In this document: positions 1 through 64,000 of the stretch, in pieces
Layout: every line of letters starts with the position of its first letter
How positions within the stretch are numbered: the first letter of the stretch is position 1
Assembly: GCF_000143415.4 (NCBI RefSeq)
Contig: NW_003314299.1
Coordinates: 1,490,559-1,554,558, forward strand
Direction: 5' to 3'
DNA: 64,000 nucleotides
DNA from: Selaginella moellendorffii
Lineage: Eukaryota > Plantae > Lycopodiophyta
Program-made: the position numbers and the translations under genes
The notes under the pieces: model-generated
Database searches by the model: none
The model's input: only the letters and a program-made list of their open reading frames with translations
Told to the model about the DNA's origin: nothing

Positions 1-480
1 TTATTGAGAGTGCTGGTATCTGGCAAGGTGAACGAGGCAATGAAGGTGGGTTTTCCCTGCTTCTTTCTGCGATTTGGAACTAATATGGCATGTGTTCTTC
101 TGTTGTAGCGCAAACCGAGACGGCGACTGGACCCGCTGTCTGGAAATGTTATCGTGAAACTTTTTGAGAGTTACTTACTCTGACGGGGTATGAATGGTAC
201 GTGACGAGCTTTGTTCCTGTTTTTTTCTTCGTGTGATGATAGGCGTATCCTTGTGGAAATTATCTATCCATCTGACGTTGCGGATTCCTCGACTGGACTA
301 GATTCGGCGGTTCGAGCAGAAGCTTTATATGCGTTACAGCAGCTAAAGAGAAGTCGGGATTCAACGTTAAGCATTTTGTACAGATACTCGCGGTTTTACC
401 GCCTTCATGCCATTTCACGAACATCTAGAGGATCGGCTACACGATTGGATCCATTGGCGTGGTTTTATAGCACGAATCGT

Positions 481-656
481 TTGAACTCACTGCTTCAGAC
501 GCTTAAGGTAATTACTTTTATCTCTTATCCTTTGTTGGTTTTTCCACAGTTGTGATTCAGGCAGTGTACCATATGCCTACGACCGAGAATGCTGTTCCCA
601 TTCCACTGGCTTTGCAGAGCCTCTTTGGCAAGCTGCAATATAGTGGTGATACATAA
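481..656 (+). pseudogene. Fragment of UBP12/UBP13 (USP7-type) ubiquitin protease catalytic domain at the end of an unidentified spliced ORF
   Basis: LNSLLQTLK, a GT..AG intron (508-560), then AVYHMPTTENAVPIPLALQSLFGKLQYSGDT-stop. This resembles the UBP12 segment NSLLQTL...AVYHMPTTEN...IPLALQSLFYKLQYSD. The upstream Cys box (NQGATCY) is absent. Confidence 0.7.
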
Positions 657-2218
657 ATTAGTTTTACAATTTTTTTGTAGGAAAACTTTATTTATAACAA
701 TTTAATACAATTCTGTGTGTCAAGAATTTACCTAGAATATCCAGGAATATCTAGTATATTCTTGAATATTCTTCATAAATTTTTTAAAACTTTTCGTATA
801 TAAACTTAAGCCAAAACTTATAAGAGGAACAAATGGCCATTTCTCTGTCTGGTGTTCCTGTCCCATAGGCATTGGTGATGAAACAATCGCCGGACAGCGT
901 TGCGAAACGCTGGATCCGGAAGAAACGCGTCCGCCAGCAGCGGCAGGGTAGCAAGAGCAAGGGCGAGCAACATTCTCATTCGTCGCAGAATCTACCTGAT
1001 AAGCACGAAGAACACCTATAGAGTTATTGAAAGAACTCTGCTGCTCCAAGCTTCCATTCTCACGAGAAAAGGTTGAAAAATAGTTTATTGATGATAGTTT
1101 GTGACAGAAGAAGTATGTAAGTCTTATCGGTAAGGATGACATACCATAACGATAATTTTCACGGACCACCTCTTAGCAGGAAAAAGAAAAGGTTAAAAAA
1201 CAATGCATGATTGTTATGTTTTTAAGCAAAACTAAGCAGGAAAATGGAGTTTACTCCGCGTGGATAGAATAGCGTGGGAGCCAATTTGTACTAGAGCTGC
1301 CAAAGTAGTCATTCACGTCTTTGGGTTCTTTTTCTCTTTTGCCAAGAATACAGATGTGCTAACAACACATAAGGGAACCATTCGATGGGTCCAAGCCCAG
1401 GACGTTTTGACTTGCAAAACTTCCTCGCATGGCTCTTACAGGTGGCATGGTGGCTATGAGTTCGCTCAAGTAACCAGCTCGACTCAGCAATCCCAGCAAG
1501 CAGCCGTAATGCTGCTTCTTGTGGGCCACTTCAAAATCGAAGCGAATGGATCGAAACAAGTTTCTTCCCTCTCCTTTGTCTGGAGTACCCAACATGTGAC
1601 ATCGTCCAGGGTTTCGACAAGGTTCACCTCCTAAAAGAGCTCCTTGACTCTACGTTTTGTGCGAAGCAATAATGGAGTTCCAAATGATTACATCTTGGGT
1701 TAGCAAGCCTTGAAATGTCCTTTTGGCTCGATCTAGATGACCGTTTTTGGCATATGCAGTAAACAAGGCAGTCCATGATACTAGATTTCTGATTTCCATT
1801 TTATCAAAAAGTAGTTTTGCTTCTTTATGTTGTGCAAAGCTTGACAGGATTATATTGTAAGAACTAAGGTCTTTTCTTGCAGAGAATCAAATAGATACGT
1901 AACTTCCAGCATCACATTCCCATTTGATCAATGATAAGGTTACTGTGTTTAAGATACATGCTTTGTGCGTAAGCAGCTACATTCGTACATGAAAAGATGC
2001 CGCGATCCAACAAGGTCCATCCGATCAAAGCCCTGCTCGCTTGACACGTGTGAAGTCGATCGTGAACGAATTACATGAGTAAAAAGTAAGGTTTGGTCGC
2101 TTTCAAAGTGGAGCGCGAATTCACAAATCCACGGCCACCGCTAGTTTGTAATGATGAAACATCACTTGGCACATATATCCGGCCAGGGAGGGCGGGCAAA
2201 CGCGCAAGATCGAGAGGC

Positions 2219-2482
2219 ATGGCGGCCAAGAAGCTCCTCTGGTGCGTCGTTCTTCTGCTCGTAGTTTTGGCTCCGGCTCCGGCATTGCGGATGCGCCGAT
2301 TGATCAGGGCGATCAGGGCGATTGGGCGCAGGACGGTGGTCCATCTTCTTCCGGCACCCTTGAGCGCGGCGGCAGGGCGGATGCACCGATTGATCAGGGC
2401 GATCAGAGTGATCATCAGGCGCAGGACGGTGGCGCGTCTAGCTCCACCCTCGAGCACGGCGACAGGGCAGATGATTTGCTGA
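2219..2482 (+). CDS. Putative small secreted protein (87 aa): signal peptide followed by two 30-aa Arg-rich repeats
   Basis: ATG at 2219 with a TATA-like catatat about 40 bp upstream. MAAKKLLWCVVLLLVVLAPAPA is a classic signal peptide. A 90-bp tandem repeat follows. Confidence 0.45.
   Translation: MAAKKLLWCVVLLLVVLAPAPALRMRRLIRAIRAIGRRTVVHLLPAPLSAAAGRMHRLIRAIRVIIRRRTVARLAPPSSTATGQMIC
2287..2473. repeat. 90-bp tandem repeat (2 units plus the start of a third)
   Basis: gcggatgc(g/a)ccgattgatcagggcgatcag... at 2287 and 2377, and gcagatg at 2467. Confidence 0.9.
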
Positions 2483-2639
2483 GTTGTCAGGCGCGCCGTG
2501 TGGGCTCACAAGATTTAACAAAATGCCTGGCGCTGAAGAATTGTGTCAGAAAATGGAGGCTAGAGATGGTTTCTGGATATGCCCAAACAGGGTATCTTTC
2601 GAGGTTGATTCATTTCATGCTAATAAATTGCTTGTACAA

Positions 2640-3662
2640 CTACATTGAGCATGGATATGTTTGTCTTACAAATGTCATGTTTCCCAGCTTATATGGAATA
2701 TTTGATAAAAATTTTATAGGTTTGTTGTAAGTGCTTCCAAACACCCTCTCCCATTTTACTTTAGAAAATTGTACATTCTCCGCATCCCAGTGAATTAAGC
2801 ACTTTGAAACCAAAGTCCCGTGAGAACTATACGCATGTAACTCATTATCTTTCATCACAACCAATTGTTTAATTGGCTCTCCATCCAGCTTTCCAGATAA
2901 ACATTCCCAGGCAGATGTCTCCTCATTCCAAAAATAAAGCCAATTTCCACCACTGTCCTTGAACCATTCTATTTTTACCAACAGTACCTTATTTAAAACT
3001 GTCATAGCTGGGATTACGCCACTCTCAATCACGCTAACGGTAAAAGGTTCACACCAACCCTTTGTACAGATGCTATGGCTCCCTATATCCAAGAATCGTA
3101 GCTCCAAACTCACTGCCTTAATTCCAACTGGGAAAGTTACACGCTCAAAAGCACCCACAATTCCATCTTGAAACACAAGCAGCCTTTCAAGCTTGCAATC
3201 TGTCGGCAATTCTGCTAGAACGCTCCATTCCTTTACATCCAAGTCATATCTTCCTAGTGTCTTGCCATCTGCTGCTATGTAGAGACTGCCTCTGAGGTAC
3301 ACCATTTGTGGATTGCTTGAAAAGGTGGTGGCGCAGAGATCTCTTGTGATTTGAATGCTGGTCCCCTTGGAAAGGTCAAACAGATGTGATTGCCCAAGCT
3401 CTCGTGAGTACATGATCACAAACCCCTCGCTACAACACATGACTTCCCAGTTTACTTGATTACCACCAACAATTGGGCATGGAACTGCCTTGATCCCTAA
3501 TATTTCATAAGGCAATCCTACCATCTTCTGTAGCACGTGATTCCATTCGAACACTTCTTGCAAGCCTTGTCGAGTGCCCTTGTCTACCCTTGAAAGGATC
3601 TCCTCCAATAACTCCTCTGGTACCATGACTCTGCCACAAGAACAACCTAATATGTTAGCCAT
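2640..3662 (-). CDS. Intronless F-box protein with a beta-propeller/kelch-like C-terminal region
   Basis: 340-aa ORF with an N-terminal F-box-like VPEELLEEILSRV...W. It also has CCSEGFV and YLRGSLYIAADGKTLGRYDLDVKEWSVL, typical of F-box-associated/kelch repeats. Confidence 0.65.
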   Translation of the reverse strand: MANILGCSCGRVMVPEELLEEILSRVDKGTRQGLQEVFEWNHVLQKMVGLPYEILGIKAVPCPIVGGNQVNWEVMCCSEGFVIMYSRELGQSHLFDLSKGTSIQITRDLCATTFSSNPQMVYLRGSLYIAADGKTLGRYDLDVKEWSVLAELPTDCKLERLLVFQDGIVGAFERVTFPVGIKAVSLELRFLDIGSHSICTKGWCEPFTVSVIESGVIPAMTVLNKVLLVKIEWFKDSGGNWLYFWNEETSAWECLSGKLDGEPIKQLVVMKDNELHAYSSHGTLVSKCLIHWDAENVQFSKVKWERVFGSTYNKPIKFLSNIPYKLGNMTFVRQTYPCSM

Positions 3663-3815
3663 CTATTTATGGCTATTTGGAAGGAATAAAGGTATAATAT
3701 TCTTGGAGATAATTCCACTGTAATCGAATTTGGTTTCTTGATGGACAGACTCAGATAAACGTTTGTGGTTGCCCTTATTACGTAGTAGCCTTACAATGTC
3801 ATACTTTTCCACTGT

Positions 3816-6639
3816 TCATTCTAAACTCGTCAACCGTTTTAGATCAGGAAATACTGCTCCGTAGTCAAAGCCATAATAGAAACTGAATGTTCTCTCTGCC
3901 ATTGCTAAGCATTCCCTTGCGGCTCCTGTGATCCCTGCAATAGATGCGAGCTTCAGACGTTCATATGCCATTGCAATGTGATCTTTCCCGTATATGCGTT
4001 CAAGAATCTGAAGAGAACGAAAGATAGAACTAAGTCGTCACAAAACAGTAATTTACCTCTATTGACCTTCGTGCGTGAACTATAGCGGCTGCAGGCTGCT
4101 GTCCTGCTTCACAATATAGTCTTGCCACTATGTCTTCCATCTGAAATGCAAAACTCATGAAGATATGATTTGCAAAAAATAAAAACGCACCTGAGCCAAC
4201 TGCTTGTTGAATGGATGGAAGCACTTTCTACCGTTCTCCAATAACCTTAAGCCATCAGCTATTGCCTCGTTCCCATTTAAACGGCTGCCGCAAATTTGAA
4301 GATCCTCCAGTTCTTTCTGCCATCATCTTTCAAACTTCTAACCGCTTTACATGTCAAGCATCGTTTAGCAGGCAGAATAAACTGGGGTGAATCCTTGTTT
4401 ATATCCTAGCAACACCCAGCCCCTCAGCAACGACACCGCGGCATAAAAAGAAAAACATACCTGCGGCAGAATGTTGCAATGCTCGATAAGAAACCTCACT
4501 GTGCCAGAACCTCCAGGCAGAAGTATATCCTCGTCGGAAGCGTCTGGATCCAGCACAATGCCTTGACAGCCAGGTTGACAACAGTAGTATGCGATATGGA
4601 GCAAGTCCGACACTAAACCCAGCCGGCAGGGCTCGCAGGAGCATTCAAAAAGGTAGTGATCTCTTAGCCATATCTTTCTCTGTGACTTTTCAGATTCTCC
4701 GACCTGGCCAAAAGCAGTCAGTATAAGCTAGTCAGATGAGCTGCTTACTTGAACGCCATAGCTTATCTCGAGCGGACAAAAAGCTGGAAGCGCCTCGGTA
4801 CAATGAGCACGTAAGGTGCGCTTGACATATGAGACATGGACGTTGGGGCTACAAGAATGATTGAACTTGCTACCACGCACAAAAAGAGCTTGAGCAACCA
4901 CCACCTATTCAGAAAAGGGTATGGCATTAAAACAGGAGTATAATACTACCAATTCAGCTTACATGCTCAATCCCACAGATGTGCGCTCCCGACGAACTAC
5001 CAGTCTCATCTGATGAATAGATGTGTATGATTCCCATCGCATTGAATCGAAGCATTGCAAGCAAAAGAACAAGCTGCATGAAGAGAACAAAATGAGCACG
5101 CACTTTTTCCTAGTTGAACAGACCTTGGCGAGAAGATCTTCAAAAGAAAACGCCAACCAAGAGGCCTTCAGGCACTTTGCTAGAGTAGCAGCCAGGAGAT
5201 AGAGCTCAACTTTAGTTTGAGATGGAAGATCGTTATAATGGTGGCAGAGATCAACCTCGCACTGCTAAACATTAAAAAGCTGTTATAGAATATGTAAGTG
5301 TTACCTGTAAATTAGTGACTAAGATTCTAGCAGCAAGAACACCCTCTTCGGGAAGAGCAGCAGCCCATCCACTGCCTCCACATTCCAATTTATGCTCCAC
5401 TGGACAAAGGTTTTACAATTCTTATCAGAACGAAACTTGAAATGTTTACCTGTTGCATCATCACGACAAGCATCGTTACAATATGATACAACTCCACATC
5501 CGATACAGGGAACAGAATCTGCTGGTACCACACCGAAACAGCCATGACAATGTGTAGGACGATGTTTTTTCAACAAGATCTGCGATATTGCAAGTGTTTA
5601 CTCTCAATTTAGAACAAAAAGAAAAAAAATGCATACCCCTGCTAAAGCTTCTTCCGAATGAACGAGCGTGCCAGCCTGAACTTCCGATGTTGTTCTCAGT
5701 CCCCACTGCTTATCAGCGCTCCAATACATCGCCGTCTGAGCCGAAATACCAGCCTTCAAAGATGTGCTTAAATCTAGAGATGTTTTAAGCTTATAAAGAA
5801 CATAAAAAAAACAAAAAACGATCATCACCTCTTTGCGCCTGTGGTGAGGCTAGCTTAAGCTTTTGACGAACTTGGAGGAGCTCAACCTCTACTTGCTTTT
5901 TGCCGCTCACCGAACACTCGCGAGTATGAGCAGCTTCCATGTCCAGGACAGCTCCTTGGTAGTCACACAAATCGGCCTTGATAAGTCCTCTCCTGTACCA
6001 TGCCTCTAGCACCAACATTTATCAGTCTAGAGTTCCCAGAACTCACAAACTTACTTTTGCATATGATTCGTTCAGCGCAATTGCTCGGCCACAATCCCTT
6101 ATACCTTCCATTTTTAAGCCCGATTTCTAGCACAGCATGAGCTTATTAGTGCACTCAAACGAGAGAAAAGAAAGAAAGGAGCGCAAAGAGGAACCACTCT
6201 TACATGAAAGCTTGTCGCACGGTTCGAAAATATAGTCGCCAAATCATTGCACGATGCGGAATTCCAAGGCATAAGCTTCAATGCCTGGTAAGATCCAGAG
6301 GAGATGAGTTTTCGTTTTACTTCGCAGCCATACCTTTGTGTAGTCTTGTATTGCTTGTTTGTAATTCCGCTGCTGAAATGCTCTGTTTCCATCTGCCTTG
6401 TACTTCGCAGCCGATTCGTAATCCTTGCCACACGTAGTCGGCTGCAAAAGCCGGTCCAATGCCTGGATCGCGCAAAATGTAAGCTCAAACATCAACAAAA
6501 AACCACTTACATGACGAAAGACTGGATCGCGATCGAGAAATGCGGCAAGCGCGGCTGCTGTAGACGCGATTTCCGCCTCTTTGCTGCGCTCGATGCGTTC
6601 CAATAGTGGCCCTGGAACCCTTGCTCGTAGGCGCTCCAT
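3816..6639 (-). CDS. TPR + SET/MYND-domain protein-lysine methyltransferase (SMYD4-like), multi-exon
   Basis: TPR segments (KYKADGNRAFQQRNYKQAIQDYT, NRATSFH, AWYRRGL), a MYND finger (HCHGCFG..PCIGCGVVSYCNDACR..EHKLECGG), a SET motif (SKFNHSCSPNV, EISYG) and post-SET YLFECSCEPC. Stop codon at 3816-3818. Confidence 0.85.
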
Positions 6640-6893
6640 TCAAAAATCTTTTAAAACCCTAAAAGGAATGAGAAACATTGGTGAAGATTGGTCATGGTCT
6701 ATTTGGGTGTTGAGACTTGTTAGAATTGTATGGTCATTATATCAACTTTTATTCAAGATGAGAAGAGAGCAAAGTGACATCATGTTCTATTATTAACTAT
6801 AATTAAAAAAACTAAAGTATATAATTTTTACCTTTACATGTACCAATTTATTTGTTGTTCTTATAGCTCTTGTATACTAAACATAACACAATT

Positions 6894-7069
6894 TGTGAGT
6901 GTTTAAAATATGGAAAAGAAATATAGAAAATGTGCATATTAATTAGCCCAAAAACCCTAGTTTATATATAGAAGCAAATGGTCCAAATTAAAACTAATTT
7001 GATAGCTACTAAAATCCCACCATACTAATATTAGTATATGGTATCGTAGCCGTACATTTGGACCTCACA
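6894..7069 (-). repeat. 3' LTR of gypsy copy 1 (176 bp)
   Basis: TG...CA termini with 6-bp terminal inverted repeats. Homologous to 12312-12474 and to the reverse complement of 13753-13927. Confidence 0.85.
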
Positions 7070-7218
7070 TCATCCCCTCCTCTTGAAAGAATGAAAGACT
7101 ATCAAAGTTCTCTTGTAGATAGGTCGGGATCTGGAGGAATGTCAGAAGAAGGTATTAGTGGATCTGTAAGTGGTATTAGTTGTTCCTAATCCCTTTGTAT
7201 GAAGTGTTTCAACCATTG

Positions 7219-8364
7219 TGTAAGCCACAAATTTTTCCTTTCTAATTTGCCAGCTTACCTTATTTATTCGACCAACACTGCCTTAGCTTTTACTAAGTTC
7301 CCTCGCCAAGGTTCCCGCTTATTGTACCAACTCCTACTTGGTCCTACTTAGTTTCAGCTACTCATTGCATGAGTAGCTATCCATCCACAAATTCCCAAAT
7401 CTCTCCCAATCCCCCTCCCCGAGTTAAACTAAATTTAAGGTTTAGCTACACTCCTCGTATGCACAAGCAGCCAAGCACACCAAACCTCCAGGTTTCTAAC
7501 ATCCCTTGGTACAACAAGATTTGATCATGAGACCCTCTAAATCACAAGCCTTGGATGCAACACTTTTTTTGGGACCCCGGGGCCTAACGGCCCGGTATGG
7601 GATATTTTAACCCCCCCCCCCCCCCCCCCCCCCCAACTTCCATCCTAAAGGGAAGGCCCAAGCCCCTAAAAAGGGTGAGGACCAATGACCCACAATGTAT
7701 TTAAGTGGGGCACCACTCCACATGAGCCAAGAGCATTGCAGTTGGTTTCTCTTTTGGGAGTGGGAGTTACTCTTGAGCACTTCCTTGGGTGGCCCCTTTG
7801 GCACCACCTGAGTCCATGCTCACTCCCACCTAAGGCCCCTTGGCCCCAGTCTCAACCTCAAGTCAGTTTGGAAACACCACTGGAGAGTTCTTTCAAGATT
7901 GGTTTCTGGACCTTACTATCTCTACTATACTTTTGGAACCCCTTGCAACCCCCCCCCCTCCCCCGGGAGACACATGCTTTGGGCTTTCACCCCTTGACCT
8001 GTATTAGTACTCGGACTCGGTCTCGGACTTGATCTTGGACTTGATCTCGGACTCGATCTTGGACTCGACTTTGGACTTGGTCTTGGACTCGATCTCGGAC
8101 TCGATCTCGAACCCAATCTTGGACTTGACTTCGGACTCGACCTCAGACTCGGTCTCGGACCCGATTTTGGATCTCAGACTCTGTCTCAAACTCGGTCTCC
8201 AAGTCGGCCTCGGACTCGATCTTGAACTCTATCTCGAACTCGGTCTCAGAGTTGGTCTTGAACTCAATCTCAGACTTGGTCCCATCCAATGAACTCTTTG
8301 TCATTTCGGTTATGCTTTCGGGGATCCTTTAGCTTACGACACCTCGGGGAGTTGGTTCCTTACA
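7219..8364. mobile_element. Nested solo LTR of a different family, inserted in the 3' end of copy 1 pol
   Basis: Termini are TGTAAG...CTTACA. The flanks cattg/cacta correspond to the single cgcta at the empty site in copy 2, i.e. a decayed 5-bp TSD. Removing the insert restores collinearity with copy 2. Confidence 0.75.
8005..8280. repeat. Degenerate 6/12-bp minisatellite (GGACTC/GATCTC-type) inside the solo LTR
   Basis: Repeating ggactcgatctc / ggacttgatctt units. Confidence 0.85.
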
Positions 8365-11300
8365 CACTACATATGCATAATTTCTGGAGGATCAACTTGC
8401 TAAATGTCATGCCAAACCTTATAAACTTGTGGTCTAACTTGCCGTAACACCCAATATAGTCCTTTCCACTGAGCAAAGAGCCTTTTAGATAAACCATATA
8501 CTATAAGATGGGGAAAATAGACTAACACCAAGTCATCCACTTTGTACTCCACAGGTGGATGATAATGGGAGTTGTAAAGTTGTTGTTATCCCACTTGTAC
8601 GTAGCCTAAGTGTTCGGCAAACTTTGCTTGGACAAGTGGAAGAATGCTCATCAAATACTAATCCCACAACTTAGCATCAGTAGCTCATGGCAATTGCGAA
8701 GGTAAACCCAGCTTCATTGGTAATATTGGATCATGACCATATAAAGGTTTATATGGTGAAGCACTAACAGAACTCTACACCCCTGTGACATATGTATACC
8801 GAAGATATGGCAAATAGCCATCTCAATCCGAATGCTAAAAGTTCATATACTTCACGATCATTCTTTTGAATGTTTGAACAAGTTGTTCCACCAAACCGTC
8901 TAACTGTGGATGATAAGCACTTGTGAAAGTGTGGTGTATCCCCAACTGAGACATCAAAACATGAAATGCCTCAACCATAAATGCAGAACCATTATTCGAA
9001 AGAATTCGTTTCGAACAAGAATGCTGGAACACCACTTGATTAAGAAGGAAGTATTCAACAACAGTTGTAGAGGCACTAATAAGAGCACCAACTTCCACCC
9101 AACAAGTCAAATAGTCAAAAGCAATAATAACATATTCATTGTCAGTAATCAATTGTGGAAAAGGTCCCATAAGATAAAATGCCAATAGATGGAAAATTGC
9201 AATTGACTCTAACCGTCCTTCCACGGCACGAGGGGGAGTATTATGAACTTGGCACCAAAGTAGCTATGCATATACTGGATAACCTCACGTCACATCTCTG
9301 GCTAATAAAAAGATCTGCATAACTTCTCGGTCACATGACGATATCCCATATGCCCACCTAGAATAAGTGAATCATGGTAGGCATAAAGAAACCATGGAAT
9401 AAAGACGGAAGACACCACCAGCCATAAAGGATCATCAAGATCTGTTCCCACAAAATAAAGAAGGCCGTCTTCAAGGCGAAATTGAAAATGTAAATACCGA
9501 AATGGCAAGTCATTAGTAAGTGATGCAAGACATTAACACACCTCTAAGACCAATATCAGAAGTATTCATGCACAAAATAAAAGGTCGAGTGTAGTCAGGA
9601 TATGCCAAAACTAAAGGAGTCATCAATAGCTCTTTGAGATCCATGAACGCCTGTTCACAATCTGAAAGCTAGATGAAAGATGTAGTTGATGACTTCAGCA
9701 ACGCTCGCAATGGTGCAGTGCGATCAAAAAGATGATCCACAAAATGACCAAAATACTACACTTTGCCCAAGAAGCACTACACATCATTCACACACTTCGG
9801 AGTAGGGAACTTTAGAATGGCTACAAGTTTGTTAGGATCAACTTGCAAACCTTCACGAGAAATACGGTACCCAAGATAAGTTGTGTCCTTGGACTCAAAC
9901 ACGCACTTCGATCGCTTCAGCTTTAAACCAACGTCTCGTAGCCGATCCAACATTTTACAAACATCATGAACGTGCTCCTTCCACGTCCCCTCCAAGTGGA
10001 TCAAGGCATCATCAATGAAGTCAGTAGTTACCTTCGTCATATCGCAAAGAACCTCGTCCATCATTTGCTGGAAAGTTGTTGGAGCATTGTTCAAACCAAA
10101 TGGCATCACTAAGAACTCATACAAATCAAATGGTATATGAAAAGCAGTCTTAGGAATATCTTCTTCGGCCACTGGTATTTGTTAGTACCCAGAAGCAAAA
10201 TCTAGCTTGGTGAACCAACGACTTTGCCCCAAACGATTCAAGAGATCAGCAGTGTGAGGAAGAGGGTACACATCTGGGATCGTCACTTTGTTTAACAGAT
10301 GATAGTCAATGCAGAAACAAATACTCCCATCAAACTTCGTCACAAGATGAGGTTCACATGCCCAAGGACTCCACAATTTCCAAATAACACCCTTCTCCAA
10401 CATCTCCTTAACATTTGCACATAAAATCTTGATCTCTTTGGGTGATCGACGACGAACAGGAACTTTGATTAGACAAGCATCTTCGATTGGAGTCAAATGA
10501 CGTGTGGCAATTTTGGCCCCAGACGATAAGTCAAATTCAAAGAGATTAGAATATTCCTTCATGAGCTGGTTAACCGTTACAACACAAAGATTTTTGGAAG
10601 GATCAGAAAAGGGAAGAGCAAAATAAGATGGAAACACATGAGGAAATAGTGGGGGAACAAAAGTAATGGAAGCAAAGGTAAAAGTAGAGAGACGAAGAGG
10701 TATAGAAGTGAAAGGAATAGATGAAATATAAGGAAGTATTAAACAAAGGGGAGAAGCCTCAAAGTCACATTTGGCATGATTGTGCTGCAACTAATTCATA
10801 CCAAGGATGAGGTCAAAAGCTTAACTCGGCACCACCCCCAATGACTGCAACCCAAGATTGCCCACACACACAACCAAGTCCGCCTCATCTCATGCATATG
10901 CATGAGTACGGCCATTGCCATAAAGAATGAAAATTGGTTTCGCCGCATGATGCAAGTGTAAACGGCAACATATAGTAACAAGTCGAGCAATAGAAGATAA
11001 ATTCGAACTTATATCAACCAATACGGAGAAAATAATAAGAGACCTCTTGTTATAAAAACGAACTTGGAAAGTAAACACTGGATGAACTAGTGCCAAGTGA
11101 ACCCCTTGATGATACTCTCGAAAAAAAGATGGAAGGGTCACTGACTTATTCACGCAAGGTCCCTTTGTTACTTGTGTGACTCCTCATTTTCTGGATGTAT
11201 CTCGGTGTCCAAACCTTCTACGGCAGCAACACCAACAAGACGTTGTTGATGCCAAGGTCTCCACCCAGGAAATGGAGGTTGCTAATCCGGAAAACCCCGA

Positions 11301-12311
11301 CAATGCCGATAAGTGTGACCAACTTCATCACATGCCCAACAACGAACGTCATGACCACGACCACGTCTTTGCCCTTGTCCTTGGACTTAAGCAATAGCAA
11401 TATCAACCTCCATTGGAATAAGACCATCGCCCATAGGAAGTGGAGCGGAAGGACGTGCAGCGAGAAGTGGAAGATGCGATGTCTCATAACATTGTGCCAA
11501 ATGAAGAGCATTATCAAGGGTGGCTGGAGTAAGTGCATGCACAAGTTTGACAAGATTTTGACAAAGTGCTGGCCACAACATTCCTAAGTTGATTTGCTCT
11601 GACATATTTGGCTTTGCACAAAGCAAGAGGCTTAGGAAACAAACGCCAAATTGCATCACCGACTTAAATGGCCTTTGATGAAGATGATGTAATTGCTGGA
11701 AGGTATCATCATAATTGTTGGCATGTCCGAATGCACGTTTAAAGACGTCCGAGAGAACACTTCAATCCCCACGAGTGGCTGCATTCAAACCATTGTACCA
11801 TTGCAACGCCGTCCCTTGAAAACACGTGGGAAACTCATATAAACGTTGAGCATAATCCCAAGAATGATATGTGGCAATCACTATGAAGTGATCAAACCAA
11901 TGATACACATCATCCCTAGGATTCCACGAAAGAACTCCAGCTAAACACGAAGATTGGCACCAAGAGCAAGAGGAGTTGTACCATGTGTCGTGAATGCCAC
12001 CATCAACTATGTTTGGTTATTCAATTGCAATTGCATGGCATCAAGCAATTGCACCAACTGCTGCTCCAGAGTCAAAGGAGGAGATTGCTACTTTGCCATG
12101 AAGATGAAGGAAAAAGAAAGAGCAAAAGAAGAGAAATGAGAAAAAACTAAAAGGAAAAAGAGATCTAGACAATGGAAAAACTAAATCTAAACCAAAATTC
12201 TGAAAGGAAAGAAAAAAAGAAAGGAAATGGAAAAAGTTAGATCTAAATGATGCAAAAGTTAAATGCAAACCAAAACCTCAAATCTAAGCACTCCTCAAGG
12301 ACAATGAAAAA

Positions 12312-12474
12312 TGTGAGTGCTTGAAATATGGAAAGGGAATATAGAAAATGTACATATCAATTAGCCCAAAAACCCTAGTTTATATATAGGAGCAAGTGGT
12401 CTAAATTGAAACCAATCTAACAACTACCAAAATCTCACCATGCTAATATTAGTATACGGCATCGTAGCAGTACA
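12312..12474 (-). repeat. 5' LTR of gypsy copy 1 (outer end truncated)
   Basis: Homologous to 6894-7056. Similarity ends in AT-rich DNA. Confidence 0.8.
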
Positions 12475-13752
12475 CTGCTAAATAATATTAATATTAAATA
12501 TACCATAAACTGGAAAAAATATTTATGAGATGCAATTTAAATACATTGCAACTTTATCATTTAAAGAAAATGAAACAAATCTAATTTTTATATGTACTTA
12601 TCATTATTAGAATTATATGTTTTATATACTTTAAAATTGGAACATTATGTTTACAAAAGTATTGACAATTTATATACTGCATTCTAGAGACTATAAATAG
12701 TTTGTATCTATTTACAACATTACAAAAGATACTACTTTAAATTGTAAATTATTACTGTATAAGTGTTGATTACTTGGATCACTTTTTGTAAGTATTATAT
12801 TCTACAAAGATCTCATTTCAAATAATTTGTAAATTAATTATGTGTTTGTTTATATAAAAGACTTGATTTTCTGGTGGTTAGAGCCTTCTATGCTATTATT
12901 CATTAGTGAACAATGAGCACACTTCTTTCCTCCCTATATTAGACTTCAAGTAAAATAAAATAAAATAAATTCACATAGTTTTACCCACCATAAAAAATTT
13001 CACATAGAAGTAAATCATATTATATTATGATGTATATAATGACTGAAAACTGAGTTAATAGTAATAATAAATAAATTAATCTTGGAAATATATGTTTTCT
13101 TTTGAATAAAATACGAAAAAAAACTATGTAAGGCTAAAATTTACATGAAAATATACAAGATAAAGATAGAGATGGTAATAAAAATAATAATAATATTTTT
13201 TTATATTTATATTTTAGAAACAGTTACACAAATTTACTGTATATATAATGGAGGTGGTAATAAAAGTAGATCTATTATAGGAGAATCATTTAGCTACACA
13301 GTATAACAATCTTATGTTCAGATTTCGGTTTCATTTATTATTATTATAATTGAATTTTTTCTCATTTATTTTTATTAGAAATTATATATACAGACAAAGA
13401 ATAATAAATTTAATCCTTTATCAAGTACCTTAATAATTAAAATTCTTAGTGTCTTAACATGTTAACATTTTAGTGACTTCAAATGATATATTTAATAAAT
13501 GGAAGGTATACACAAAGCATAAATAAAGTTATAAATTGTACATTTAGACCACAATAATATGGATATTTTATTTTTTTATTTATTATAAAACATTTCTGAA
13601 ATTTACAGTAAGTATCACAACTGGTATTAAATTCTTATTTATTATTAAAAATAAATTTAATTTAGTTTTATAGCTTTTAATCAAAATAAATTAAATAAAA
13701 GTAAAAATAAAAACCCAGAAAAGGTTTTAAAAAGCTCTATAAAATTAGATTA

Positions 13753-13927
13753 TGTGAGGGCCAAATGCACGGCTACGATGCCGTATACTAATATTAGCGT
13801 AGTGGGATTTTGGTAGCTGTCGGATTGGTTTCAATTCGAACCATTCGCTCCTGTATATAAGCTAGGGTTTTTGGGCTAATTGATATGCACATTTCTGTAT
13901 TCCCTTTCCATATTTCATGCACTCACA
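13753..13927 (+). repeat. 5' LTR of gypsy copy 2 (175 bp)
   Basis: TGTGAG...CTCACA termini with an internal TATATAA and a TAGGGTTT telo-box. Confidence 0.85.
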
Positions 13928-16900
13928 TTGATGGAAGTGAGGGGCACCTTTGATTGTCCTTAGGGAGTGCTTGGATTTGGGATTTTAGTTTAGATCTAGC
14001 TTTTGTATCGTCTAGATTTAGCTTTTTCCATTTCCTCTATTTTATTCTTTCCTTTCAGGATTTTGGTTTAGATTTAGCTTTTTGCATTATCTAGATCTAC
14101 CATTTCTTTCCAACTTTTTGTCATTTCTCTTCTTTTGCTCTTTCTTTTTCGTTCATCTTTATGGCCGATCAACAATCTCCTCCTTTGACTCTAGAGCAGC
14201 AGTTGGTTTAATTGCTTGATGCTATGCACTTGCAATTGAACAACCAAACTCAATTGATGGCGGCATTCACGGCACGTGGTCCAACTCCTCCTGCTCTTGG
14301 TGCCAATCGTCGCGTTCGGCCAGAGTTCTTTCGTGGGAATCCTAGGGATGATGTGTACCATTGGTTCAATCACTTCACGGTGATTGCCACATATCATTCT
14401 TGGGATGATGTTCGACGTTTGCGTGAGTTTCCCATGTGTCTCCAAGGGACGGCGTTGCAATGGTACAATGGATTAAGTGCGACCACTCGTGGGGATTGGA
14501 TTGTTCTTCCGAACGTTTTCAAACGCGCCTTTGGACATGCCGACGATTGTGACGATGCCTTCCAACAATTGCATCGTTTTCGCCAAGTGCCATCTGAGTC
14601 GGTGATGGAATTTGGCGTTTGTTTTCGAAGTCTTTTGCTTCGTGCGGAGCCCAATATGTCGGAGTGGATCAAGCTAGGAATGTTGTGGCCAACACTTCGT
14701 CAAGATCTTGTCGGCCTTGTGCATGCACTTGCTCCTGCCACCCTTGACGATGCTCTTCGCTTGGCACAACGTTATGAGACGTCGCCTCTTCCACTTCTCG
14801 CTGCATGTCCTTCAGCTCCACTTCCTATGAGTGATGGTCCTGTTTGAATGGAGGTTGATGTTGCTGCTACTTGAGTCCACGGACAAGGGCGAGGATGTGG
14901 TCGTGGCCGTGATGTTTATTGCTGGGCATGTGATGAAGTTGGTCATACTTATCAGCGTTGTCGACGCTTTCCGGATTGGCGACCTCCATTTCTTGGATGG
15001 AGACCTTGGTGTCAGCAATGTCCTGTTGGTGTTGCTACGGTGGAAGGTTTGGACACCGAGGTGCATCTGGGAAACGAGGAGTTGCGCGAGTAACGGAGGG
15101 ACCTTGCGCGAATAAATTAGTGACCCCTCTATCTTTCTTTCAAGAGTATCATCAAGGGGTTCACTCGGCACCGATTCATCCAGTGTTTACTTTCCAAGCT
15201 CGTTTTTATAACAAGAGGTCTCCTATTCTTCTCTCCGTGTTGGTTGATACAAGTTCAAGTTTATCTTCTATTGCTCAACCTGTTGCCACATGTTGTTGTC
15301 TACACTTGCGTCGTGCGGCAGATCCAGTTTTCATTCTTTATGGCAACGGCCATACATATGCGTGTGCATGAGATGAGGCGGACCTGGTTGTGCGTGTGGG
15401 CGATTTCGAGCTTGAGTTGCAGTCGTTGCAGGTGGTGCCGAGTCAAGCTTTTGACCTCATTCTTGGTATGGATTGGTTGTAGCGCAATTATGCCAAGTGT
15501 GACTTTGAAATTTCTCCCCCTTGTCTAATACTTCCTTATATTTCATCCATTCCTCTCACTTCCGTACCTCTTCGTCCCTCTACTTCTACCTCTGCTTTTA
15601 TTACTTTTGTTTCCCCACTATTTCCTCTTATGTTCCCATCTTGTTCTGCTCTTCCCTTTTTCGATCCCTCTGAAGATCTTTGTGTTGCAGCGGTTGACCA
15701 GCTCATGAAGGAGTATTCTGATCTCTTTGAATTTGATCTATCATTTGGGGCCAAGATTGCCACATGTCATCCGATTCCAACCGGGGATGCTCATCCAATC
15801 AAGGTTCTTGTTCGTCATCGGTCACCCAAGGAGATCAAGATTTTACGTGCAAATGTCAAGGAGATGTTGGAGAAGGGTGTTATTCAGAAGTTATGAAGTC
15901 CTTGGGCATGTGAACTTCATCTTATGATGAAGCCTAATGGGAGTATTTGTTTCTGCATCGACTATCGTTTGTTAAATGAAGTGACGATCCCAGATATGTA
16001 CCCTCTTCCTCACACGGCTGATCTCTTGGATCGTCTAGGGCGAAGTCGTTGGTTCACCAAGCTCAATCTTGCTTCTGGGTATTGGCAAGTATCGATGGCT
16101 GAAGAAGATATTCCTAAGACTGCTTTTCGTACACTATTTGGTTTGTACGAGTTCTTGGTGATGCCATTTGGTTTGAACAATGCTCCAGCAACTTTTTAGC
16201 GGATGATGGATGAGGTTCTTTATGATATGCCAAAGGTGATTGCTGACTTCATTGATGATGTTTTGATTCACTCGGAGGGGACGTGGGAGGAGCACATTCG
16301 TGATGTGTGTAAAGTGTTGGATCAACTACGGGACGTTGGTTTAAAGCTGAAGCGGTCGAAGTGCGTGTTTGAGTCTAAGGATACAACTTATCTTGGGTAC
16401 CGTATTTCTCGTGAAGGTTTGCAAGTTGATCTTGACAAACTTATAATCGTTCTAAAGTTCCCTACTCCGAAGTGTGTGAATGATGTGTAGCGCTTCTTGG
16501 GCAAGGTGCAGTATCTTGGTCGTTTTGTGGATCATCTTTCTGATCGCACTGCACCGTTGCGAGCGTTGCTAAAGTCATCAACGTCATCTTTCATCTGGTT
16601 TTCAGATTATGAGTAGGCGTTTGTGAATCTCAAAGAGCTGTTAACGACTCCTCCGGTTTTGGCATATCCTGACTACACTCGACCTTTTATTTTGCGCGTA
16701 GATGCTTCTGATATTGGTCTTGGAGGTGTGTTGATGCAAGAAAGCCCGAGTGTGCCTGGTCAACGTCATCCCATTGCATATATAAGCCGTACGTTACAAC
16801 TAGCAGAAGTGAACTACTCCACGACAGAGAAGGAGTGTTTAGCGGCAGTTTGGGGTTTCAAGAAACTTCATGCATATCTACATGGTTCTCGAACGTTACT

Positions 16901-18578
16901 TGAAGGTGACCATGCTACCGTTACTTCATTATTGAAGCGGAAGAACCTGGTTGGTCGTATTGCTCGGTGGGCTTTGAAGCTTTAGATATATAATTTTAAT
17001 GTTGTTCATCGCCCAGGGAGTTCTATGGCTGATGCTAATGCCCTTTCTCGAGCTCCTCTTCCTTCTCCGCTCTCTTCTCATGTTTCTGATGAGTTTGTTG
17101 TTCCAGCATCTGTGGATTTTCTAGACGAGGATTATGTGTCGTCGGCGGTTGCTGTACTTGACGTTCAGTGTCCACAAGGCGCAGAGCAAGATCTACCTTC
17201 TCTTGATGAGGTTCGTGAGGCTCAAAATATTGAGCCGTGGATTCGAAGGCTTCGAAATGCATTTGAGAATCCTGCATCACTTGCTGATGACTTGCCTTTT
17301 CGGCATTTACATTCTCAATATCGTCTTGAAAATGGCCTTTTTTATTTTGTGGGGACGGATTCTGATGATCCTTTACAGCTGGTGGTGCCTTCTATCTTTA
17401 TTCCGCGGTTTCTCCATGCCTACCATGATTCTCCTGTTCTAGGTGGGTATATAGGACATTGTCGTGTGACCGAAAAGCTGCATAGGTCTTTCTATTGGCC
17501 AAAGATGTGACGTGATGTTATTCGGTATGTGCGTAGCTACATTTGGTGCCAAGCTCATAATACTCCCCCTTGTGCTGTGGAAAGACGGTTGAAGTCAATT
17601 GCAGTTTCCCGTCCGTTTGAGTTGGTGGCATTTGATCTTATGGGACCTTTTCCACGGTCGATTGCTAGTAATAAGTATGTTATTATTGCTTCTGACTACT
17701 TGACTCATTGGGTGGAAGTTGGTGCTCTTTGCTAGCGCCTTTGCAATTGCTGTTAGATACTTCCTCCTCAATCAAATGGTGTTCCAGCATTCTTGTCCAG
17801 AGCAGATTCTTTCGGATAATGATCCTGCATTTATGGCAGAGGTATTTCATATTTTGACGTCTCGGTTGGGGATACGCCACACTTTTACGAGTGCTTATCA
17901 TCCACAATCAGACGGTCTAGTGGAACAGCTCGTTCGGACATTCAAAGGGATGATTGCAAAGTATGTGAACTTTCAACATTCGGATTGGGATGGTTATTTG
18001 CCGTCTCTTCGGTATGCCTATGTCACAGGGGTGCAAAGTTCTGTTGGTGCTTCACCATATAAACTTCTATATGGTCATGATCCAATATTACCAACAGAGC
18101 TGGGTTTACCTTCGCAATTGCCACGAGCTCCTGATGCTAGGTCATGGGATCAATATTTAACAAGCATTCTTCCACTTGTTCGAGCAGAGTCTACCAAACA
18201 CTTAGGCCACGTACAAGTGGGACAACAATGGCACTACAACTCCCATCATCGTCCACCTGCAAAGTACAAAGTGGATGATTATGTGTTAGTCCGTTTTCCC
18301 CATCTTACGGTACGTGGTTTATCTAAGGGGCTCCTTGCGCAGTGGAAAGGACCATATCGGGTGCTGTGGCAAGTTGGACCACAAGTTTATGAGGTTCGGC
18401 ATGACATCCAGCAAGCCGATCCTTCGGAGATTGTGCATGTGTAGCGGTTGAAACACTTCATACAAAGGGATCAGGAACAGTTAATACCATCTACAGATCC
18501 ACTAATGCCTCCTCCTAACGTTCCTCCAAATCCCGGCCCATCTACAAGAGAACCCTGACGGCCTTCCATTATTCCGAG
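13753..18578 (+). mobile_element. Degenerate Ty3/gypsy LTR retrotransposon (copy 2); 3' end runs into an assembly gap
   Basis: 5' LTR at 13753-13927 and gag from ATG 14161, with a CCHC knuckle (CWACDEVGHTYQRC). Then protease (VLVDTSSS), RT (FCIDYRLLN, FIDDVLI), RNase H (VDASDIGLGGVL, EKECLA) and integrase (YHPQSDGLVEQ, WKGPYRV). The PR-RT-RH-INT order is gypsy. In-frame stops are present. Confidence 0.93.
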
Positions 18579-18678
18579 NNNNNNNNNNNNNNNNNNNNNN
18601 NNNNNNNNNNNNNNNNNNNNNNNNNNNNNNNNNNNNNNNNNNNNNNNNNNNNNNNNNNNNNNNNNNNNNNNNNNNNNN

Positions 18679-18735
18679 TATATATACATATATATATATA
18701 TATCTCTACATATATCTCGCGCTCTCACTTATGGA

Positions 18736-18823
<88 letters not shown>
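18679..18823. repeat. (TA)n microsatellite next to an assembly gap
   Basis: Long TA runs directly after the N-run at 18579-18678. Confidence 0.95.
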
Positions 18824-18826
<3 letters not shown>

Positions 18827-20315
18827 TGTATTGTACTATTTTTATCATAGCCAAAGAAGGAACAATAACATATATCACTACCAAATAATAAGCTCCCCTC
18901 CTATTATCTAAAAATAATATTCTTTCTAATCTCTATTTTAATCTTTCAATAGTACTCACACTGAAATATAAAAGCTTAATGAAGTTTTGGGATTTTTATA
19001 ATTAGCATCTATATATTTTAAATAAATAACTCTCTAAGTAAAATCAAAAGCGAACACTGTTGAGAAAAATCTTTACAGATAAATACATTATACTGGTTTA
19101 CATAGATTTTAAGACGTTTTATAAAGAACATTTGTTATAGTTTAGCAATAGTAGTTATGTCATACCAACAGAGGAATATAAGAGAATTGTCAGATACATA
19201 CAATGTTATGGGGATTTAAATTCAAGACTTACTTGGCCTTATGTCTAAATTGTAAATAGTATATGAATGAATGAATGAAATTGAAAATGTGATATTTATG
19301 TTAAAGTTTCATTCATGCATGAAATTGCTAAGGTTTGTATATCACTATGAAGAAGATGATGACATAAGCATCACCTCAGTCATAAATACAAGACTTCAGA
19401 CAAGAATGTTAAAACACCACATCATAACTTCCACCTCACAAGGTGCACAAAGTGACGTAATAATAATTTAGTTGTTGACAAGAATCTTGCCTAGAAATAT
19501 AGTATTTTGGGGTGGCAAAGAATGCATTCATCAAGGACTTCTAATAAGGATTGGACAATTTTAAGAATAATACTAGAGATTTATAAATATTTCTGTAGGA
19601 ACTGATCATGTGTACTAAAGTACATACCCAAGAGGTAAAAGGCCCAAAAAACATGTTGAAAATTATTATGCATCACAAGTAGGTTATTCATTCATTAACT
19701 ATTTACAAAGTCTTCTGGCACCCACCAAAAAACATGAGACTGGCTGATTATAGTAAGTTGTTTTGATGATCTTGTCAGTTATTTGTCTGAACTCCTCCAA
19801 ATCTTATTCTGTCCCCACCCTAGGCTTCACCAATCTCACATCCTGCTGCATCTTGGATTGGAATCTCAATGCAATCCCCACTTAGTCTTGTCAGCATTTG
19901 TGGTGAGAAGTGTTGTCACACTTGTTTTGTTTCCAGCTCAGCTGTGGTGTATTTGTGAGCATGGCATCTATGACATTATGATCCTAGGATACTACCATTG
20001 TAGAAGCACAAAATCAAGGTGGAGGGAAGATGCATTTTTGCATTGCAATAAAGAGGGGAAAGAAGATGTCTACCAAGTTGAAAAGGGGTCAAGCTCCCAT
20101 GGGAGTTGCTGCCCTCTAGAGTGGACAATCTTAAGGCTCCCATGACACAAATATTTCATGAGCATAGGACGTTTTCATGAGCATAGGACGTTCTTGATAA
20201 ATTAAAATAATTCTTGTATCAAATAGTCAATCTTAGCTGTAAGCTTTTTTACAAGGCAAAGACTTTTACTCAAGAATAAAAGGCAATCATTTGTTCTCTG
20301 GAATAATATCTCAAA

Positions 20316-21757
20316 ATGATATTTGTCTTCAGTTTTTATTTTGCAATTGCTCAAGCAACTGAAGTTTATAAGGTAGATTTATAAGTAAAATCTAGCTTTA
20401 GAAACTCATACTTAATATCACAGCTATCCAATGGAGAAGTTATTAAATGCATAAATTTTGAAGAGCAAATATCTCTCAATGGGAAAATCAAAGAAATCCA
20501 AGTAAGTATGAATAATCGAATGAGTACTATATATTTAATGTCTCAAACAGTTATCTCCACCAATTACTTTTCCCAGTGAGTCACCACCAAAACCATTTCC
20601 TCAGCATTTTTCTACAGAGATTGGCTCATGTCCACAAGGAAAAATACCAGTAATTCAAAACAATCTGACAAAAAATTTCAGATCAAAGTACCCTAAGCTC
20701 TCAAACATTAGTCTAGAAAATGCTTCAGTTCACGAGGTTTGCAATTGCAAAAGCAATCAATATGATCATTTATATTTATAATTTACAACAGCATGCTGGC
20801 TACAGCCACATTCTCCCCAATCCTGTTTTTGGGATGACAACCACAACTAGCCTTTGGCAACCAGATACCGAATCCAACAACTTTAGCTTGTCCCAATTCT
20901 GGGTGGTGCATTTAGCTGGACAAACAAAAACTACACTCGAAGCTGGATGGCAGGTGTTGTATTTTATTCCGTTTTATTCTGTTACTAATCCAGTGTTTAT
21001 ACAGGTGTTTCCATCGATGTATGGGAATAACGAGCCTCATCTGTTCGTTTACTGGACAGTAAATGAATCTTCTCTCGATTTACAGTCCCAGTAACATACT
21101 AAATCTTTTTCAACAGGCAGATGATTACCAGCACACTGGATGCTACAATCTGGAGTGCCCCGGTTTTGTACAAGTGAGCAACAAGATTGTCCCAGGGGCT
21201 ACTCTAAGGCCAGCTTCTCAACACGGAGGACCTCAGACAGTACTTAGCTTCCTCGTTTACCAGGTGAGAGCGAAAAATTCTCGAAAAATGCTTTGATGCG
21301 AAGCGCAGGACCCCGAGACGAAGAACTGGTGGCTTCGAGTGGAGGACGAGTACGTTGGCTACTGGCCGGGCTCGTTGGTCCCAAATCTCGCCAATGGTGC
21401 CACACATGTAGACTTTGGCGGAGAAGTTTTCTACTACAAAGTTGAGACTTTGACTTGCTTTGCCATGCGATCTTAACTCTTTAATCTTTACGGCAGGGTA
21501 GCGAGCACACGACAACGCAGATGGGGAGTGGCGAGTTCCCAGAGGCCGGTTTTAAAAACGCAGCCTATCACCGAGATATGTACCATGTTCTCCTCGGTAA
21601 CGATCACGCTTTGCACTACACGCTGTTGGCTCTCAACGACAGGTTCTCTCGAGTACCCTCCTGTTATAGAGTGGGACCAGCGCTGAATACCAACGGTGAT
21701 ACGTGGAAAAATTATTTCTTTTTTGGAGGTCCGGGCCGCAACCCAGCGTGCCCTTGA
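20316..21757 (+). CDS. Neprosin-family (DUF239) glutamic peptidase 1, secreted, multi-exon
   Basis: Signal peptide MIFVFSFYFAIAQA and pro-domain NGEVIKCI..CPQGKIP. Catalytic-domain motifs FSLSQFWV, LEAGWQV, GCYNLECPGFVQ, VGYWP, DFGGEV, QMGSGEFP and FFFGGPG, with both catalytic Glu motifs present. Confidence 0.88.
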
Positions 21758-22044
21758 GGTAGGCACCACAAGAAAACGAAATTTCCATTGTTTTGGTCCC
21801 TGCGAAATGAAATAAGTTTTTACATAAACTCCAGAAAGGCCTGAAACCTGGAAAAGTCGTTTTTCTAACGCGCCGCTCCTTGCGATCCTATCAAACCAAA
21901 ACGAGCCTTGAGTTTAAAAACCAAGCAGAGCGAAGCGAGCGTTGTGCGAGCTATGGCCGTGAAGAGAGAAAAGAATGCCTTGCACTGAGAAACTTACCGC
22001 AAGCAAAGAAGTACGTAGAGCAAGAAGTGTATACAACCGGCCTC

Positions 22045-22410
22045 TCTTGGGCTCGTTGGTTCTAAGTCTCGCAGATGGAGGCACCTTTGTTGGTGGAGAA
22101 GCTTACTACAACAGAGTTGAGACTTCTAAAGACTTGCCTTTGAGACGATATCTTGCGCTGGAAAAATGTGGACTACGCTGAGCAGGCTGGCGAGCACACA
22201 ACGACGAAGATGGGAAGTGGCGAATTCCCAGAGGCCGGTTTTTGACGCGCAGTTTATCACCCAGAAGTGGACCTTGTTCGCCTTGGTAGCGACCACGGTT
22301 TGCGATACACGCCATTGGTTCTCGAGCACAGGTTATCTCAAGTGCCGAGCTGTATAGCAACGGTGAGAAGTGGAAAACTTACTTCTTTTTCGGACGTCCC
22401 GGCTTGAGAT
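22045..22410 (+). pseudogene. Partial degenerate tandem copy of the neprosin 3' exons
   Basis: FVGGEAYY, HTTTKMGS and KWKTYFFFGRPG, with stops and frameshifts. The 3' flank 21760-22020 is also repeated at 22410-22690. Confidence 0.8.
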
Positions 22411-22702
22411 AGCCACCGCACGAAAACGAAACCACTGTTTTGATGCGTGAAAGGAAATAAGTTCTTACAAAGCTACCAGCACTAAAAGCCTATCTTTTAC
22501 CAGAAACTGGAGCTTTTCTAAGGCCGAGGTGCTCAACGTGTCCTTAGAATTCTCACAAACGGAAAGTGCCTTGAGTAGAGCGTTTTCAGCGAGCGTCGTG
22601 CGAGCTATGGCTGTGGAGAGACAGTAAAGAAATCAGTACCTTGCACTGAGAAACTTACCGCCAAGCAAAGAACAAATAGAAGTACGTAGTGCTACAGGTG
22701 TT

Positions 22703-25098
<2,396 letters not shown>

Positions 25099-25423
25099 TT
25101 AGCATTCCCCGGTATCTATCCCCGTTCCCGAATTTAGTGTTCTTTAGTTACTTGGCGACTAGAGCGCCAAGTAACTTATTGAAAGACACCTGGTTTTCTT
25201 CAATGTTGCTACACTGTTTTGGCGATGTCCTGTACAGAAGAGGAATGAGACTTTGGAGGGCGTTCTTAACAAACAAGCTTACTAGTTTGATCCTCTCCCC
25301 ATACAAACCGCTGCTTGCATCGTTGAGGCAAAACATTGTCATTCTGGGTTTTAAAGCTGCAAGGAACTAGTAAGTAAGCAAAAAAGGAAAGCAACTGCAG
25401 GCAAGGCAGCCTTTGCTCACCTT

Positions 25424-28400
25424 TCACATCGCTGTTCCATCATAAAGTGATGAAAGCCGGGGATCGCTCCTCAGCTTCCTATCCAGCTCCGTGTACCTAC
25501 ACGAAAAGAGAAGGAAAAAATAAGTTGGCATTGTCAATCGTACAACCGTGAGAACTTACTTCCTCAAAGCTGACTGTTCGTGCTCTTTTGCTCGTTTTTC
25601 CAAAATGCGGATGCGGAAAACAGCAGTCTCACAGTCCTGCTCATACTTTTCAACTTCATCCACGGTCATTTGTTCTCTATCCCGTTCAAAGTTTGCTCGC
25701 CGCTTTGCTAATGCAGCAGTTTCTTCGTCATAGCGTGTCTGAAACAACAAAATTCCAGATTACTGACATGTTCTTATTTTCATTTACCTGAATGATCGTG
25801 GCTCGATTCAACAGACGCTGCTTTAGTGCCTTGAGGCAATTTTCTCGAACTTCAAGCATTTGAACCCGCGTCAGCTTTTGCCTTGGTCTTGTACCCGGTG
25901 GCAAAAACGGTGACAAATAATCAGTTGGTGCCTGCAGCCAAATGCAAAAGTCATTGCTGATCGAAGCTCCAGAAAATTTAATACCTTCTTTTCTGCTTCT
26001 CGGTCCTGCAACGAGTCGTCCTGCTTGAAACAAGCAACGTCTGTATATGGCAGCTCCAGAATTACGTTTTGCTCTTCCTTGAGGCGATGCTGAAGAATAT
26101 CACGAGTTTCATTCTCCCCATCACGGACTGCCTTTATCATTTCCCGTTCAGTTATCAGAAGTTCATGAAACTCATCCATTCTCTCAAACAATTCCAGTTC
26201 CTTTTCGAAAGGGTCAACCTGTTTTTGGGACAAAAATTTATCCACAGCAATTTTCGTGAACCAAGTACCTGAAGTAGAGTCATTGTGCCATCTTTCGTAT
26301 AGACGCGCGAAATGGAAGTGATACGACGACCTATATGATGGTAGTCAATGCGGATCTGATCTTGGCTTAAGCGGAAAACCTTTTTTGCAACATTCTTCGG
26401 GTGTTGCTTGGAGAACCTGAGCAAACAAAAATTAAGCCCGTGCCTTCAGCAAGTGAAAAGGGAAGCACTTTAGTGTAAGTTTGGTGATCGGTAGAAAGTT
26501 GTCAGCAACAGTTTTCCTTCTGGCAGCCAGCGAAATTGTGTACGTTCGTTCTGAAACAGGATCTCGCTTATCTCTCACAGGGGTTCGTGACCTTCTGCTA
26601 CTAACGCTGCAAGTTACAGTCATTTGCATTATTAGACAAGAGCTGGATCCAAAAGTTGGCATACCTCCTGAACCGAGACATAGTGCGTGATAATGACTTT
26701 CCCCTTGCACTGTCAGAAGATATTCGAGCTCGGCTTGTTCTGCTCGCCGAGTCGCCACGAAGGCTACTCCCACGAGACGAACTTTTGGTCTTAGGCTCGG
26801 CAGTTGCTGCTGTTGATGCTGAATCTGGTTCACTTCGAAAAATAGGACTGCCTTGAGGCAAAGTTACTGGAGCCGGCACACCATAACATGCACATCGGTA
26901 CACCATTGAGCTTTCCGAGTTATCAAACGTTTCAACAAGCTTCTTGCCTAGCAGCTGCACTAGAAGACCCTCTTAAGGAAATTAATAAACGTTAGGGAGA
27001 GACTCGGTTGCTCACCTCTTCGCGGCAAACCAATCCATCAGTTCGAGCGCCAGAATGGAACATAAATTTTCTGCTCACCCCCTCTACTATCTCAATTTCC
27101 TTCAGTCCAAACGATGTCCCCTGATTAAAAAATTCATGCACCTACAGAAACGGAAAATGTTATCAATAAACTGGTAAGGCAAGAAAACCAAACCTTGTTC
27201 TCCTGCAGGAGAAAAATTCTCCTTTTAAGGCCATCTTTGCGTCTCTGAAAGTAATCGTGACATTCCAAAAGGATTCTCCTGTCGTTGTCAGCGTAGAAGT
27301 GCAGGCGTTCGATCAATCCATCCCAGCGAACATAATCTCCATAAAATGCATACATCTCATGAGTACACTTGTCGTAGTGTGTCTTCTTCATTCCTTTCGG
27401 ACACCTGCAGGATACTAGAGAATGTTAGAACACGTTTCCTTGAAAAAAATCGTACCATGTACCTTGTGACAAAAGCCTCCATGGAAATCTCAAGCTTAGG
27501 TACCCATGAAGGTGGCAAAAGCCAGTGATGTATATCAGTCTCGCCAATCTTTTCTCCCTCGTCGACCACAGTCTTCTTATCAGAGCTGCTTTTGGCTATC
27601 GTTGCCTTCGTGGCACCAGAAGTTGCTGAAATCGTTCCAGCAGCAGCCTCTGGAGATGAAGCGCGAGTTGGATCTGGCCTTGAGCCAGCAGGTGTAGAAG
27701 AAGGAGTCGGCTTGGACGACGTATCTTCTTCCTTCTTGCCATCAACAATGGTCAAGTTGTCTCGGAAACGGCCTTCAGTGTCAAGGCCATCAAAGATTCT
27801 TTCCCACTTCACGGTATCCTTCAAATTCCAGGAAAGATCATTGATCCCTGCCCGAGTTGGATTCGGCTGCATGTTGATCCAGACGTTGCTCTGGTTCCAG
27901 ACGTACTCAACAGCATAATACGGAGAGTCCGTCAGAGGATACTTCCGACCAGTACTAGGTTCGACGAAGAAACTTTCGGTCAGACCTCGTTTTCCACTCA
28001 CAATCATCACCCAGCAATGTACTCGTTTCCTGTCCAGCTTGTCAACCTCTGGTTCAACCGGCGGCTCTGGAGTACTCACGGCCTCAACCACCATGGAATC
28101 CTGTATTTGCTTTTGTACGCCACCACACTCGGTTGCCTCTGGTGTTTCTTCTGCTCCCTCCAGCTTCGGATCGTCCGGTTTCATTTCTGGCTCTGGCTCC
28201 ACCTCATCTGACTTTCCTTCCTGTTTTGCATCGGACTTTGCTTCTTGTGTCGTGCTTGTAGTGCCTGCTTCAGCTGCTGTTTTATATGGATCAGGAGATG
28301 ATGAAGTTGACAGAGCTTCTGCAGGCTCGGGAGGGTCCGGCGGCTCAACCTCTTCCAAGTCCGGGACGTTGCATCTTTCAACGCAGTACCTAAGAAGTGT

Positions 28401-31400
28401 GTCCTCCTCTTCGTTTTGCCCGTATTTCAATTTGGCATCGACGCTTCCCTTGAAAATCTCAGCAAAGCCTTTTGCTGCAGCATCTCTGATGTCTTTCTCA
28501 TTTGAAAGAAATTGATCATTCAGTATAGGTGGCGACGGTCTCGAGTATTTTGTTGTTCGTGGTGGCTTTTCAGGAGGCCGCCGGGAAGCAAGCTCTCGCT
28601 CTTCGACAGCTTTGGGACACTCGCAGTGTTTCTGATAGAAAACGACTTAACCAACAAGCAAATCACACAAGAACAAGCCGGCAAATATACCTGATTATTG
28701 GAAGTTAGAAACAAAGGTGCGTATCCCGCTACACAATATGCATCATAGCGGGCACCAATAAGAAGCGACGCCAGTGCAATTGAAAAATCAAAACAATCGC
28801 CTCTTTGCCACTGGTGGAACAAGTAAAATAAGGTTGCATGTAAATCAACCTATGAATACCTCAATAACACTCTGTGAAGACGGTATGTAAGATGGAAAGT
28901 ACTTTGGATCTTCAAGGGTATCAAATGCTAGGAAGTTGGATATAAAGCTGGCGCATCCTTGCCACTGGTATAACTCCGTATACTCCATGTGTGATGGCCG
29001 TATTGTCGAGCAAATGAACTTTTCCACGCCACATTCATTTTTCGCTATGAGAAGCAAGGGTCTTCTCTCCGGGTATACTTGCTGAAACTATAAGCAAATT
29101 TCCCGCACGCGTTTCAGGAAAGACACGAAAAAAAGACTTACTCGCTTCTGAAGATGTTTAACGTGCTTCAAAAGAAGTTGCTCTTTCTGGGATAAAACCT
29201 GGTAAGATCTTGGCATCTGGTTTATCTGGGAAACCAAAGCTGTTTAGCCTGGAAAAAAAAGAAGATAAGTCAAGCCTTACTTTGGTATGTATAATATGAA
29301 GAACACGATCTGTTTTTGTATCCAGAGACCTCTTCATCGTAGTTTCTACCATCTGTCACGGAACAGGCTGAAAGTACTTGTAAGTGTCTTGAAACAGAAG
29401 TGGTATAAATCAAAATTTCACCAGGGGTTTCAAAGACTCCAGCATTGTCTCCATGTACATATCCCACGTTTCAGTACTAGTATCTGATTCGATTTCGTCC
29501 AAAGTTTCCACCTTGAAGATGATAAGTTTGCTGGCGTGGAAACAAATCCTGAAACGTTCTATAACGTTGTTAACTGCTGTCCAGTCTAAAATAATCACTT
29601 ACGTGCACTGTAATGCGGAAGTAATCTGGCTTTCGAGTTCTATCCAAGAACCTGAAAAGGCAAAGTGAACAGCCTGTTATCATCAGAACGTTTAAAGTGG
29701 TAGACTACCTTCGTGTGCACTTCGCTTAACTTCTGCTGAAACAGTCACAGCTGGACTGCAGCAAAACAAACACTGATTGTCAATAGTAAAATTTACTTCT
29801 AGTTCTGGTTTAGAAAGCATTACTTTGAAGGCTGTCGCAATACTTCGTCCCCGAGAGGAAGAACAAACGCTGAAGTCAACGCCGTTCCATTGCCATCAAT
29901 CCCTCCAGCAATATAAAGCCTGAATCATACAAACACCATCAATCGGTTTTAGCCGTTCAACACACATGCCAACCTGTTGTCGAATATGGTAGCGACATGG
30001 TCATATCTTGGAGATGGGCATAGACCTTCGTTTACTAACTGCTCAAAAACTCAGAAAAATAAGCTTTCCATGTAGCAGTAAAACCCAAACCTTTGTCCAA
30101 ACAAGACTATTGACGTCCAGAACATAAATGTCATCTTGCATAACGTTGCCTTTTCCCCCATGTACGTATATATTAGCTCCTATAGCCGCAACAGCAGCGT
30201 GCTCTCTGGGTGCAGGCACAGATCCTTTCGTGCGTTGCGGTATCCAAGACCATGTCTGAAAATTAAGTTTACTGAAACAAATATTTATATGAATGCGAGA
30301 CTCTTTGAATCAAAAATACTTGAGATACTTTAAAATGCTAATACCTGAGTGCAGAGTGTGTACAGATCGTTATGCCGTTGGCGAGTTCCACGGCCTCCAA
30401 ATAATATCACCTGGTTAGCAGCAACTGAGAGCGATGCACCTTCACGAATTGAAGGTACAGTCCCTTCTACAAGAGGCTGCAAAATATAAAAGTTTCAGCA
30501 TTAGCAACACAAAAACAAAAAAGTCAAATACCTGATACCAAGACACACTCTTGACATCAAGATAGTGCAGGTCATTCAAAAGCTTATTTTCTTCGTTTCG
30601 ACCACCAAAAATATACAACCTGCGACAAAAAATAAACTGTAGCCAAACAGAAACTGCATTGAGGTAACAGCATACCGCTTATGGCCATCATAGGCCGCTG
30701 CGTGACCATCACGAGGCGCAGGAGCATTTCCACTTGTCCCAGGTTTAGCCCACAACAATGTCCGCAAGTCAAACGTGTAGAGATCATCAACCTGATACAA
30801 TCCATAAGCTAAAAAAACCAGGGCAGTTACTAATACCTTTCCGTAATTGGGAATGTTTCCCCCAAACATATACAGTATAGGTCCAGCTTCCGTCATACTG
30901 TGGTGACTTCTCATTGGAGGGCCTCCTGGCGCAGACTCAAATCGCGTAGGAAACTGCAAGTAAGAGCCTGGAAACCAATAATGTCGGATGAATCACAGGT
31001 CTCTACATTACATTCTCTTACCAACAATTGTAGGCTGAGGCTTTTGACGAATGAGCTCTTCTAGTTGCTGCTGCGAAAATGACTCCCGCAAGAACTCCAT
31101 AAACTCTTCAAAACCCTGTCATGACGGTCAAGGTTTCAAAATCGAAGAAGATCAAAATTCAGTATCTAGGCATACCCGAGAGTAAACTTTGTTGGCAGGC
31201 TCTGCAAGAGGATTTGCTTCGCAGTTGAACTCTTGTAGGTTCTTTAGAAGGCTGAGTGATGGTGGAATATGTACGAGGCGGTTGTTATGGACGTCCAGAA
31301 GTATCAGCTCCTTGAGATTTTGCAAAGCCAGAGGTAAAGTGGAGAGCATGTTTGAGCTGACATCCAAGCGTTGTAGGTGTCTAAGCGTTCCAAGCGATTC

Positions 31401-32127
31401 TGGTAGCTCGGTAAGCTGATTATTTGCTGCCAGTAAAAAAGAAAACCTTCAAGGCTTTTGAAAAGTATGCAAAGTACTAAGAGAACTTACCAACATTCAA
31501 ATAAAGCAAGAATCCTAAGTTTTTCCAAAATGTCGGCAGCGACGTCAGATAGTTGCGAGCAAAGTTGAGCTCGCGAAGTGCAATCAATGAACCGACCAAA
31601 TGATCCATCTCCCTTATTTCATTCTCAGAGACATCAAGGACCTGAAAAACCACGAAAATTAATTGGAGCTAATGCGCGGAAGACTTACCTGAAGCTTATG
31701 AAAGGAAAACACGACTTGAGGTAGCTGATGAAGATTGTTTTGATATAGTCTTAGAGCTCGTAGGCCACGAAACTCAGAAATCTCCGGTATCACATCCGTC
31801 AATTGGTTGCTGAGCAGGAAAATCCAATGAAAAAACCAAACAGATTAATCAGTAAAGAATCTTATGCAGCTATAGATCAACAGCCTACTTGTGAAAGTCG
31901 AACTCGATCACAACATTAGCACCAGCTCCTTTTATCATGTTTACTAATCCTTGTGGCAGCTCTTCGAGCTCCAAGCCGCTGTGAAGATCAAAACATAGTG
32001 AGAAAAAAACCGAGCATTTCGAGATATTGGTTTACCTGAGTACAAGCTTCTGTGACTTCCGGCAATCGGCCATGCGAGCCTTGATCTTCTTGAGCTTCAC
32101 GAAGCTTTGTTTGCTCTTCGTCGCCAT
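25424..32127 (-). CDS. DRC7: Dynein regulatory complex subunit 7 (CCDC135/FAP50-like) with N-terminal LRR and Kelch domains in one spliced frame
   Basis: DRC7 motifs: PERRPLLL..NECGVEKFICSTIRP, GDCFDFSIALASLLIGARYDAYCVAGYAP, VHCWVMI, FFVEPSTG, WNQSNVWINMQ, PPSWVPKLEI and FRIRILEKR. LRR exons lie at 31177-32127 and kelch exons at 29825-30970. The junctions I checked between the domains are GT-AG and phase-compatible. Confidence 0.8.
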
Positions 32128-32189
32128 GGCTGCCGATGGAAGAGATGGACAAAGACTGGAGAAAATGCAAGGCGCTCCTCCTAGACGAG

Positions 32190-32545
32190 AACTAAACCCC
32201 TAAAACCCTACCCTACGCGATCCAATCCAAGCTCTGGAATCCACAATGCTAAATCCCTCGCCTGGGATCTCTCAATGCCGCCTCCTAAATCGATCGAAGT
32301 ACCCGCACTGCTACCAAACTCACATATTTCGAGCACAACACTCCATCGTGAAGCTCATACACGTGATCGATCAATCGCCCTGCCCATTCGCCGCGCGGAG
32401 GCATCCAAAAACCCTAGCCCTAAAACTCTTTCTGCTGAATGCAACAACTGCTTTAAAATGCAGGGTATATTCCCAATAGCGCGCGAGCCGTCCGATCAAG
32501 ACACCCGTAAAACCCTATCGGCGGGGATTAGGGTTAGGGCTTTAG
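32190..32545. promoter_or_regulatory. Shared divergent promoter region with several telo-boxes (AAACCCTA / TAGGGTT)
   Basis: aaaccct at ~32202, ~32408 and ~32510, and ttagggttaggg at ~32528, within the ~445 bp between the DRC7-fusion ATG and the RPL7 ATG. Telo-boxes are typical of plant ribosomal protein promoters. Confidence 0.6.
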
Positions 32546-32571
32546 GAAGGGGGCCGCCGAGTTCTTGAGCA

Positions 32572-33644
32572 ATGGCGACGGAAGAGATGCAGGTGGACGC
32601 TCCCCCGGCGGCCGTGGTGCCCGAATCAGTGCTCAAGAAGCGCAGGCGCGACGAGCAGTGGAGCGTGGAGAGAAAGGAGCGCCTCGCCCTCGCCCAGAAG
32701 AAGAACAAGAGCAATCGCCGGCTGATTTTCAAGCGCGCCGAGCAGTATGTCAAGGAGTACCGTGATCAGGTATGGGGGGCAGCATTCTATCGCTCGATTC
32801 CTGTGGCATTTTCTCACTCCTTGCATTGGATCTCCAGGAGCAGGATCTGATTCGGCTCAAGAGGGAGGCCAAGCGCAAAGGAGGCTTTTACGTCGAGCCG
32901 GAAGCCAAGCTCATGTTCGTCATCCGGATAAGAGGGTGAGTGGTTTTTCTTTCTCGATTTTAAGTCTGTACAAACGGAGTATTATCTTTTGTTTTCATCC
33001 AGTATCAACGACATGCATCCCAAGACCCGGAAGATCTTGCAGCTTCTTCGCCTGCGTCAGGTAAATTCCTTGTGAAAGCTGCGATTGTGAAACGAGTTCT
33101 CTGACTATCACGTTCTTTCTTTTATAGATCTTCAATGGGGTGTTCATGAAGGTGAACAAGGCAACCATGAACATGCTCAAGAGAGTCGAGCCGTACGTGA
33201 CTTACGGGTAGGTTTCTTTGTTTTCCAAGATCACCATCACGATTTCTAAGCAAAACTCTCCAGGTATCCGAATCACAAGAGCGTGAGAGAGCTCATCTAC
33301 AAGCGTGGCTACGGGAAAGTCAACAAGAAGCGCATCGCTCTCACCGATAACTCGATCATCGAAGAGGTAAGATCCTTTTCTACGATGACTTCTCTAGTTC
33401 TCATCGTTTCTTATTTGTTCTTTCTCAGAGCTTGGGGAAGTATGGAATCATCTGTATCGAGGATCTCATCCACGAGATCTACACGGTCGGGCCACACTTC
33501 AAGGAGGCGAATAACTTCTTGTGGCCTTTCAAGCTCAGCGCTCCTCTCGGCGGATTGAAGAAGAAGAGGAATCACTACATCGAGGGAGGAGACGCTGGAA
33601 ACAGGGAGGTCAAAGTTAACGCTTTGATCCGCCGGATGAACTAA
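32572..33644 (+). CDS. RPL7: 60S ribosomal protein L7 (uL30), multi-exon
   Basis: [61 protein letters not shown] and [10 protein letters not shown]. Confidence 0.97.
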
Positions 33645-34155
33645 ATCGCCCTCTCAACACCCTCTTTTTTGCCTGGTTTTATGCTGTGTGTTCTTCCAGA
33701 GCGAGACTTTTAAATGATCGAGAATATTCGCAACGAAAACTCGAATCTAGGGCAAATCGGAATATGCTTAAGAGATGCGTTTAGGTGATGTTTTTTAAAA
33801 AAAGGCCCAACGGCTCCTTTGGCGCCCGCCGCCCGTGAGCAAATTCGTGTACGGATAGAATGTGGCCACTTTGCGCCAGTGGCCGTACGACTGCCGGCTG
33901 AATGAGCGCACGTCTTCCCTGCGGGGGTCTTTCCTTATTCCCCCCTCTCTCTTTGTCCAAGGCACTTCTTTCAAGGCTCTACTTTCGCTAGGGTTTGATC
34001 GATCGAGGAGCGTTTCTTGCGTTATCGGGCAGGCGGCGCGTGGAAATTCCGTGAATCGGGAGCATTTTCGCCACGATCGACAGTGCTGGAGGTAAGCGGC
34101 GCCTCCTTTCTTGGCCCTGGATCTTTATTTCGAGAGCTGGTTGGGATTTCTAGGC

Positions 34156-36813
34156 ATGGACGCCGCCAGTGAGACGACTTGTGGATCTTTGCTGCGGGAG
34201 CTCCAGGTAAGAGCTTCTTAGATCCTACATTGCGCGAATGGACACTGAAAATGGCACTGCGCAGCACATCTGGGACGAGGTCGGGGAGAGCGATGAAGAA
34301 AGAGATCGTATGTTACTCCAGTTAGAACAGGAGTGTTTGGAAGTTTATCGGCGAAAGGTGGATCAAGCAAACCATGGGCGAGCTAGGCTACACCGGGCTC
34401 TTGCTGATGCCGAGGCAGAGCTAGCTGCGCTTGTGTCTACACTTGGAGAAAGACCTATCATTGTGAGTTTCTTGGCTCTTGGATCTTTTTCTTGTTCTCT
34501 CTTTAAAATTTTTGTGTAGATCGAGAATCGTTTGGGCACGCTAAAGGAGCAGTTTGCAGCAGTTTATCCCATCGTCGAAGAGATGAAACAGAAGAAGGAG
34601 GAGCGCAGTAGACAAATTGCCGATGTGAGGTTCCAGATCCAGAAAATTCGTGGAGACATTGCGGGAGCTCCGATCAACGACACGCCGGTTGAGGAAGATT
34701 TAACGTTGAGGAAGCTTGAAGAGTACCAGCTTCAGCTGCAGGCGTTGCAAAAAGAAAAGGTAAGAGAGCTTTTTCTATACTGGATGGAACATTGAATGCT
34801 CTAACTATATGTCTTTATGTCTAGTGTGATCGAATGAACAAAGTCATGGAGTATGTGAATCTCATTCATGACTTATGTAGCGTTTTGGCTATCGACTTCT
34901 TGAAGACAGTGGGTGAAGTACATCCCAGCCTGGAGAGTCTAGAGAGCACTCACACAAGAAGTATAAGTAATGAGACGTTAGCAAAACTTCAAAACACGGC
35001 GCAACGATTGCAGCAAGAAAAGAAGGAGCGCATGATAAAGGTGATCTCTTTTCTTCTTTTTCGATTCAACCAAAACAATTGTTTATGCAGCTGCAAGAAT
35101 TGGGAGAGGCTTTGATTGAGTTGTGGAGCCTCATGGATACTCCGTCCGAGGAGCAGAACTGTTTTCAGCATATTACCTGCCATCTTGCTGCTAGAGATGA
35201 CGAAGTGACAACTCCTGGAGCGCTTTCTTTGGACGTCATGGAACAGGTTCAAAGCTATAAGACGTGTTTCCATAGAGTATCTTAACTGTTTCATTCTTCT
35301 GGCAGGCGGATTTGGAAGTTCAAAGGCTGAGCCATCTCAAGATTAGCAAGATGAAGGAGCTTGTGCTGAAGAAGCGATCAGAGCTCGAAGATATCTGCCG
35401 TCGCGCTCACATGGAATGTGACGAAAATGTGTCGGAAGAGAAGATCAGCGCTCTCATTGATTCAGGTAACGGCGATAACCGGCTTCTTTCTTACACGATC
35501 TAAATAACGTATCTTGAAGGTATGATTGATGCTGCGGACCTTCTCTCAAACATGGAAGACCAGATTGGCAAGGCGAAGGAGGAAGCATTCTACAGAAAAG
35601 AGATTATGGATAAGATCGAGCGCTGGATAGCAGCATGCGAAGAAGAAAGCTGGCTAGAAGACTACAGCAAAGACGAGAACAGGTACTCTGCCAGCAGAGG
35701 CGCACACTTGAACCTGAAACGTGCTGAACGTGCTCGTGCCACAGTCAACAAGCTACCAGGTATACTTTTGTTTTATTGACAGTGCGTGTATGCAATTAAC
35801 ACTTCCATGCAGCTCTTATCGAGTCGCTAAAGGCCAAAGCGAGGTCGTGGGAAGAAGAAAGAGGTGCTCCATTCTTCTACGACGGGGTATGCAATTCTCA
35901 TGCTCCATGCTGTTTATCCTTACGCTGTTTCGCCAGGTGAGCTTACTCGCAATGCTCGAAGAGTACAACCACTTGCGACGTGAAAAGGAAGAAGAGAAGC
36001 GACGGATGCGGGTAAGCATTTGCTTTCCTATAGCTACAGCCATGCGAAACAATCGTTTTCTGGCTGGCAGGATCACAAGCGCATCCAGGAGCAACTAATC
36101 ACCGAGCAAGAAGTTCTCTTCGGATCGCGTCCGAGTCCGATCAAGCCCAACAGCGTCAAGAAGACCGCGGGTCTAGGCGCAAGGACGATGAACGGCGCCG
36201 CCGGCGGCACTACGCCGGCCAACCGTCGTCTGTCCATGGGAGGAGGAGGAGGAGGAGGAGGCAGGAACGGACGCCTCGCAACAACACCAGCTCCAAAGCT
36301 CGAGGATAACAACGCAGGTGGGTCTGACAGTGAGATCGCTTCTGTCACCACCGATTATCGCCTGCAGGTGCCCATCCTCTGAGCTTCCAGCCCGACCGGA
36401 AGCCATTGACGCCACTCGTCTACCAGCAGCAGCAGCAGCAGCAGCAGCAGGCTTCCACGAGAATCATCAACTCTGCCGATTGCTTTGCCAGTCCGGTGAA
36501 GCCGACCTCGCTATCTCTAGGTGCCAAGCACAGCAACACCGGCATCGCGAATAACACCAGCTACACCAACAAGAGCAACAGCAGCACCACTTTATACAAG
36601 AAGTGCGAGCCGCTAGAGGAGGTGGTGATCACTCCAGTCGCCTCTAAGCAGGCCGACCAAGGGAGCTTGAGAAGCGGTGGCTCGCTGCTCGTCCCCGAGA
36701 TTGGCTCAGTTCTTCTTCCACACAATGCTCCAGGCATTGTTCCAAGCAGGCTACCGCAGCAGGAGATGGAGTACTCCTTTGAAGAAAGGAGGCTGCTGTG
36801 TCTAGCTAGGTAG
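34156..36813 (+). CDS. MAP65: Microtubule-associated protein MAP65/Ase1/PRC1 family, multi-exon
   Basis: [63 protein letters not shown] and a C-terminal EYSFEERR. Confidence 0.95.
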
Positions 36814-37656
36814 GAATCTCATGTATATAGAGATTAACAGCAATTAGTTTACTACTCTGCCAAAGATGATCCTATCGTTGTTTCTTGTTGACGTGGTATG
36901 GTGTGTAGGGAGAAATCAAAAGAATATTTCGCAACAATGCAACATTGGGAAGATTTTGAGGGTGATTGTGCTGGATTCAGCAACTTTGGTGAAACTTGTG
37001 CATATGTGTTGGCAAATAAAAAATAAAGAGAAAAAAGGAAAAGAGAAACGTCACTTGATTTTGGTGCAACTCTTTGGACCGTCGATGCGAACTGTAACGT
37101 GGGGCGTTTATGGCGCTTGGATGCAAACTACCGCACGCTTTAATGATCATGGCTGCGATGTCATCCAATCCAGGCCGTCGAAAATGGAGAACGAATCGCG
37201 AATGCGTGATGATGGGGTGGAATTGTCATGCTCTCCAGAATGGAGCTCGAATCTTGAGAAAAAAAAGCAAGACAAAAAAAAAGATAAATATTTCCGAAAA
37301 ATCAATCCATTTCAAGTCAGTCTGATTGATCGCGAAAGCAGGAGGAGAAAATTAAAACGGGTCGATCATTCACTATGTGTAATTGGCAAGAACTAACCTC
37401 CAGTAAAAAGTTAAGAAAAAACTAGGAAGAAAAAAGAAGCTAGTGAAAATCTTTGTAGAGCTCCATTTTTTTTTGGTAGTCCTAGCGTCCCTCAAACCAA
37501 GCAATGTGTGTGTGTGCTCACTCGATGTGGACTCTCTCCTCTTCTCAAAGTAATTTTCCTTCCTTTTCTCCTCTCCTCCAATTTTTTCCTGAAGGGCTTT
37601 AGCGAGAAGGAAAAAAGAAAGAGGAGAGGGAGCGAGTGAAAGAAATTTGGGCTGCA

Positions 37657-39686
37657 ATGCGATGTTGTGGGTTTCCTTGTTTTGATAGAGCCAGGGCGGT
37701 GGTAGCGGTTTTTCTCGTTTTCTATTTGGTTTTGGGTGTGACTCTTGTTTTGGGCGATGACGATCGCGGCCGCCAGCGATCCCTGACAATCCAGCGCGTT
37801 CTAGAAAAGATCAACAAGCCAGGCGTCGCCAGCATCCAGGTCGGTAAGCATTTCCTTTTCTCCATTTTCCTTTCCTCCATTTGGGAAGTTCTCGACTAAA
37901 GAATCTTCTTCCTTGATGTTCTTCCTTAAATTATTCGTGGGTGAAGAGTCCTGATGGAGATATTATCGACTGCGTTCCCATCGCCAACCAGCCGGCATTC
38001 GATCATCCATTGCTGCAAGGCTCCAAGCTACAGGTTCTCATATAAATTCTCACTTCCTTAGAAATCTCCTCTAACCTTCATGCCTGCTTGTTTGATCGGT
38101 GGTAAACTTGGTTCCCACGTTTGCGTGTTTTCCTTCGAGCATTCGTAAAATTACGTGTTTCTTCTTGTTCTACCATTTTGCTCGAGGCATTGGTGTCACT
38201 GATCGAGCGAATTTTTTGCTATCAACTTTACAGATCTCGCCATCAAATTCCTCGTTTCTTCTGGCCTCCAAGAGTGGCAGAAAGATCCAGCAGCGATGGC
38301 ACCAAGCTGGCCAGCGTTGTCCCAAAGGCAGCATTCCAGTCCGCCGGACGCTCGAGCTGGACGTGGAGAGAATCGCTCAGCAGCGCGAAAATCACTCGAT
38401 CGATTCCTTTGCTCGAAAATCCCAGGGCCCTCCACACGTAGACAGCCACAAAAGCTTGCAAGCTGCGGTACCTTCTAGCTCCAGGCAACACGAGGTAAGT
38501 TTTTCTTTTTATTCTTCTTCATTGTTCCTCCAAGTTGATGCATTTGGATTCTTCTCTTCGATCCTTGTTTTCGTGCTGCTGTTTTCCTGTTCACTTTTGT
38601 CAGGTTTTATCTTCATTGCGGTACAGTTCATGTTCGCAACTTTGTCTCTGTGCAGCTTTCTTACACCTTTTCTTCTTTTTTTTTACTTTTTTCTTTTTTT
38701 TTTTGAGATTTAGCACGCAATTGCGTACGCGGAGGGTGTGTTTTACGGAGCCGAGGCCGTGATCAATGTATGGGATCCGTCAGTAGAAGGTGCAGATGAG
38801 TTCAGCCTCTCGCAAGTCTGGATTCTCTCCGGAACTTTCAATGTTGATCTCAACAGTGTTGAAGCAGGCTGGCAGGTATTCAAAACTATTTCTCAAAAAA
38901 AAAACAAAAAGACAAGAAAAAAGCAGAAACAACTCACAAGAATTTCCAGGTGAACCCCGCTCTCTACGGCGACAGGAATCCCCGATTCTTCACATACTGG
39001 ACAGTAAGAAGTTTTCTTGTTTTGTGTTCATCTTTCTCAGGCTTTTCCAAATATCTCAGAGTGATTCTTACCGTGGCACTGGCTGCTACAACCTTCTGTG
39101 CGAAGGCTTCGTGCAAATCAACGACCAAGTCGTGCTGGGCGGAGCAGTCGCACCCGTTTCATCACTTAACGGCGTCCAATACGACATCCGCATCCTCATC
39201 TTCAAGGTACACACAAAAACCTCCAAACTTTTCTCTTCAATCTTCTCAACATATCTCAAGCTCTAGAGAAAGAGATCTTCCATCGTCCCAAGAAACGTCT
39301 CACAAACTTTTTATTCACTTTCGCAGGACTTCATAACCGGCAATTGGTGGCTTCGCTATGGAGACGAGCTCATTGGCTACTGGCCTCCGCAGCTCTTCAC
39401 TCACTTGGCCGGCTTTGCAAACGTGATTGAGTGGGGCGGCGAAGTGGTGAACACGAGACCAAACAACAGGCACACGGCAACACAGATGGGAAGCGGTCAC
39501 TACCCGCAGGCAGGCTACGCGGTGGCCAGTTATCTCAAAAACCTTCGTGTGGTGGATCTCACCAGCTTGCTGCGCGGCCCGGCTAGCATTTTTACGCTGT
39601 CCACCAAGCCCGACTGCTACAGTATCCGATCCTCGGGTGGAACTTTCTTTTACGGGGGGCCTGGATTGAGTTCTTCCTGTCAATAA
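37657..39686 (+). CDS. Neprosin-family (DUF239) glutamic peptidase 2 with activation peptide, multi-exon
   Basis: Hydrophobic N-terminus, [61 protein letters not shown] and QMGSGHYP. Confidence 0.92.
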
Positions 39687-40189
39687 CAAACAAATGTGTT
39701 AGACTGGAGGGAGGTGATTTCAAGAGGATGTTGGTGGTACAATTCCACTGATGATCAAAAACGTCAAGAGAAGGGCAAAAAGAGCAGATTGGCATTCAAT
39801 TTGACTAATAAGATTGATCTTCCAATTTATTCATGTGAGAGACAAGAAAAACTAAAGTTTAAAATGTTTATATGGTAATAAGAACAACTGAAATTTTTAA
39901 TTGCTTTTTAAAAATAATACAAAAATACCACAGTAGCATCAGATGACAACAAATAAGGCTTTCTTTCAGAAAATAAGAGTTTCTTAGAGGTGAGACTTTA
40001 TATATTATTGCTTGTGAATCTATTTATTTTGAGAGTTTTAATATGGAGTTAAGAGATGTTTTATTTCTACTTAGCTTAATTCAAAATCTATTATCAATTT
40101 CTCAGCTTATAAGTCAAAGTGTTCATTCCTATTTCCTAAAGTGATTTAAAGTACCTAAACTCTACAATTTTTGGAGGTTTCAACTATAG

Positions 40190-40869
40190 AACAACAAACT
40201 CCTGCAATCGCTCGCCCTCGAGAGGCCACCGCTGTCCGTGTTGCCGCACTACCATGCCATCTCGACTTGTACGCAGCACGCTCGCATCTGGCTTATTACG
40301 GCCACAACTTGAAGTTTTGTGCCTCTCCAGAGTTATATATGTTCAAGAGTTTTGTTGGACTAGATGGCCGGCTTGGGACGCAGGATTCTAGCACGCAAGA
40401 GGAGGAGGAGGTATGTACATGTTTCTGTGTGCAAGCTTTTATTCCTTTCTTTCTTGCCAGGTTCTAGCAAATGGTTTCTGCAAGTAGCGCACTCCGTCCT
40501 TCATGGAGAAAGCTGTGAGGGCCTGCACTATGGTAGACATGTGATACTAGCATCCATTCTTTAACACACATTAAAATCTTTGCATGATTTCTTTTTGTGA
40601 TGTTCTCCAGCCAAATGGAAAAGGCATGGTTGATGAACATGCGGCCAGAGGACTATGATCTCGCAAAGCCACCGGACATAGCGATGTGGCGCGCTTACAG
40701 ACAGTACGTTGGGCATCCCGTGGTGGTTCCGAAAGAGCAGCCCAAGATTGAAGGCCGCGTCCTTTCCACTATCAACTATAAATACACCCGCTACCTTCAC
40801 ACCGAGGCCTTCTCAAGGAAGGAGGAGGAGATTCCAATACCAGGACTTCTATGCTCGTTTCGTCATTAA
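40190..40869 (+). pseudogene. 5'-truncated copy (exons 4-7) of the unrecognised 7-exon gene
   Basis: Homologous to 43594-44250, with deletions and an altered C-terminus. Confidence 0.8.
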
Positions 40870-41414
40870 TGTAATATCAGCTAGTTCAATGGAGTGATTT
40901 CTCTCTCTGAGGCGATGCTTAGATGGTTGCCTGCGTAGTGCACGCATGCTTAGAACGGCAGAGCTTCGATGCGATGTAACCTGTTTGAGCTAAGATGGAG
41001 CCATTCAACTTAAATGCGAGTGAGAAGAGATACTACGATGGGCCATTATGTGGACACGACCAAGTTCGAGGCTCTGGTATGTGAGAAAATCTTTCTCCTG
41101 GCTTTGATTTCCTTTTTCCCTCCTTTCTTCCAGGACGCAGTGCAGAGGTAGACACTTTGAACGCCTCACGTGAAAAGTTAAAGAAGTTTCCGAGCACGAC
41201 ATTTCCCCTCGAGATATCGGGCTCATAAAGAAGCAGATTGCTGACGCGCTGGAGCCTGGAGATATGGTGCTTGTTTTTTATTGTACGGCATTGTCATGCT
41301 TGGTAGTAGTATTCTATTGTCTTGGGTATGCCACTCACGCTAGCAGTATTCCTTTTGTCTTTCACTGAATGCATGCATATGCTTGTGCCTAGCTTATACA
41401 TCTCTGTGGATCTT

Positions 41415-42370
41415 GACGAGATGAGCCACATTTCTACTGAGTAGTAGGAACATTCAGGTTAGCAGTGATTTTCAAAAGCGTAGTTTTGCTCCTTGTCCTC
41501 CGAGAAACTGACCTCTGGTTGTCGCAGTAGAAAGCTGGTCGACATGTCCCAGCCACCCGGTCAAATAAATCTAGTGACATGGGCAAAGACCGCTGCTCAA
41601 CAGCAAGGAGGGACTGGAGATCCTCGGCTCTATACAATGTTCCATTTGACAACCTCGTCAGGGTGGCAGCGATCACCTCCAGCCGGACGTCTCTCACAGG
41701 CCTCTCATGCAGTCGTCCAGGCGTTGAAGCTAATATACAACGACTCGGACGCCAGCGACGGTATCGTGTCCGGCAATGGCAGCATGCCCAGGGAAAGCCA
41801 GCAGCAGGACGTAAAGTCGAGGAATCCTTTTGTCGGCGGTGGTGGAGCGTACGCAAGCGGTGGTGGTGGTGGTGGTGGTGACGACGAGAGAATTCGCACT
41901 GCGGCGAGACACGGCTGGGAGAGTGACTCGTTCAACAGCATTGACTACGACTCTAGGACGTTTGGTGGAGATTACCAAGGACGCTTCGGCTTGATCGATG
42001 TCGCCGCAGTGGGAGATGACGCGCATTGCTGCTGCTCCCCCAGCTTGACAGTGCTACCGAGTGAGAAACACGCAGTGAGTGTTGGTGCTACTGCGGTACA
42101 AGCGGGACGATGCTAACAGGAACGACCATAGTGACATTTGGCTGCTATAGTTTTTAGAGGGAGCGGGGCGGCGATGGTGGTTGGCGGAGATAGAAGGGAT
42201 AGATTGATCATTGTTTCACACAGGCTAGTCGTATTCTTGCTCGAGATGATGGTTTCGAGCTCGGCTTCTCATCGATTTGGATTTTCTTGCTGGGTGTTTG
42301 CTACTGGAGTATAGCAAGATCACGGGAGCAAAAGAAGGCGAGCTTGAGTTCCTGGCTCGGGAAACAAGCT
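41415..42370 (+). pseudogene. ALE2-like kinase 3' fragment and 3' UTR (copy a)
   Basis: [17 protein letters not shown] and [17 protein letters not shown]. It retains the ALE2 intron and has frameshifts and deletions. Confidence 0.88.
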
Positions 42371-42435
42371 GTCTATGCCAGAGTATCGAAAAAACGGCTT
42401 AATAGTAAACGTAGGGCACAGTATTGCGCGCAGCA

Positions 42436-44317
42436 ATGCTTTCCAGTTCTTTTCGTAGAAGTCTCTCGACGCTAGGCAGTTTTTCTCCGCTGCCCTCGCT
42501 TGGTCGTTTGTCTCCGCTTCCGGGCAGTTTATCTGCGGATCTGAGGCGTACGCTTCATCTATCGCCCGTGTATCGTACCGAGATTTTGAAACCAGGGGTA
42601 GGATTTAATGATCTTGTCAACGCAAGGGGTATTGGCTATGCTGGGGCCATGTCCAAGTTCGTCGCCAAAGCTGCACGGCCGCATGAGGAGGAGGCAGCGG
42701 CGATGGACGTGCACGAATGCGTGTGCATAGATGCCATGATCGCCAAATGGCATGCTGAAGATCCAGACGAGACGCTGTTCCTGGTGCTGGCACTCTGCTA
42801 CATCGCCCGCCTCTCCGATGCCGAGAGGAGCGCGTGCGCTGCAACGCTGGGCTGGGACGGCGCGCGAGCGCGGATGGACTGCATGGTTGATTTCGCTCGC
42901 CGGGTGCTCCTCTCGCAGACTCCAATCCTTGACTCGTTAGAAGCATCGAGGCAAGAGGAGGAAGTGACCGGTCACCTGGAGCGTTTGTGGAGCGCGTTTT
43001 GCAGGGAGAGGAACATGAAAGGTTTGTAACTTTTCTTGGTTTTCTAATGACGGTTTTAGATCTTTGTTTTGGAAGTGTGCTCCAAGGAGGTGGTGCGCAC
43101 TGATATCGATATGGATTTCTTTCCTGCAGAGCCTTACCGCAAGCCTTGCAATGGGGAATTTAGATGTAAGAAGTTTTTTATTTACCTGGTTTCTCTTGTC
43201 GACAACTCTTTCAGGGCGCTGCAAAGGGGACGTGGAGGAGAAGTGGGACATCAAATTCTCCCCTCTGAGTACCACGTTTGCGGGGGAAGTGCCAAAGCTA
43301 CTGGACTTGGTATCCAAAGTTGTGAACAGCGACTTCTTCTTTTTTCACCCGGTGGACAACATGGTGAGTAACTCAAATTCTTGAAATCTCTGATCTTTAT
43401 AAGTTCTGTCCACAGGGGTGGAATATGCGATCGGTTGTGCGTGACCAAGCTCGACGAGACCAAGTAAAATTGGTTTACTCGCTGCTTGCAGGACATCGAG
43501 TCCCGCCGCCTTGGCCGTTTGTCGAAATGGACGGCGTCATGTCTGCACCCCTGCGGGTCAAGGAACTGGTACTGCTGCTCGAAGGGATTCACAACAACAA
43601 ACTCCTGCGATCGCTCGCCCTCGAGAGGCCACCGCTGTCCGTGTTGCCACACTACCATGCCATCTCGACTTGCACGCAGCACGCTCGTATCTGGCTTGGG
43701 CGCTACGACCTCCGAATCTATTACGACCACAAGTTGACGTGTAAGTTTTGTGCCTCTCCAGAGCTATATATGTTCCAAGTGTTTTGTTGGACTAGATGGC
43801 CGGCTTGGAACACAGGATTCTAGCACGCAAGAGGAGGAGGAAGTATGTACATGTTTGTGTTTGCAAGCTTTTATTCTTTTCTTTCTTGCCAGGTTCTAGC
43901 AAATGGTTTCTACAAGGAGCGCACTCCGTCCTTTATGGAGAAAGCTGTGAGGATGTGCACTATGGGAGAGATGTGGTACTAGCATCCATTCTCTAACACA
44001 CATTAAAATATCGGCATGATTTGTTTTTGTGATACAGGGTGTCCTCCAACGAAAAGGAAGAGGCATTGCTGATGAACATGCGGCCAGAGGACTACGATCT
44101 CGCAAAGCCACCGGACACAGCGATGTGGCGTGCTTATAGACAATACGTTGGGCATCCCGTGGTGGTTCCAAAAGAGCAGCCCAAGATTGGAGCAGCCCAA
44201 GTCCTTTCGGATATCAACTATGAATACACCCGGTACCTTGGCTGGGAGACAAAGTCGAAACACAGCGAAGATGGTCTCTTTCCACTACCCGTACCAACTC
44301 TCCATGAAATCTTATAA
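42436..44317 (+). CDS. Uncharacterised 519-aa protein with a mitochondrial-presequence-like N-terminus (7 exons), intact copy 1
   Basis: Exons 42436-43021, 43076-43165, 43215-43363, 43416-43740, 43796-43842, 43893-43975 and 44038-44317. All introns are GT-AG and phase-compatible, giving 1560 nt with no internal stop. Confidence 0.72.
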
Positions 44318-45124
44318 ATTCTGTATGAAGAGTAAAGAATATATCTAGAATATCCCGGCATATTCTAAAGTATTTTTTAAGCCTGTTAAACTAATCAATT
44401 CCGGATAATATTGTTTATCTGTAATACAATTTTTTTGAGGCGCACTTGCTGCATCCTCATGCATATCCTGGAATTCGTTCAATACAAGCTTGGCGTGCGA
44501 GCAAGCGAGTTAGGGGAGGTTTCCAGGGTACAGGGCAACACTCGTGAGATTTTGTTCCTTCCAAAGTTCCTTACACATGACAGTTTGTGTGCTTAAATCA
44601 GTGGAAACCACGAGTCAGGAGGCGTTGTTTCATCAACCATGTTCAAATTCCCGTGCAAAATAGAAATCTGGTTTGTAGTTCTAAAATGGAGAAAAACTGA
44701 CATATAAATTTGTTATTTTTTCTTCTTTGCAAGGTGTTAAATTGACTATGGTCTCTTATGCTTCTGTATTGCCGACAACTGGTTGGTCATGGGATCCACG
44801 CTTTACTGGTTCTATGCCAGGTACCTGCATGTCCATAGAATTTGTAGCGTGTGAGAGCTAGCTAGGTTGCTTGTTTTTAGTTTTCCAGCGTTACAACAAC
44901 TCGGCAGTGCGGCATGCTCAACTTGACGACTTGCCCGTCCTTACTGTGCAGATTGCTGACGCGCTGGAGCCTGGAGAAATGGTGCTTGTTTTTAATTGTT
45001 CGGCATTGTCATGCTTGGTAGTAGCATTCTATTGTCTTGGGTATGCCACTCATGCAAGCAGTATTCCTTTTGTCTTTCACTGAATGCATTGCTTGTGCCT
45101 AGCATATACATCTCTGTGGATCTT

Positions 45125-46150
45125 GACGAGATGAGCCACATTTCTACTGAGTAATAGGAACATTCAGCTAAGCAGTGATTTTCAAAAGCGTAGTTTTGCT
45201 CCTTGTCCTCCGAGAAACTGGGCTCTGGTTGTCGCAGTTACATAGCTCCAGAGTACGCAATGACCGGACATCTTTTGGTGAAGAGCGATGTCTACCTCTA
45301 CGGGGTCGTGCTACTGGGGCTACTGTCGGGCAGAAAGCCGGTCGACATGTCCCAGCCACCCTGTCAAATAAATCTAGCAACATGGGCAAAGACCGCTGCT
45401 CAACAGCAAGGAGACTGGAGATCCTCGGCTCTAAATAATGTTCCATTCGACAACCTCGTCAGGATCACCTCCAGCCGGACGTCTCTCACAGGCCTCTCAT
45501 GCAGTTGTCCAGGCGTTGAAGCTAATGTACAACGACTCGGACGCCAGCGACGGTATCGTGTCCAGCAATGGCAGCATGCCCAGGGAAAGCCAGCAGCAGG
45601 ACGTAAAGTCGAGGAATCCTTTTGTCGGCGGTGGTGGTGATGGCGGTGGTGACGACGAGAGAATCCGCACTGTGGCGAGACACGGCTGGCAGAGTGGCTC
45701 GTTCAACAGCATTGACTACGACTCTAGGACGTTTGGTGGAGATCGGGCAGGGAGGCAGAACGCACTGTCAAGCTGGGGGAGCAGCAGCAATGCGCGTCAG
45801 CTCCCACTGCGGCGACATCGATCAAGCCGAAGCGTCCTTGGTACCGAGCGAGAAACGCGTAATGGGACAGTGAGTGAGTAGGCGCTACTGCAGTACAAGC
45901 GGGAAGATGCTAACAGGAACGACCATAGTGACAGTTTTTAGAGGGAGCGGGGCGGCGGGGTGGTGGTGGCGGAGATGGAAGGGATGGATTGATCATTGTT
46001 TCACGCAGGCTAGTCGGATTCTTGCTCGAGATGATGGTTTCGGCTTCTCATTGATTTGGATCTTCTTGCTGGGTGTTTGCTACTGGAGTATAGCGAGATC
46101 ACAGGAGCAAAAGAAGGCGACCTTGAGTTCCTGGCTCGGGAAACAAGCTG
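45125..46150 (+). pseudogene. ALE2-like kinase 3' fragment and 3' UTR (copy b, in the palindrome spacer)
   Basis: [41 protein letters not shown], followed by frameshifts. Confidence 0.88.
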
Positions 46151-46966
46151 TCCAGAGTGCAGGATGGTGATAGTTTGTAGCATATGATATCGTTGATGAC
46201 AGAGCCATTTGTGGCGAGAGCTCGGGCTACACCTCGAGGCGTTTTCCTGGTCTGGCACAGTAAGGACGGGCAAGTCGTCAAGTTGAGCATGCCGCGCTGC
46301 CGAGTTGTTGTAACGCTGGAAAACTAAATACCAGAAACAAGCAACCTAGCTAGCTCTCACACGCTACAAATTCTATGGACATGCAGGTACCTGGCATAGA
46401 ACCAATAAAGCATGGATCCCATGACCAACCAGTTGTCAGCAATATAGAAGCATAAGAGACCATAACAATTTAACACCTTGCAAAGAAGAAAAAATAACAA
46501 ATTTATATGTTAGCTTTTTCTCCACTTTAGAACTACAAACCAGATTTCTATTTTGCACAGGCATTTGAACATGGTTGATGAAACAACGCCTCCTAACTCG
46601 TGGTTTCCACTGATTTGAGCACACAAACTGTCATGTGTAAGGAACTTTGGAAGGAACAAAATTCTCACGAGGATCCAGATCGCCACACGTGCCCTGGGAA
46701 GCGAATCGAGAAGGAGCTAGCAGGCGCTGAGGGCGCCGCCTGGTCGTGTCGCCTTGTACCCTGGAAACCTCCCCTAACTCGCTTGCTCGCATGCCAAGCT
46801 TGTATCGAACGAATTCCAAGATATGCATGGAGATGCAGCAAGTGCGCAGGAAGCTCTGTGAATGGATGCCTCAAGAAAATTGTATTACATATTATCCGGA
46901 AAAAATACTTTAGAATATGCCGGGATATTCTAGATATATTCTTTACTCTTCATACAGCTTTCTAAT

Positions 46967-48856
46967 TTATAAGATTTCATGGAGAGTTGGTACGGGTAGT
47001 GGAAAAAGACCATCTTCGCTGTGTTTCGACTTTGTCTCCCAGCCAAGGTACCGGGTGTATTCATAGTTGATATCCGAAAGGACTTGGGCTGCTCCAATCT
47101 TGGGCTGCTCTTTTGGAACCACCACGGGATGCCCAACGTATTGTCTATAAGCACGCCACATCGCTGTGTCCGGTGGCTTTGCGAGATCGTAGTCCTCTGG
47201 CCGCATGTTCATCAGCAATGCCTCTTCCTTTTCGTTGGAGGACACCCTGTATCACAAAAACAAATCATGTCGATATTTTAATGTGTGTTAGAGAATGGAT
47301 GCTAGTACCACATCTCTCCCATAGTGCATATCCTCACAGCTTTCTCCATAAAGGACGGAGTGCGCTCCTTGCAGAAACCATTTGATAGAACCTGGCAAGA
47401 AAGAAAAGAATAAAAGCTTGCACACACAAACATGTACATACCTCCTCCTCCTCTTGCGTGCTAGAATCCTGCGTCCCAAGCCGGCCATCTAGTCCAACAA
47501 AACACTTGAACATATATAACTCTGGAGAGGCACAAAACTTACACGTCAATTTGTGGTCGTAATAGATTCGGAGGTCGTAGCGCCCAAGCCAGATGCGAGC
47601 GTGCTGCGTGCAAGTCGAGATGGCATGGTAGTGTGGCAACACGGACAGCGGTGGCCTCTCAAGGGCGAGCGATCGCAGGAGCTTGTTGTTGTGGATCCCT
47701 TCGAGCAGCAGTACCAGTTCCTTGACCCGCAGGGGTGCAGACATGACGCCGTCCATTTCGACAAACGGCCAAGGCGGCGGGACTCGATGTCCTGCAAGCA
47801 GCGAGTAAACCAATTTTACTTGGTCTCGTCGAGCTTGGTCACGCACAACCGATCGCATATTCCACCCCTGTGGACAGAACTTATAAAGATCAGAGATTTC
47901 AAGAATTTGAGTTACTCACCATGTTGTCCACCGGGTGAAAAAAGAAGAAGTCGCTGTTCACAACTTTGGATACCAAGTCCAGTAGCTTTGGCACTTCCCC
48001 CGCAAACGTGGTACTCAGAGGGGAGAATTTGATGTCCCACTTCTCCTCCACGTCCCCTTTGCAGCGCCCTGAAAGAGTTGTCGCAAGAGAAACCAGGTAA
48101 ATAAAAAGACTTCTTACATCTAAATTCCCCATTGCAAGGCTTGCGGTAAGGCTCTGCAGGAAAGAAATCCATATCGATATCGGTGCGCGCCACCTCCTTG
48201 GAGCACACTTCCAAAACAAAGATCCAAAACCGCCATCAGAAAACCAAGAAAAGTTACAAACCTTTCATGTTCCTCTCCCTGCAAAACGCGCTCCACAAAC
48301 GCTCCAGGTGCTCCGTCACCTCCTCGTCTTGCCTCGATGCTTCTAACGAGTCAAGGGTTGGAGTCCGCGAGAGCAGCACCCGGCGAGCGAAATCAACCAT
48401 GCAGTCCATCTGCGCTCGCGCGCCGTCCCAGCCCAGCGTTGCAGCGCACGCGCTCCTCTCGGCATCGGAGAGGCGGGCGATGTAGCAGAGTGCCAGCACC
48501 AGGAACAGCGTCTCGTCCGGATCTTCAGCATCCCATTTGGCGATCATGGCATCTATGCACACGCATTCGTGCACGTCCATCGCCGCTGCCTCCTCCTCAT
48601 GCGGCCGTGCAGCTTTGGCGACGAACTTGGACATGGCCCCAGCATAACCAATACCCCTTGCGTTGACAAGATCATTAAACCCTACCCCTGGTTTCAAAAT
48701 CTCGGTACGATACACGGGCGATAGATGAAGCGTACGCCTCAGATCCGCATATAAACTGCCCGGAAGCGGAGACAAACGAACCCGCGAGGGCAGCGGAGAA
48801 AAACTGCCAAGCGTCGAGAGACTTCTACGAAAAGAACTGGAAAACCTGGAAAGCAT
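46967..48856 (-). CDS. Uncharacterised ~522-aa protein, intact inverted copy 2 of the 7-exon gene
   Basis: Same exon structure as 42436-44317 and an identical last-exon protein. The N-terminus is MLSRFSSSFRRSLSTLG. The frame-shifting indels I saw lie in introns. Confidence 0.72.
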
Positions 48857-48899
48857 TGCGGCCCAATACTGTGCAATACGTTTACTATTAAGCCGTTTA

Positions 48900-49875
48900 T
48901 TCGATACTCTGGCATATGTTACAAACTACCACCATCTTGCACTCTGGACAGCTTGTTTCCCGAGCCAGGAACTCAAGCTCGCCTTCTTTTGCTCCAGTAG
49001 CAAACACCCATCAAGAAGATCCAAATCGATGAGAAGCCGAGCTCGAAACCATCATCTCGAGCAAGAATACGACTCCATCCCTTCCATCTCCGCCACCACC
49101 ACCCCCGCCGCCCCGCTCCCTCTAAAAACTGTCACTATGGTCGTTCCTGTTAGCATCGTCCGTACCGCAGTAGCGCCGACTCACTCACTGTCCCATTACG
49201 CGTTTCTCACTCGGTACCAAGGAAGCTTCGGCTTCCCCGCCCGATCTCCACCAAACGTCCTAGAGTCGTAGTCAATGCTGTTGAACGAGCCACTCTCCCA
49301 GCCGTGTCTCGCCACAGTGCGGATTCTCTCGTCGTCACCACCGCCACCACCACCACCGCTTGCGTACGTTCCACCCGACTTTACGTCCTGCTGCTGGCTT
49401 TCCCTGGGCATGCTGCCATTGCCGGACACGATACCGTCGCTGGCGTCCGAGCCGTTGTACATTAGCTTCAACGCCTGGACGACTGCATGAGAGGCCTGTG
49501 AGAGACGTCCGGCTGGAGGTGATCGCTGCCACCCTGACGAGGTTGTCAAATGGAACATTGTATAGAGCCGAGGACTCCTTGCTGTTGAGCAGCGGTCTTT
49601 GCCCATGTCACTAGATTTATTTGACCGGGTGGCTGGGACATGTCGACCGACTTCTGCCCGACAGTAGCCCCAGTAGCACGACCCCGTAGCGGTAGACATC
49701 GCTCTTCACCAAAAGATGTCCGGTCATTGCGTACTCTGGAGCTATGTAACTGCGACAACCAGAGCCCAGTTTCCCGGAGGACAAGGAGCAAAACTACACT
49801 TTTGAAAATCACTGCTTACCTGAATGTTCCTATTATGTTCCTATTACTCAGTAGAAATGTGGTTCATCTCGTCAA
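48900..49875 (-). pseudogene. ALE2-like kinase 3' fragment and 3' UTR (copy c)
   Basis: Mirror image of copy a, with the same frameshifts. Confidence 0.87.
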
Positions 49876-50419
49876 GATCCAGAGAGATGTTTATGCCAGG
49901 CACAAGCATATGCATGCATTCAGTGAAAGACAAAAGGAATACTGCTCGCGTAAGTGGCATACCCAAGACAATAGAATGCTACTACCAAGCACGAACAATA
50001 AAAAACAAGCACCATATCTCCAGGCTCCAGCGCATCAGCAATCCGCTTCTTTGTGAGCCTGATATCTCGAGGGGAAATGTTGTGCTCGGAAACTTCTTTA
50101 TCTTTTCTCGTGAGGCGTTCAAAGTGTCTACCTCCGCACTGTCAAGCCATGCGTCCTGGAAGAAAGGAGGGAAAAGGGAAATCAAAGCCAGGAGAAAGAC
50201 TTTCTCACATACCAGAGCCTCGAACTTGGTCGTGTCCACATAATGGCCCATCGTAGTATTTCTTCTCTTTCGCATTTAAGTTGAATGGCTCCATCTTAGC
50301 TCAAACAGGTAACAAGGAAAGGATCGCTAACCATTTGTGCACTACGCAGGCAACGACGCCATCTAAGCATCGCCTCAGAGAGAGAAATCACTCCATTGAA
50401 CTAGTTGATATTACATTAA

Positions 50420-52100
50420 TGATGTCGCAGAAACGAGCTGGTACTGGAATCTCCTCTCTTTTGAGCTCCTTCCTTGCGAGCCTCGGTGTGGGGACCATCT
50501 TCGCTGTGTTTCAACTTTGTTGTACTGGGTGTATTTATAGTTGATAGTGGAAAGAACGCGGCCTTCAATCTTGGGCTGCTCTTTTGGAACCACCACAGGA
50601 AGCACGCCACATTGCTGTGTCTGGTGGCTTTGCGAGATCGTAGTCCTCTGGCCGCATGTTCATGAGCCATGCCTTTTCCATTTGGCTGGGGAACACCCTG
50701 CATCACAAAAAGAAAACCATGCCCAGATTTGGTAGAGAATGGATGCTCGTACCACATGTCTACCATAGTGCAGACCCTCACAGCTTTCTCCATGAAGGAC
50801 GGAGTGCGCTCCTTGCAGAAACCATTTGATAGAACCTGGCAAGAAAGAAAAGAATAAAAGCTTGCACACACAAACATGTACATACCTCCTCCTCCTCTTG
50901 CGTGCTATAATCCTGTGTCCCAAGCCGGCCATCTAGTCCAACAAAACACTTGGAACATATATAACTCTGGAGAGGCACAAAACTTACACGTCAACTTGTG
51001 GTCGTAATAGATTCGGAGGTCGTAGCGCCCAAGCCAGATGCGAGCGTTCTGCGTGCAAGCCGAGATAGATCCACAACAACAAGCTCCTGCGATCGCTCCT
51101 CCTCGAGAGACCACCGCTGTCCGTGTTGCCGCACTACCATGCCAGCAGTACCAGTTCCTTGACCCGCAGGGGTGCAGACATGACGCCGTCCATTTCGACA
51201 AACGGGCAAGGCGACCGTACTCGATGTCCTGCAAGCTGCGAGTAAACCAGTTTTACTTGGTCTCGTCGAGCTTGGTCACGCACAACCGAACCCTTGTGGA
51301 AAGAACTTATAAAGGTCAGGGATTTCAAGAATTTGAGTTCATGTTGTCCACGGGGAAGAAGTCGCAGTTTACAACCAGTCCAGTAGCTTTGGTACTTCCC
51401 CCATAAACGTGATATTCGAAGGGGAGAATTTGATGTTCCACTTCTCTTCCCCCTGAAAGTGTCGTCAACAAGAGAAACCAGGAAAAAAAAAGACTTCTTA
51501 CATCTGAATTCCCCATTGCAAGGAGGCTCGGCAGAGAAGAGATCCGTGTCGATAGTGGCACGCTCCACCCCCTTGGAGCTCACTTCCAGAACAATATCGT
51601 AAGGAAACGAAACTTTGGTCTGGATACAAACCTTTGATGTTCCTGTCCTTGCAAAACTTGCTCCACAGGCGCTCCAGATGCTCCTCATGCGTCTAGCGTG
51701 GCAAGGCTTGGAAGTCCAGTCGGTGAGAGAAGCACCCGGTGAGCGAAATCAATCATGCAGTCCATTTGCGATCGCGCGCCATCCCAACCCAGCGTCGCAG
51801 CACACCCGCTCCTCTTGGCATCGGAGAGGCGGGCGATGTAGCAGGGTGCCAGGACCAGGAACAGCGTCTCGTCCCATTTGGCGATCATGGCATCTATACA
51901 TGCGCATTCGTGCACGTCCATCGCCGCTGCCTCCTCCTCATGCGGCCGTGCAGCTCTGGCGACGAACTTGGACATGGCCTCAGCATAACCAATATCGCTA
52001 ATATCATCAAACCCTACCCCTGGTTTCAAGATCTCGGCGATAGATTAAGAAAACTACCTAGCGTCTACGAAAAGAACTGGAAAACCTGGAAAGCATTGCC
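50420..52100 (-). pseudogene. Degenerate near-full-length copy of the 7-exon gene
   Basis: MSKFVARAARPHEEEAAAMDVHECACIDAMIAKW and further homology, with deletions, frameshifts and an internal micro-inversion. Confidence 0.82.
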
Positions 52101-52287
52101 CTACGTCCCTTCTTTGGCAAACATATATGTTACAGAACGATCATGGCATCACTCTCGAGAGCTTTCCCGAGCCAGGAACTCAAGCTCGCCTTCTTTTGCT
52201 TCCTGTGACCTCGGTAGTAAACACTTGCAGCAAGAAACTCCAAGTCGATGAGAAGGCGAGCTCGAAACTACTATCACCACCATCTCC

Positions 52288-52437
52288 ATCCATCACGACC
52301 ACCGGATCGCCATCGCCAGCGCCCAGGTAGCCGATCACCTGGAGGACGTGGGGGTGTGGCGCGACAAGCGCCGCCACCTCCCTCTCAAACGTAACGTCGC
52401 TGCGCTTGAAGACTTTGACGGCCACCGCCTGTCCCAG
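52288..52437 (-). pseudogene. Isolated fragment of a different protein kinase (subdomains II-V)
   Basis: GQAVAVKVFKRSDVTFEREVAALVAPHPHVLQVIGY, flanked by the 11-bp direct repeat ccaccatctcc. Confidence 0.65.
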
Positions 52438-53159
52438 CCACCATCTCCGGTAAGAATCCGACTAGCTTATGTAAATCAATGATTAATCTTCCATCTCCGC
52501 CACCACCACCACCAGCCCGCTCCCATAGAAGAGATAAAAGTAAACTTACGTCAGTAAAGCGTAGTAAGTTGCACTTTGATTCTTCAAGGACAAAACCAGT
52601 TTCAGTAATTTCCAAACATTTATTATAAGGTTTCGAGTATCTGTACAAAACTCTTAACGTTTAATCCAGACTTCTCTTTAGCTGTTGTAACATATAACCT
52701 TTGTGCCAGCCTGAATTAGTTGCGGAATCCGAAATGTCTAGGTATGGACAGTTTCCACAAGGATACGCAAGCACCACACGAAGGAAGAAAAAAGCAAAGC
52801 TTGTCATACCCCGTCAGCCATAGTAATTCTTGGGATTTGCTACAATATCATGTCCAGACAACGGGACATTACTCGTCTTGGTGTCTCACAATTGAAGAAT
52901 TCTTACTCACAGGGCACATTACTTCCAAATCGCTGGAAGAACAGAAGCCCCATCTCCCATTGCCTCGATGCTGTCGTTACCTCAGTATGCTCTCATCTTC
53001 ATGCAAAATCCACCAGAGCGAAAGAGGAAGAATGAATACTTCCACCTCCAGGGAAGCTTACACGGAGCTCACAAGTGCTGGTACTGGAACGTCGAGTGCT
53101 GGTACTGGAATCGTAATAGCGATTGAATCCCACCACGTCTTTCACTTCGTCAAACGGAG

Positions 53160-54597
53160 GATCGTCCACTTTTAATACACCCGGTTCTTGGCCAAGGAGA
53201 CAGAGTCGAAGCACAGCAGAGATCATCTCTTTCCACTGGCAATCCAGAAATTCTCAAGGGAGGACCTCATAAGAGAGGACATAGTTGATAGTGCAAAGGA
53301 CGAGGCCTCGAATCTTTCGCTGCTCTCTAAGAACCACCACGGGTTGCCCAAGGTACTTTTTATAAGCACGCCACATCGCCGTGTCCGGTGGCTTTGCGAG
53401 ATCGTAGTCCTCTGGCCGCATGTTCATCACCCATGCCTCTTCCTTTTCGTTGGGGTACACCATCACAACAACCAATGCCAGGATTCAAATCTGTGTGTTG
53501 AAGAATGGAAGCTATTACCACATTGCTTCAACAGCGCAGTCCCTCACAGCTTTCTCCATGAAGGACGGAGTGCGCTCCTTGCAGAAACCATTTGCTAGAA
53601 CCTGACAAGAAGAAAAGGATCAAAGTTTGTACACACGAACAAGTATATACCTCCTCCTCCTCCTGCGTGCTAGAGTCCTGTGTCCCAAGCCGGTCATCTG
53701 CTCCAAGAAAACTCTTGAGAAAGAGAACACATATAACTCTGGACAGGCACCACTTACACGTCAAATCGTGGTCGTAAGAGATTCGGAGGTCGTAGCGTCC
53801 AAGCCAGATGCGAGCGTGCTGCGTGCAAGCCGAGATGACATGGTAGTGCGGCAATACAGCCAGCGGCGGCCTTTCAAGAGCAAGCGATCGCAGGAGCTTG
53901 TTGTTGTGGATCCCTTCAAGCAGCAACATTAATTCCTTGATACGCAAAGGGGCAGAGTCGGCGGCGTCCACTGGAACATACGAGTCAGGCATGGATGTCC
54001 CGCAAGCTGCGAGTAAGCCAGTTTACTTGGTCTTCTCGAGCGTGGTCCCATCGACCAATCAACGAGATTTTAATGTTATCAGCTACAAGCTCTATCATTC
54101 TATCATTCGCATGCTGGGAACTCAAGGTTGGTTACTCACCAGATTGTCCACTGGGAGAGAACCAAAGAAGTCGCATATCACAACTTTGGATGCCAAGTCC
54201 AGTAGCTTTGGCACTTCCCCAATAAACGTGGTACTCAAAGGGGAGATTTTGATGCTCCACTGCTTCCTCTCTTCCTCTATGCAACGCCCTGCAGCTGTTG
54301 TCAACAAGAGAATAAAAAAGACTTCTTACATCTAAATTCCCCATTGGAAGGCTTCCGGTAAGGCTCCGCCGGCAAGAGATCCGTCCCAATAACGTTGTGC
54401 GCCACCTCTTTGGAACTCCGAGAAAACTTTGGCCTCAATACAAACCTTTGATGTTCCTGTCCTCGCAAAACTCGCTCCACAAACGCTCCAGGTGCTCCGT
54501 CACCTCCTTGTCTTGCTTCCATGCGTATAGCGGGGCAAGGCTTGTAAGTCCAGTCCGCGAGAGCAGCACCCGGCGAGCGAAATCAACCATGCAGTAA
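53160..54597 (-). pseudogene. More diverged, 5'-truncated copy of the 7-exon gene directly downstream of intact ALE2
   Basis: APLRIKELMLLLEGIHNNKLLRSLALERPP and MNMRPEDYDLAKPPDTAMWRAYKKY. Homology stops at 54597 in an AT-rich segment. Confidence 0.8.
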
Positions 54598-55014
54598 GGG
54601 TTAAAAAGGGTATTAAATTAATCTTAAAAAGGGTGATATATAACAAATGGAATTATTTAATCAAGTGATTAAATTCAAGGAGCCTAATACTCTAGTCAAA
54701 TGAAATATGTTACAAAAAAACGAGAGACAACTCACTACCATCATCTTGCCTGGCGTCCGCACAATCAAATCACTCTCGAGAGCTTGTTTCCCGAGCCAGG
54801 AACTCAAGCTCGCCATCTTCCCTTCTTTTGCTCCCTGTGATCTCGCTATACTTCAGTGGTAAACACTTTCAGCAAGAACATCCAAGCCGATGAGAAGCCG
54901 AGCTCGAAACCACCATCTCGAGCAAGAATCCGACTAGCCTGTGTAAATCAATGATCAATCTTCCATCCCTTCCATCTCCGCCACCACCACCACCACCACC
55001 GCTCCCTCTAAAAA

Positions 55015-57983
55015 CTATAGCAGCCAAATGTCACTATGGTCGTTCCTGTTAGCATCGCCCCGCTTGTACCGCAGTAGCGCCGACTCACTCACTGTCCCAT
55101 TGTCCGCGTTTCTCACTCGGTACCATGGACGCTTCGGTTTGATCGATGTCGCCGCAGTGGGAGCTGACGCGCATTGCTGCTGCTGGCTCGCGAAAGTCCC
55201 CACGATGAAACTCTCCGAGTTTGACAGTGCCTGCTGCCTCCCTGCCCGATCTCCACCAAACGTCCCGGAGTCGTAGTCTATGCTGATGAACGAGTCACTC
55301 TCTCGGCAGTGCCTCGCCGCACCGCTGATTCTCTCGTCGTCACCACCACCACCGTTTGCGTACGTTCCACCACCGCCGACGAAAGGATTCCTCGACTTCA
55401 CATCCTGCTGCTGGCTTTCCCTGTGCATGCTGCCATTGCCGGACATGATACCGTCGCTGGCGTCCGAGTCGTTGTACACCAGCTTCAATGCCTGGACAAC
55501 TTCTCCCATGAGAGGCCTGTGAGAGACGTCCGGCTGGACGCACATCGAGGCGATCGCTGCCACCTTGACCAGGTTGTCGAATGGAACGTTGTTCAGAGCC
55601 GGGTCGACGAGGATCTCCAGTCCCTCCTTGCTGTTGAGCAGCGGCCTTGCCCATGTCACTAGATTTTCTTGACCGGGTGGCTGGGACATGTCGACCGGCT
55701 TTCTGCCCGACAGTAGCTCGAGTAGCACAACCCCGTAGCTGTAGACATCGCTCTTCACCAAAAGATGTCCGGTCATTGCGTACTCTGGAGCGACGTAACT
55801 GCGCCAGTAAACCAGAGATCAGTTTCTCAGAGGATAAAAGAAAACTACGCTGTTGAAAACCAAAGCGTACCCGAATGTTCCCATCACTCGGGTAGAAATG
55901 TGGGTGCTCATCTCGTCAGAGGCCGCTTTTGCGAGCCCAAAATCCGACACTTTGGGAGTGAAATCCTCTTCTAGCAGTATGTTGCTGGCTTTGAAGTCTC
56001 TATGTATCACTCTGGGATTTGAATCCTCGTGAAGGTAAGCCAGACCGCGTGCTGCACCGAGAGCTATCTTCAAACGGGTTTCCCAATCCAAAGGCGAAGT
56101 TTCTTGATCAATGCCTGCAGTCATAGATAAATGCTAACAACGATGAAGTAGCTTGCACGTACCATGAAGGTGGGATTCAACACTTCCATTTGAAATGAGC
56201 TCGAAAACCAAGCATCGTGTGTGTTCTTCGATGCAAATGCCCAAAAGCTTCACCAGATTACGATGGTGAAGGCGGCTCAGCATTTCCACCTCCGCTGCAA
56301 ACTCACGGCCGCCCTGGTGATCATCTCTAGTCAAAACTTTGACAGCAACTCTTGTGTTGTCGTCCAGAATGCCATGATAAACTCGACCGAAACCTCCCTC
56401 TCCAATAATATTCTGCGTCTTGAACCCGTTGGTTGCCCGTTCTATCTCCAGTAGAGTAAATGTCTTTGCCGAGCCGGTATAAGGCGTGAAGCTCGACGCA
56501 TAAGAGATTGATGTCGAGCTGGCCATGCTGCTAGAGAGCATGGATCCTCCACCTGAAACAAACGAACTTTGTCAGTAAAAGATGCTTAGTAAACGAGCAG
56601 AATACCTGACTTCTTCGTCACAGACGAGCCAGGCAGCATGGGTTCAACCATCATAGGTTGCTTGGCATGTTTGCAGCGCCATGCAAACCACACCGCTACC
56701 AGGCATATAACGGCAAGCAGAGCAGTCAACACCACAACGGCTATGGTTCCAGTGCCGGGCCTTGACCTCCTCTTCTTTACATTGACACTGAGTGGTTGTT
56801 CGTAAGGACTTTTAGAGCTTGTAGGGCCTCCCGCATTGCTACCGGGCGAAGGAGGGGACGGAGGCAAGCCTGATCATGAGACCAACTTAACATAAAGCAT
56901 AAAGCAACATTTCAAAAAGAGATTTTACCTGGATATCGAACATAAAGGACGCTGTAGCTTCCAAACCGGTCCTCACTAATGCCAACCTCGTGATTCCAAA
57001 ACTTATGAGCTGTTCGCAAAGCAGTCGCATTGTCAAAGGCAGCTCCCAAAGGAACTAATTCTGCTTTAACTTCTGTTTCGTCCATGTTATTTTCCACTGT
57101 GTTCGCACCCAGAATTCGCACCTGGCTTTGCGAAAACGACGTCCCTGCCGCCAATTCTGAAGCCAACTCTGACACTTGCGGGAAAAACACATAAGGCGGC
57201 ACTCCAAGCTGAAGGCTCACCAGCATTGGAATAACACAGCCGCATGGTTCACCAGCAGTTGAAGTGAATGGATCTGTGCATCGTTCGTGACAGTCTGTGA
57301 CAAAAAGAAAACGTATTTTGATCGCCCTGAGGACATCTAAAAGAGCGTGTTACCCGTGGACGGTGCTGGCAACGAAGGAATAATACCAGGTGGAGGCATT
57401 GGAGAAACGGACGGGCCTGGGCCTAGAAGAAAGAACAAACAAAAAAAGAGTGCTGAAGCTTGAAAATGGAGGTGATCGTTGTTACCTGGAGTTGGCGCCT
57501 GGATGTGGACATGACGCCGATGGTGTGGCGATTGTGCTGGAACCACTCCCCCGTGACCTCGATGTGTTGGTGCGGGAGCGTGATCGTGACGATGATGGCG
57601 ATGGTGATGGTGCCCAGTGGTTGGAGCCGAGGCAATGCTTACTTGGTAGGATGGAGAGTGCTGCCCAGAAAGGAGAAACCGCCGGAAGTGAGTCTTCTCG
57701 GTTTGATCAGTAGCGCTGCGCAAACCCATATCACCAAAATGCTCTCAAGAGAAGATCGAGAAGTAGAAAACCAACTTACCGTCTTCCCAAGCCCTCGATT
57801 TCGCTCTCCCCAATTAGAACTCCTGGCACCAAACAACCCACCACATAAATTCCTACTCGTTTAAACAACGCACCAGAAGAAAAGAAAAACCAAAGAGAGA
57901 AAACACGAGAACTTACCTTGAGAAGCGGCAATGTAGAGAGCGCTCAAGCTCAGCACCACTAGCACGGCATTCCCACAACTCAT
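55015..57983 (-). CDS. ALE2: ALE2-like (Pro/His-rich ectodomain) receptor-like Ser/Thr kinase, multi-exon
   Basis: Signal peptide [23 protein letters not shown], a His/Pro-rich region, a Cys motif ([19 protein letters not shown]) and a TM helix ([22 protein letters not shown]). Kinase motifs [32 protein letters not shown] and [22 protein letters not shown]. Confidence 0.92.
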
Positions 57984-60536
57984 GGCTAGATGCGCCATTC
58001 ACTGCTCGCTCCCCATTCCTCCACTCTTGCTGCTCGCTTCCTCCTACATTATCCTCTCCGGCGGCTGTGGAGCGACCCTCCCCACAGGAGAGCCGCCTTC
58101 CCAGACCTAAAACCAGCTCCACCGCAAATCGCTGAGAAATCGCGCTGCCGCATGCCACTACTCCAAAATATTCCCCCTATTTCGTGCAATGCGAGCAAGA
58201 AATCCCCTCCCCGGGCGCATCAAAAGCTCGGCCTCGCCCCGGAGCGAGAGAATCTCTGCAATCCCTGCCTGCGCTCCATTCCGGAATCCTCCACGGCCGA
58301 AATCCAGCAATCCCTGCCTCTAGCAATGCGCGCCTGGGCGAGAATGCGGCATCGCGACCTGGAAATCTCGCCGCTCCGCGCCGCTGCTCCAAAGCACCAT
58401 CGCTGTCGCCTTCTTCACAATCAATGCCCCTCAACTCTGCGAGAGAAGGGAAGTGAGGAAAATAAAAATATACCTTTAAGACCACCTCGCTGGTAAAAGA
58501 GAGCGCCCGGCAATTTGGCCGGTCAAAAAAAGCAATGGGGGTAATGGCCAGTGGCCACGCCCGCTCACATGGGCCACACTGGACAAAGCGTATGCCCGTT
58601 GGGCAGAAACACTAAACCGCACTGACGGCGTCAAGTCCCCGTGTACGGACGAAGAGTACAATTGTTTAGCTGGAAATGACGGTGCAACGCTGACGGACGT
58701 AATAGCGGGTAAAGGCTCTGACCCCTGGGCAAAAGTGGGCATTTTTGTGCGCGTAATGCTTGGCCAGTGGCAAAGCAACAAGTGGCCACCAAGCTTAACA
58801 GTTGTTAGGTGTGATAGTAATTAAGTAAAATCCTTTTAGTTAGTGGGAATCTCTTTGAATGGCATTTTTTTTCTCTTTTATTTTGAGTTTTTGGAGCATG
58901 AAGTGGCCATGTTTCTTTTATAGCCTTGAAGAAGACGAAGAACTGATTGCTTGAAATTGGTCTTTGCATTGGAGGGGATGAACAAAGGTGTTTCCAAGGT
59001 CAAAAGTCTTGGTTGCCTTGAGAGAACTTAAACCCACATATTTTCTCTCTCTTTGCAATGTACCATCTTGGGGGTTGGAGCTAAGACTTGGATGAATGAT
59101 CAAACTACTTACTACTTGCATGGTCAGTTTCTATTGAAGACTGTGAAGGACGAAGCCAACAAACAAGAAAAAATCAAAATAAAAAAGGAGGAGGAAGAAA
59201 TAGAGTCTTTTTGGTTCTTCACTTTTCAATGTAAAGGGTTTTGGTTCCTTCTTTTTGACTGTGATGTTTTTGGCCTGTAGAGCCTGGAACAAAAGACAAC
59301 AATATCTATCCTACGCAAGTTATTCTCTTTTGGTTCGTTAGTGTATTGCTAGCTCGCTTAATTTAATTACATTCATAAAAATTTTCTAAACAAAGCCATC
59401 CGTGGTTATTGTGTTCAAGTAACTTCAAATATAGTTTTTTTAGAATAATTTTCTAATCAAAGCTATTAACTAAGTCTTGCATTGCTCACATACTGAAGCA
59501 ATTACTGTTTGTGACCTTATATATTTTCTTACAAGAGTTGAACATCCAGAATAAACTTTTGAAACAAATATATTTGAAGTCTTCATGCTGTTCAGAAATT
59601 AGTATTTACTAATACAGTATTTAATATAAATGTTTTTACAGCACTTCAAAAATTATATAACCTCCTGTGCATCTCTATATGGAAACATTTTTAGAACTCT
59701 AAGCTATTAAGAGTGTATATATATATGACCAAATTTAGTTGTATATATATAGATATATTTTACAGAAACTTGACTCGTTTTATAGGAGCTTTTTGATAAA
59801 TAAAAAAAAAAGACGTTTTTGTTAAAGTGTTTGACTTAAGCATCTTTAGCTGTAGATGTTAACCTATTTTCAGAACAAAGCTCATGAAAACATTCCCTTT
59901 GTTTTTCCTGATTTGTTTTGCCCAATTAATTGCTCATCAAATACCTTCAACCATGGCCTTTGGGAGTTCCTATCACATTATGAAATTGCAAGCATCATAT
60001 CTGTTTCAGAAGTGTGTATAGAATGTTTTATACAATACATGACATCTTATCAATGGACCATCACATAGTTGATTGCTCCTTTTTTATTCACGATGTTCAG
60101 CAAGGTGATAGATGCTCAGCAAATCAAGGAACATCAATTACAGGGATTGAATCTCAAGCCACCTTTACCTTTTTACTTTACAACACACAAGAAATTTACA
60201 GAGCAGTAGTAAATATTTGAGTGGAATGTTCGTGTTAGAGTACTGTGTGATCTATGTTCCAAGTCCACCTAGTCCTCCAAGTCATCAAATTCTTTCTTGG
60301 AATAGTAATTCTATAGTTTAGGAAGCTCAGTGTTTGAAACAATGTTATTTATGTGGTGGCCTCATTTCAGTGGTGACAAACTGTATCATCCAGATGGGCT
60401 TGTAATGCTAATTCTAACCTTCCCCTTTACAAAGTTTTCATTCAAGACTTCCAAACACGTTTTCAAACACAAGTGGTAATTTTAGGCTTCTTTGTTAATC
60501 GCTCGTTACTAGTTTCAATAACCATGGTGTTTATTG

Positions 60537-63233
60537 TTAAAATGAATTATTATTTATAAACAAACTTACTGATTTTTCATTTGGCATGATAGATTTATTG
60601 TGCATGCTCGATCCACACAAAGTCATCCACACCAGATCATCAGGCTCGTATGGCATGCTGTGGATCAAATCCTCGGCCTTGCCAACCTGTCCCGACCGAG
60701 CAAGAACATCCACCATGCACACGTAATGCTCCACACCAGTTGCCACGCCCAAAGGATCAATCTCTCGCAGCCAAAGCCAGCAATGGTGAGCGTGATCCAC
60801 GAATCCAGCACGGCTGCAAGCACTCAAAAGAGTGCTAAAGGTGATGGCATCCGGCTGACAAGATCCATCCAGCCTCATCTCCCAAAACATCTCCACAGAC
60901 TCCTCGCTTCTTCCATTCTGAGCGTAGCAAGCGAGGATCGAGTTCCAGGATACGATATCACGATGGTGTTCCATCCACGGATCCCGGAACACGAGTACGG
61001 CAGCACTCGAGTCTCCACACCGGCCGTACATGGAGATTAACGCGTTTCCAAGCTTGTTCCTGGTGTTCTTGCTTGCAATGGTGGCGTCTCCCAGGATCCG
61101 GGAGTGGAGAGACTTGGCTTGCGGCAAATTCCCCATGCCGGCACAAACATCGATCATTGCCAGGTAGCTGATATCGTTGAGCTTGACACCAGTTTGATCC
61201 ATGAGCCTGGAAACTCTGAGAGCTCCCTCGCAATCGCCACTCTGGACGTAGGCCCCAATCAACGCATTGTAAGTCACGGCGTTTCTTTGGCTCTCGCTCA
61301 CGCTCCAAAAGACCTCACGAGCTCGCTCGAGCTCGCCAGCTTTTCCATACAGGTCGATGATTCCACTCCATAGCGATTCTAGTCCCATCTCCACGACTCT
61401 CGCATGGACAAAGCTCAAGTCCAACGCTTCGATGGCGGCCATGAGTGATACTTCGTCAGCTTTTACGCCTTCCAGCTCCATCTCCTGGAAAGTCTTCGCA
61501 GCACTACAAGGAAGCCCACTCTTGGTATAAACAGCCACCATAGCAGTCCACAACACCACATCCAGAGCCTTGGTTCTCTCAAAAACGCTCTTGGCTTGAT
61601 GTAGATCCCCGCAAAAGCCATAAGCCGTGACCAATGACGCTGCTACCTGAGCCTCCATTCCAAGACCTTTAGCGATGGCATGGAGAAGCTGGACCTGTGG
61701 CAAATCTTCAACTCTAGTGCAAGCTTCCAAGACGCTCACCAAGGTGCTCAAAGTCCCCGCGACGCCTTCCAAGCTCATTTCTCGGAAGAGCTGGAGCGCT
61801 TCGTCGCAGTGACCGCCGCGAGACAAAGTGGAGATCATGGAGTTCCAAGTAACTGGATTGCTGCTACTGCTCACAGTTTCGAAAACTTTCCAAGCATCTG
61901 CAACGCTCCCGCATTTCCCATACATGCTGAGAATCGATGTAGCGAGGATCACGTCCAGAGGAACCCCACTTTCGACCAAGAATTCGTGCAGCATCAGGCC
62001 TTGCCTCAAGTATCCCGGATCCTTGGAGCAAGCATCAAAGAGACTCACGTACACAACCTCGTCGGCTTTCATCCCTTGAAGATCCATGAAGCAAAAGAGC
62101 TGTATGGCCTTCTCGCTGAATCCATGCATGGAGTAAGCTCCCACCAGGGCCGTGTAAGCAACGACATCGCGTTCGAGCTCGTGAATATCATAAAACACAG
62201 CGATTGCAGCTTCTAGATTGCCAAACTTCGCATAAGACGTGATCAATGCGGTTCCGAGAACTCTGGAACGAGAGGTTTTCGTTGCCGAGGCTTGGATCTC
62301 CGATTGAACGACGAGGGCGATGCTGAAAGACTCGCAAGACGCGAGAACGTTGAGGAAGGAGATATCGTCCGCTTGGACGCCTTCCAAGTCCATCAAACAA
62401 AAAGCCCGGTACGCCTCCGTGAAAAGCCCGTTCCATGCATACGCCGCCACCATTGCATTCCAAGCAGCAGCAGTGGGAGAAGAAATGTTGTCAAAAAGTT
62501 GGCGAGCTTTGAAAAGAGACCCCGCCTGTCGTCCCAGCAAGTGTATCACGGCACTCGCCACGAAAGGATTCGTCAAGTAGCCACTTTCGATGGCGATTTC
62601 CACCACCATGTTTGTAAAAGCAGCGGGAAGAACCCCGCACGCACCGAAAATCCCAGTGAAAGTGAGAGAGCTCGGCTTTACTCCTTCCAAATTCATAAGC
62701 TCGAAAAGAATCATGGCTTCTGCAGAATGCCATTTCTTGGCATAAGCAGTAAGCAAGCTATTCCATGCTACTACATTCTTTTCTGGCATCTTGTCAAAAA
62801 ATTCTTTAGCTTCTGAAAATTTCTGGTTTTTGGTGTAGGAAACGAGCATGGTCGTCCGCGAAACCAAATCCTGGGAAGGCATTCTCTCGAAAACATCTCT
62901 AGCTGTGTCAAGATCCCCGTTATGGGCATATGCTGTAAGAAGCAGAGTCCAGGAGAAAACATTGGGCTGCTGGATCCGATCAAACGCTGCTTGGGCGTCC
63001 ATGAGACTGCTAAAGTTTCCATACATCTGGACGAGCAAGTTCCCGAGGAAAGTATCGGTGTCAAAGCCGGAGTCTATCAGTTTCGTGTGGATCTCTTTCC
63101 CCTGTGCCAAGTCCGTGCAGTTCCGCAGCAAAGAGGCATAGGTGGAAGATGCCTGCTGAATAGAGAGGTTGCTCACTCGCTCCAATCGCTCCCTGAAAGG
63201 CCCAAGCGTCGCCCATCTCTGATCAATGGCCAT
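60537..63233 (-). CDS. PLS-class pentatricopeptide repeat protein with a partial E domain and no DYW domain (organellar RNA-editing factor type)
   Basis: 898-aa intronless ORF with repeated PPR motifs (NLLVQMYG, VVAWNSLLTAYA, ILSMYGKCGSVADAWKVF). It ends HYVCMVDVLARSGQ...MPYEPDDLVWMTL. Confidence 0.93.
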   Translation of the reverse strand: MAIDQRWATLGPFRERLERVSNLSIQQASSTYASLLRNCTDLAQGKEIHTKLIDSGFDTDTFLGNLLVQMYGNFSSLMDAQAAFDRIQQPNVFSWTLLLTAYAHNGDLDTARDVFERMPSQDLVSRTTMLVSYTKNQKFSEAKEFFDKMPEKNVVAWNSLLTAYAKKWHSAEAMILFELMNLEGVKPSSLTFTGIFGACGVLPAAFTNMVVEIAIESGYLTNPFVASAVIHLLGRQAGSLFKARQLFDNISSPTAAAWNAMVAAYAWNGLFTEAYRAFCLMDLEGVQADDISFLNVLASCESFSIALVVQSEIQASATKTSRSRVLGTALITSYAKFGNLEAAIAVFYDIHELERDVVAYTALVGAYSMHGFSEKAIQLFCFMDLQGMKADEVVYVSLFDACSKDPGYLRQGLMLHEFLVESGVPLDVILATSILSMYGKCGSVADAWKVFETVSSSSNPVTWNSMISTLSRGGHCDEALQLFREMSLEGVAGTLSTLVSVLEACTRVEDLPQVQLLHAIAKGLGMEAQVAASLVTAYGFCGDLHQAKSVFERTKALDVVLWTAMVAVYTKSGLPCSAAKTFQEMELEGVKADEVSLMAAIEALDLSFVHARVVEMGLESLWSGIIDLYGKAGELERAREVFWSVSESQRNAVTYNALIGAYVQSGDCEGALRVSRLMDQTGVKLNDISYLAMIDVCAGMGNLPQAKSLHSRILGDATIASKNTRNKLGNALISMYGRCGDSSAAVLVFRDPWMEHHRDIVSWNSILACYAQNGRSEESVEMFWEMRLDGSCQPDAITFSTLLSACSRAGFVDHAHHCWLWLREIDPLGVATGVEHYVCMVDVLARSGQVGKAEDLIHSMPYEPDDLVWMTLCGSSMHNKSIMPNEKSVSLFINNNSF

Positions 63234-63287
63234 ACATCTTTAAGAGATCGAAAAGATTTGTTAACATAACCTTGATTAGTGTGTAAA

Positions 63288-63354
63288 GCACTGCTGGTCT
63301 AGTGGAAGAATAGTATCCTGTGCCGGTACATATCCAGATTCGATTCCCGGGCAG
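63288..63354 (+). pseudogene. Degenerate tRNA-Gly copy (anticodon loop CTGTGCC), truncated by an assembly gap
   Basis: Matches the tRNA at 63534-63604, including its 5' flank, but has anticodon-loop and T-stem mutations. Confidence 0.7.
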
Positions 63355-63533
63355 NNNNNNNNNNNNNNNNNNNNNNNNNNNNNNNNNNNNNNNNNNNNNN
63401 NNNNNNNNNNNNNNNNNNNNNNNNNNNNNNNNNNNNNNNNNNNNNNNNNNNNNNTTTAGCGCGGTCATTCGAGTTTATATTACGTATAATTTTAATTATA
63501 TCGCTGTTTTAACAAGATTAACCAAAAATAAAA

Positions 63534-63604
63534 TGCACTGCCCGGGAATCGAACCCGGGTCTGTACCGTGGCAGGGTACTATTCTACCACTAGACCAGCA
63601 GTGC
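63534..63604 (-). tRNA. trnG-GCC: tRNA-Gly(GCC)
   Basis: GCACTGCTGGTCTAGTGGTAGAATAGTACCCTGCCACGGTACAGACCCGGGTTCGATTCCCGGGCAGTGCA (71 nt) forms a full cloverleaf and is followed by a T-run terminator. Confidence 0.95.
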
Positions 63605-63723
63605 TTTAGATAGTAAACAAGGTTATGTAGCAACGGTTTAGATATTAATTAAAACGAGCGTTCTGTTTTTAAATCAAACCATGAACCCTAAAACTTGCTA
63701 AAAATTTCATACAAATTCTCATA

Positions 63724-63980
63724 CTACACGATCTTCTTGATTTTCGAGAAAGACCCCGTTTCCGAAAAGTACGTTGATTGGGTACCGCTTCCAAGCAATG
63801 CAGCTTGCGCTGATGGATTCGAGAGCTCGATACCCTGCCGAAGAACCGAAAAGAAAATCACCACTTTTCTCGAAACAAAGAAAACAAAAACGAAAGAGGA
63901 GTACCTGAACCGGCGTGAACGCTAAACTAGAGGTGAGACCAGACGTAGCTCCACTGCTCCCATACTTCTTCTCTTTAAAC
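63724..63980 (-). CDS. PRP31: U4/U6 snRNP protein PRP31, last two exons (the gene continues beyond the window)
   Basis: FKEKKYGSSGATSGLTSSLAFTPVQ | GIELSNPSAQAALLGSGTQSTYFSETGSFSKIKKIV-stop, matching the PRP31 C-terminal motif. Not visible in the ORF track. Confidence 0.88.
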
Positions 63981-64000
63981 CTGCAAATCGAAACACAGAG

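What the first reader, a model, noticed from the sequence alone, without database searches (positions are those of the whole stretch)
40190..51144. ~11-kb palindrome carrying ALE2 kinase fragments about 4 kb from the intact ALE2 gene: candidate hairpin-siRNA locus
Seen: two ~4.8-kb arms in inverted orientation surround a 1.3-kb spacer. Each arm contains the ALE2 3' coding end and 3' UTR plus the orphan gene, and the two intact orphan genes point toward the centre. Established: inverted gene duplications produce fold-back RNA that Dicer-like enzymes process, and they are a proposed source of new MIRNA genes targeting the parent gene. Inference: read-through from either orphan gene would form a multi-kb hairpin whose small RNAs match the orphan mRNAs and, if the ALE2 fragments are included, the ALE2 mRNA. 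The palindrome could also homogenise its arms by gene conversion.
Basis: partly seen in the sequence, partly recalled or inferred. Interest (0 to 1): 0.75.

Follow-up and report, generated by a model that had tools for sequence, protein, structure and literature searches.

The report
Young palindrome of duplicated spikemoss genes
Next to a receptor-kinase gene of the spikemoss Selaginella moellendorffii, a block of DNA was recently copied several times, once in reverse, which left an 11-kb mirror-image structure holding two working copies of a spikemoss-only gene and dead scraps of the kinase gene; it could fold into a silencing hairpin if read through, but nothing found here shows that it does.

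Summary
The palindrome is real in this assembly. The arms are 40190-44952 and 46251-51144, around a 1,298-bp spacer. They differ by 3.5% in substitutions and by many indels.

It is a nest of tandem and inverted copies of one unit, the dead 3' end of the ALE2-like kinase gene followed by its downstream neighbour "O".

The two inner O genes are intact, convergent, 7-exon genes of 519 and 522 aa. They are under purifying selection: dN/dS is 0.26 and every 1-bp indel is intronic. A 487-bp tract without substitutions suggests arm-to-arm gene conversion.

O belongs to a family of about ten proteins found only in S. moellendorffii, with no known domain.

The hairpin-siRNA idea fits the geometry but could not be tested, because no RNA, small-RNA or methylation data were reachable. 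Indirect signs argue against strong silencing. Both genes stay conserved, AT-rich terminator-like blocks follow both stop codons, and the arms lack the transition bias seen in the window's retrotransposon pair. The ALE2 fragments are also badly placed for pairing, and only 10-13% of their 21-mers match ALE2.

Verdict: an ordinary young duplication scar with a testable silencing hypothesis.

The parts
40190..44952 (+). Left arm of the palindrome: O tail, module X, dead ALE2 3' fragment, intact O_L gene and its 3' flank
   Evidence: Inverted homology to 51144-46251. Homology to every other copy starts exactly at 40190.
40190..40797 (+). O_t: partial O copy (middle of exon 4 to exon 7), a pseudogene fragment
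   Evidence: 87% identical to O reference positions 1261-1906; alignment.
40825..41414 (+). X_L: 590-bp module of unknown origin, present only in the arms and partly in the spacer
   Evidence: Matches only 50456-49830, and 44948-45124 for its last ~180 bp.
41414..42370 (+). K_L: dead ALE2 3' fragment, with an 82-bp in-situ micro-inversion at 41973-42054
   Evidence: 85-88% identical to 55918-54771. It shares 3-, 8-, 10- and 4-bp deletions with K_C and K_R. The inversion is exact.
42436..44317 (+). O_L: intact 7-exon gene, 519 aa. Exons: 42436-43021, 43076-43165, 43215-43363, 43416-43740, 43796-43842, 43893-43975, 44038-44317
   Evidence: GT-AG introns of 49-62 nt. The exon junctions are those of RefSeq XP_024536178.1 and of JGI model 418592. 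dN/dS 0.26 against O_R.
44953..46250 (+). Spacer: partial X (44948-45124), a third dead ALE2 3' fragment K_C (45124-46159), a 38-bp stub of the O 5' flank (46149-46186) and 64 unique bp
46251..51144 (-). Right arm of the palindrome
46967..48856 (-). O_R: intact 7-exon gene, 522 aa. Exons: 48856-48262, 48207-48118, 48068-47920, 47867-47543, 47488-47442, 47391-47309, 47246-46967
   Evidence: JGI model SELMODRAFT_418593 (P0015) has the same junctions, read from an internal Met.
47694..48182 (-). Tract with no substitution between O_R and O_L; candidate gene-conversion tract
   Evidence: Largest gap between differences is 487 bp, P=4e-5 under uniform placement.
48940..49830 (-). K_R: dead ALE2 3' fragment
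49830..50456 (-). X_R: partner of X_L
50522..52099 (-). O2: decayed O copy with deletions, a premature stop and a 77-bp in-situ inversion at 51068-51144. Only its 3' part belongs to the right arm.
   Evidence: 81% identical to O with 139 gap positions; alignment; inversion.
52148..52524 (-). Remnant of another ALE2 3' flank copy (K tail)
   Evidence: 79-82% identical to ALE2 reference positions 2795-3032.
53280..54595 (-). O1: 5'-truncated, decayed O copy directly downstream of the real ALE2 gene, the presumed original position
   Evidence: 80-87% identical to O reference positions 546-1889. It lacks the start codon region.
55015..57729 (-). Intact ALE2-like receptor kinase gene, the parent of the K fragments
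   Evidence: Pfam ALE2_N E=4.3e-37 at 56915-57226. Kinase exons at 56137-56541, 55822-56124 and 55018-55776.

Best explanation
This is a young, complex segmental duplication in Selaginella moellendorffii, not a dedicated RNA-silencing device. The ancestral arrangement, on the minus strand, was the ALE2-like kinase gene followed closely by a lineage-specific gene, O. A unit made of the last ~1.1 kb of ALE2 plus O was copied. The ALE2 piece lies directly upstream of O and probably carries O's promoter. It died at once as a kinase fragment. The unit was then amplified in tandem, and about 5 kb of the array was copied in reverse, probably by a replication-based template-switching event. That produced the 11-kb palindrome. 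The original O next to ALE2 (O1) and a second copy (O2) decayed. The two copies in the inner arms remained functional protein-coding genes, transcribed towards each other, and they sometimes exchange sequence by gene conversion. Shown here: the anatomy, the single origin of the kinase fragments, the intact O genes and their purifying selection, and the uneven spread of differences. Inferred: the order of events, the template-switch mechanism, the promoter role of the ALE2 fragment, and normal termination of the O transcripts before they reach the opposite arm.
For: The module map shows that K-then-O adjacency in every copy mirrors the native ALE2-then-O1 order. K_L, K_C and K_R share four derived deletions relative to ALE2, so they have one pseudogene ancestor. 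K0 differs from the K copies by 9% and O1 from O_R by 13%, against 3.5% between the arms, which gives two phases of duplication. The O_L and O_R models are 7 exons with GT-AG introns of 49-62 nt, and their junctions match RefSeq XP_024536178.1 on the syntenic scaffold. There are 17 synonymous and 15 nonsynonymous differences, dN/dS 0.26, binomial P=2e-4 (5e-3 with a generous synonymous share). All three 1-bp indels fall in introns (P=0.005), and the only exonic indel is 9 bp and in frame. A 487-bp tract has no substitution, P=4e-5. Exact micro-inversions of 82 and 77 bp are present, and the breakpoint of the second lies within 7 bp of the position that bounds the left arm. This is typical of replication-based complex rearrangement and hard to produce by misassembly. 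Three distinct near-identical O sequences exist in the diploid assembly: O_L, O_R and XP_024536178.1, the last on the 1,968,525-bp scaffold that also carries the 96% allele of the neighbouring PPR gene. At least one haplotype must therefore hold two copies.
Against: No transcript, small-RNA or methylation data were available, so silencing activity is not excluded. The O_L/O_R dS of 0.049 is about the reported inter-haplotype Ks of ~0.056 (PMC7801247), so a mis-join of haplotypes cannot be ruled out from one assembly. RefSeq annotates the PPR neighbour on this scaffold, but no RefSeq protein for O_L or O_R turned up; this is unexplained. The dN/dS value rests on only 32 substitutions and averages over both lineages, so one copy could have lost function recently.
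Confidence: 0.7

Rival explanations
1. Functional endogenous hairpin (endoIR) locus. Read-through from O_L or O_R gives a fold-back RNA of about 2.6 kb. DCL enzymes dice it into siRNAs that act on the O mRNAs and, through the kinase fragments, on ALE2.
For: The geometry allows it. The genes are convergent, 97.6% identical over the gene, and 57% of 21-mers are perfectly paired. The fragments hold 100-138 21-mers identical to ALE2. S. moellendorffii is reported to have DCL1, DCL3 and DCL4 (PMC5569507). Precedents exist: at the PAI1-PAI4 tail-to-tail repeat a minority read-through transcript is the dsRNA source (PMC3203196), and IR71-type endoIRs are known (PMC10827316).
Against: Both O genes are kept by purifying selection. 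The stops are 2.65 kb apart, and each is followed by an AT-rich terminator-like block. Arm substitutions lack the transition bias of the methylated-looking gypsy pair (ts:tv 1.7 against 8.2, P=2e-11). K_C lies in the loop of the O hairpin, and K_L/K_R pairing needs an 8.4-kb transcript. No Rfam miRNA family matches the window. No DCL2 and no 24-nt peak are reported for this species. No paper mentions these genes.
Confidence: 0.15
2. Assembly artefact. The two arms are the two haplotypes, or two tandem copies, joined head to head by the assembler.
For: Arm divergence (dS 0.049; 97.6% identity in the gene) equals the reported haplotype divergence (98.5%, Ks ~0.056). The assembly holds both haplotypes. 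Only one O gene is annotated on the syntenic scaffold.
Against: The region from 18.7 to 63.3 kb has no gap. The centre is asymmetric, with a 1.3-kb spacer that is itself a further diverged copy. The arms differ by private deletions and an 82-bp inversion. A third distinct O sequence sits on the other scaffold and is about equally distant from both arms, with private amino-acid changes of 8, 3 and 7.
Confidence: 0.07
3. The palindrome is kept by selection as a gene-preserving or dosage structure. Arm-to-arm gene conversion keeps two copies of O intact, as on sex-chromosome palindromes.
For: A 487-bp tract has no substitution and exon 7 has one difference in 280 bp. Both palindromic copies are intact, while the two non-palindromic copies (O1, O2) are dead.
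Against: The arms are only 95-98% identical, far from the near-identity of conversion-maintained palindromes. One tract is weak evidence. Intactness may simply reflect youth plus ordinary purifying selection.
Confidence: 0.08

Closest known systems
Arabidopsis PAI1-PAI4 tail-to-tail inverted repeat (Ws strain)
   Same: Two near-identical protein-coding genes lie tail to tail. There, dsRNA arises from a minority of transcripts that read through the centre into the palindromic partner (PMC3203196).
   Different: PAI1-PAI4 has almost no spacer and is driven by a foreign upstream promoter, and its methylation and small RNAs are demonstrated. Here the stops are 2.65 kb apart, each gene has its own upstream region, both genes are under purifying selection, and no RNA or methylation data exist.
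Endogenous inverted-repeat siRNA loci (endoIR, e.g. Arabidopsis IR71)
   Same: A multi-kb inverted repeat that would form a stem of about 3 kb if transcribed as one RNA (PMC10827316).
   Different: endoIRs are listed as non-coding and are defined by their siRNAs. Here the stems are two intact coding genes, and no siRNAs are known.
Inverted-duplication model for the birth of MIRNA genes (Allen et al. 2004, as cited in PMC10827316 and PMC3237417)
   Same: Pieces of a gene (the ALE2 3' end) lie in inverted orientation near the parent gene and keep exact 21-46-nt matches to it.
   Different: The inverted ALE2 pieces are 2.8-6.6 kb apart, with a whole gene between them, so they are not a compact foldback. 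No small RNA is known.
Complex duplication with inverted segments from replication template switching (FoSTeS/MMBIR-type, DUP-TRP/INV-DUP in human genomics; from my own knowledge)
   Same: A mix of direct and inverted copies, a triplicated segment (K in +, +, - order), micro-inversions at or near breakpoints, and small deletions at junctions.
   Different: The mechanism is inferred from the product only. The junctions are several percent diverged, so microhomology can no longer be read reliably.
Sex-chromosome palindromes with arm-to-arm gene conversion (human Y; from my own knowledge)
   Same: Paired genes in inverted arms, with signs of sequence exchange.
   Different: The arms here are 95-98% identical, not above 99.9%. 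The locus is autosomal-type and small, and conversion is at most occasional.

Membership tests
Endogenous inverted-repeat (hairpin) siRNA locus | Long, highly complementary inverted repeat in the DNA | tested here: met
   Inner arms are 2.6 kb and 94.5-95.3% identical. 1,453 of 2,559 21-mers are perfectly paired.
Endogenous inverted-repeat (hairpin) siRNA locus | One transcript spans both arms | not testable with these tools
The JGI model 418592 that runs from O_L into the spacer is a chimeric prediction, not evidence of a transcript.
Endogenous inverted-repeat (hairpin) siRNA locus | 21-24-nt siRNAs from both strands of the arms | not testable with these tools
   No small-RNA data. No paper mentions the gene identifiers.
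Endogenous inverted-repeat (hairpin) siRNA locus | The repeat is non-coding (class definition in PMC10827316, Table 1) | tested here: not met
   Both inner arms are intact genes with dN/dS 0.26.
Proto-MIRNA by inverted duplication of the target gene | Inverted copies of part of the target gene | tested here: met
   K_L and K_C on the + strand against K_R on the - strand. All derive from ALE2 55918-54771.
Proto-MIRNA by inverted duplication of the target gene | The copies are adjacent and form a compact foldback | tested here: not met
   K_C and K_R are 2.8 kb apart, with the whole O_R gene between them. K_L and K_R are 6.6 kb apart.
Proto-MIRNA by inverted duplication of the target gene | Small RNAs complementary to the parent mRNA | tested here: inconclusive
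   The potential exists, with 100-138 identical 21-mers per fragment and exact blocks of up to 46 nt. Production is unknown.
Young segmental duplication (tandem plus inverted) of a gene neighbourhood | The copies keep the parental order and orientation of neighbouring segments | tested here: met
   K is followed by O in every unit, as ALE2 is followed by O1.
Young segmental duplication (tandem plus inverted) of a gene neighbourhood | Shared derived changes show that the copies descend from one another | tested here: met
   Four deletions are shared by K_L, K_C and K_R.
ALE2-family receptor-like kinase (parent gene) | ALE2_N extracellular domain plus a protein kinase domain | tested here: met
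   PF23180 E=4.3e-37. The kinase matches three exons, E=1e-13 to 2e-19 for the first two and 2e-5 for the last. Orthology to Arabidopsis ALE2 itself was not tested.
Conversion-maintained palindrome | Arm identity far above that of the surrounding duplicates, and shared variants | tested here: inconclusive
   One 487-bp identical tract (P=4e-5) and mosaic signal among the K copies, but overall arm divergence is 3.5%.

The most novel reading that the evidence does not exclude
The palindrome is a hairpin locus caught at birth in a lycophyte. A fraction of O transcripts read through the centre. The fold-back RNA, together with pairing between the spacer and right-arm ALE2 fragments, yields siRNAs that tune both O paralogues and the epidermal-patterning kinase ALE2. 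This would be the first step of the inverted-duplication route to a MIRNA gene, outside seed plants.
Probability: 0.06. Interest if true: 0.7.

Novelty: new member of a known kind. Interest (0 to 1): 0.3.

Why it matters
If the structure is real in the plant, it is a clean and datable example (dS about 0.05) of how a compact genome builds tail-to-tail gene pairs and strews pseudogene fragments of a developmental kinase around them. It offers a simple test of whether such structures trigger RNA silencing in a lycophyte that lacks DCL2 and a 24-nt siRNA peak. It also shows that two published JGI gene models (SELMODRAFT_418592 and 418594) are chimeras of pseudogene pieces, and that the 'orphan' belongs to a small gene family restricted to Selaginella and of unknown function. 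As it stands, it is an ordinary duplication scar. Earlier notes of this scan report similar inverted duplications elsewhere in the same genome.

Tried and rejected
1. The look-up of encoding contigs was tried, to fetch the second haplotype and transcript contigs.

2. The word search with O exon 1 found nothing in the allowed length range. The ESM Atlas gave only sub-threshold PIP5K look-alikes at 0.86, which I rejected as chance.

3. Pfam found no family for the O exons or for six family members.

4. An AlphaFold2 model from the 11-sequence family alignment had mean pLDDT 37.5. It was too poor to use, so no fold search was run.

5. Rfam found no miRNA or other RNA family in the arms, only a tRNA at 63534-63604.

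6. A full-text search for the gene and protein identifiers found no paper. Banks et al. 2011 is not held.

7. CpG observed/expected is 0.83-0.87 in the arms and spacer, the same as in neighbouring genes, so it is uninformative at this age. The excess of transitions at CpG sites is 2-4 fold in every comparison, including the retrotransposon pair, so it does not discriminate.

8. TE capture (Pack-MULE or Helitron) was considered for the ALE2 fragments and rejected, because the fragments keep their native adjacency to O.

9. The joined spliced O protein was not typed or sent to any tool. Exons were searched by reference, and the database proteins P0010 and P0015, which equal the spliced products, were used instead. 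dN/dS was computed on whole codons within exons only.


Full report
**Organism and setting**

All relatives of the arm-borne gene, and the nearest relative of the neighbouring PPR gene, are Selaginella moellendorffii proteins. Three JGI models match the window: SELMODRAFT_418592, 418593 and 418594, all on a 1,751,465-bp scaffold. The window is therefore a piece of that scaffold.

The published assembly holds both haplotypes, about 98.5% identical, Ks ~0.056 (PMC7801247).

The gene order in the window is:
- a neprosin-like gene on the + strand at about 38.1-39.3 kb;
- the repeat complex at 40.19-54.6 kb;
- an ALE2-like receptor kinase on the - strand at 57729-55015, with ALE2_N at E=4e-37 and kinase exons;
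- an intronless PPR gene at 63233-60537.

**Observation**

The repeat finder and self-BLAST confirm the palindrome.
- The left arm is 40190-44952, the right arm is 46251-51144, and the spacer is 1,298 bp.
- The inner 2.6 kb is 94.5-95.3% identical with gaps. It contains gapless blocks of 1,336 bp at 97% and 545 bp at 98%.
- The outer 2.2 kb scores 87-91%, but mainly because of indels.
- Substitutions alone are 146 of 4,209 aligned sites, or 3.5%.
- No assembly gap lies between 18.7 and 63.3 kb.

**Anatomy**

I mapped the ALE2 gene and the best O copy against the whole window. The region is built from three modules:
- K, which is ALE2 55918-54771: the last ~100 nt of the penultimate exon, the intron, the last exon and 245 bp of 3' flank;
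- O, which is about 2.7 kb: a gene and its flanks;
- X, which is 590 bp of unknown origin.

Reading the minus strand downstream from ALE2, the order is: K0 (the real gene) - O1 (54595-53280) - K tail (52524-52148) - O2 (52099-50522) - X_R - K_R (49830-48940) - O_R (48950-46251).

Reading the plus strand from 40190, the order is: O_t (O positions 1261-1906) - X_L - K_L (41414-42370) - O_L (42374-44952) - partial X (44948-45124) - K_C (45124-46159) - a 38-bp stub of the O 5' flank - 64 unique bp. The right arm follows.

The 'spacer' is therefore itself a third, plus-strand ALE2 fragment. The arms are slices of a tandem array.

**The kinase fragments are dead**

In a four-way alignment, K_L, K_C and K_R share deletions of 3, 8, 10 and 4 bp relative to ALE2, and each also has private deletions. 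They descend from a single pseudogene.

They differ from ALE2 by about 9% in substitutions. Among themselves they differ by 1-5% in well-aligned windows, with mosaic phylogenetic signal.

K_L carries an exact 82-bp in-situ inversion at 41973-42054.

**The O genes are alive**

The five-copy alignment gives a 7-exon model with GT-AG introns of 49-62 nt. It encodes 522 aa in O_R (48856-46967, -) and 519 aa in O_L (42436-44317, +).

The same exon junctions appear in RefSeq XP_024536178.1 (519 aa, on another scaffold) and in the JGI models.

Evidence for purifying selection:
- O_L and O_R differ by 17 synonymous and 15 nonsynonymous changes, giving dS 0.049, dN 0.013 and dN/dS 0.26. The chance of that many synonymous changes under neutrality is 2e-4, or 5e-3 if 30% of changes are allowed to be synonymous.
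- All three 1-bp indels within the gene fall in introns, P=0.005.
- The only exonic indel is 9 bp and in frame.

Both copies, or at least their average, have therefore been under purifying selection.

O2 has deletions, a premature stop and a 77-bp inversion inside exon 4. O1, the copy in the presumed original position next to ALE2, lacks the start region. Both are pseudogenes.

**What O is**

- Exon 1 had no hit in the word search or in Pfam.
- The exhaustive HMMER search found eight representatives.
- A profile search found nine clusters.
- All are S. moellendorffii proteins without Pfam domains.
- The AlphaFold model was unusable, with pLDDT 37.5.

O is therefore one member of a small family restricted to Selaginella, of unknown function. 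It is not a singleton orphan.

**Second haplotype**

The PPR neighbour has a 96% identical RefSeq protein (XP_024536179.1) on a 1,968,525-bp scaffold. The next accession, XP_024536178.1, is the O gene on that same scaffold. I take that scaffold to be the syntenic partner.

Its O protein is about equally distant from O_L and O_R. Private amino-acid changes number 8, 7 and 3 over 421 compared positions.

Three distinct sequences in a diploid mean that at least one haplotype carries two copies. The duplication is therefore real, but the inverted orientation still rests on this one assembly.

**History (inferred)**

- The first K-O duplication is older: K0 differs from the K copies by 9% and O1 from O_R by 13%.
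- The amplification and inversion are younger, at 3.5% between the arms.
- dS 0.049 corresponds to about 3.5-4 My at the rate borrowed in PMC7801247. This is roughly as old as the haplotype divergence.
- The left arm ends exactly at O position 1261 (window 40190), against unrelated DNA. In the right array, O continues beyond that point. The left arm is therefore the derived, inverted copy.
- The breakpoint of the 77-bp inversion in O2 (O position 1254) lies within 7 bp of that boundary.
- Together with the +,+,- triplication of K and the 82-bp inversion, this points to a replication-based, multi-step template-switching event. That is an inference from the product only.
- K ends only about 90 bp before the O start codon, so the ALE2 fragment probably travels with O because it contains O's upstream control region. 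This too is an inference.

**Gene conversion**

The 45 differences within the gene are unevenly spread. A 487-bp stretch (48182-47694) covering two introns has none, P=4e-5. Exon 7 has one difference in 280 bp.

**The hairpin-siRNA hypothesis**

Points in favour:
- The geometry fits, and 57% of O_L 21-mers are perfectly matched in O_R.
- DCL1, DCL3 and DCL4 are reported for this species (PMC5569507).
- PAI1-PAI4 and IR71 are well-studied precedents.

Points against, all indirect:
- Both O genes are conserved.
- Their stops are 2,649 bp apart, and each is followed by a 100-120-nt block of 24-32% GC, as expected of a plant polyadenylation region.
- Arm-to-arm substitutions have ts:tv 92:54. The two oppositely oriented Ty3/gypsy copies at 8.4-18.4 kb, the kind of DNA expected to be methylated, have 368:45, Fisher P=2e-11.
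- The species is reported to lack DCL2 and a 24-nt peak.
- No Rfam miRNA family matches the window.

For ALE2 the case is weaker:
- In a read-through O hairpin, K_C lies in the loop.
- K_C could pair only with K_R, which lies beyond O_R. K_L/K_R pairing needs an 8.4-kb transcript.
- Only 10-13% of fragment 21-mers match ALE2.

No RNA, small-RNA or methylation data were reachable, so the hypothesis is neither shown nor refuted. I put about 15% on meaningful siRNA production and about 6% on regulation of ALE2.

**Earlier notes of this scan**

Another first-stage note (s1-420297) described the same 7-exon gene in two intact convergent copies plus decayed ones; my model agrees with it. Notes on other windows of this genome (s1-424074, s1-358671, s1-368752) describe similar inverted duplications that follow-up agents judged to be duplication scars. 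I did not test those, and they are not counted as evidence here.

**Verdict**

This is a new example of a known kind of structure, of modest interest, and it is cleanly testable with public read data.

Noticed in passing
window 8367-18444: A second large inverted repeat (arms 8367-12474 and 18444-13766, 83-85% identical, around a 1.3-kb AT-rich centre). It is two decayed Ty3/gypsy retrotransposon copies in opposite orientation, with gag, RT, RNase H and integrase hits. Their differences are strongly biased to transitions (368:45). An N run at 18579-18678 abuts it.
   Followed up: partly
window 41973-42054, 51068-51144, 53165-53237: Three short in-situ inversions of about 73-82 bp lie inside duplicated modules (K_L, O2 and the 3' end of O1). 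The first two were checked and are exact. The O2 inversion breakpoint lies within 7 bp of the O position at which the left arm of the palindrome begins. This coincidence is unexplained; it may be a scar of template switching.
   Followed up: partly
window ~41000-46170 (+) and ~54590-49000 (-): The JGI models SELMODRAFT_418592 (1,139 aa) and SELMODRAFT_418594 (954 aa, named 'protein kinase domain-containing') are chimeras. They string together dead ALE2 fragments, O copies and intervening DNA, and they should not be read as real proteins.
   Followed up: yes
window 42436-44317 and 46967-48856: RefSeq annotates the PPR neighbour on this scaffold (XP_024539434.1). No RefSeq protein for O_L or O_R was found among the family's clusters. 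Only the copy on the syntenic scaffold has one (XP_024536178.1). The reason is unknown.
   Followed up: partly
window 38099-39263 (+): A neprosin-family gene (Neprosin_AP and Neprosin domains) lies just left of the palindrome. The duplicated block starts about 0.9 kb after the last matched exon.
   Followed up: no
window 60537-63233 (-) and 63534-63604 (-): An intronless 898-aa PPR open reading frame; RefSeq models it as 1,001 aa. Its counterpart on the other scaffold is only 96% identical in protein. A tRNA gene lies next to an N run at 63355-63454.
   Followed up: partly
other scaffolds (P0006, P0007, P0016): Some O-family members are annotated as fusions with a THH1/TOM1/TOM3-type membrane domain or a USP-type domain, and several cluster on one 1.9-Mb scaffold. 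These may be further chimeric models or real fusions.
   Followed up: no

What the first reader, a model, noticed from the sequence alone, without database searches (positions are those of the whole stretch)
42436..48856. Hidden 7-exon orphan gene (~520 aa, mitochondrial-type presequence) present as two intact convergent copies plus three decayed ones
Seen: fragments scattered through the ORF track join through six phase-compatible GT-AG introns into one 1560-nt stop-free frame (42436-44317, +). An inverted copy (48856-46967, -) is also intact, and the frame-shifting indels I saw between the two lie in introns. The protein starts MLSSSFRRSLSTLGSFSPLPSLGRLSPL, which is Arg/Ser/Leu-rich with no acidic residue in the first ~33 aa, like a mitochondrial presequence. 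Blocks kept even in the most diverged copy include LLLEGIHNNKLLRSLALERPP, HYH..CTQHARIWLGRYDLR, KERTPSFMEKAVR and MNMRPEDYDLAKPPDTAMWRAY. I recognise no domain. Inference: a lineage-specific, locally amplifying, organelle-targeted family undergoing birth and death (2 intact, 3 broken copies in 14.5 kb). That pattern is seen in genes under conflict, such as cytonuclear or defence genes.
Basis: partly seen in the sequence, partly recalled or inferred. Interest (0 to 1): 0.82.

Follow-up and report, generated by a model that had tools for sequence, protein, structure and literature searches.

The report
Annotated spikemoss-only gene, duplicated locally

Summary
Copy 1 (42436-44317, +) and copy 2 (48856-46967, -) each join through six 49-62-nt GT-AG introns into one open frame of 520 and 523 codons. 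Three further copies (c3, c4, c5) are truncated or frame-broken.

The gene is neither hidden nor a strict orphan. The window is Selaginella moellendorffii. GenBank already models copy 1 (SELMODRAFT_418592, chimeric) and copy 2 (SELMODRAFT_418593, N-truncated).

About ten diverged paralogous loci exist, and every relative I found is from S. moellendorffii. There is no Pfam family, no PDB sequence match and no convincing fold match.

Selection is purifying, not diversifying: dN/dS is 0.25 between the intact copies and 0.43 against a paralog on another scaffold.

The repeated unit also carries the 3' end of the neighbouring ALE2-like kinase gene, so this is segmental tandem plus inverted duplication. 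On the other haplotype the two arms are 100% identical.

The N-terminus looks like a transit peptide only in the close subfamily, and this was not tested with a predictor. The scan also holds another note on this same stretch (s1-420325, on the palindrome). Interest is low to moderate.

The parts
42436..44317 (+). Copy 1 (c1): intact 7-exon gene, 519 aa plus stop
   Evidence: Exons are 42436-43021, 43076-43165, 43215-43363, 43416-43740, 43796-43842, 43893-43975 and 44038-44317. Six GT-AG introns, 520 codons, one terminal stop. The public chimeric model P0021/SELMODRAFT_418592 uses the same junctions.
46967..48856 (-). Copy 2 (c2): intact 7-exon gene, 522 aa plus stop, convergent with c1
   Evidence: Same exons and GT-AG sites, no exon indel. 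The ATG at 48856 adds 9 nt. It is 97.9% identical to c1 in both exons and introns. Public model P0022/SELMODRAFT_418593 starts at an internal Met.
40190..40850 (+). Copy 3 (c3): 3' fragment running from mid exon 4 to exon 7, decayed
   Evidence: tblastn and the alignment show 22- and 4-nt deletions in exon 4, two in-frame stops in exon 6 and a diverged C-terminus.
50475..52087 (-). Copy 4 (c4): decayed full-length copy
   Evidence: Deletions of 10, 13, 20, 17, 10, 8, 1, 7, 20 and 8 nt in exons. The intron-3 donor is deleted. An inverted segment lies inside exon 4 at 51015-51152.
53165..54595 (-). Copy 5 (c5): truncated, decayed copy directly downstream of the intact kinase gene
   Evidence: It lacks about 440 nt at the start of exon 1. 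Exon 4 has 1-, 1- and 7-nt deletions, and exon 7 has a +1 frameshift and a stop. It is part of the public chimeric model P0001/SELMODRAFT_418594.
41233..42373 (+). Kinase 3' fragment upstream of c1, part of the duplicated unit
   Evidence: blastn matches the 3' end of the intact kinase gene at 54771-55918 and the other fragments. The ORF at 41493-42116 is a degenerate kinase C-terminus.
44948..46152 (+). Kinase 3' fragment in the spacer between c1 and c2
   Evidence: blastn gives 83-94% identity to 41233-42373 and 81% to 54771-55918.
49227..50288 (-). Kinase 3' fragment upstream of c2
   Evidence: blastn gives about 90% identity to 44948-45760 and 41001-41528.
54771..59608 (-). Intact ALE2-like receptor kinase gene, the source of the fragments
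   Evidence: The kinase C-lobe matches Pfam in ORF 55015-55773. The allelic gene in L001 carries PF23180 ALE2_N plus Pkinase, and the stretch is 97.9% identical to L001 275-5290.
44541..44949 (.). Inner inverted repeat of the palindrome; its partner is 46255-46671
   Evidence: blastn gives 94.7% identity in inverted orientation.

Best explanation
This is a genuine nuclear protein-coding gene of Selaginella moellendorffii. It belongs to a small family of about ten diverged loci that has so far been found only in this species. The family has no Pfam family and no recognisable fold.

How the array arose (inferred from the layout). The ancestral layout was an ALE2-like kinase gene followed, a few hundred bases downstream, by one copy of this gene. 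Segmental tandem duplication of a unit made of the kinase 3' end plus the gene, followed by an inverted duplication, produced five copies.

What is shown. Two copies, c1 and c2, face each other and remain intact. They are under purifying selection. Arm-to-arm gene conversion probably homogenises them. The other three copies are decaying.

What is inferred about function. The protein is mostly alpha-helical. In this subfamily the first ~45 residues look like a cleavable organelle transit peptide. My best guess, at about 40%, is import into mitochondria or plastids, where the mature protein would act as a non-enzymatic binding or scaffold protein. The invariant 'RPP.S ... C..HAR.WL' core would be its functional site. 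Both the function and the location are inferred, not shown. The confidence of 0.75 is for the gene, family and duplication account, not for the function.
For: - Gene structure: six GT-AG introns and a 520-codon open frame in both copies. Three public models use the same junctions, including RefSeq XP_024536178.1 for the allele.
- Exon sizes and intron spacing are the same in a paralog on another scaffold, L002.
- Purifying selection between c1 and c2: Sd 18.5, Nd 15.5, omega 0.25, binomial p 2e-4. For exons 2-7 alone omega is 0.12.
- Purifying selection between c1 and the L002 paralog: dS 0.30, omega 0.43, p 2e-7.
- All three c1/c2 indels lie in introns.
- Family: exon-4 phmmer against 1.84 billion representatives gave 11 hits. 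The 10 I looked up are all S. moellendorffii. The word and profile searches also returned only S. moellendorffii.
- No Pfam, PDB sequence or fold match.
- The duplicated unit includes kinase fragments.
- The other haplotype also has two convergent copies, 100% identical over 1981 nt.
- The N-terminus carries a net charge of +4 to +6, at most one acidic residue in the first 45 aa, and is Ser/Leu/Pro-rich in c1, c2, P0017, P0024, P0002 and P0020. Residues 1-55 are disordered in the AF2 model.
Against: - I had no transcript evidence. The expression-atlas supplements held here do not mention these gene ids.
- Exons and introns of c1 and c2 are equally diverged at 97.9%, so the case for constraint rests on the synonymous/nonsynonymous split and on where the indels fall.
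- If the arms exchange sequence by conversion, including with the pseudogene copies, pairwise dN/dS is only approximate.
- Omega of 0.43 against the paralog means fairly weak constraint.
- Distant family members lack a transit-peptide-like N-terminus, and no targeting predictor was run.
- 'Selaginella-only' depends on how many other lycophyte proteomes the protein libraries hold, which I could not check.
- The AF2 model is of middling confidence (pLDDT 61.5, pTM 0.67, 14 sequences), so the lack of a fold match is weak evidence of a new fold.
Confidence: 0.75

Rival explanations
1. The copies are young duplicates with no function of their own. Their open frames survive only because the duplication, or conversion between the arms, is recent. 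The whole array, including c1 and c2, is on its way to decay.
For: - c1 and c2 differ by only 2.1%, the same in introns and exons.
- With 34 coding differences, escaping a stop by chance is not unlikely.
- Three of five copies are already broken.
- Exon 1 alone has omega 0.43, not significantly below 1.
Against: - The excess of synonymous changes is significant: p 2e-4 overall, and omega 0.12 in exons 2-7.
- All indels lie in introns.
- Four intact gene copies exist across the two haplotypes.
- The paralog on another scaffold shows omega 0.43 with the same gene structure, so the family as such is constrained.
Confidence: 0.12
2. The ~11-kb palindrome matters as an RNA source rather than as two protein genes. 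Read-through of the convergent arms, with their kinase fragments, would give a hairpin or double-stranded RNA that feeds small RNAs against the ALE2-like kinase or against this family. This is the reading of the scan's other note, s1-420325.
For: - The inverted arms are 97-98% complementary over about 1.9 kb, with flanking kinase fragments in inverted orientation.
- The convergent genes lie only about 2.6 kb apart.
Against: - Nothing here shows small RNAs.
- Purifying selection at the protein level is not needed for a hairpin source.
- The two readings do not exclude each other.
Confidence: 0.1
3. The family is carried or amplified by a transposable element, either as a captured host gene or as a transposon accessory protein. 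That would explain the many copies.
For: - Several loci per genome and local clusters on other scaffolds.
- An LTR retroelement lies elsewhere in the window, as ORFs at 10-18.5 kb.
Against: - No transposase, RT or integrase domain in any member.
- No viral fold match.
- Members are diverged (24-78% identity) rather than near-identical.
- Exon and intron layout matches the paralog examined.
- The local repeat unit is defined by a fragment of the neighbouring host kinase gene, not by terminal repeats.
- The L002 paralog is single-copy within 22 kb.
Confidence: 0.04
4. One reading: a family in genetic conflict, cytonuclear or defence-related, evolving under diversifying selection with rapid turnover.
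For: - Lineage-restricted family, local birth and death, and fast overall evolution (members down to 24% identity).
- Transit-peptide-like N-terminus.
- Most amino-acid changes between c1 and c2 sit in exon 1.
Against: - Every pairwise omega is below 1: 0.25, 0.32, 0.33 and 0.43 for the intact pairs.
- The values of 0.5-0.7 involve pseudogene copies and fit relaxation, not positive selection.
- No site-level test was possible.
Confidence: 0.08

Closest known systems
RefSeq XP_024536178.1, 'uncharacterized protein LOC112348244' (S. moellendorffii, scaffold GL377593.1); P0017
   Same: 519 aa with identical exon junctions. It differs from c1 by 17.5 nonsynonymous and 16.5 synonymous changes over 515 codons (dN 0.015, dS 0.047). 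It lies beside the allelic ALE2-like kinase and PPR genes, and that scaffold also has two convergent copies.
   Different: It sits on the other haplotype scaffold. There the two arms are 100% identical and 6.9 kb apart, against 97.9% identity and about 2.6 kb here, and the decayed copies are arranged differently.
GenBank models on this scaffold: EFJ20185.1 (SELMODRAFT_418592), EFJ20294.1 (SELMODRAFT_418593), EFJ20295.1 (SELMODRAFT_418594)
   Same: They are built from c1, c2 and c5+c4 of this window and use the same internal splice junctions.
   Different: All three are imperfect. 418592 (1139 aa) fuses c1 to the kinase fragments on both sides. 418593 (448 aa) starts at an internal Met and so loses the transit-peptide-like N-terminus. 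418594 (954 aa) strings two pseudogene copies and a kinase fragment together.
Paralogs LOC9631083 / LOC9633316 (XP_024528135.1 and others, 532-536 aa, scaffold GL377574.1); P0024, P0025
   Same: 78% identity over the full length. The exon sizes and intron spacing match, and the N-terminus is the same Ser/Leu/Pro-rich basic type. Against c1, dS is 0.30 and omega 0.43.
   Different: They lie on another scaffold, without a kinase fragment or a palindrome in the 22 kb examined. They have a longer C-terminus. Two RefSeq isoforms differ by 4 aa at the exon 2/3 junction.
Palindromic gene pairs kept alike by arm-to-arm gene conversion (for example ampliconic palindromes of sex chromosomes; from general knowledge)
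   Same: Two intact genes sit in inverted arms. Arm identity is 97.9% on one haplotype and 100% on the other. Differences are patchy, with none between 43130 and 43415 and most in exon 1.
   Different: Conversion is inferred, not shown. The 100% identity could also be an assembly effect. This locus is autosomal-type and small (about 2-kb arms).

Membership tests
Unnamed S. moellendorffii family (LOC112348244 / SELMODRAFT_418593-like) | Significant full-length sequence similarity to the other members | tested here: met
   Exon 4 alone gives E 1e-55 to 1e-4 against 11 proteins. Allele P0017 aligns along its whole length, at 78-24% identity, to 13 members.
Unnamed S. moellendorffii family (LOC112348244 / SELMODRAFT_418593-like) | Invariant core 'LLxxL..RPP.S...C..HAR.WL...Y....LTY' (P0017 residues 329-384) plus R409, P411 and R419 | tested here: met
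   These are the invariant columns of A2. The same residues are encoded by exon 4 to exon 6 of c1 and c2.
Unnamed S. moellendorffii family (LOC112348244 / SELMODRAFT_418593-like) | Shared exon-intron layout | tested here: met
   The exon pieces of c1 map to L002 with the same lengths and with 50-70-nt gaps between them. Only one paralog was checked.
Proteins with a cleavable mitochondrial presequence | N-terminus basic, free of acidic residues, hydroxylated, and able to form an amphipathic helix | tested here: inconclusive
   In the first 45 aa there are 5-7 Arg/Lys, at most one Asp/Glu and 13-14 Ser/Thr. The maximum helical hydrophobic moment is 0.6-0.75. The high Ser and Pro content fits a plastid transit peptide equally well.
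Proteins with a cleavable mitochondrial presequence | Predicted or shown import and cleavage | not testable with these tools
   TargetP or MitoFates and localisation experiments are not available here.
Transposon-encoded or transposon-captured genes | A transposase, RT or integrase domain, or terminal repeats bounding the unit | tested here: not met
   No such Pfam hit in 14 members. The unit boundaries are homologous to the host kinase gene. No systematic search for terminal repeats was made at the other loci.
Leucine-rich repeat proteins (ribonuclease-inhibitor type) | Tandem LRR units recognised by Pfam LRR models, with an alpha/beta horseshoe fold | tested here: not met
   The only lead was language-model feature scores of 0.80-0.89 with a low count of shared features. 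There is no Pfam LRR hit, and the AF2 model is nearly all-helical without repeats.

The most novel reading that the evidence does not exclude
The family is a lycophyte, or even Selaginella-only, invention with a previously unseen helical fold. One subfamily would have gained an organelle transit peptide and now serve the unusual organelle biology of Selaginella. The c1/c2 pair would be kept intact by conversion within a palindrome.
Probability: 0.08. Interest if true: 0.6.

Novelty: already known. Interest (0 to 1): 0.25.

Why it matters
For the scan, this shows that a reader working from raw sequence can reconstruct a correct seven-exon plant gene. Its models for c1 and c2 are better than the GenBank models on this scaffold.

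Biologically the locus is a tidy example of three things:
- a gene duplicated together with a piece of its neighbour;
- an inverted pair that stays intact while its tandem sisters decay;
- two haplotypes that differ in arm identity (97.9% against 100%).

The family itself is one of many uncharacterized lineage-restricted plant families. It would become interesting only if organelle targeting and a function were shown.

Tried and rejected
- Pfam on each exon of c1 gave nothing at E up to 1.
- Pfam on 8 and then 14 full-length members gave only scattered sub-threshold hits (SR-25, Rtf2, NaeI) in one or two members each. I rejected these.
- PDB sequence search with exon 1 and with the family profile gave nothing at E up to 10.
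- The word search with exon 1 gave nothing, but its length window excludes full-length kin, so that blank means little.
- The AF2 model of the allele (pLDDT 61.5, pTM 0.67) was searched four ways, with no usable match:
  - Foldseek against PDB and against viral models: no match at E 0.001 or below.
  - ESM Atlas by shape: TM 0.24 or lower.
  - VIA-align across 48,161 chains: best Z 4.1, on 60-70-residue winged-helix-like pieces. That is below the level that means anything for helical proteins.
- A second AF2 model, of the N-terminally shorter member P0005, reached only pLDDT 46.8, so I did not search with it.
- ESM Atlas feature search gave LRR-type clusters at 0.80-0.89, which is noise level.
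- Literature search by locus tags found no paper. The supplements of the S. moellendorffii expression-atlas preprint have no hit for these ids.
- An alternative intron 3 (donor at 43367, acceptor at 43491) was considered and dropped. Homologs align to the whole of exon 4 from 43416, and the public models use the 52-nt intron.
- A longer intron 1 (43022-43129) was my first model and was also dropped. Homologs read through 43076-43129.
- Exact look-ups of three neighbouring ORFs and of several RefSeq paralogs found nothing on record.
Exons were searched one by one by reference. For full-length work I used the public allele P0017 and the public c2 model P0022.


Full report
**What is there**

The stretch from 40.1 to 55.9 kb of the window is an array of five copies of one unit. 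The unit is a fragment of the 3' end of a receptor-kinase gene followed by a multi-exon gene (blastn of 41.0-46.5 kb against the window; repeats).

On the minus strand, from right to left, the order is:
- the intact kinase gene (about 59.6-54.8 kb);
- copy c5 (54595-53165);
- c4 (about 52087-50475);
- a kinase fragment (50288-49227);
- c2 (48856-46967).

Then comes a spacer that holds another kinase fragment (44948-46152) and an inner inverted repeat (44541-44949 / 46255-46671). After it the mirror image follows on the plus strand, read from the spacer outward: c1 (42436-44317), its kinase fragment (41233-42373), and c3 (40190-40850).

**Gene model**

I rebuilt the c1 model from the frames, from conservation between copies and from homologs.

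The exons are 42436-43021, 43076-43165, 43215-43363, 43416-43740, 43796-43842, 43893-43975 and 44038-44317. The six introns are 54, 49, 52, 55, 50 and 62 nt, all GT-AG.

c2 has the same exons and splice sites, no indel in any exon, and a 9-nt in-frame extension at the start.

For the frame check I carried the one or two leftover bases from exon to exon in memory. No joined sequence was printed, saved or searched.

**The three decayed copies**

- c3 is only the 3' third of the gene and has two stops.
- c4 has about ten frame-breaking deletions, has lost the intron-3 donor, and carries a small inversion inside exon 4.
- c5 lacks the first ~148 codons, has 1-, 1- and 7-nt deletions in exon 4, and has a frameshift and a stop in exon 7.

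**It is already annotated**

A phmmer search with exon 4 (108 aa) against 1.84 billion representative proteins found 11 proteins. The ten I looked up are all from Selaginella moellendorffii.

Three GenBank models come from this very scaffold:
- EFJ20185.1 / SELMODRAFT_418592: c1 fused to kinase fragments, 1139 aa.
- EFJ20294.1 / SELMODRAFT_418593: c2 from an internal Met, 448 aa.
- EFJ20295.1 / SELMODRAFT_418594: c5 plus c4 plus a kinase fragment, 954 aa.

On the other haplotype scaffold (GL377593.1, locus L001) the gene is RefSeq XP_024536178.1, 'uncharacterized protein LOC112348244'. It is 519 aa and uses exactly the junctions derived here.

So the gene is not hidden from public annotation.

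**It is not an orphan in the strict sense**

The genome holds about ten diverged loci of the same family. These are P0002 to P0011, P0016, P0019 and P0020, most of them seen twice because the assembly holds both haplotypes. Identity to the allele runs from 78% down to 24%.

The invariant residues cluster in a core encoded by exons 4 to 6: L329, L338, L342, P347, P348, S350, H364, A365, R366, W368, L369, Y377, L382, Y384, R409, P411 and R419 in P0017 numbering.

A paralog on scaffold GL377574.1 (L002) has the same exon sizes and intron spacing.

Every relative found by the single-sequence search, the word search and the profile search is from S. moellendorffii. How many other lycophyte proteomes those libraries hold is unknown to me, so 'restricted to Selaginella' is only provisional.

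**What the protein is**

No member matches any Pfam family. Neither exon 1 nor the family profile matches any PDB sequence.

The AF2 model of the allele, built on 14 sequences, has pLDDT 61.5 and pTM 0.67. It is almost entirely helical. Residues 1-55, 200-248 and most of 428-519 are disordered or poorly predicted.

It has no match in PDB or BFVD by Foldseek, none in the ESM Atlas by shape, and a best Z of 4.1 over 48,161 chains by VIA-align. With a model of this quality that is weak evidence for a new fold. A second model of a shorter member was too poor to use.

**Selection**

Between c1 and c2 there are 18.5 synonymous and 15.5 nonsynonymous differences (dS 0.053, dN 0.013, omega 0.25). The excess of synonymous changes has binomial p 2e-4. 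Omega is 0.12 for exons 2-7 and 0.43 for exon 1.

The three indels between the copies all lie in introns (p 0.007).

Against the L002 paralog, dS is 0.30 and omega 0.43 (p 2e-7). Pairs that involve c3, c4 or c5 give 0.4-0.7, as expected for relaxed copies.

This is purifying selection of moderate strength. It gives no sign of the diversifying selection that a 'conflict' reading would predict, although site-level tests were not possible.

One caveat applies. Exons and introns of c1 and c2 are equally diverged at 97.9%, and the arms may exchange sequence. On the other haplotype the two convergent copies are 100% identical over 1981 nt, and here the differences are patchy. Arm-to-arm gene conversion is the simplest reading, but an assembly effect is not excluded.

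**Targeting**

The first 45 residues of c1, c2, the allele and the close paralogs (P0024, P0002, P0020) carry 5-7 basic residues, at most one acidic residue and 3-14 Ser/Thr, with many Leu and Pro. They are disordered in the model.

That fits an organelle transit peptide, but the composition does not separate mitochondrial from plastid. The distant members (P0006, P0009, P0010, P0011) begin with acidic N-termini, so targeting, if real, is a property of one subfamily.

I put import into an organelle at about 40%.

**How the array arose (inferred)**

A paralog on another scaffold has the full N-terminus, so the full-length gene is ancestral and c5 suffered a deletion.

Each unit begins inside the kinase's 3' part. 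The start codon of c1 lies 63 nt after the end of the kinase-derived sequence and 320 nt after its former stop codon. The duplications therefore probably carried the gene's promoter along with the kinase fragment.

**Verdict**

It is a real gene, amplified locally with birth and death, with no known domain and apparently lineage-restricted.
- It is wrong or unsupported on 'hidden', 'orphan' and 'conflict'.
- The function remains unknown, and the gene and its family are already in public databases as uncharacterized proteins.
- Interest is low to moderate.
- The scan's other note on this same stretch (s1-420325) concerns the palindrome and kinase fragments, which I confirm as a structure. Its siRNA idea was not tested.

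Noticed in passing
L001:10005-11985 and L001:18925-20905: On the other haplotype scaffold the two convergent copies are 100% identical over 1981 nt and 6.9 kb apart. In this window they are 97.9% identical and about 2.6 kb apart. The order and orientation of the decayed copies also differ between the haplotypes. This is either gene conversion plus structural variation, or an assembly effect.
   Followed up: partly
window 51015-51152: Copy c4 carries a small inverted segment inside exon 4. This stretch of the exon matches on the opposite strand from the rest of the copy.
   Followed up: partly
window 54771-59608 (-): An intact receptor-like kinase gene. Its allele carries Pfam ALE2_N plus a kinase domain. 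At least three fragments of its 3' end are scattered through the array at 41233-42373, 44948-46152 and 49227-50288, with shorter bits at 52150-52524.
   Followed up: partly
window 60537-63233 (-): An 898-aa single-exon ORF with pentatricopeptide-repeat character. The allelic gene in L001 has PPR Pfam hits.
   Followed up: partly
window 38099-38713 (+): An ORF with a borderline match to the neprosin activation peptide (PF14365, 38.5 bits against a cut-off of 39.2), followed by low-complexity sequence. It may be a fragment of a neprosin-like gene.
   Followed up: no
window about 10180-18450: ORFs that read like gag, reverse transcriptase and integrase of an LTR retrotransposon, with an AT-rich stretch at 12-14 kb (GC 0.26). 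I judged this from the translations only.
   Followed up: no
window 22703-25098 (-): Two large ORFs whose translations look like a beta-amylase (glycosyl hydrolase family 14). This is from reading the sequence and was not tested.
   Followed up: no
L002 and proteins P0024/P0025: Two RefSeq isoforms of the paralog differ by four residues (RCKG) at the exon 2/3 junction, which looks like an alternative acceptor 12 nt apart. Two loci (LOC9631083, LOC9633316) are credited with identical proteins.
   Followed up: no
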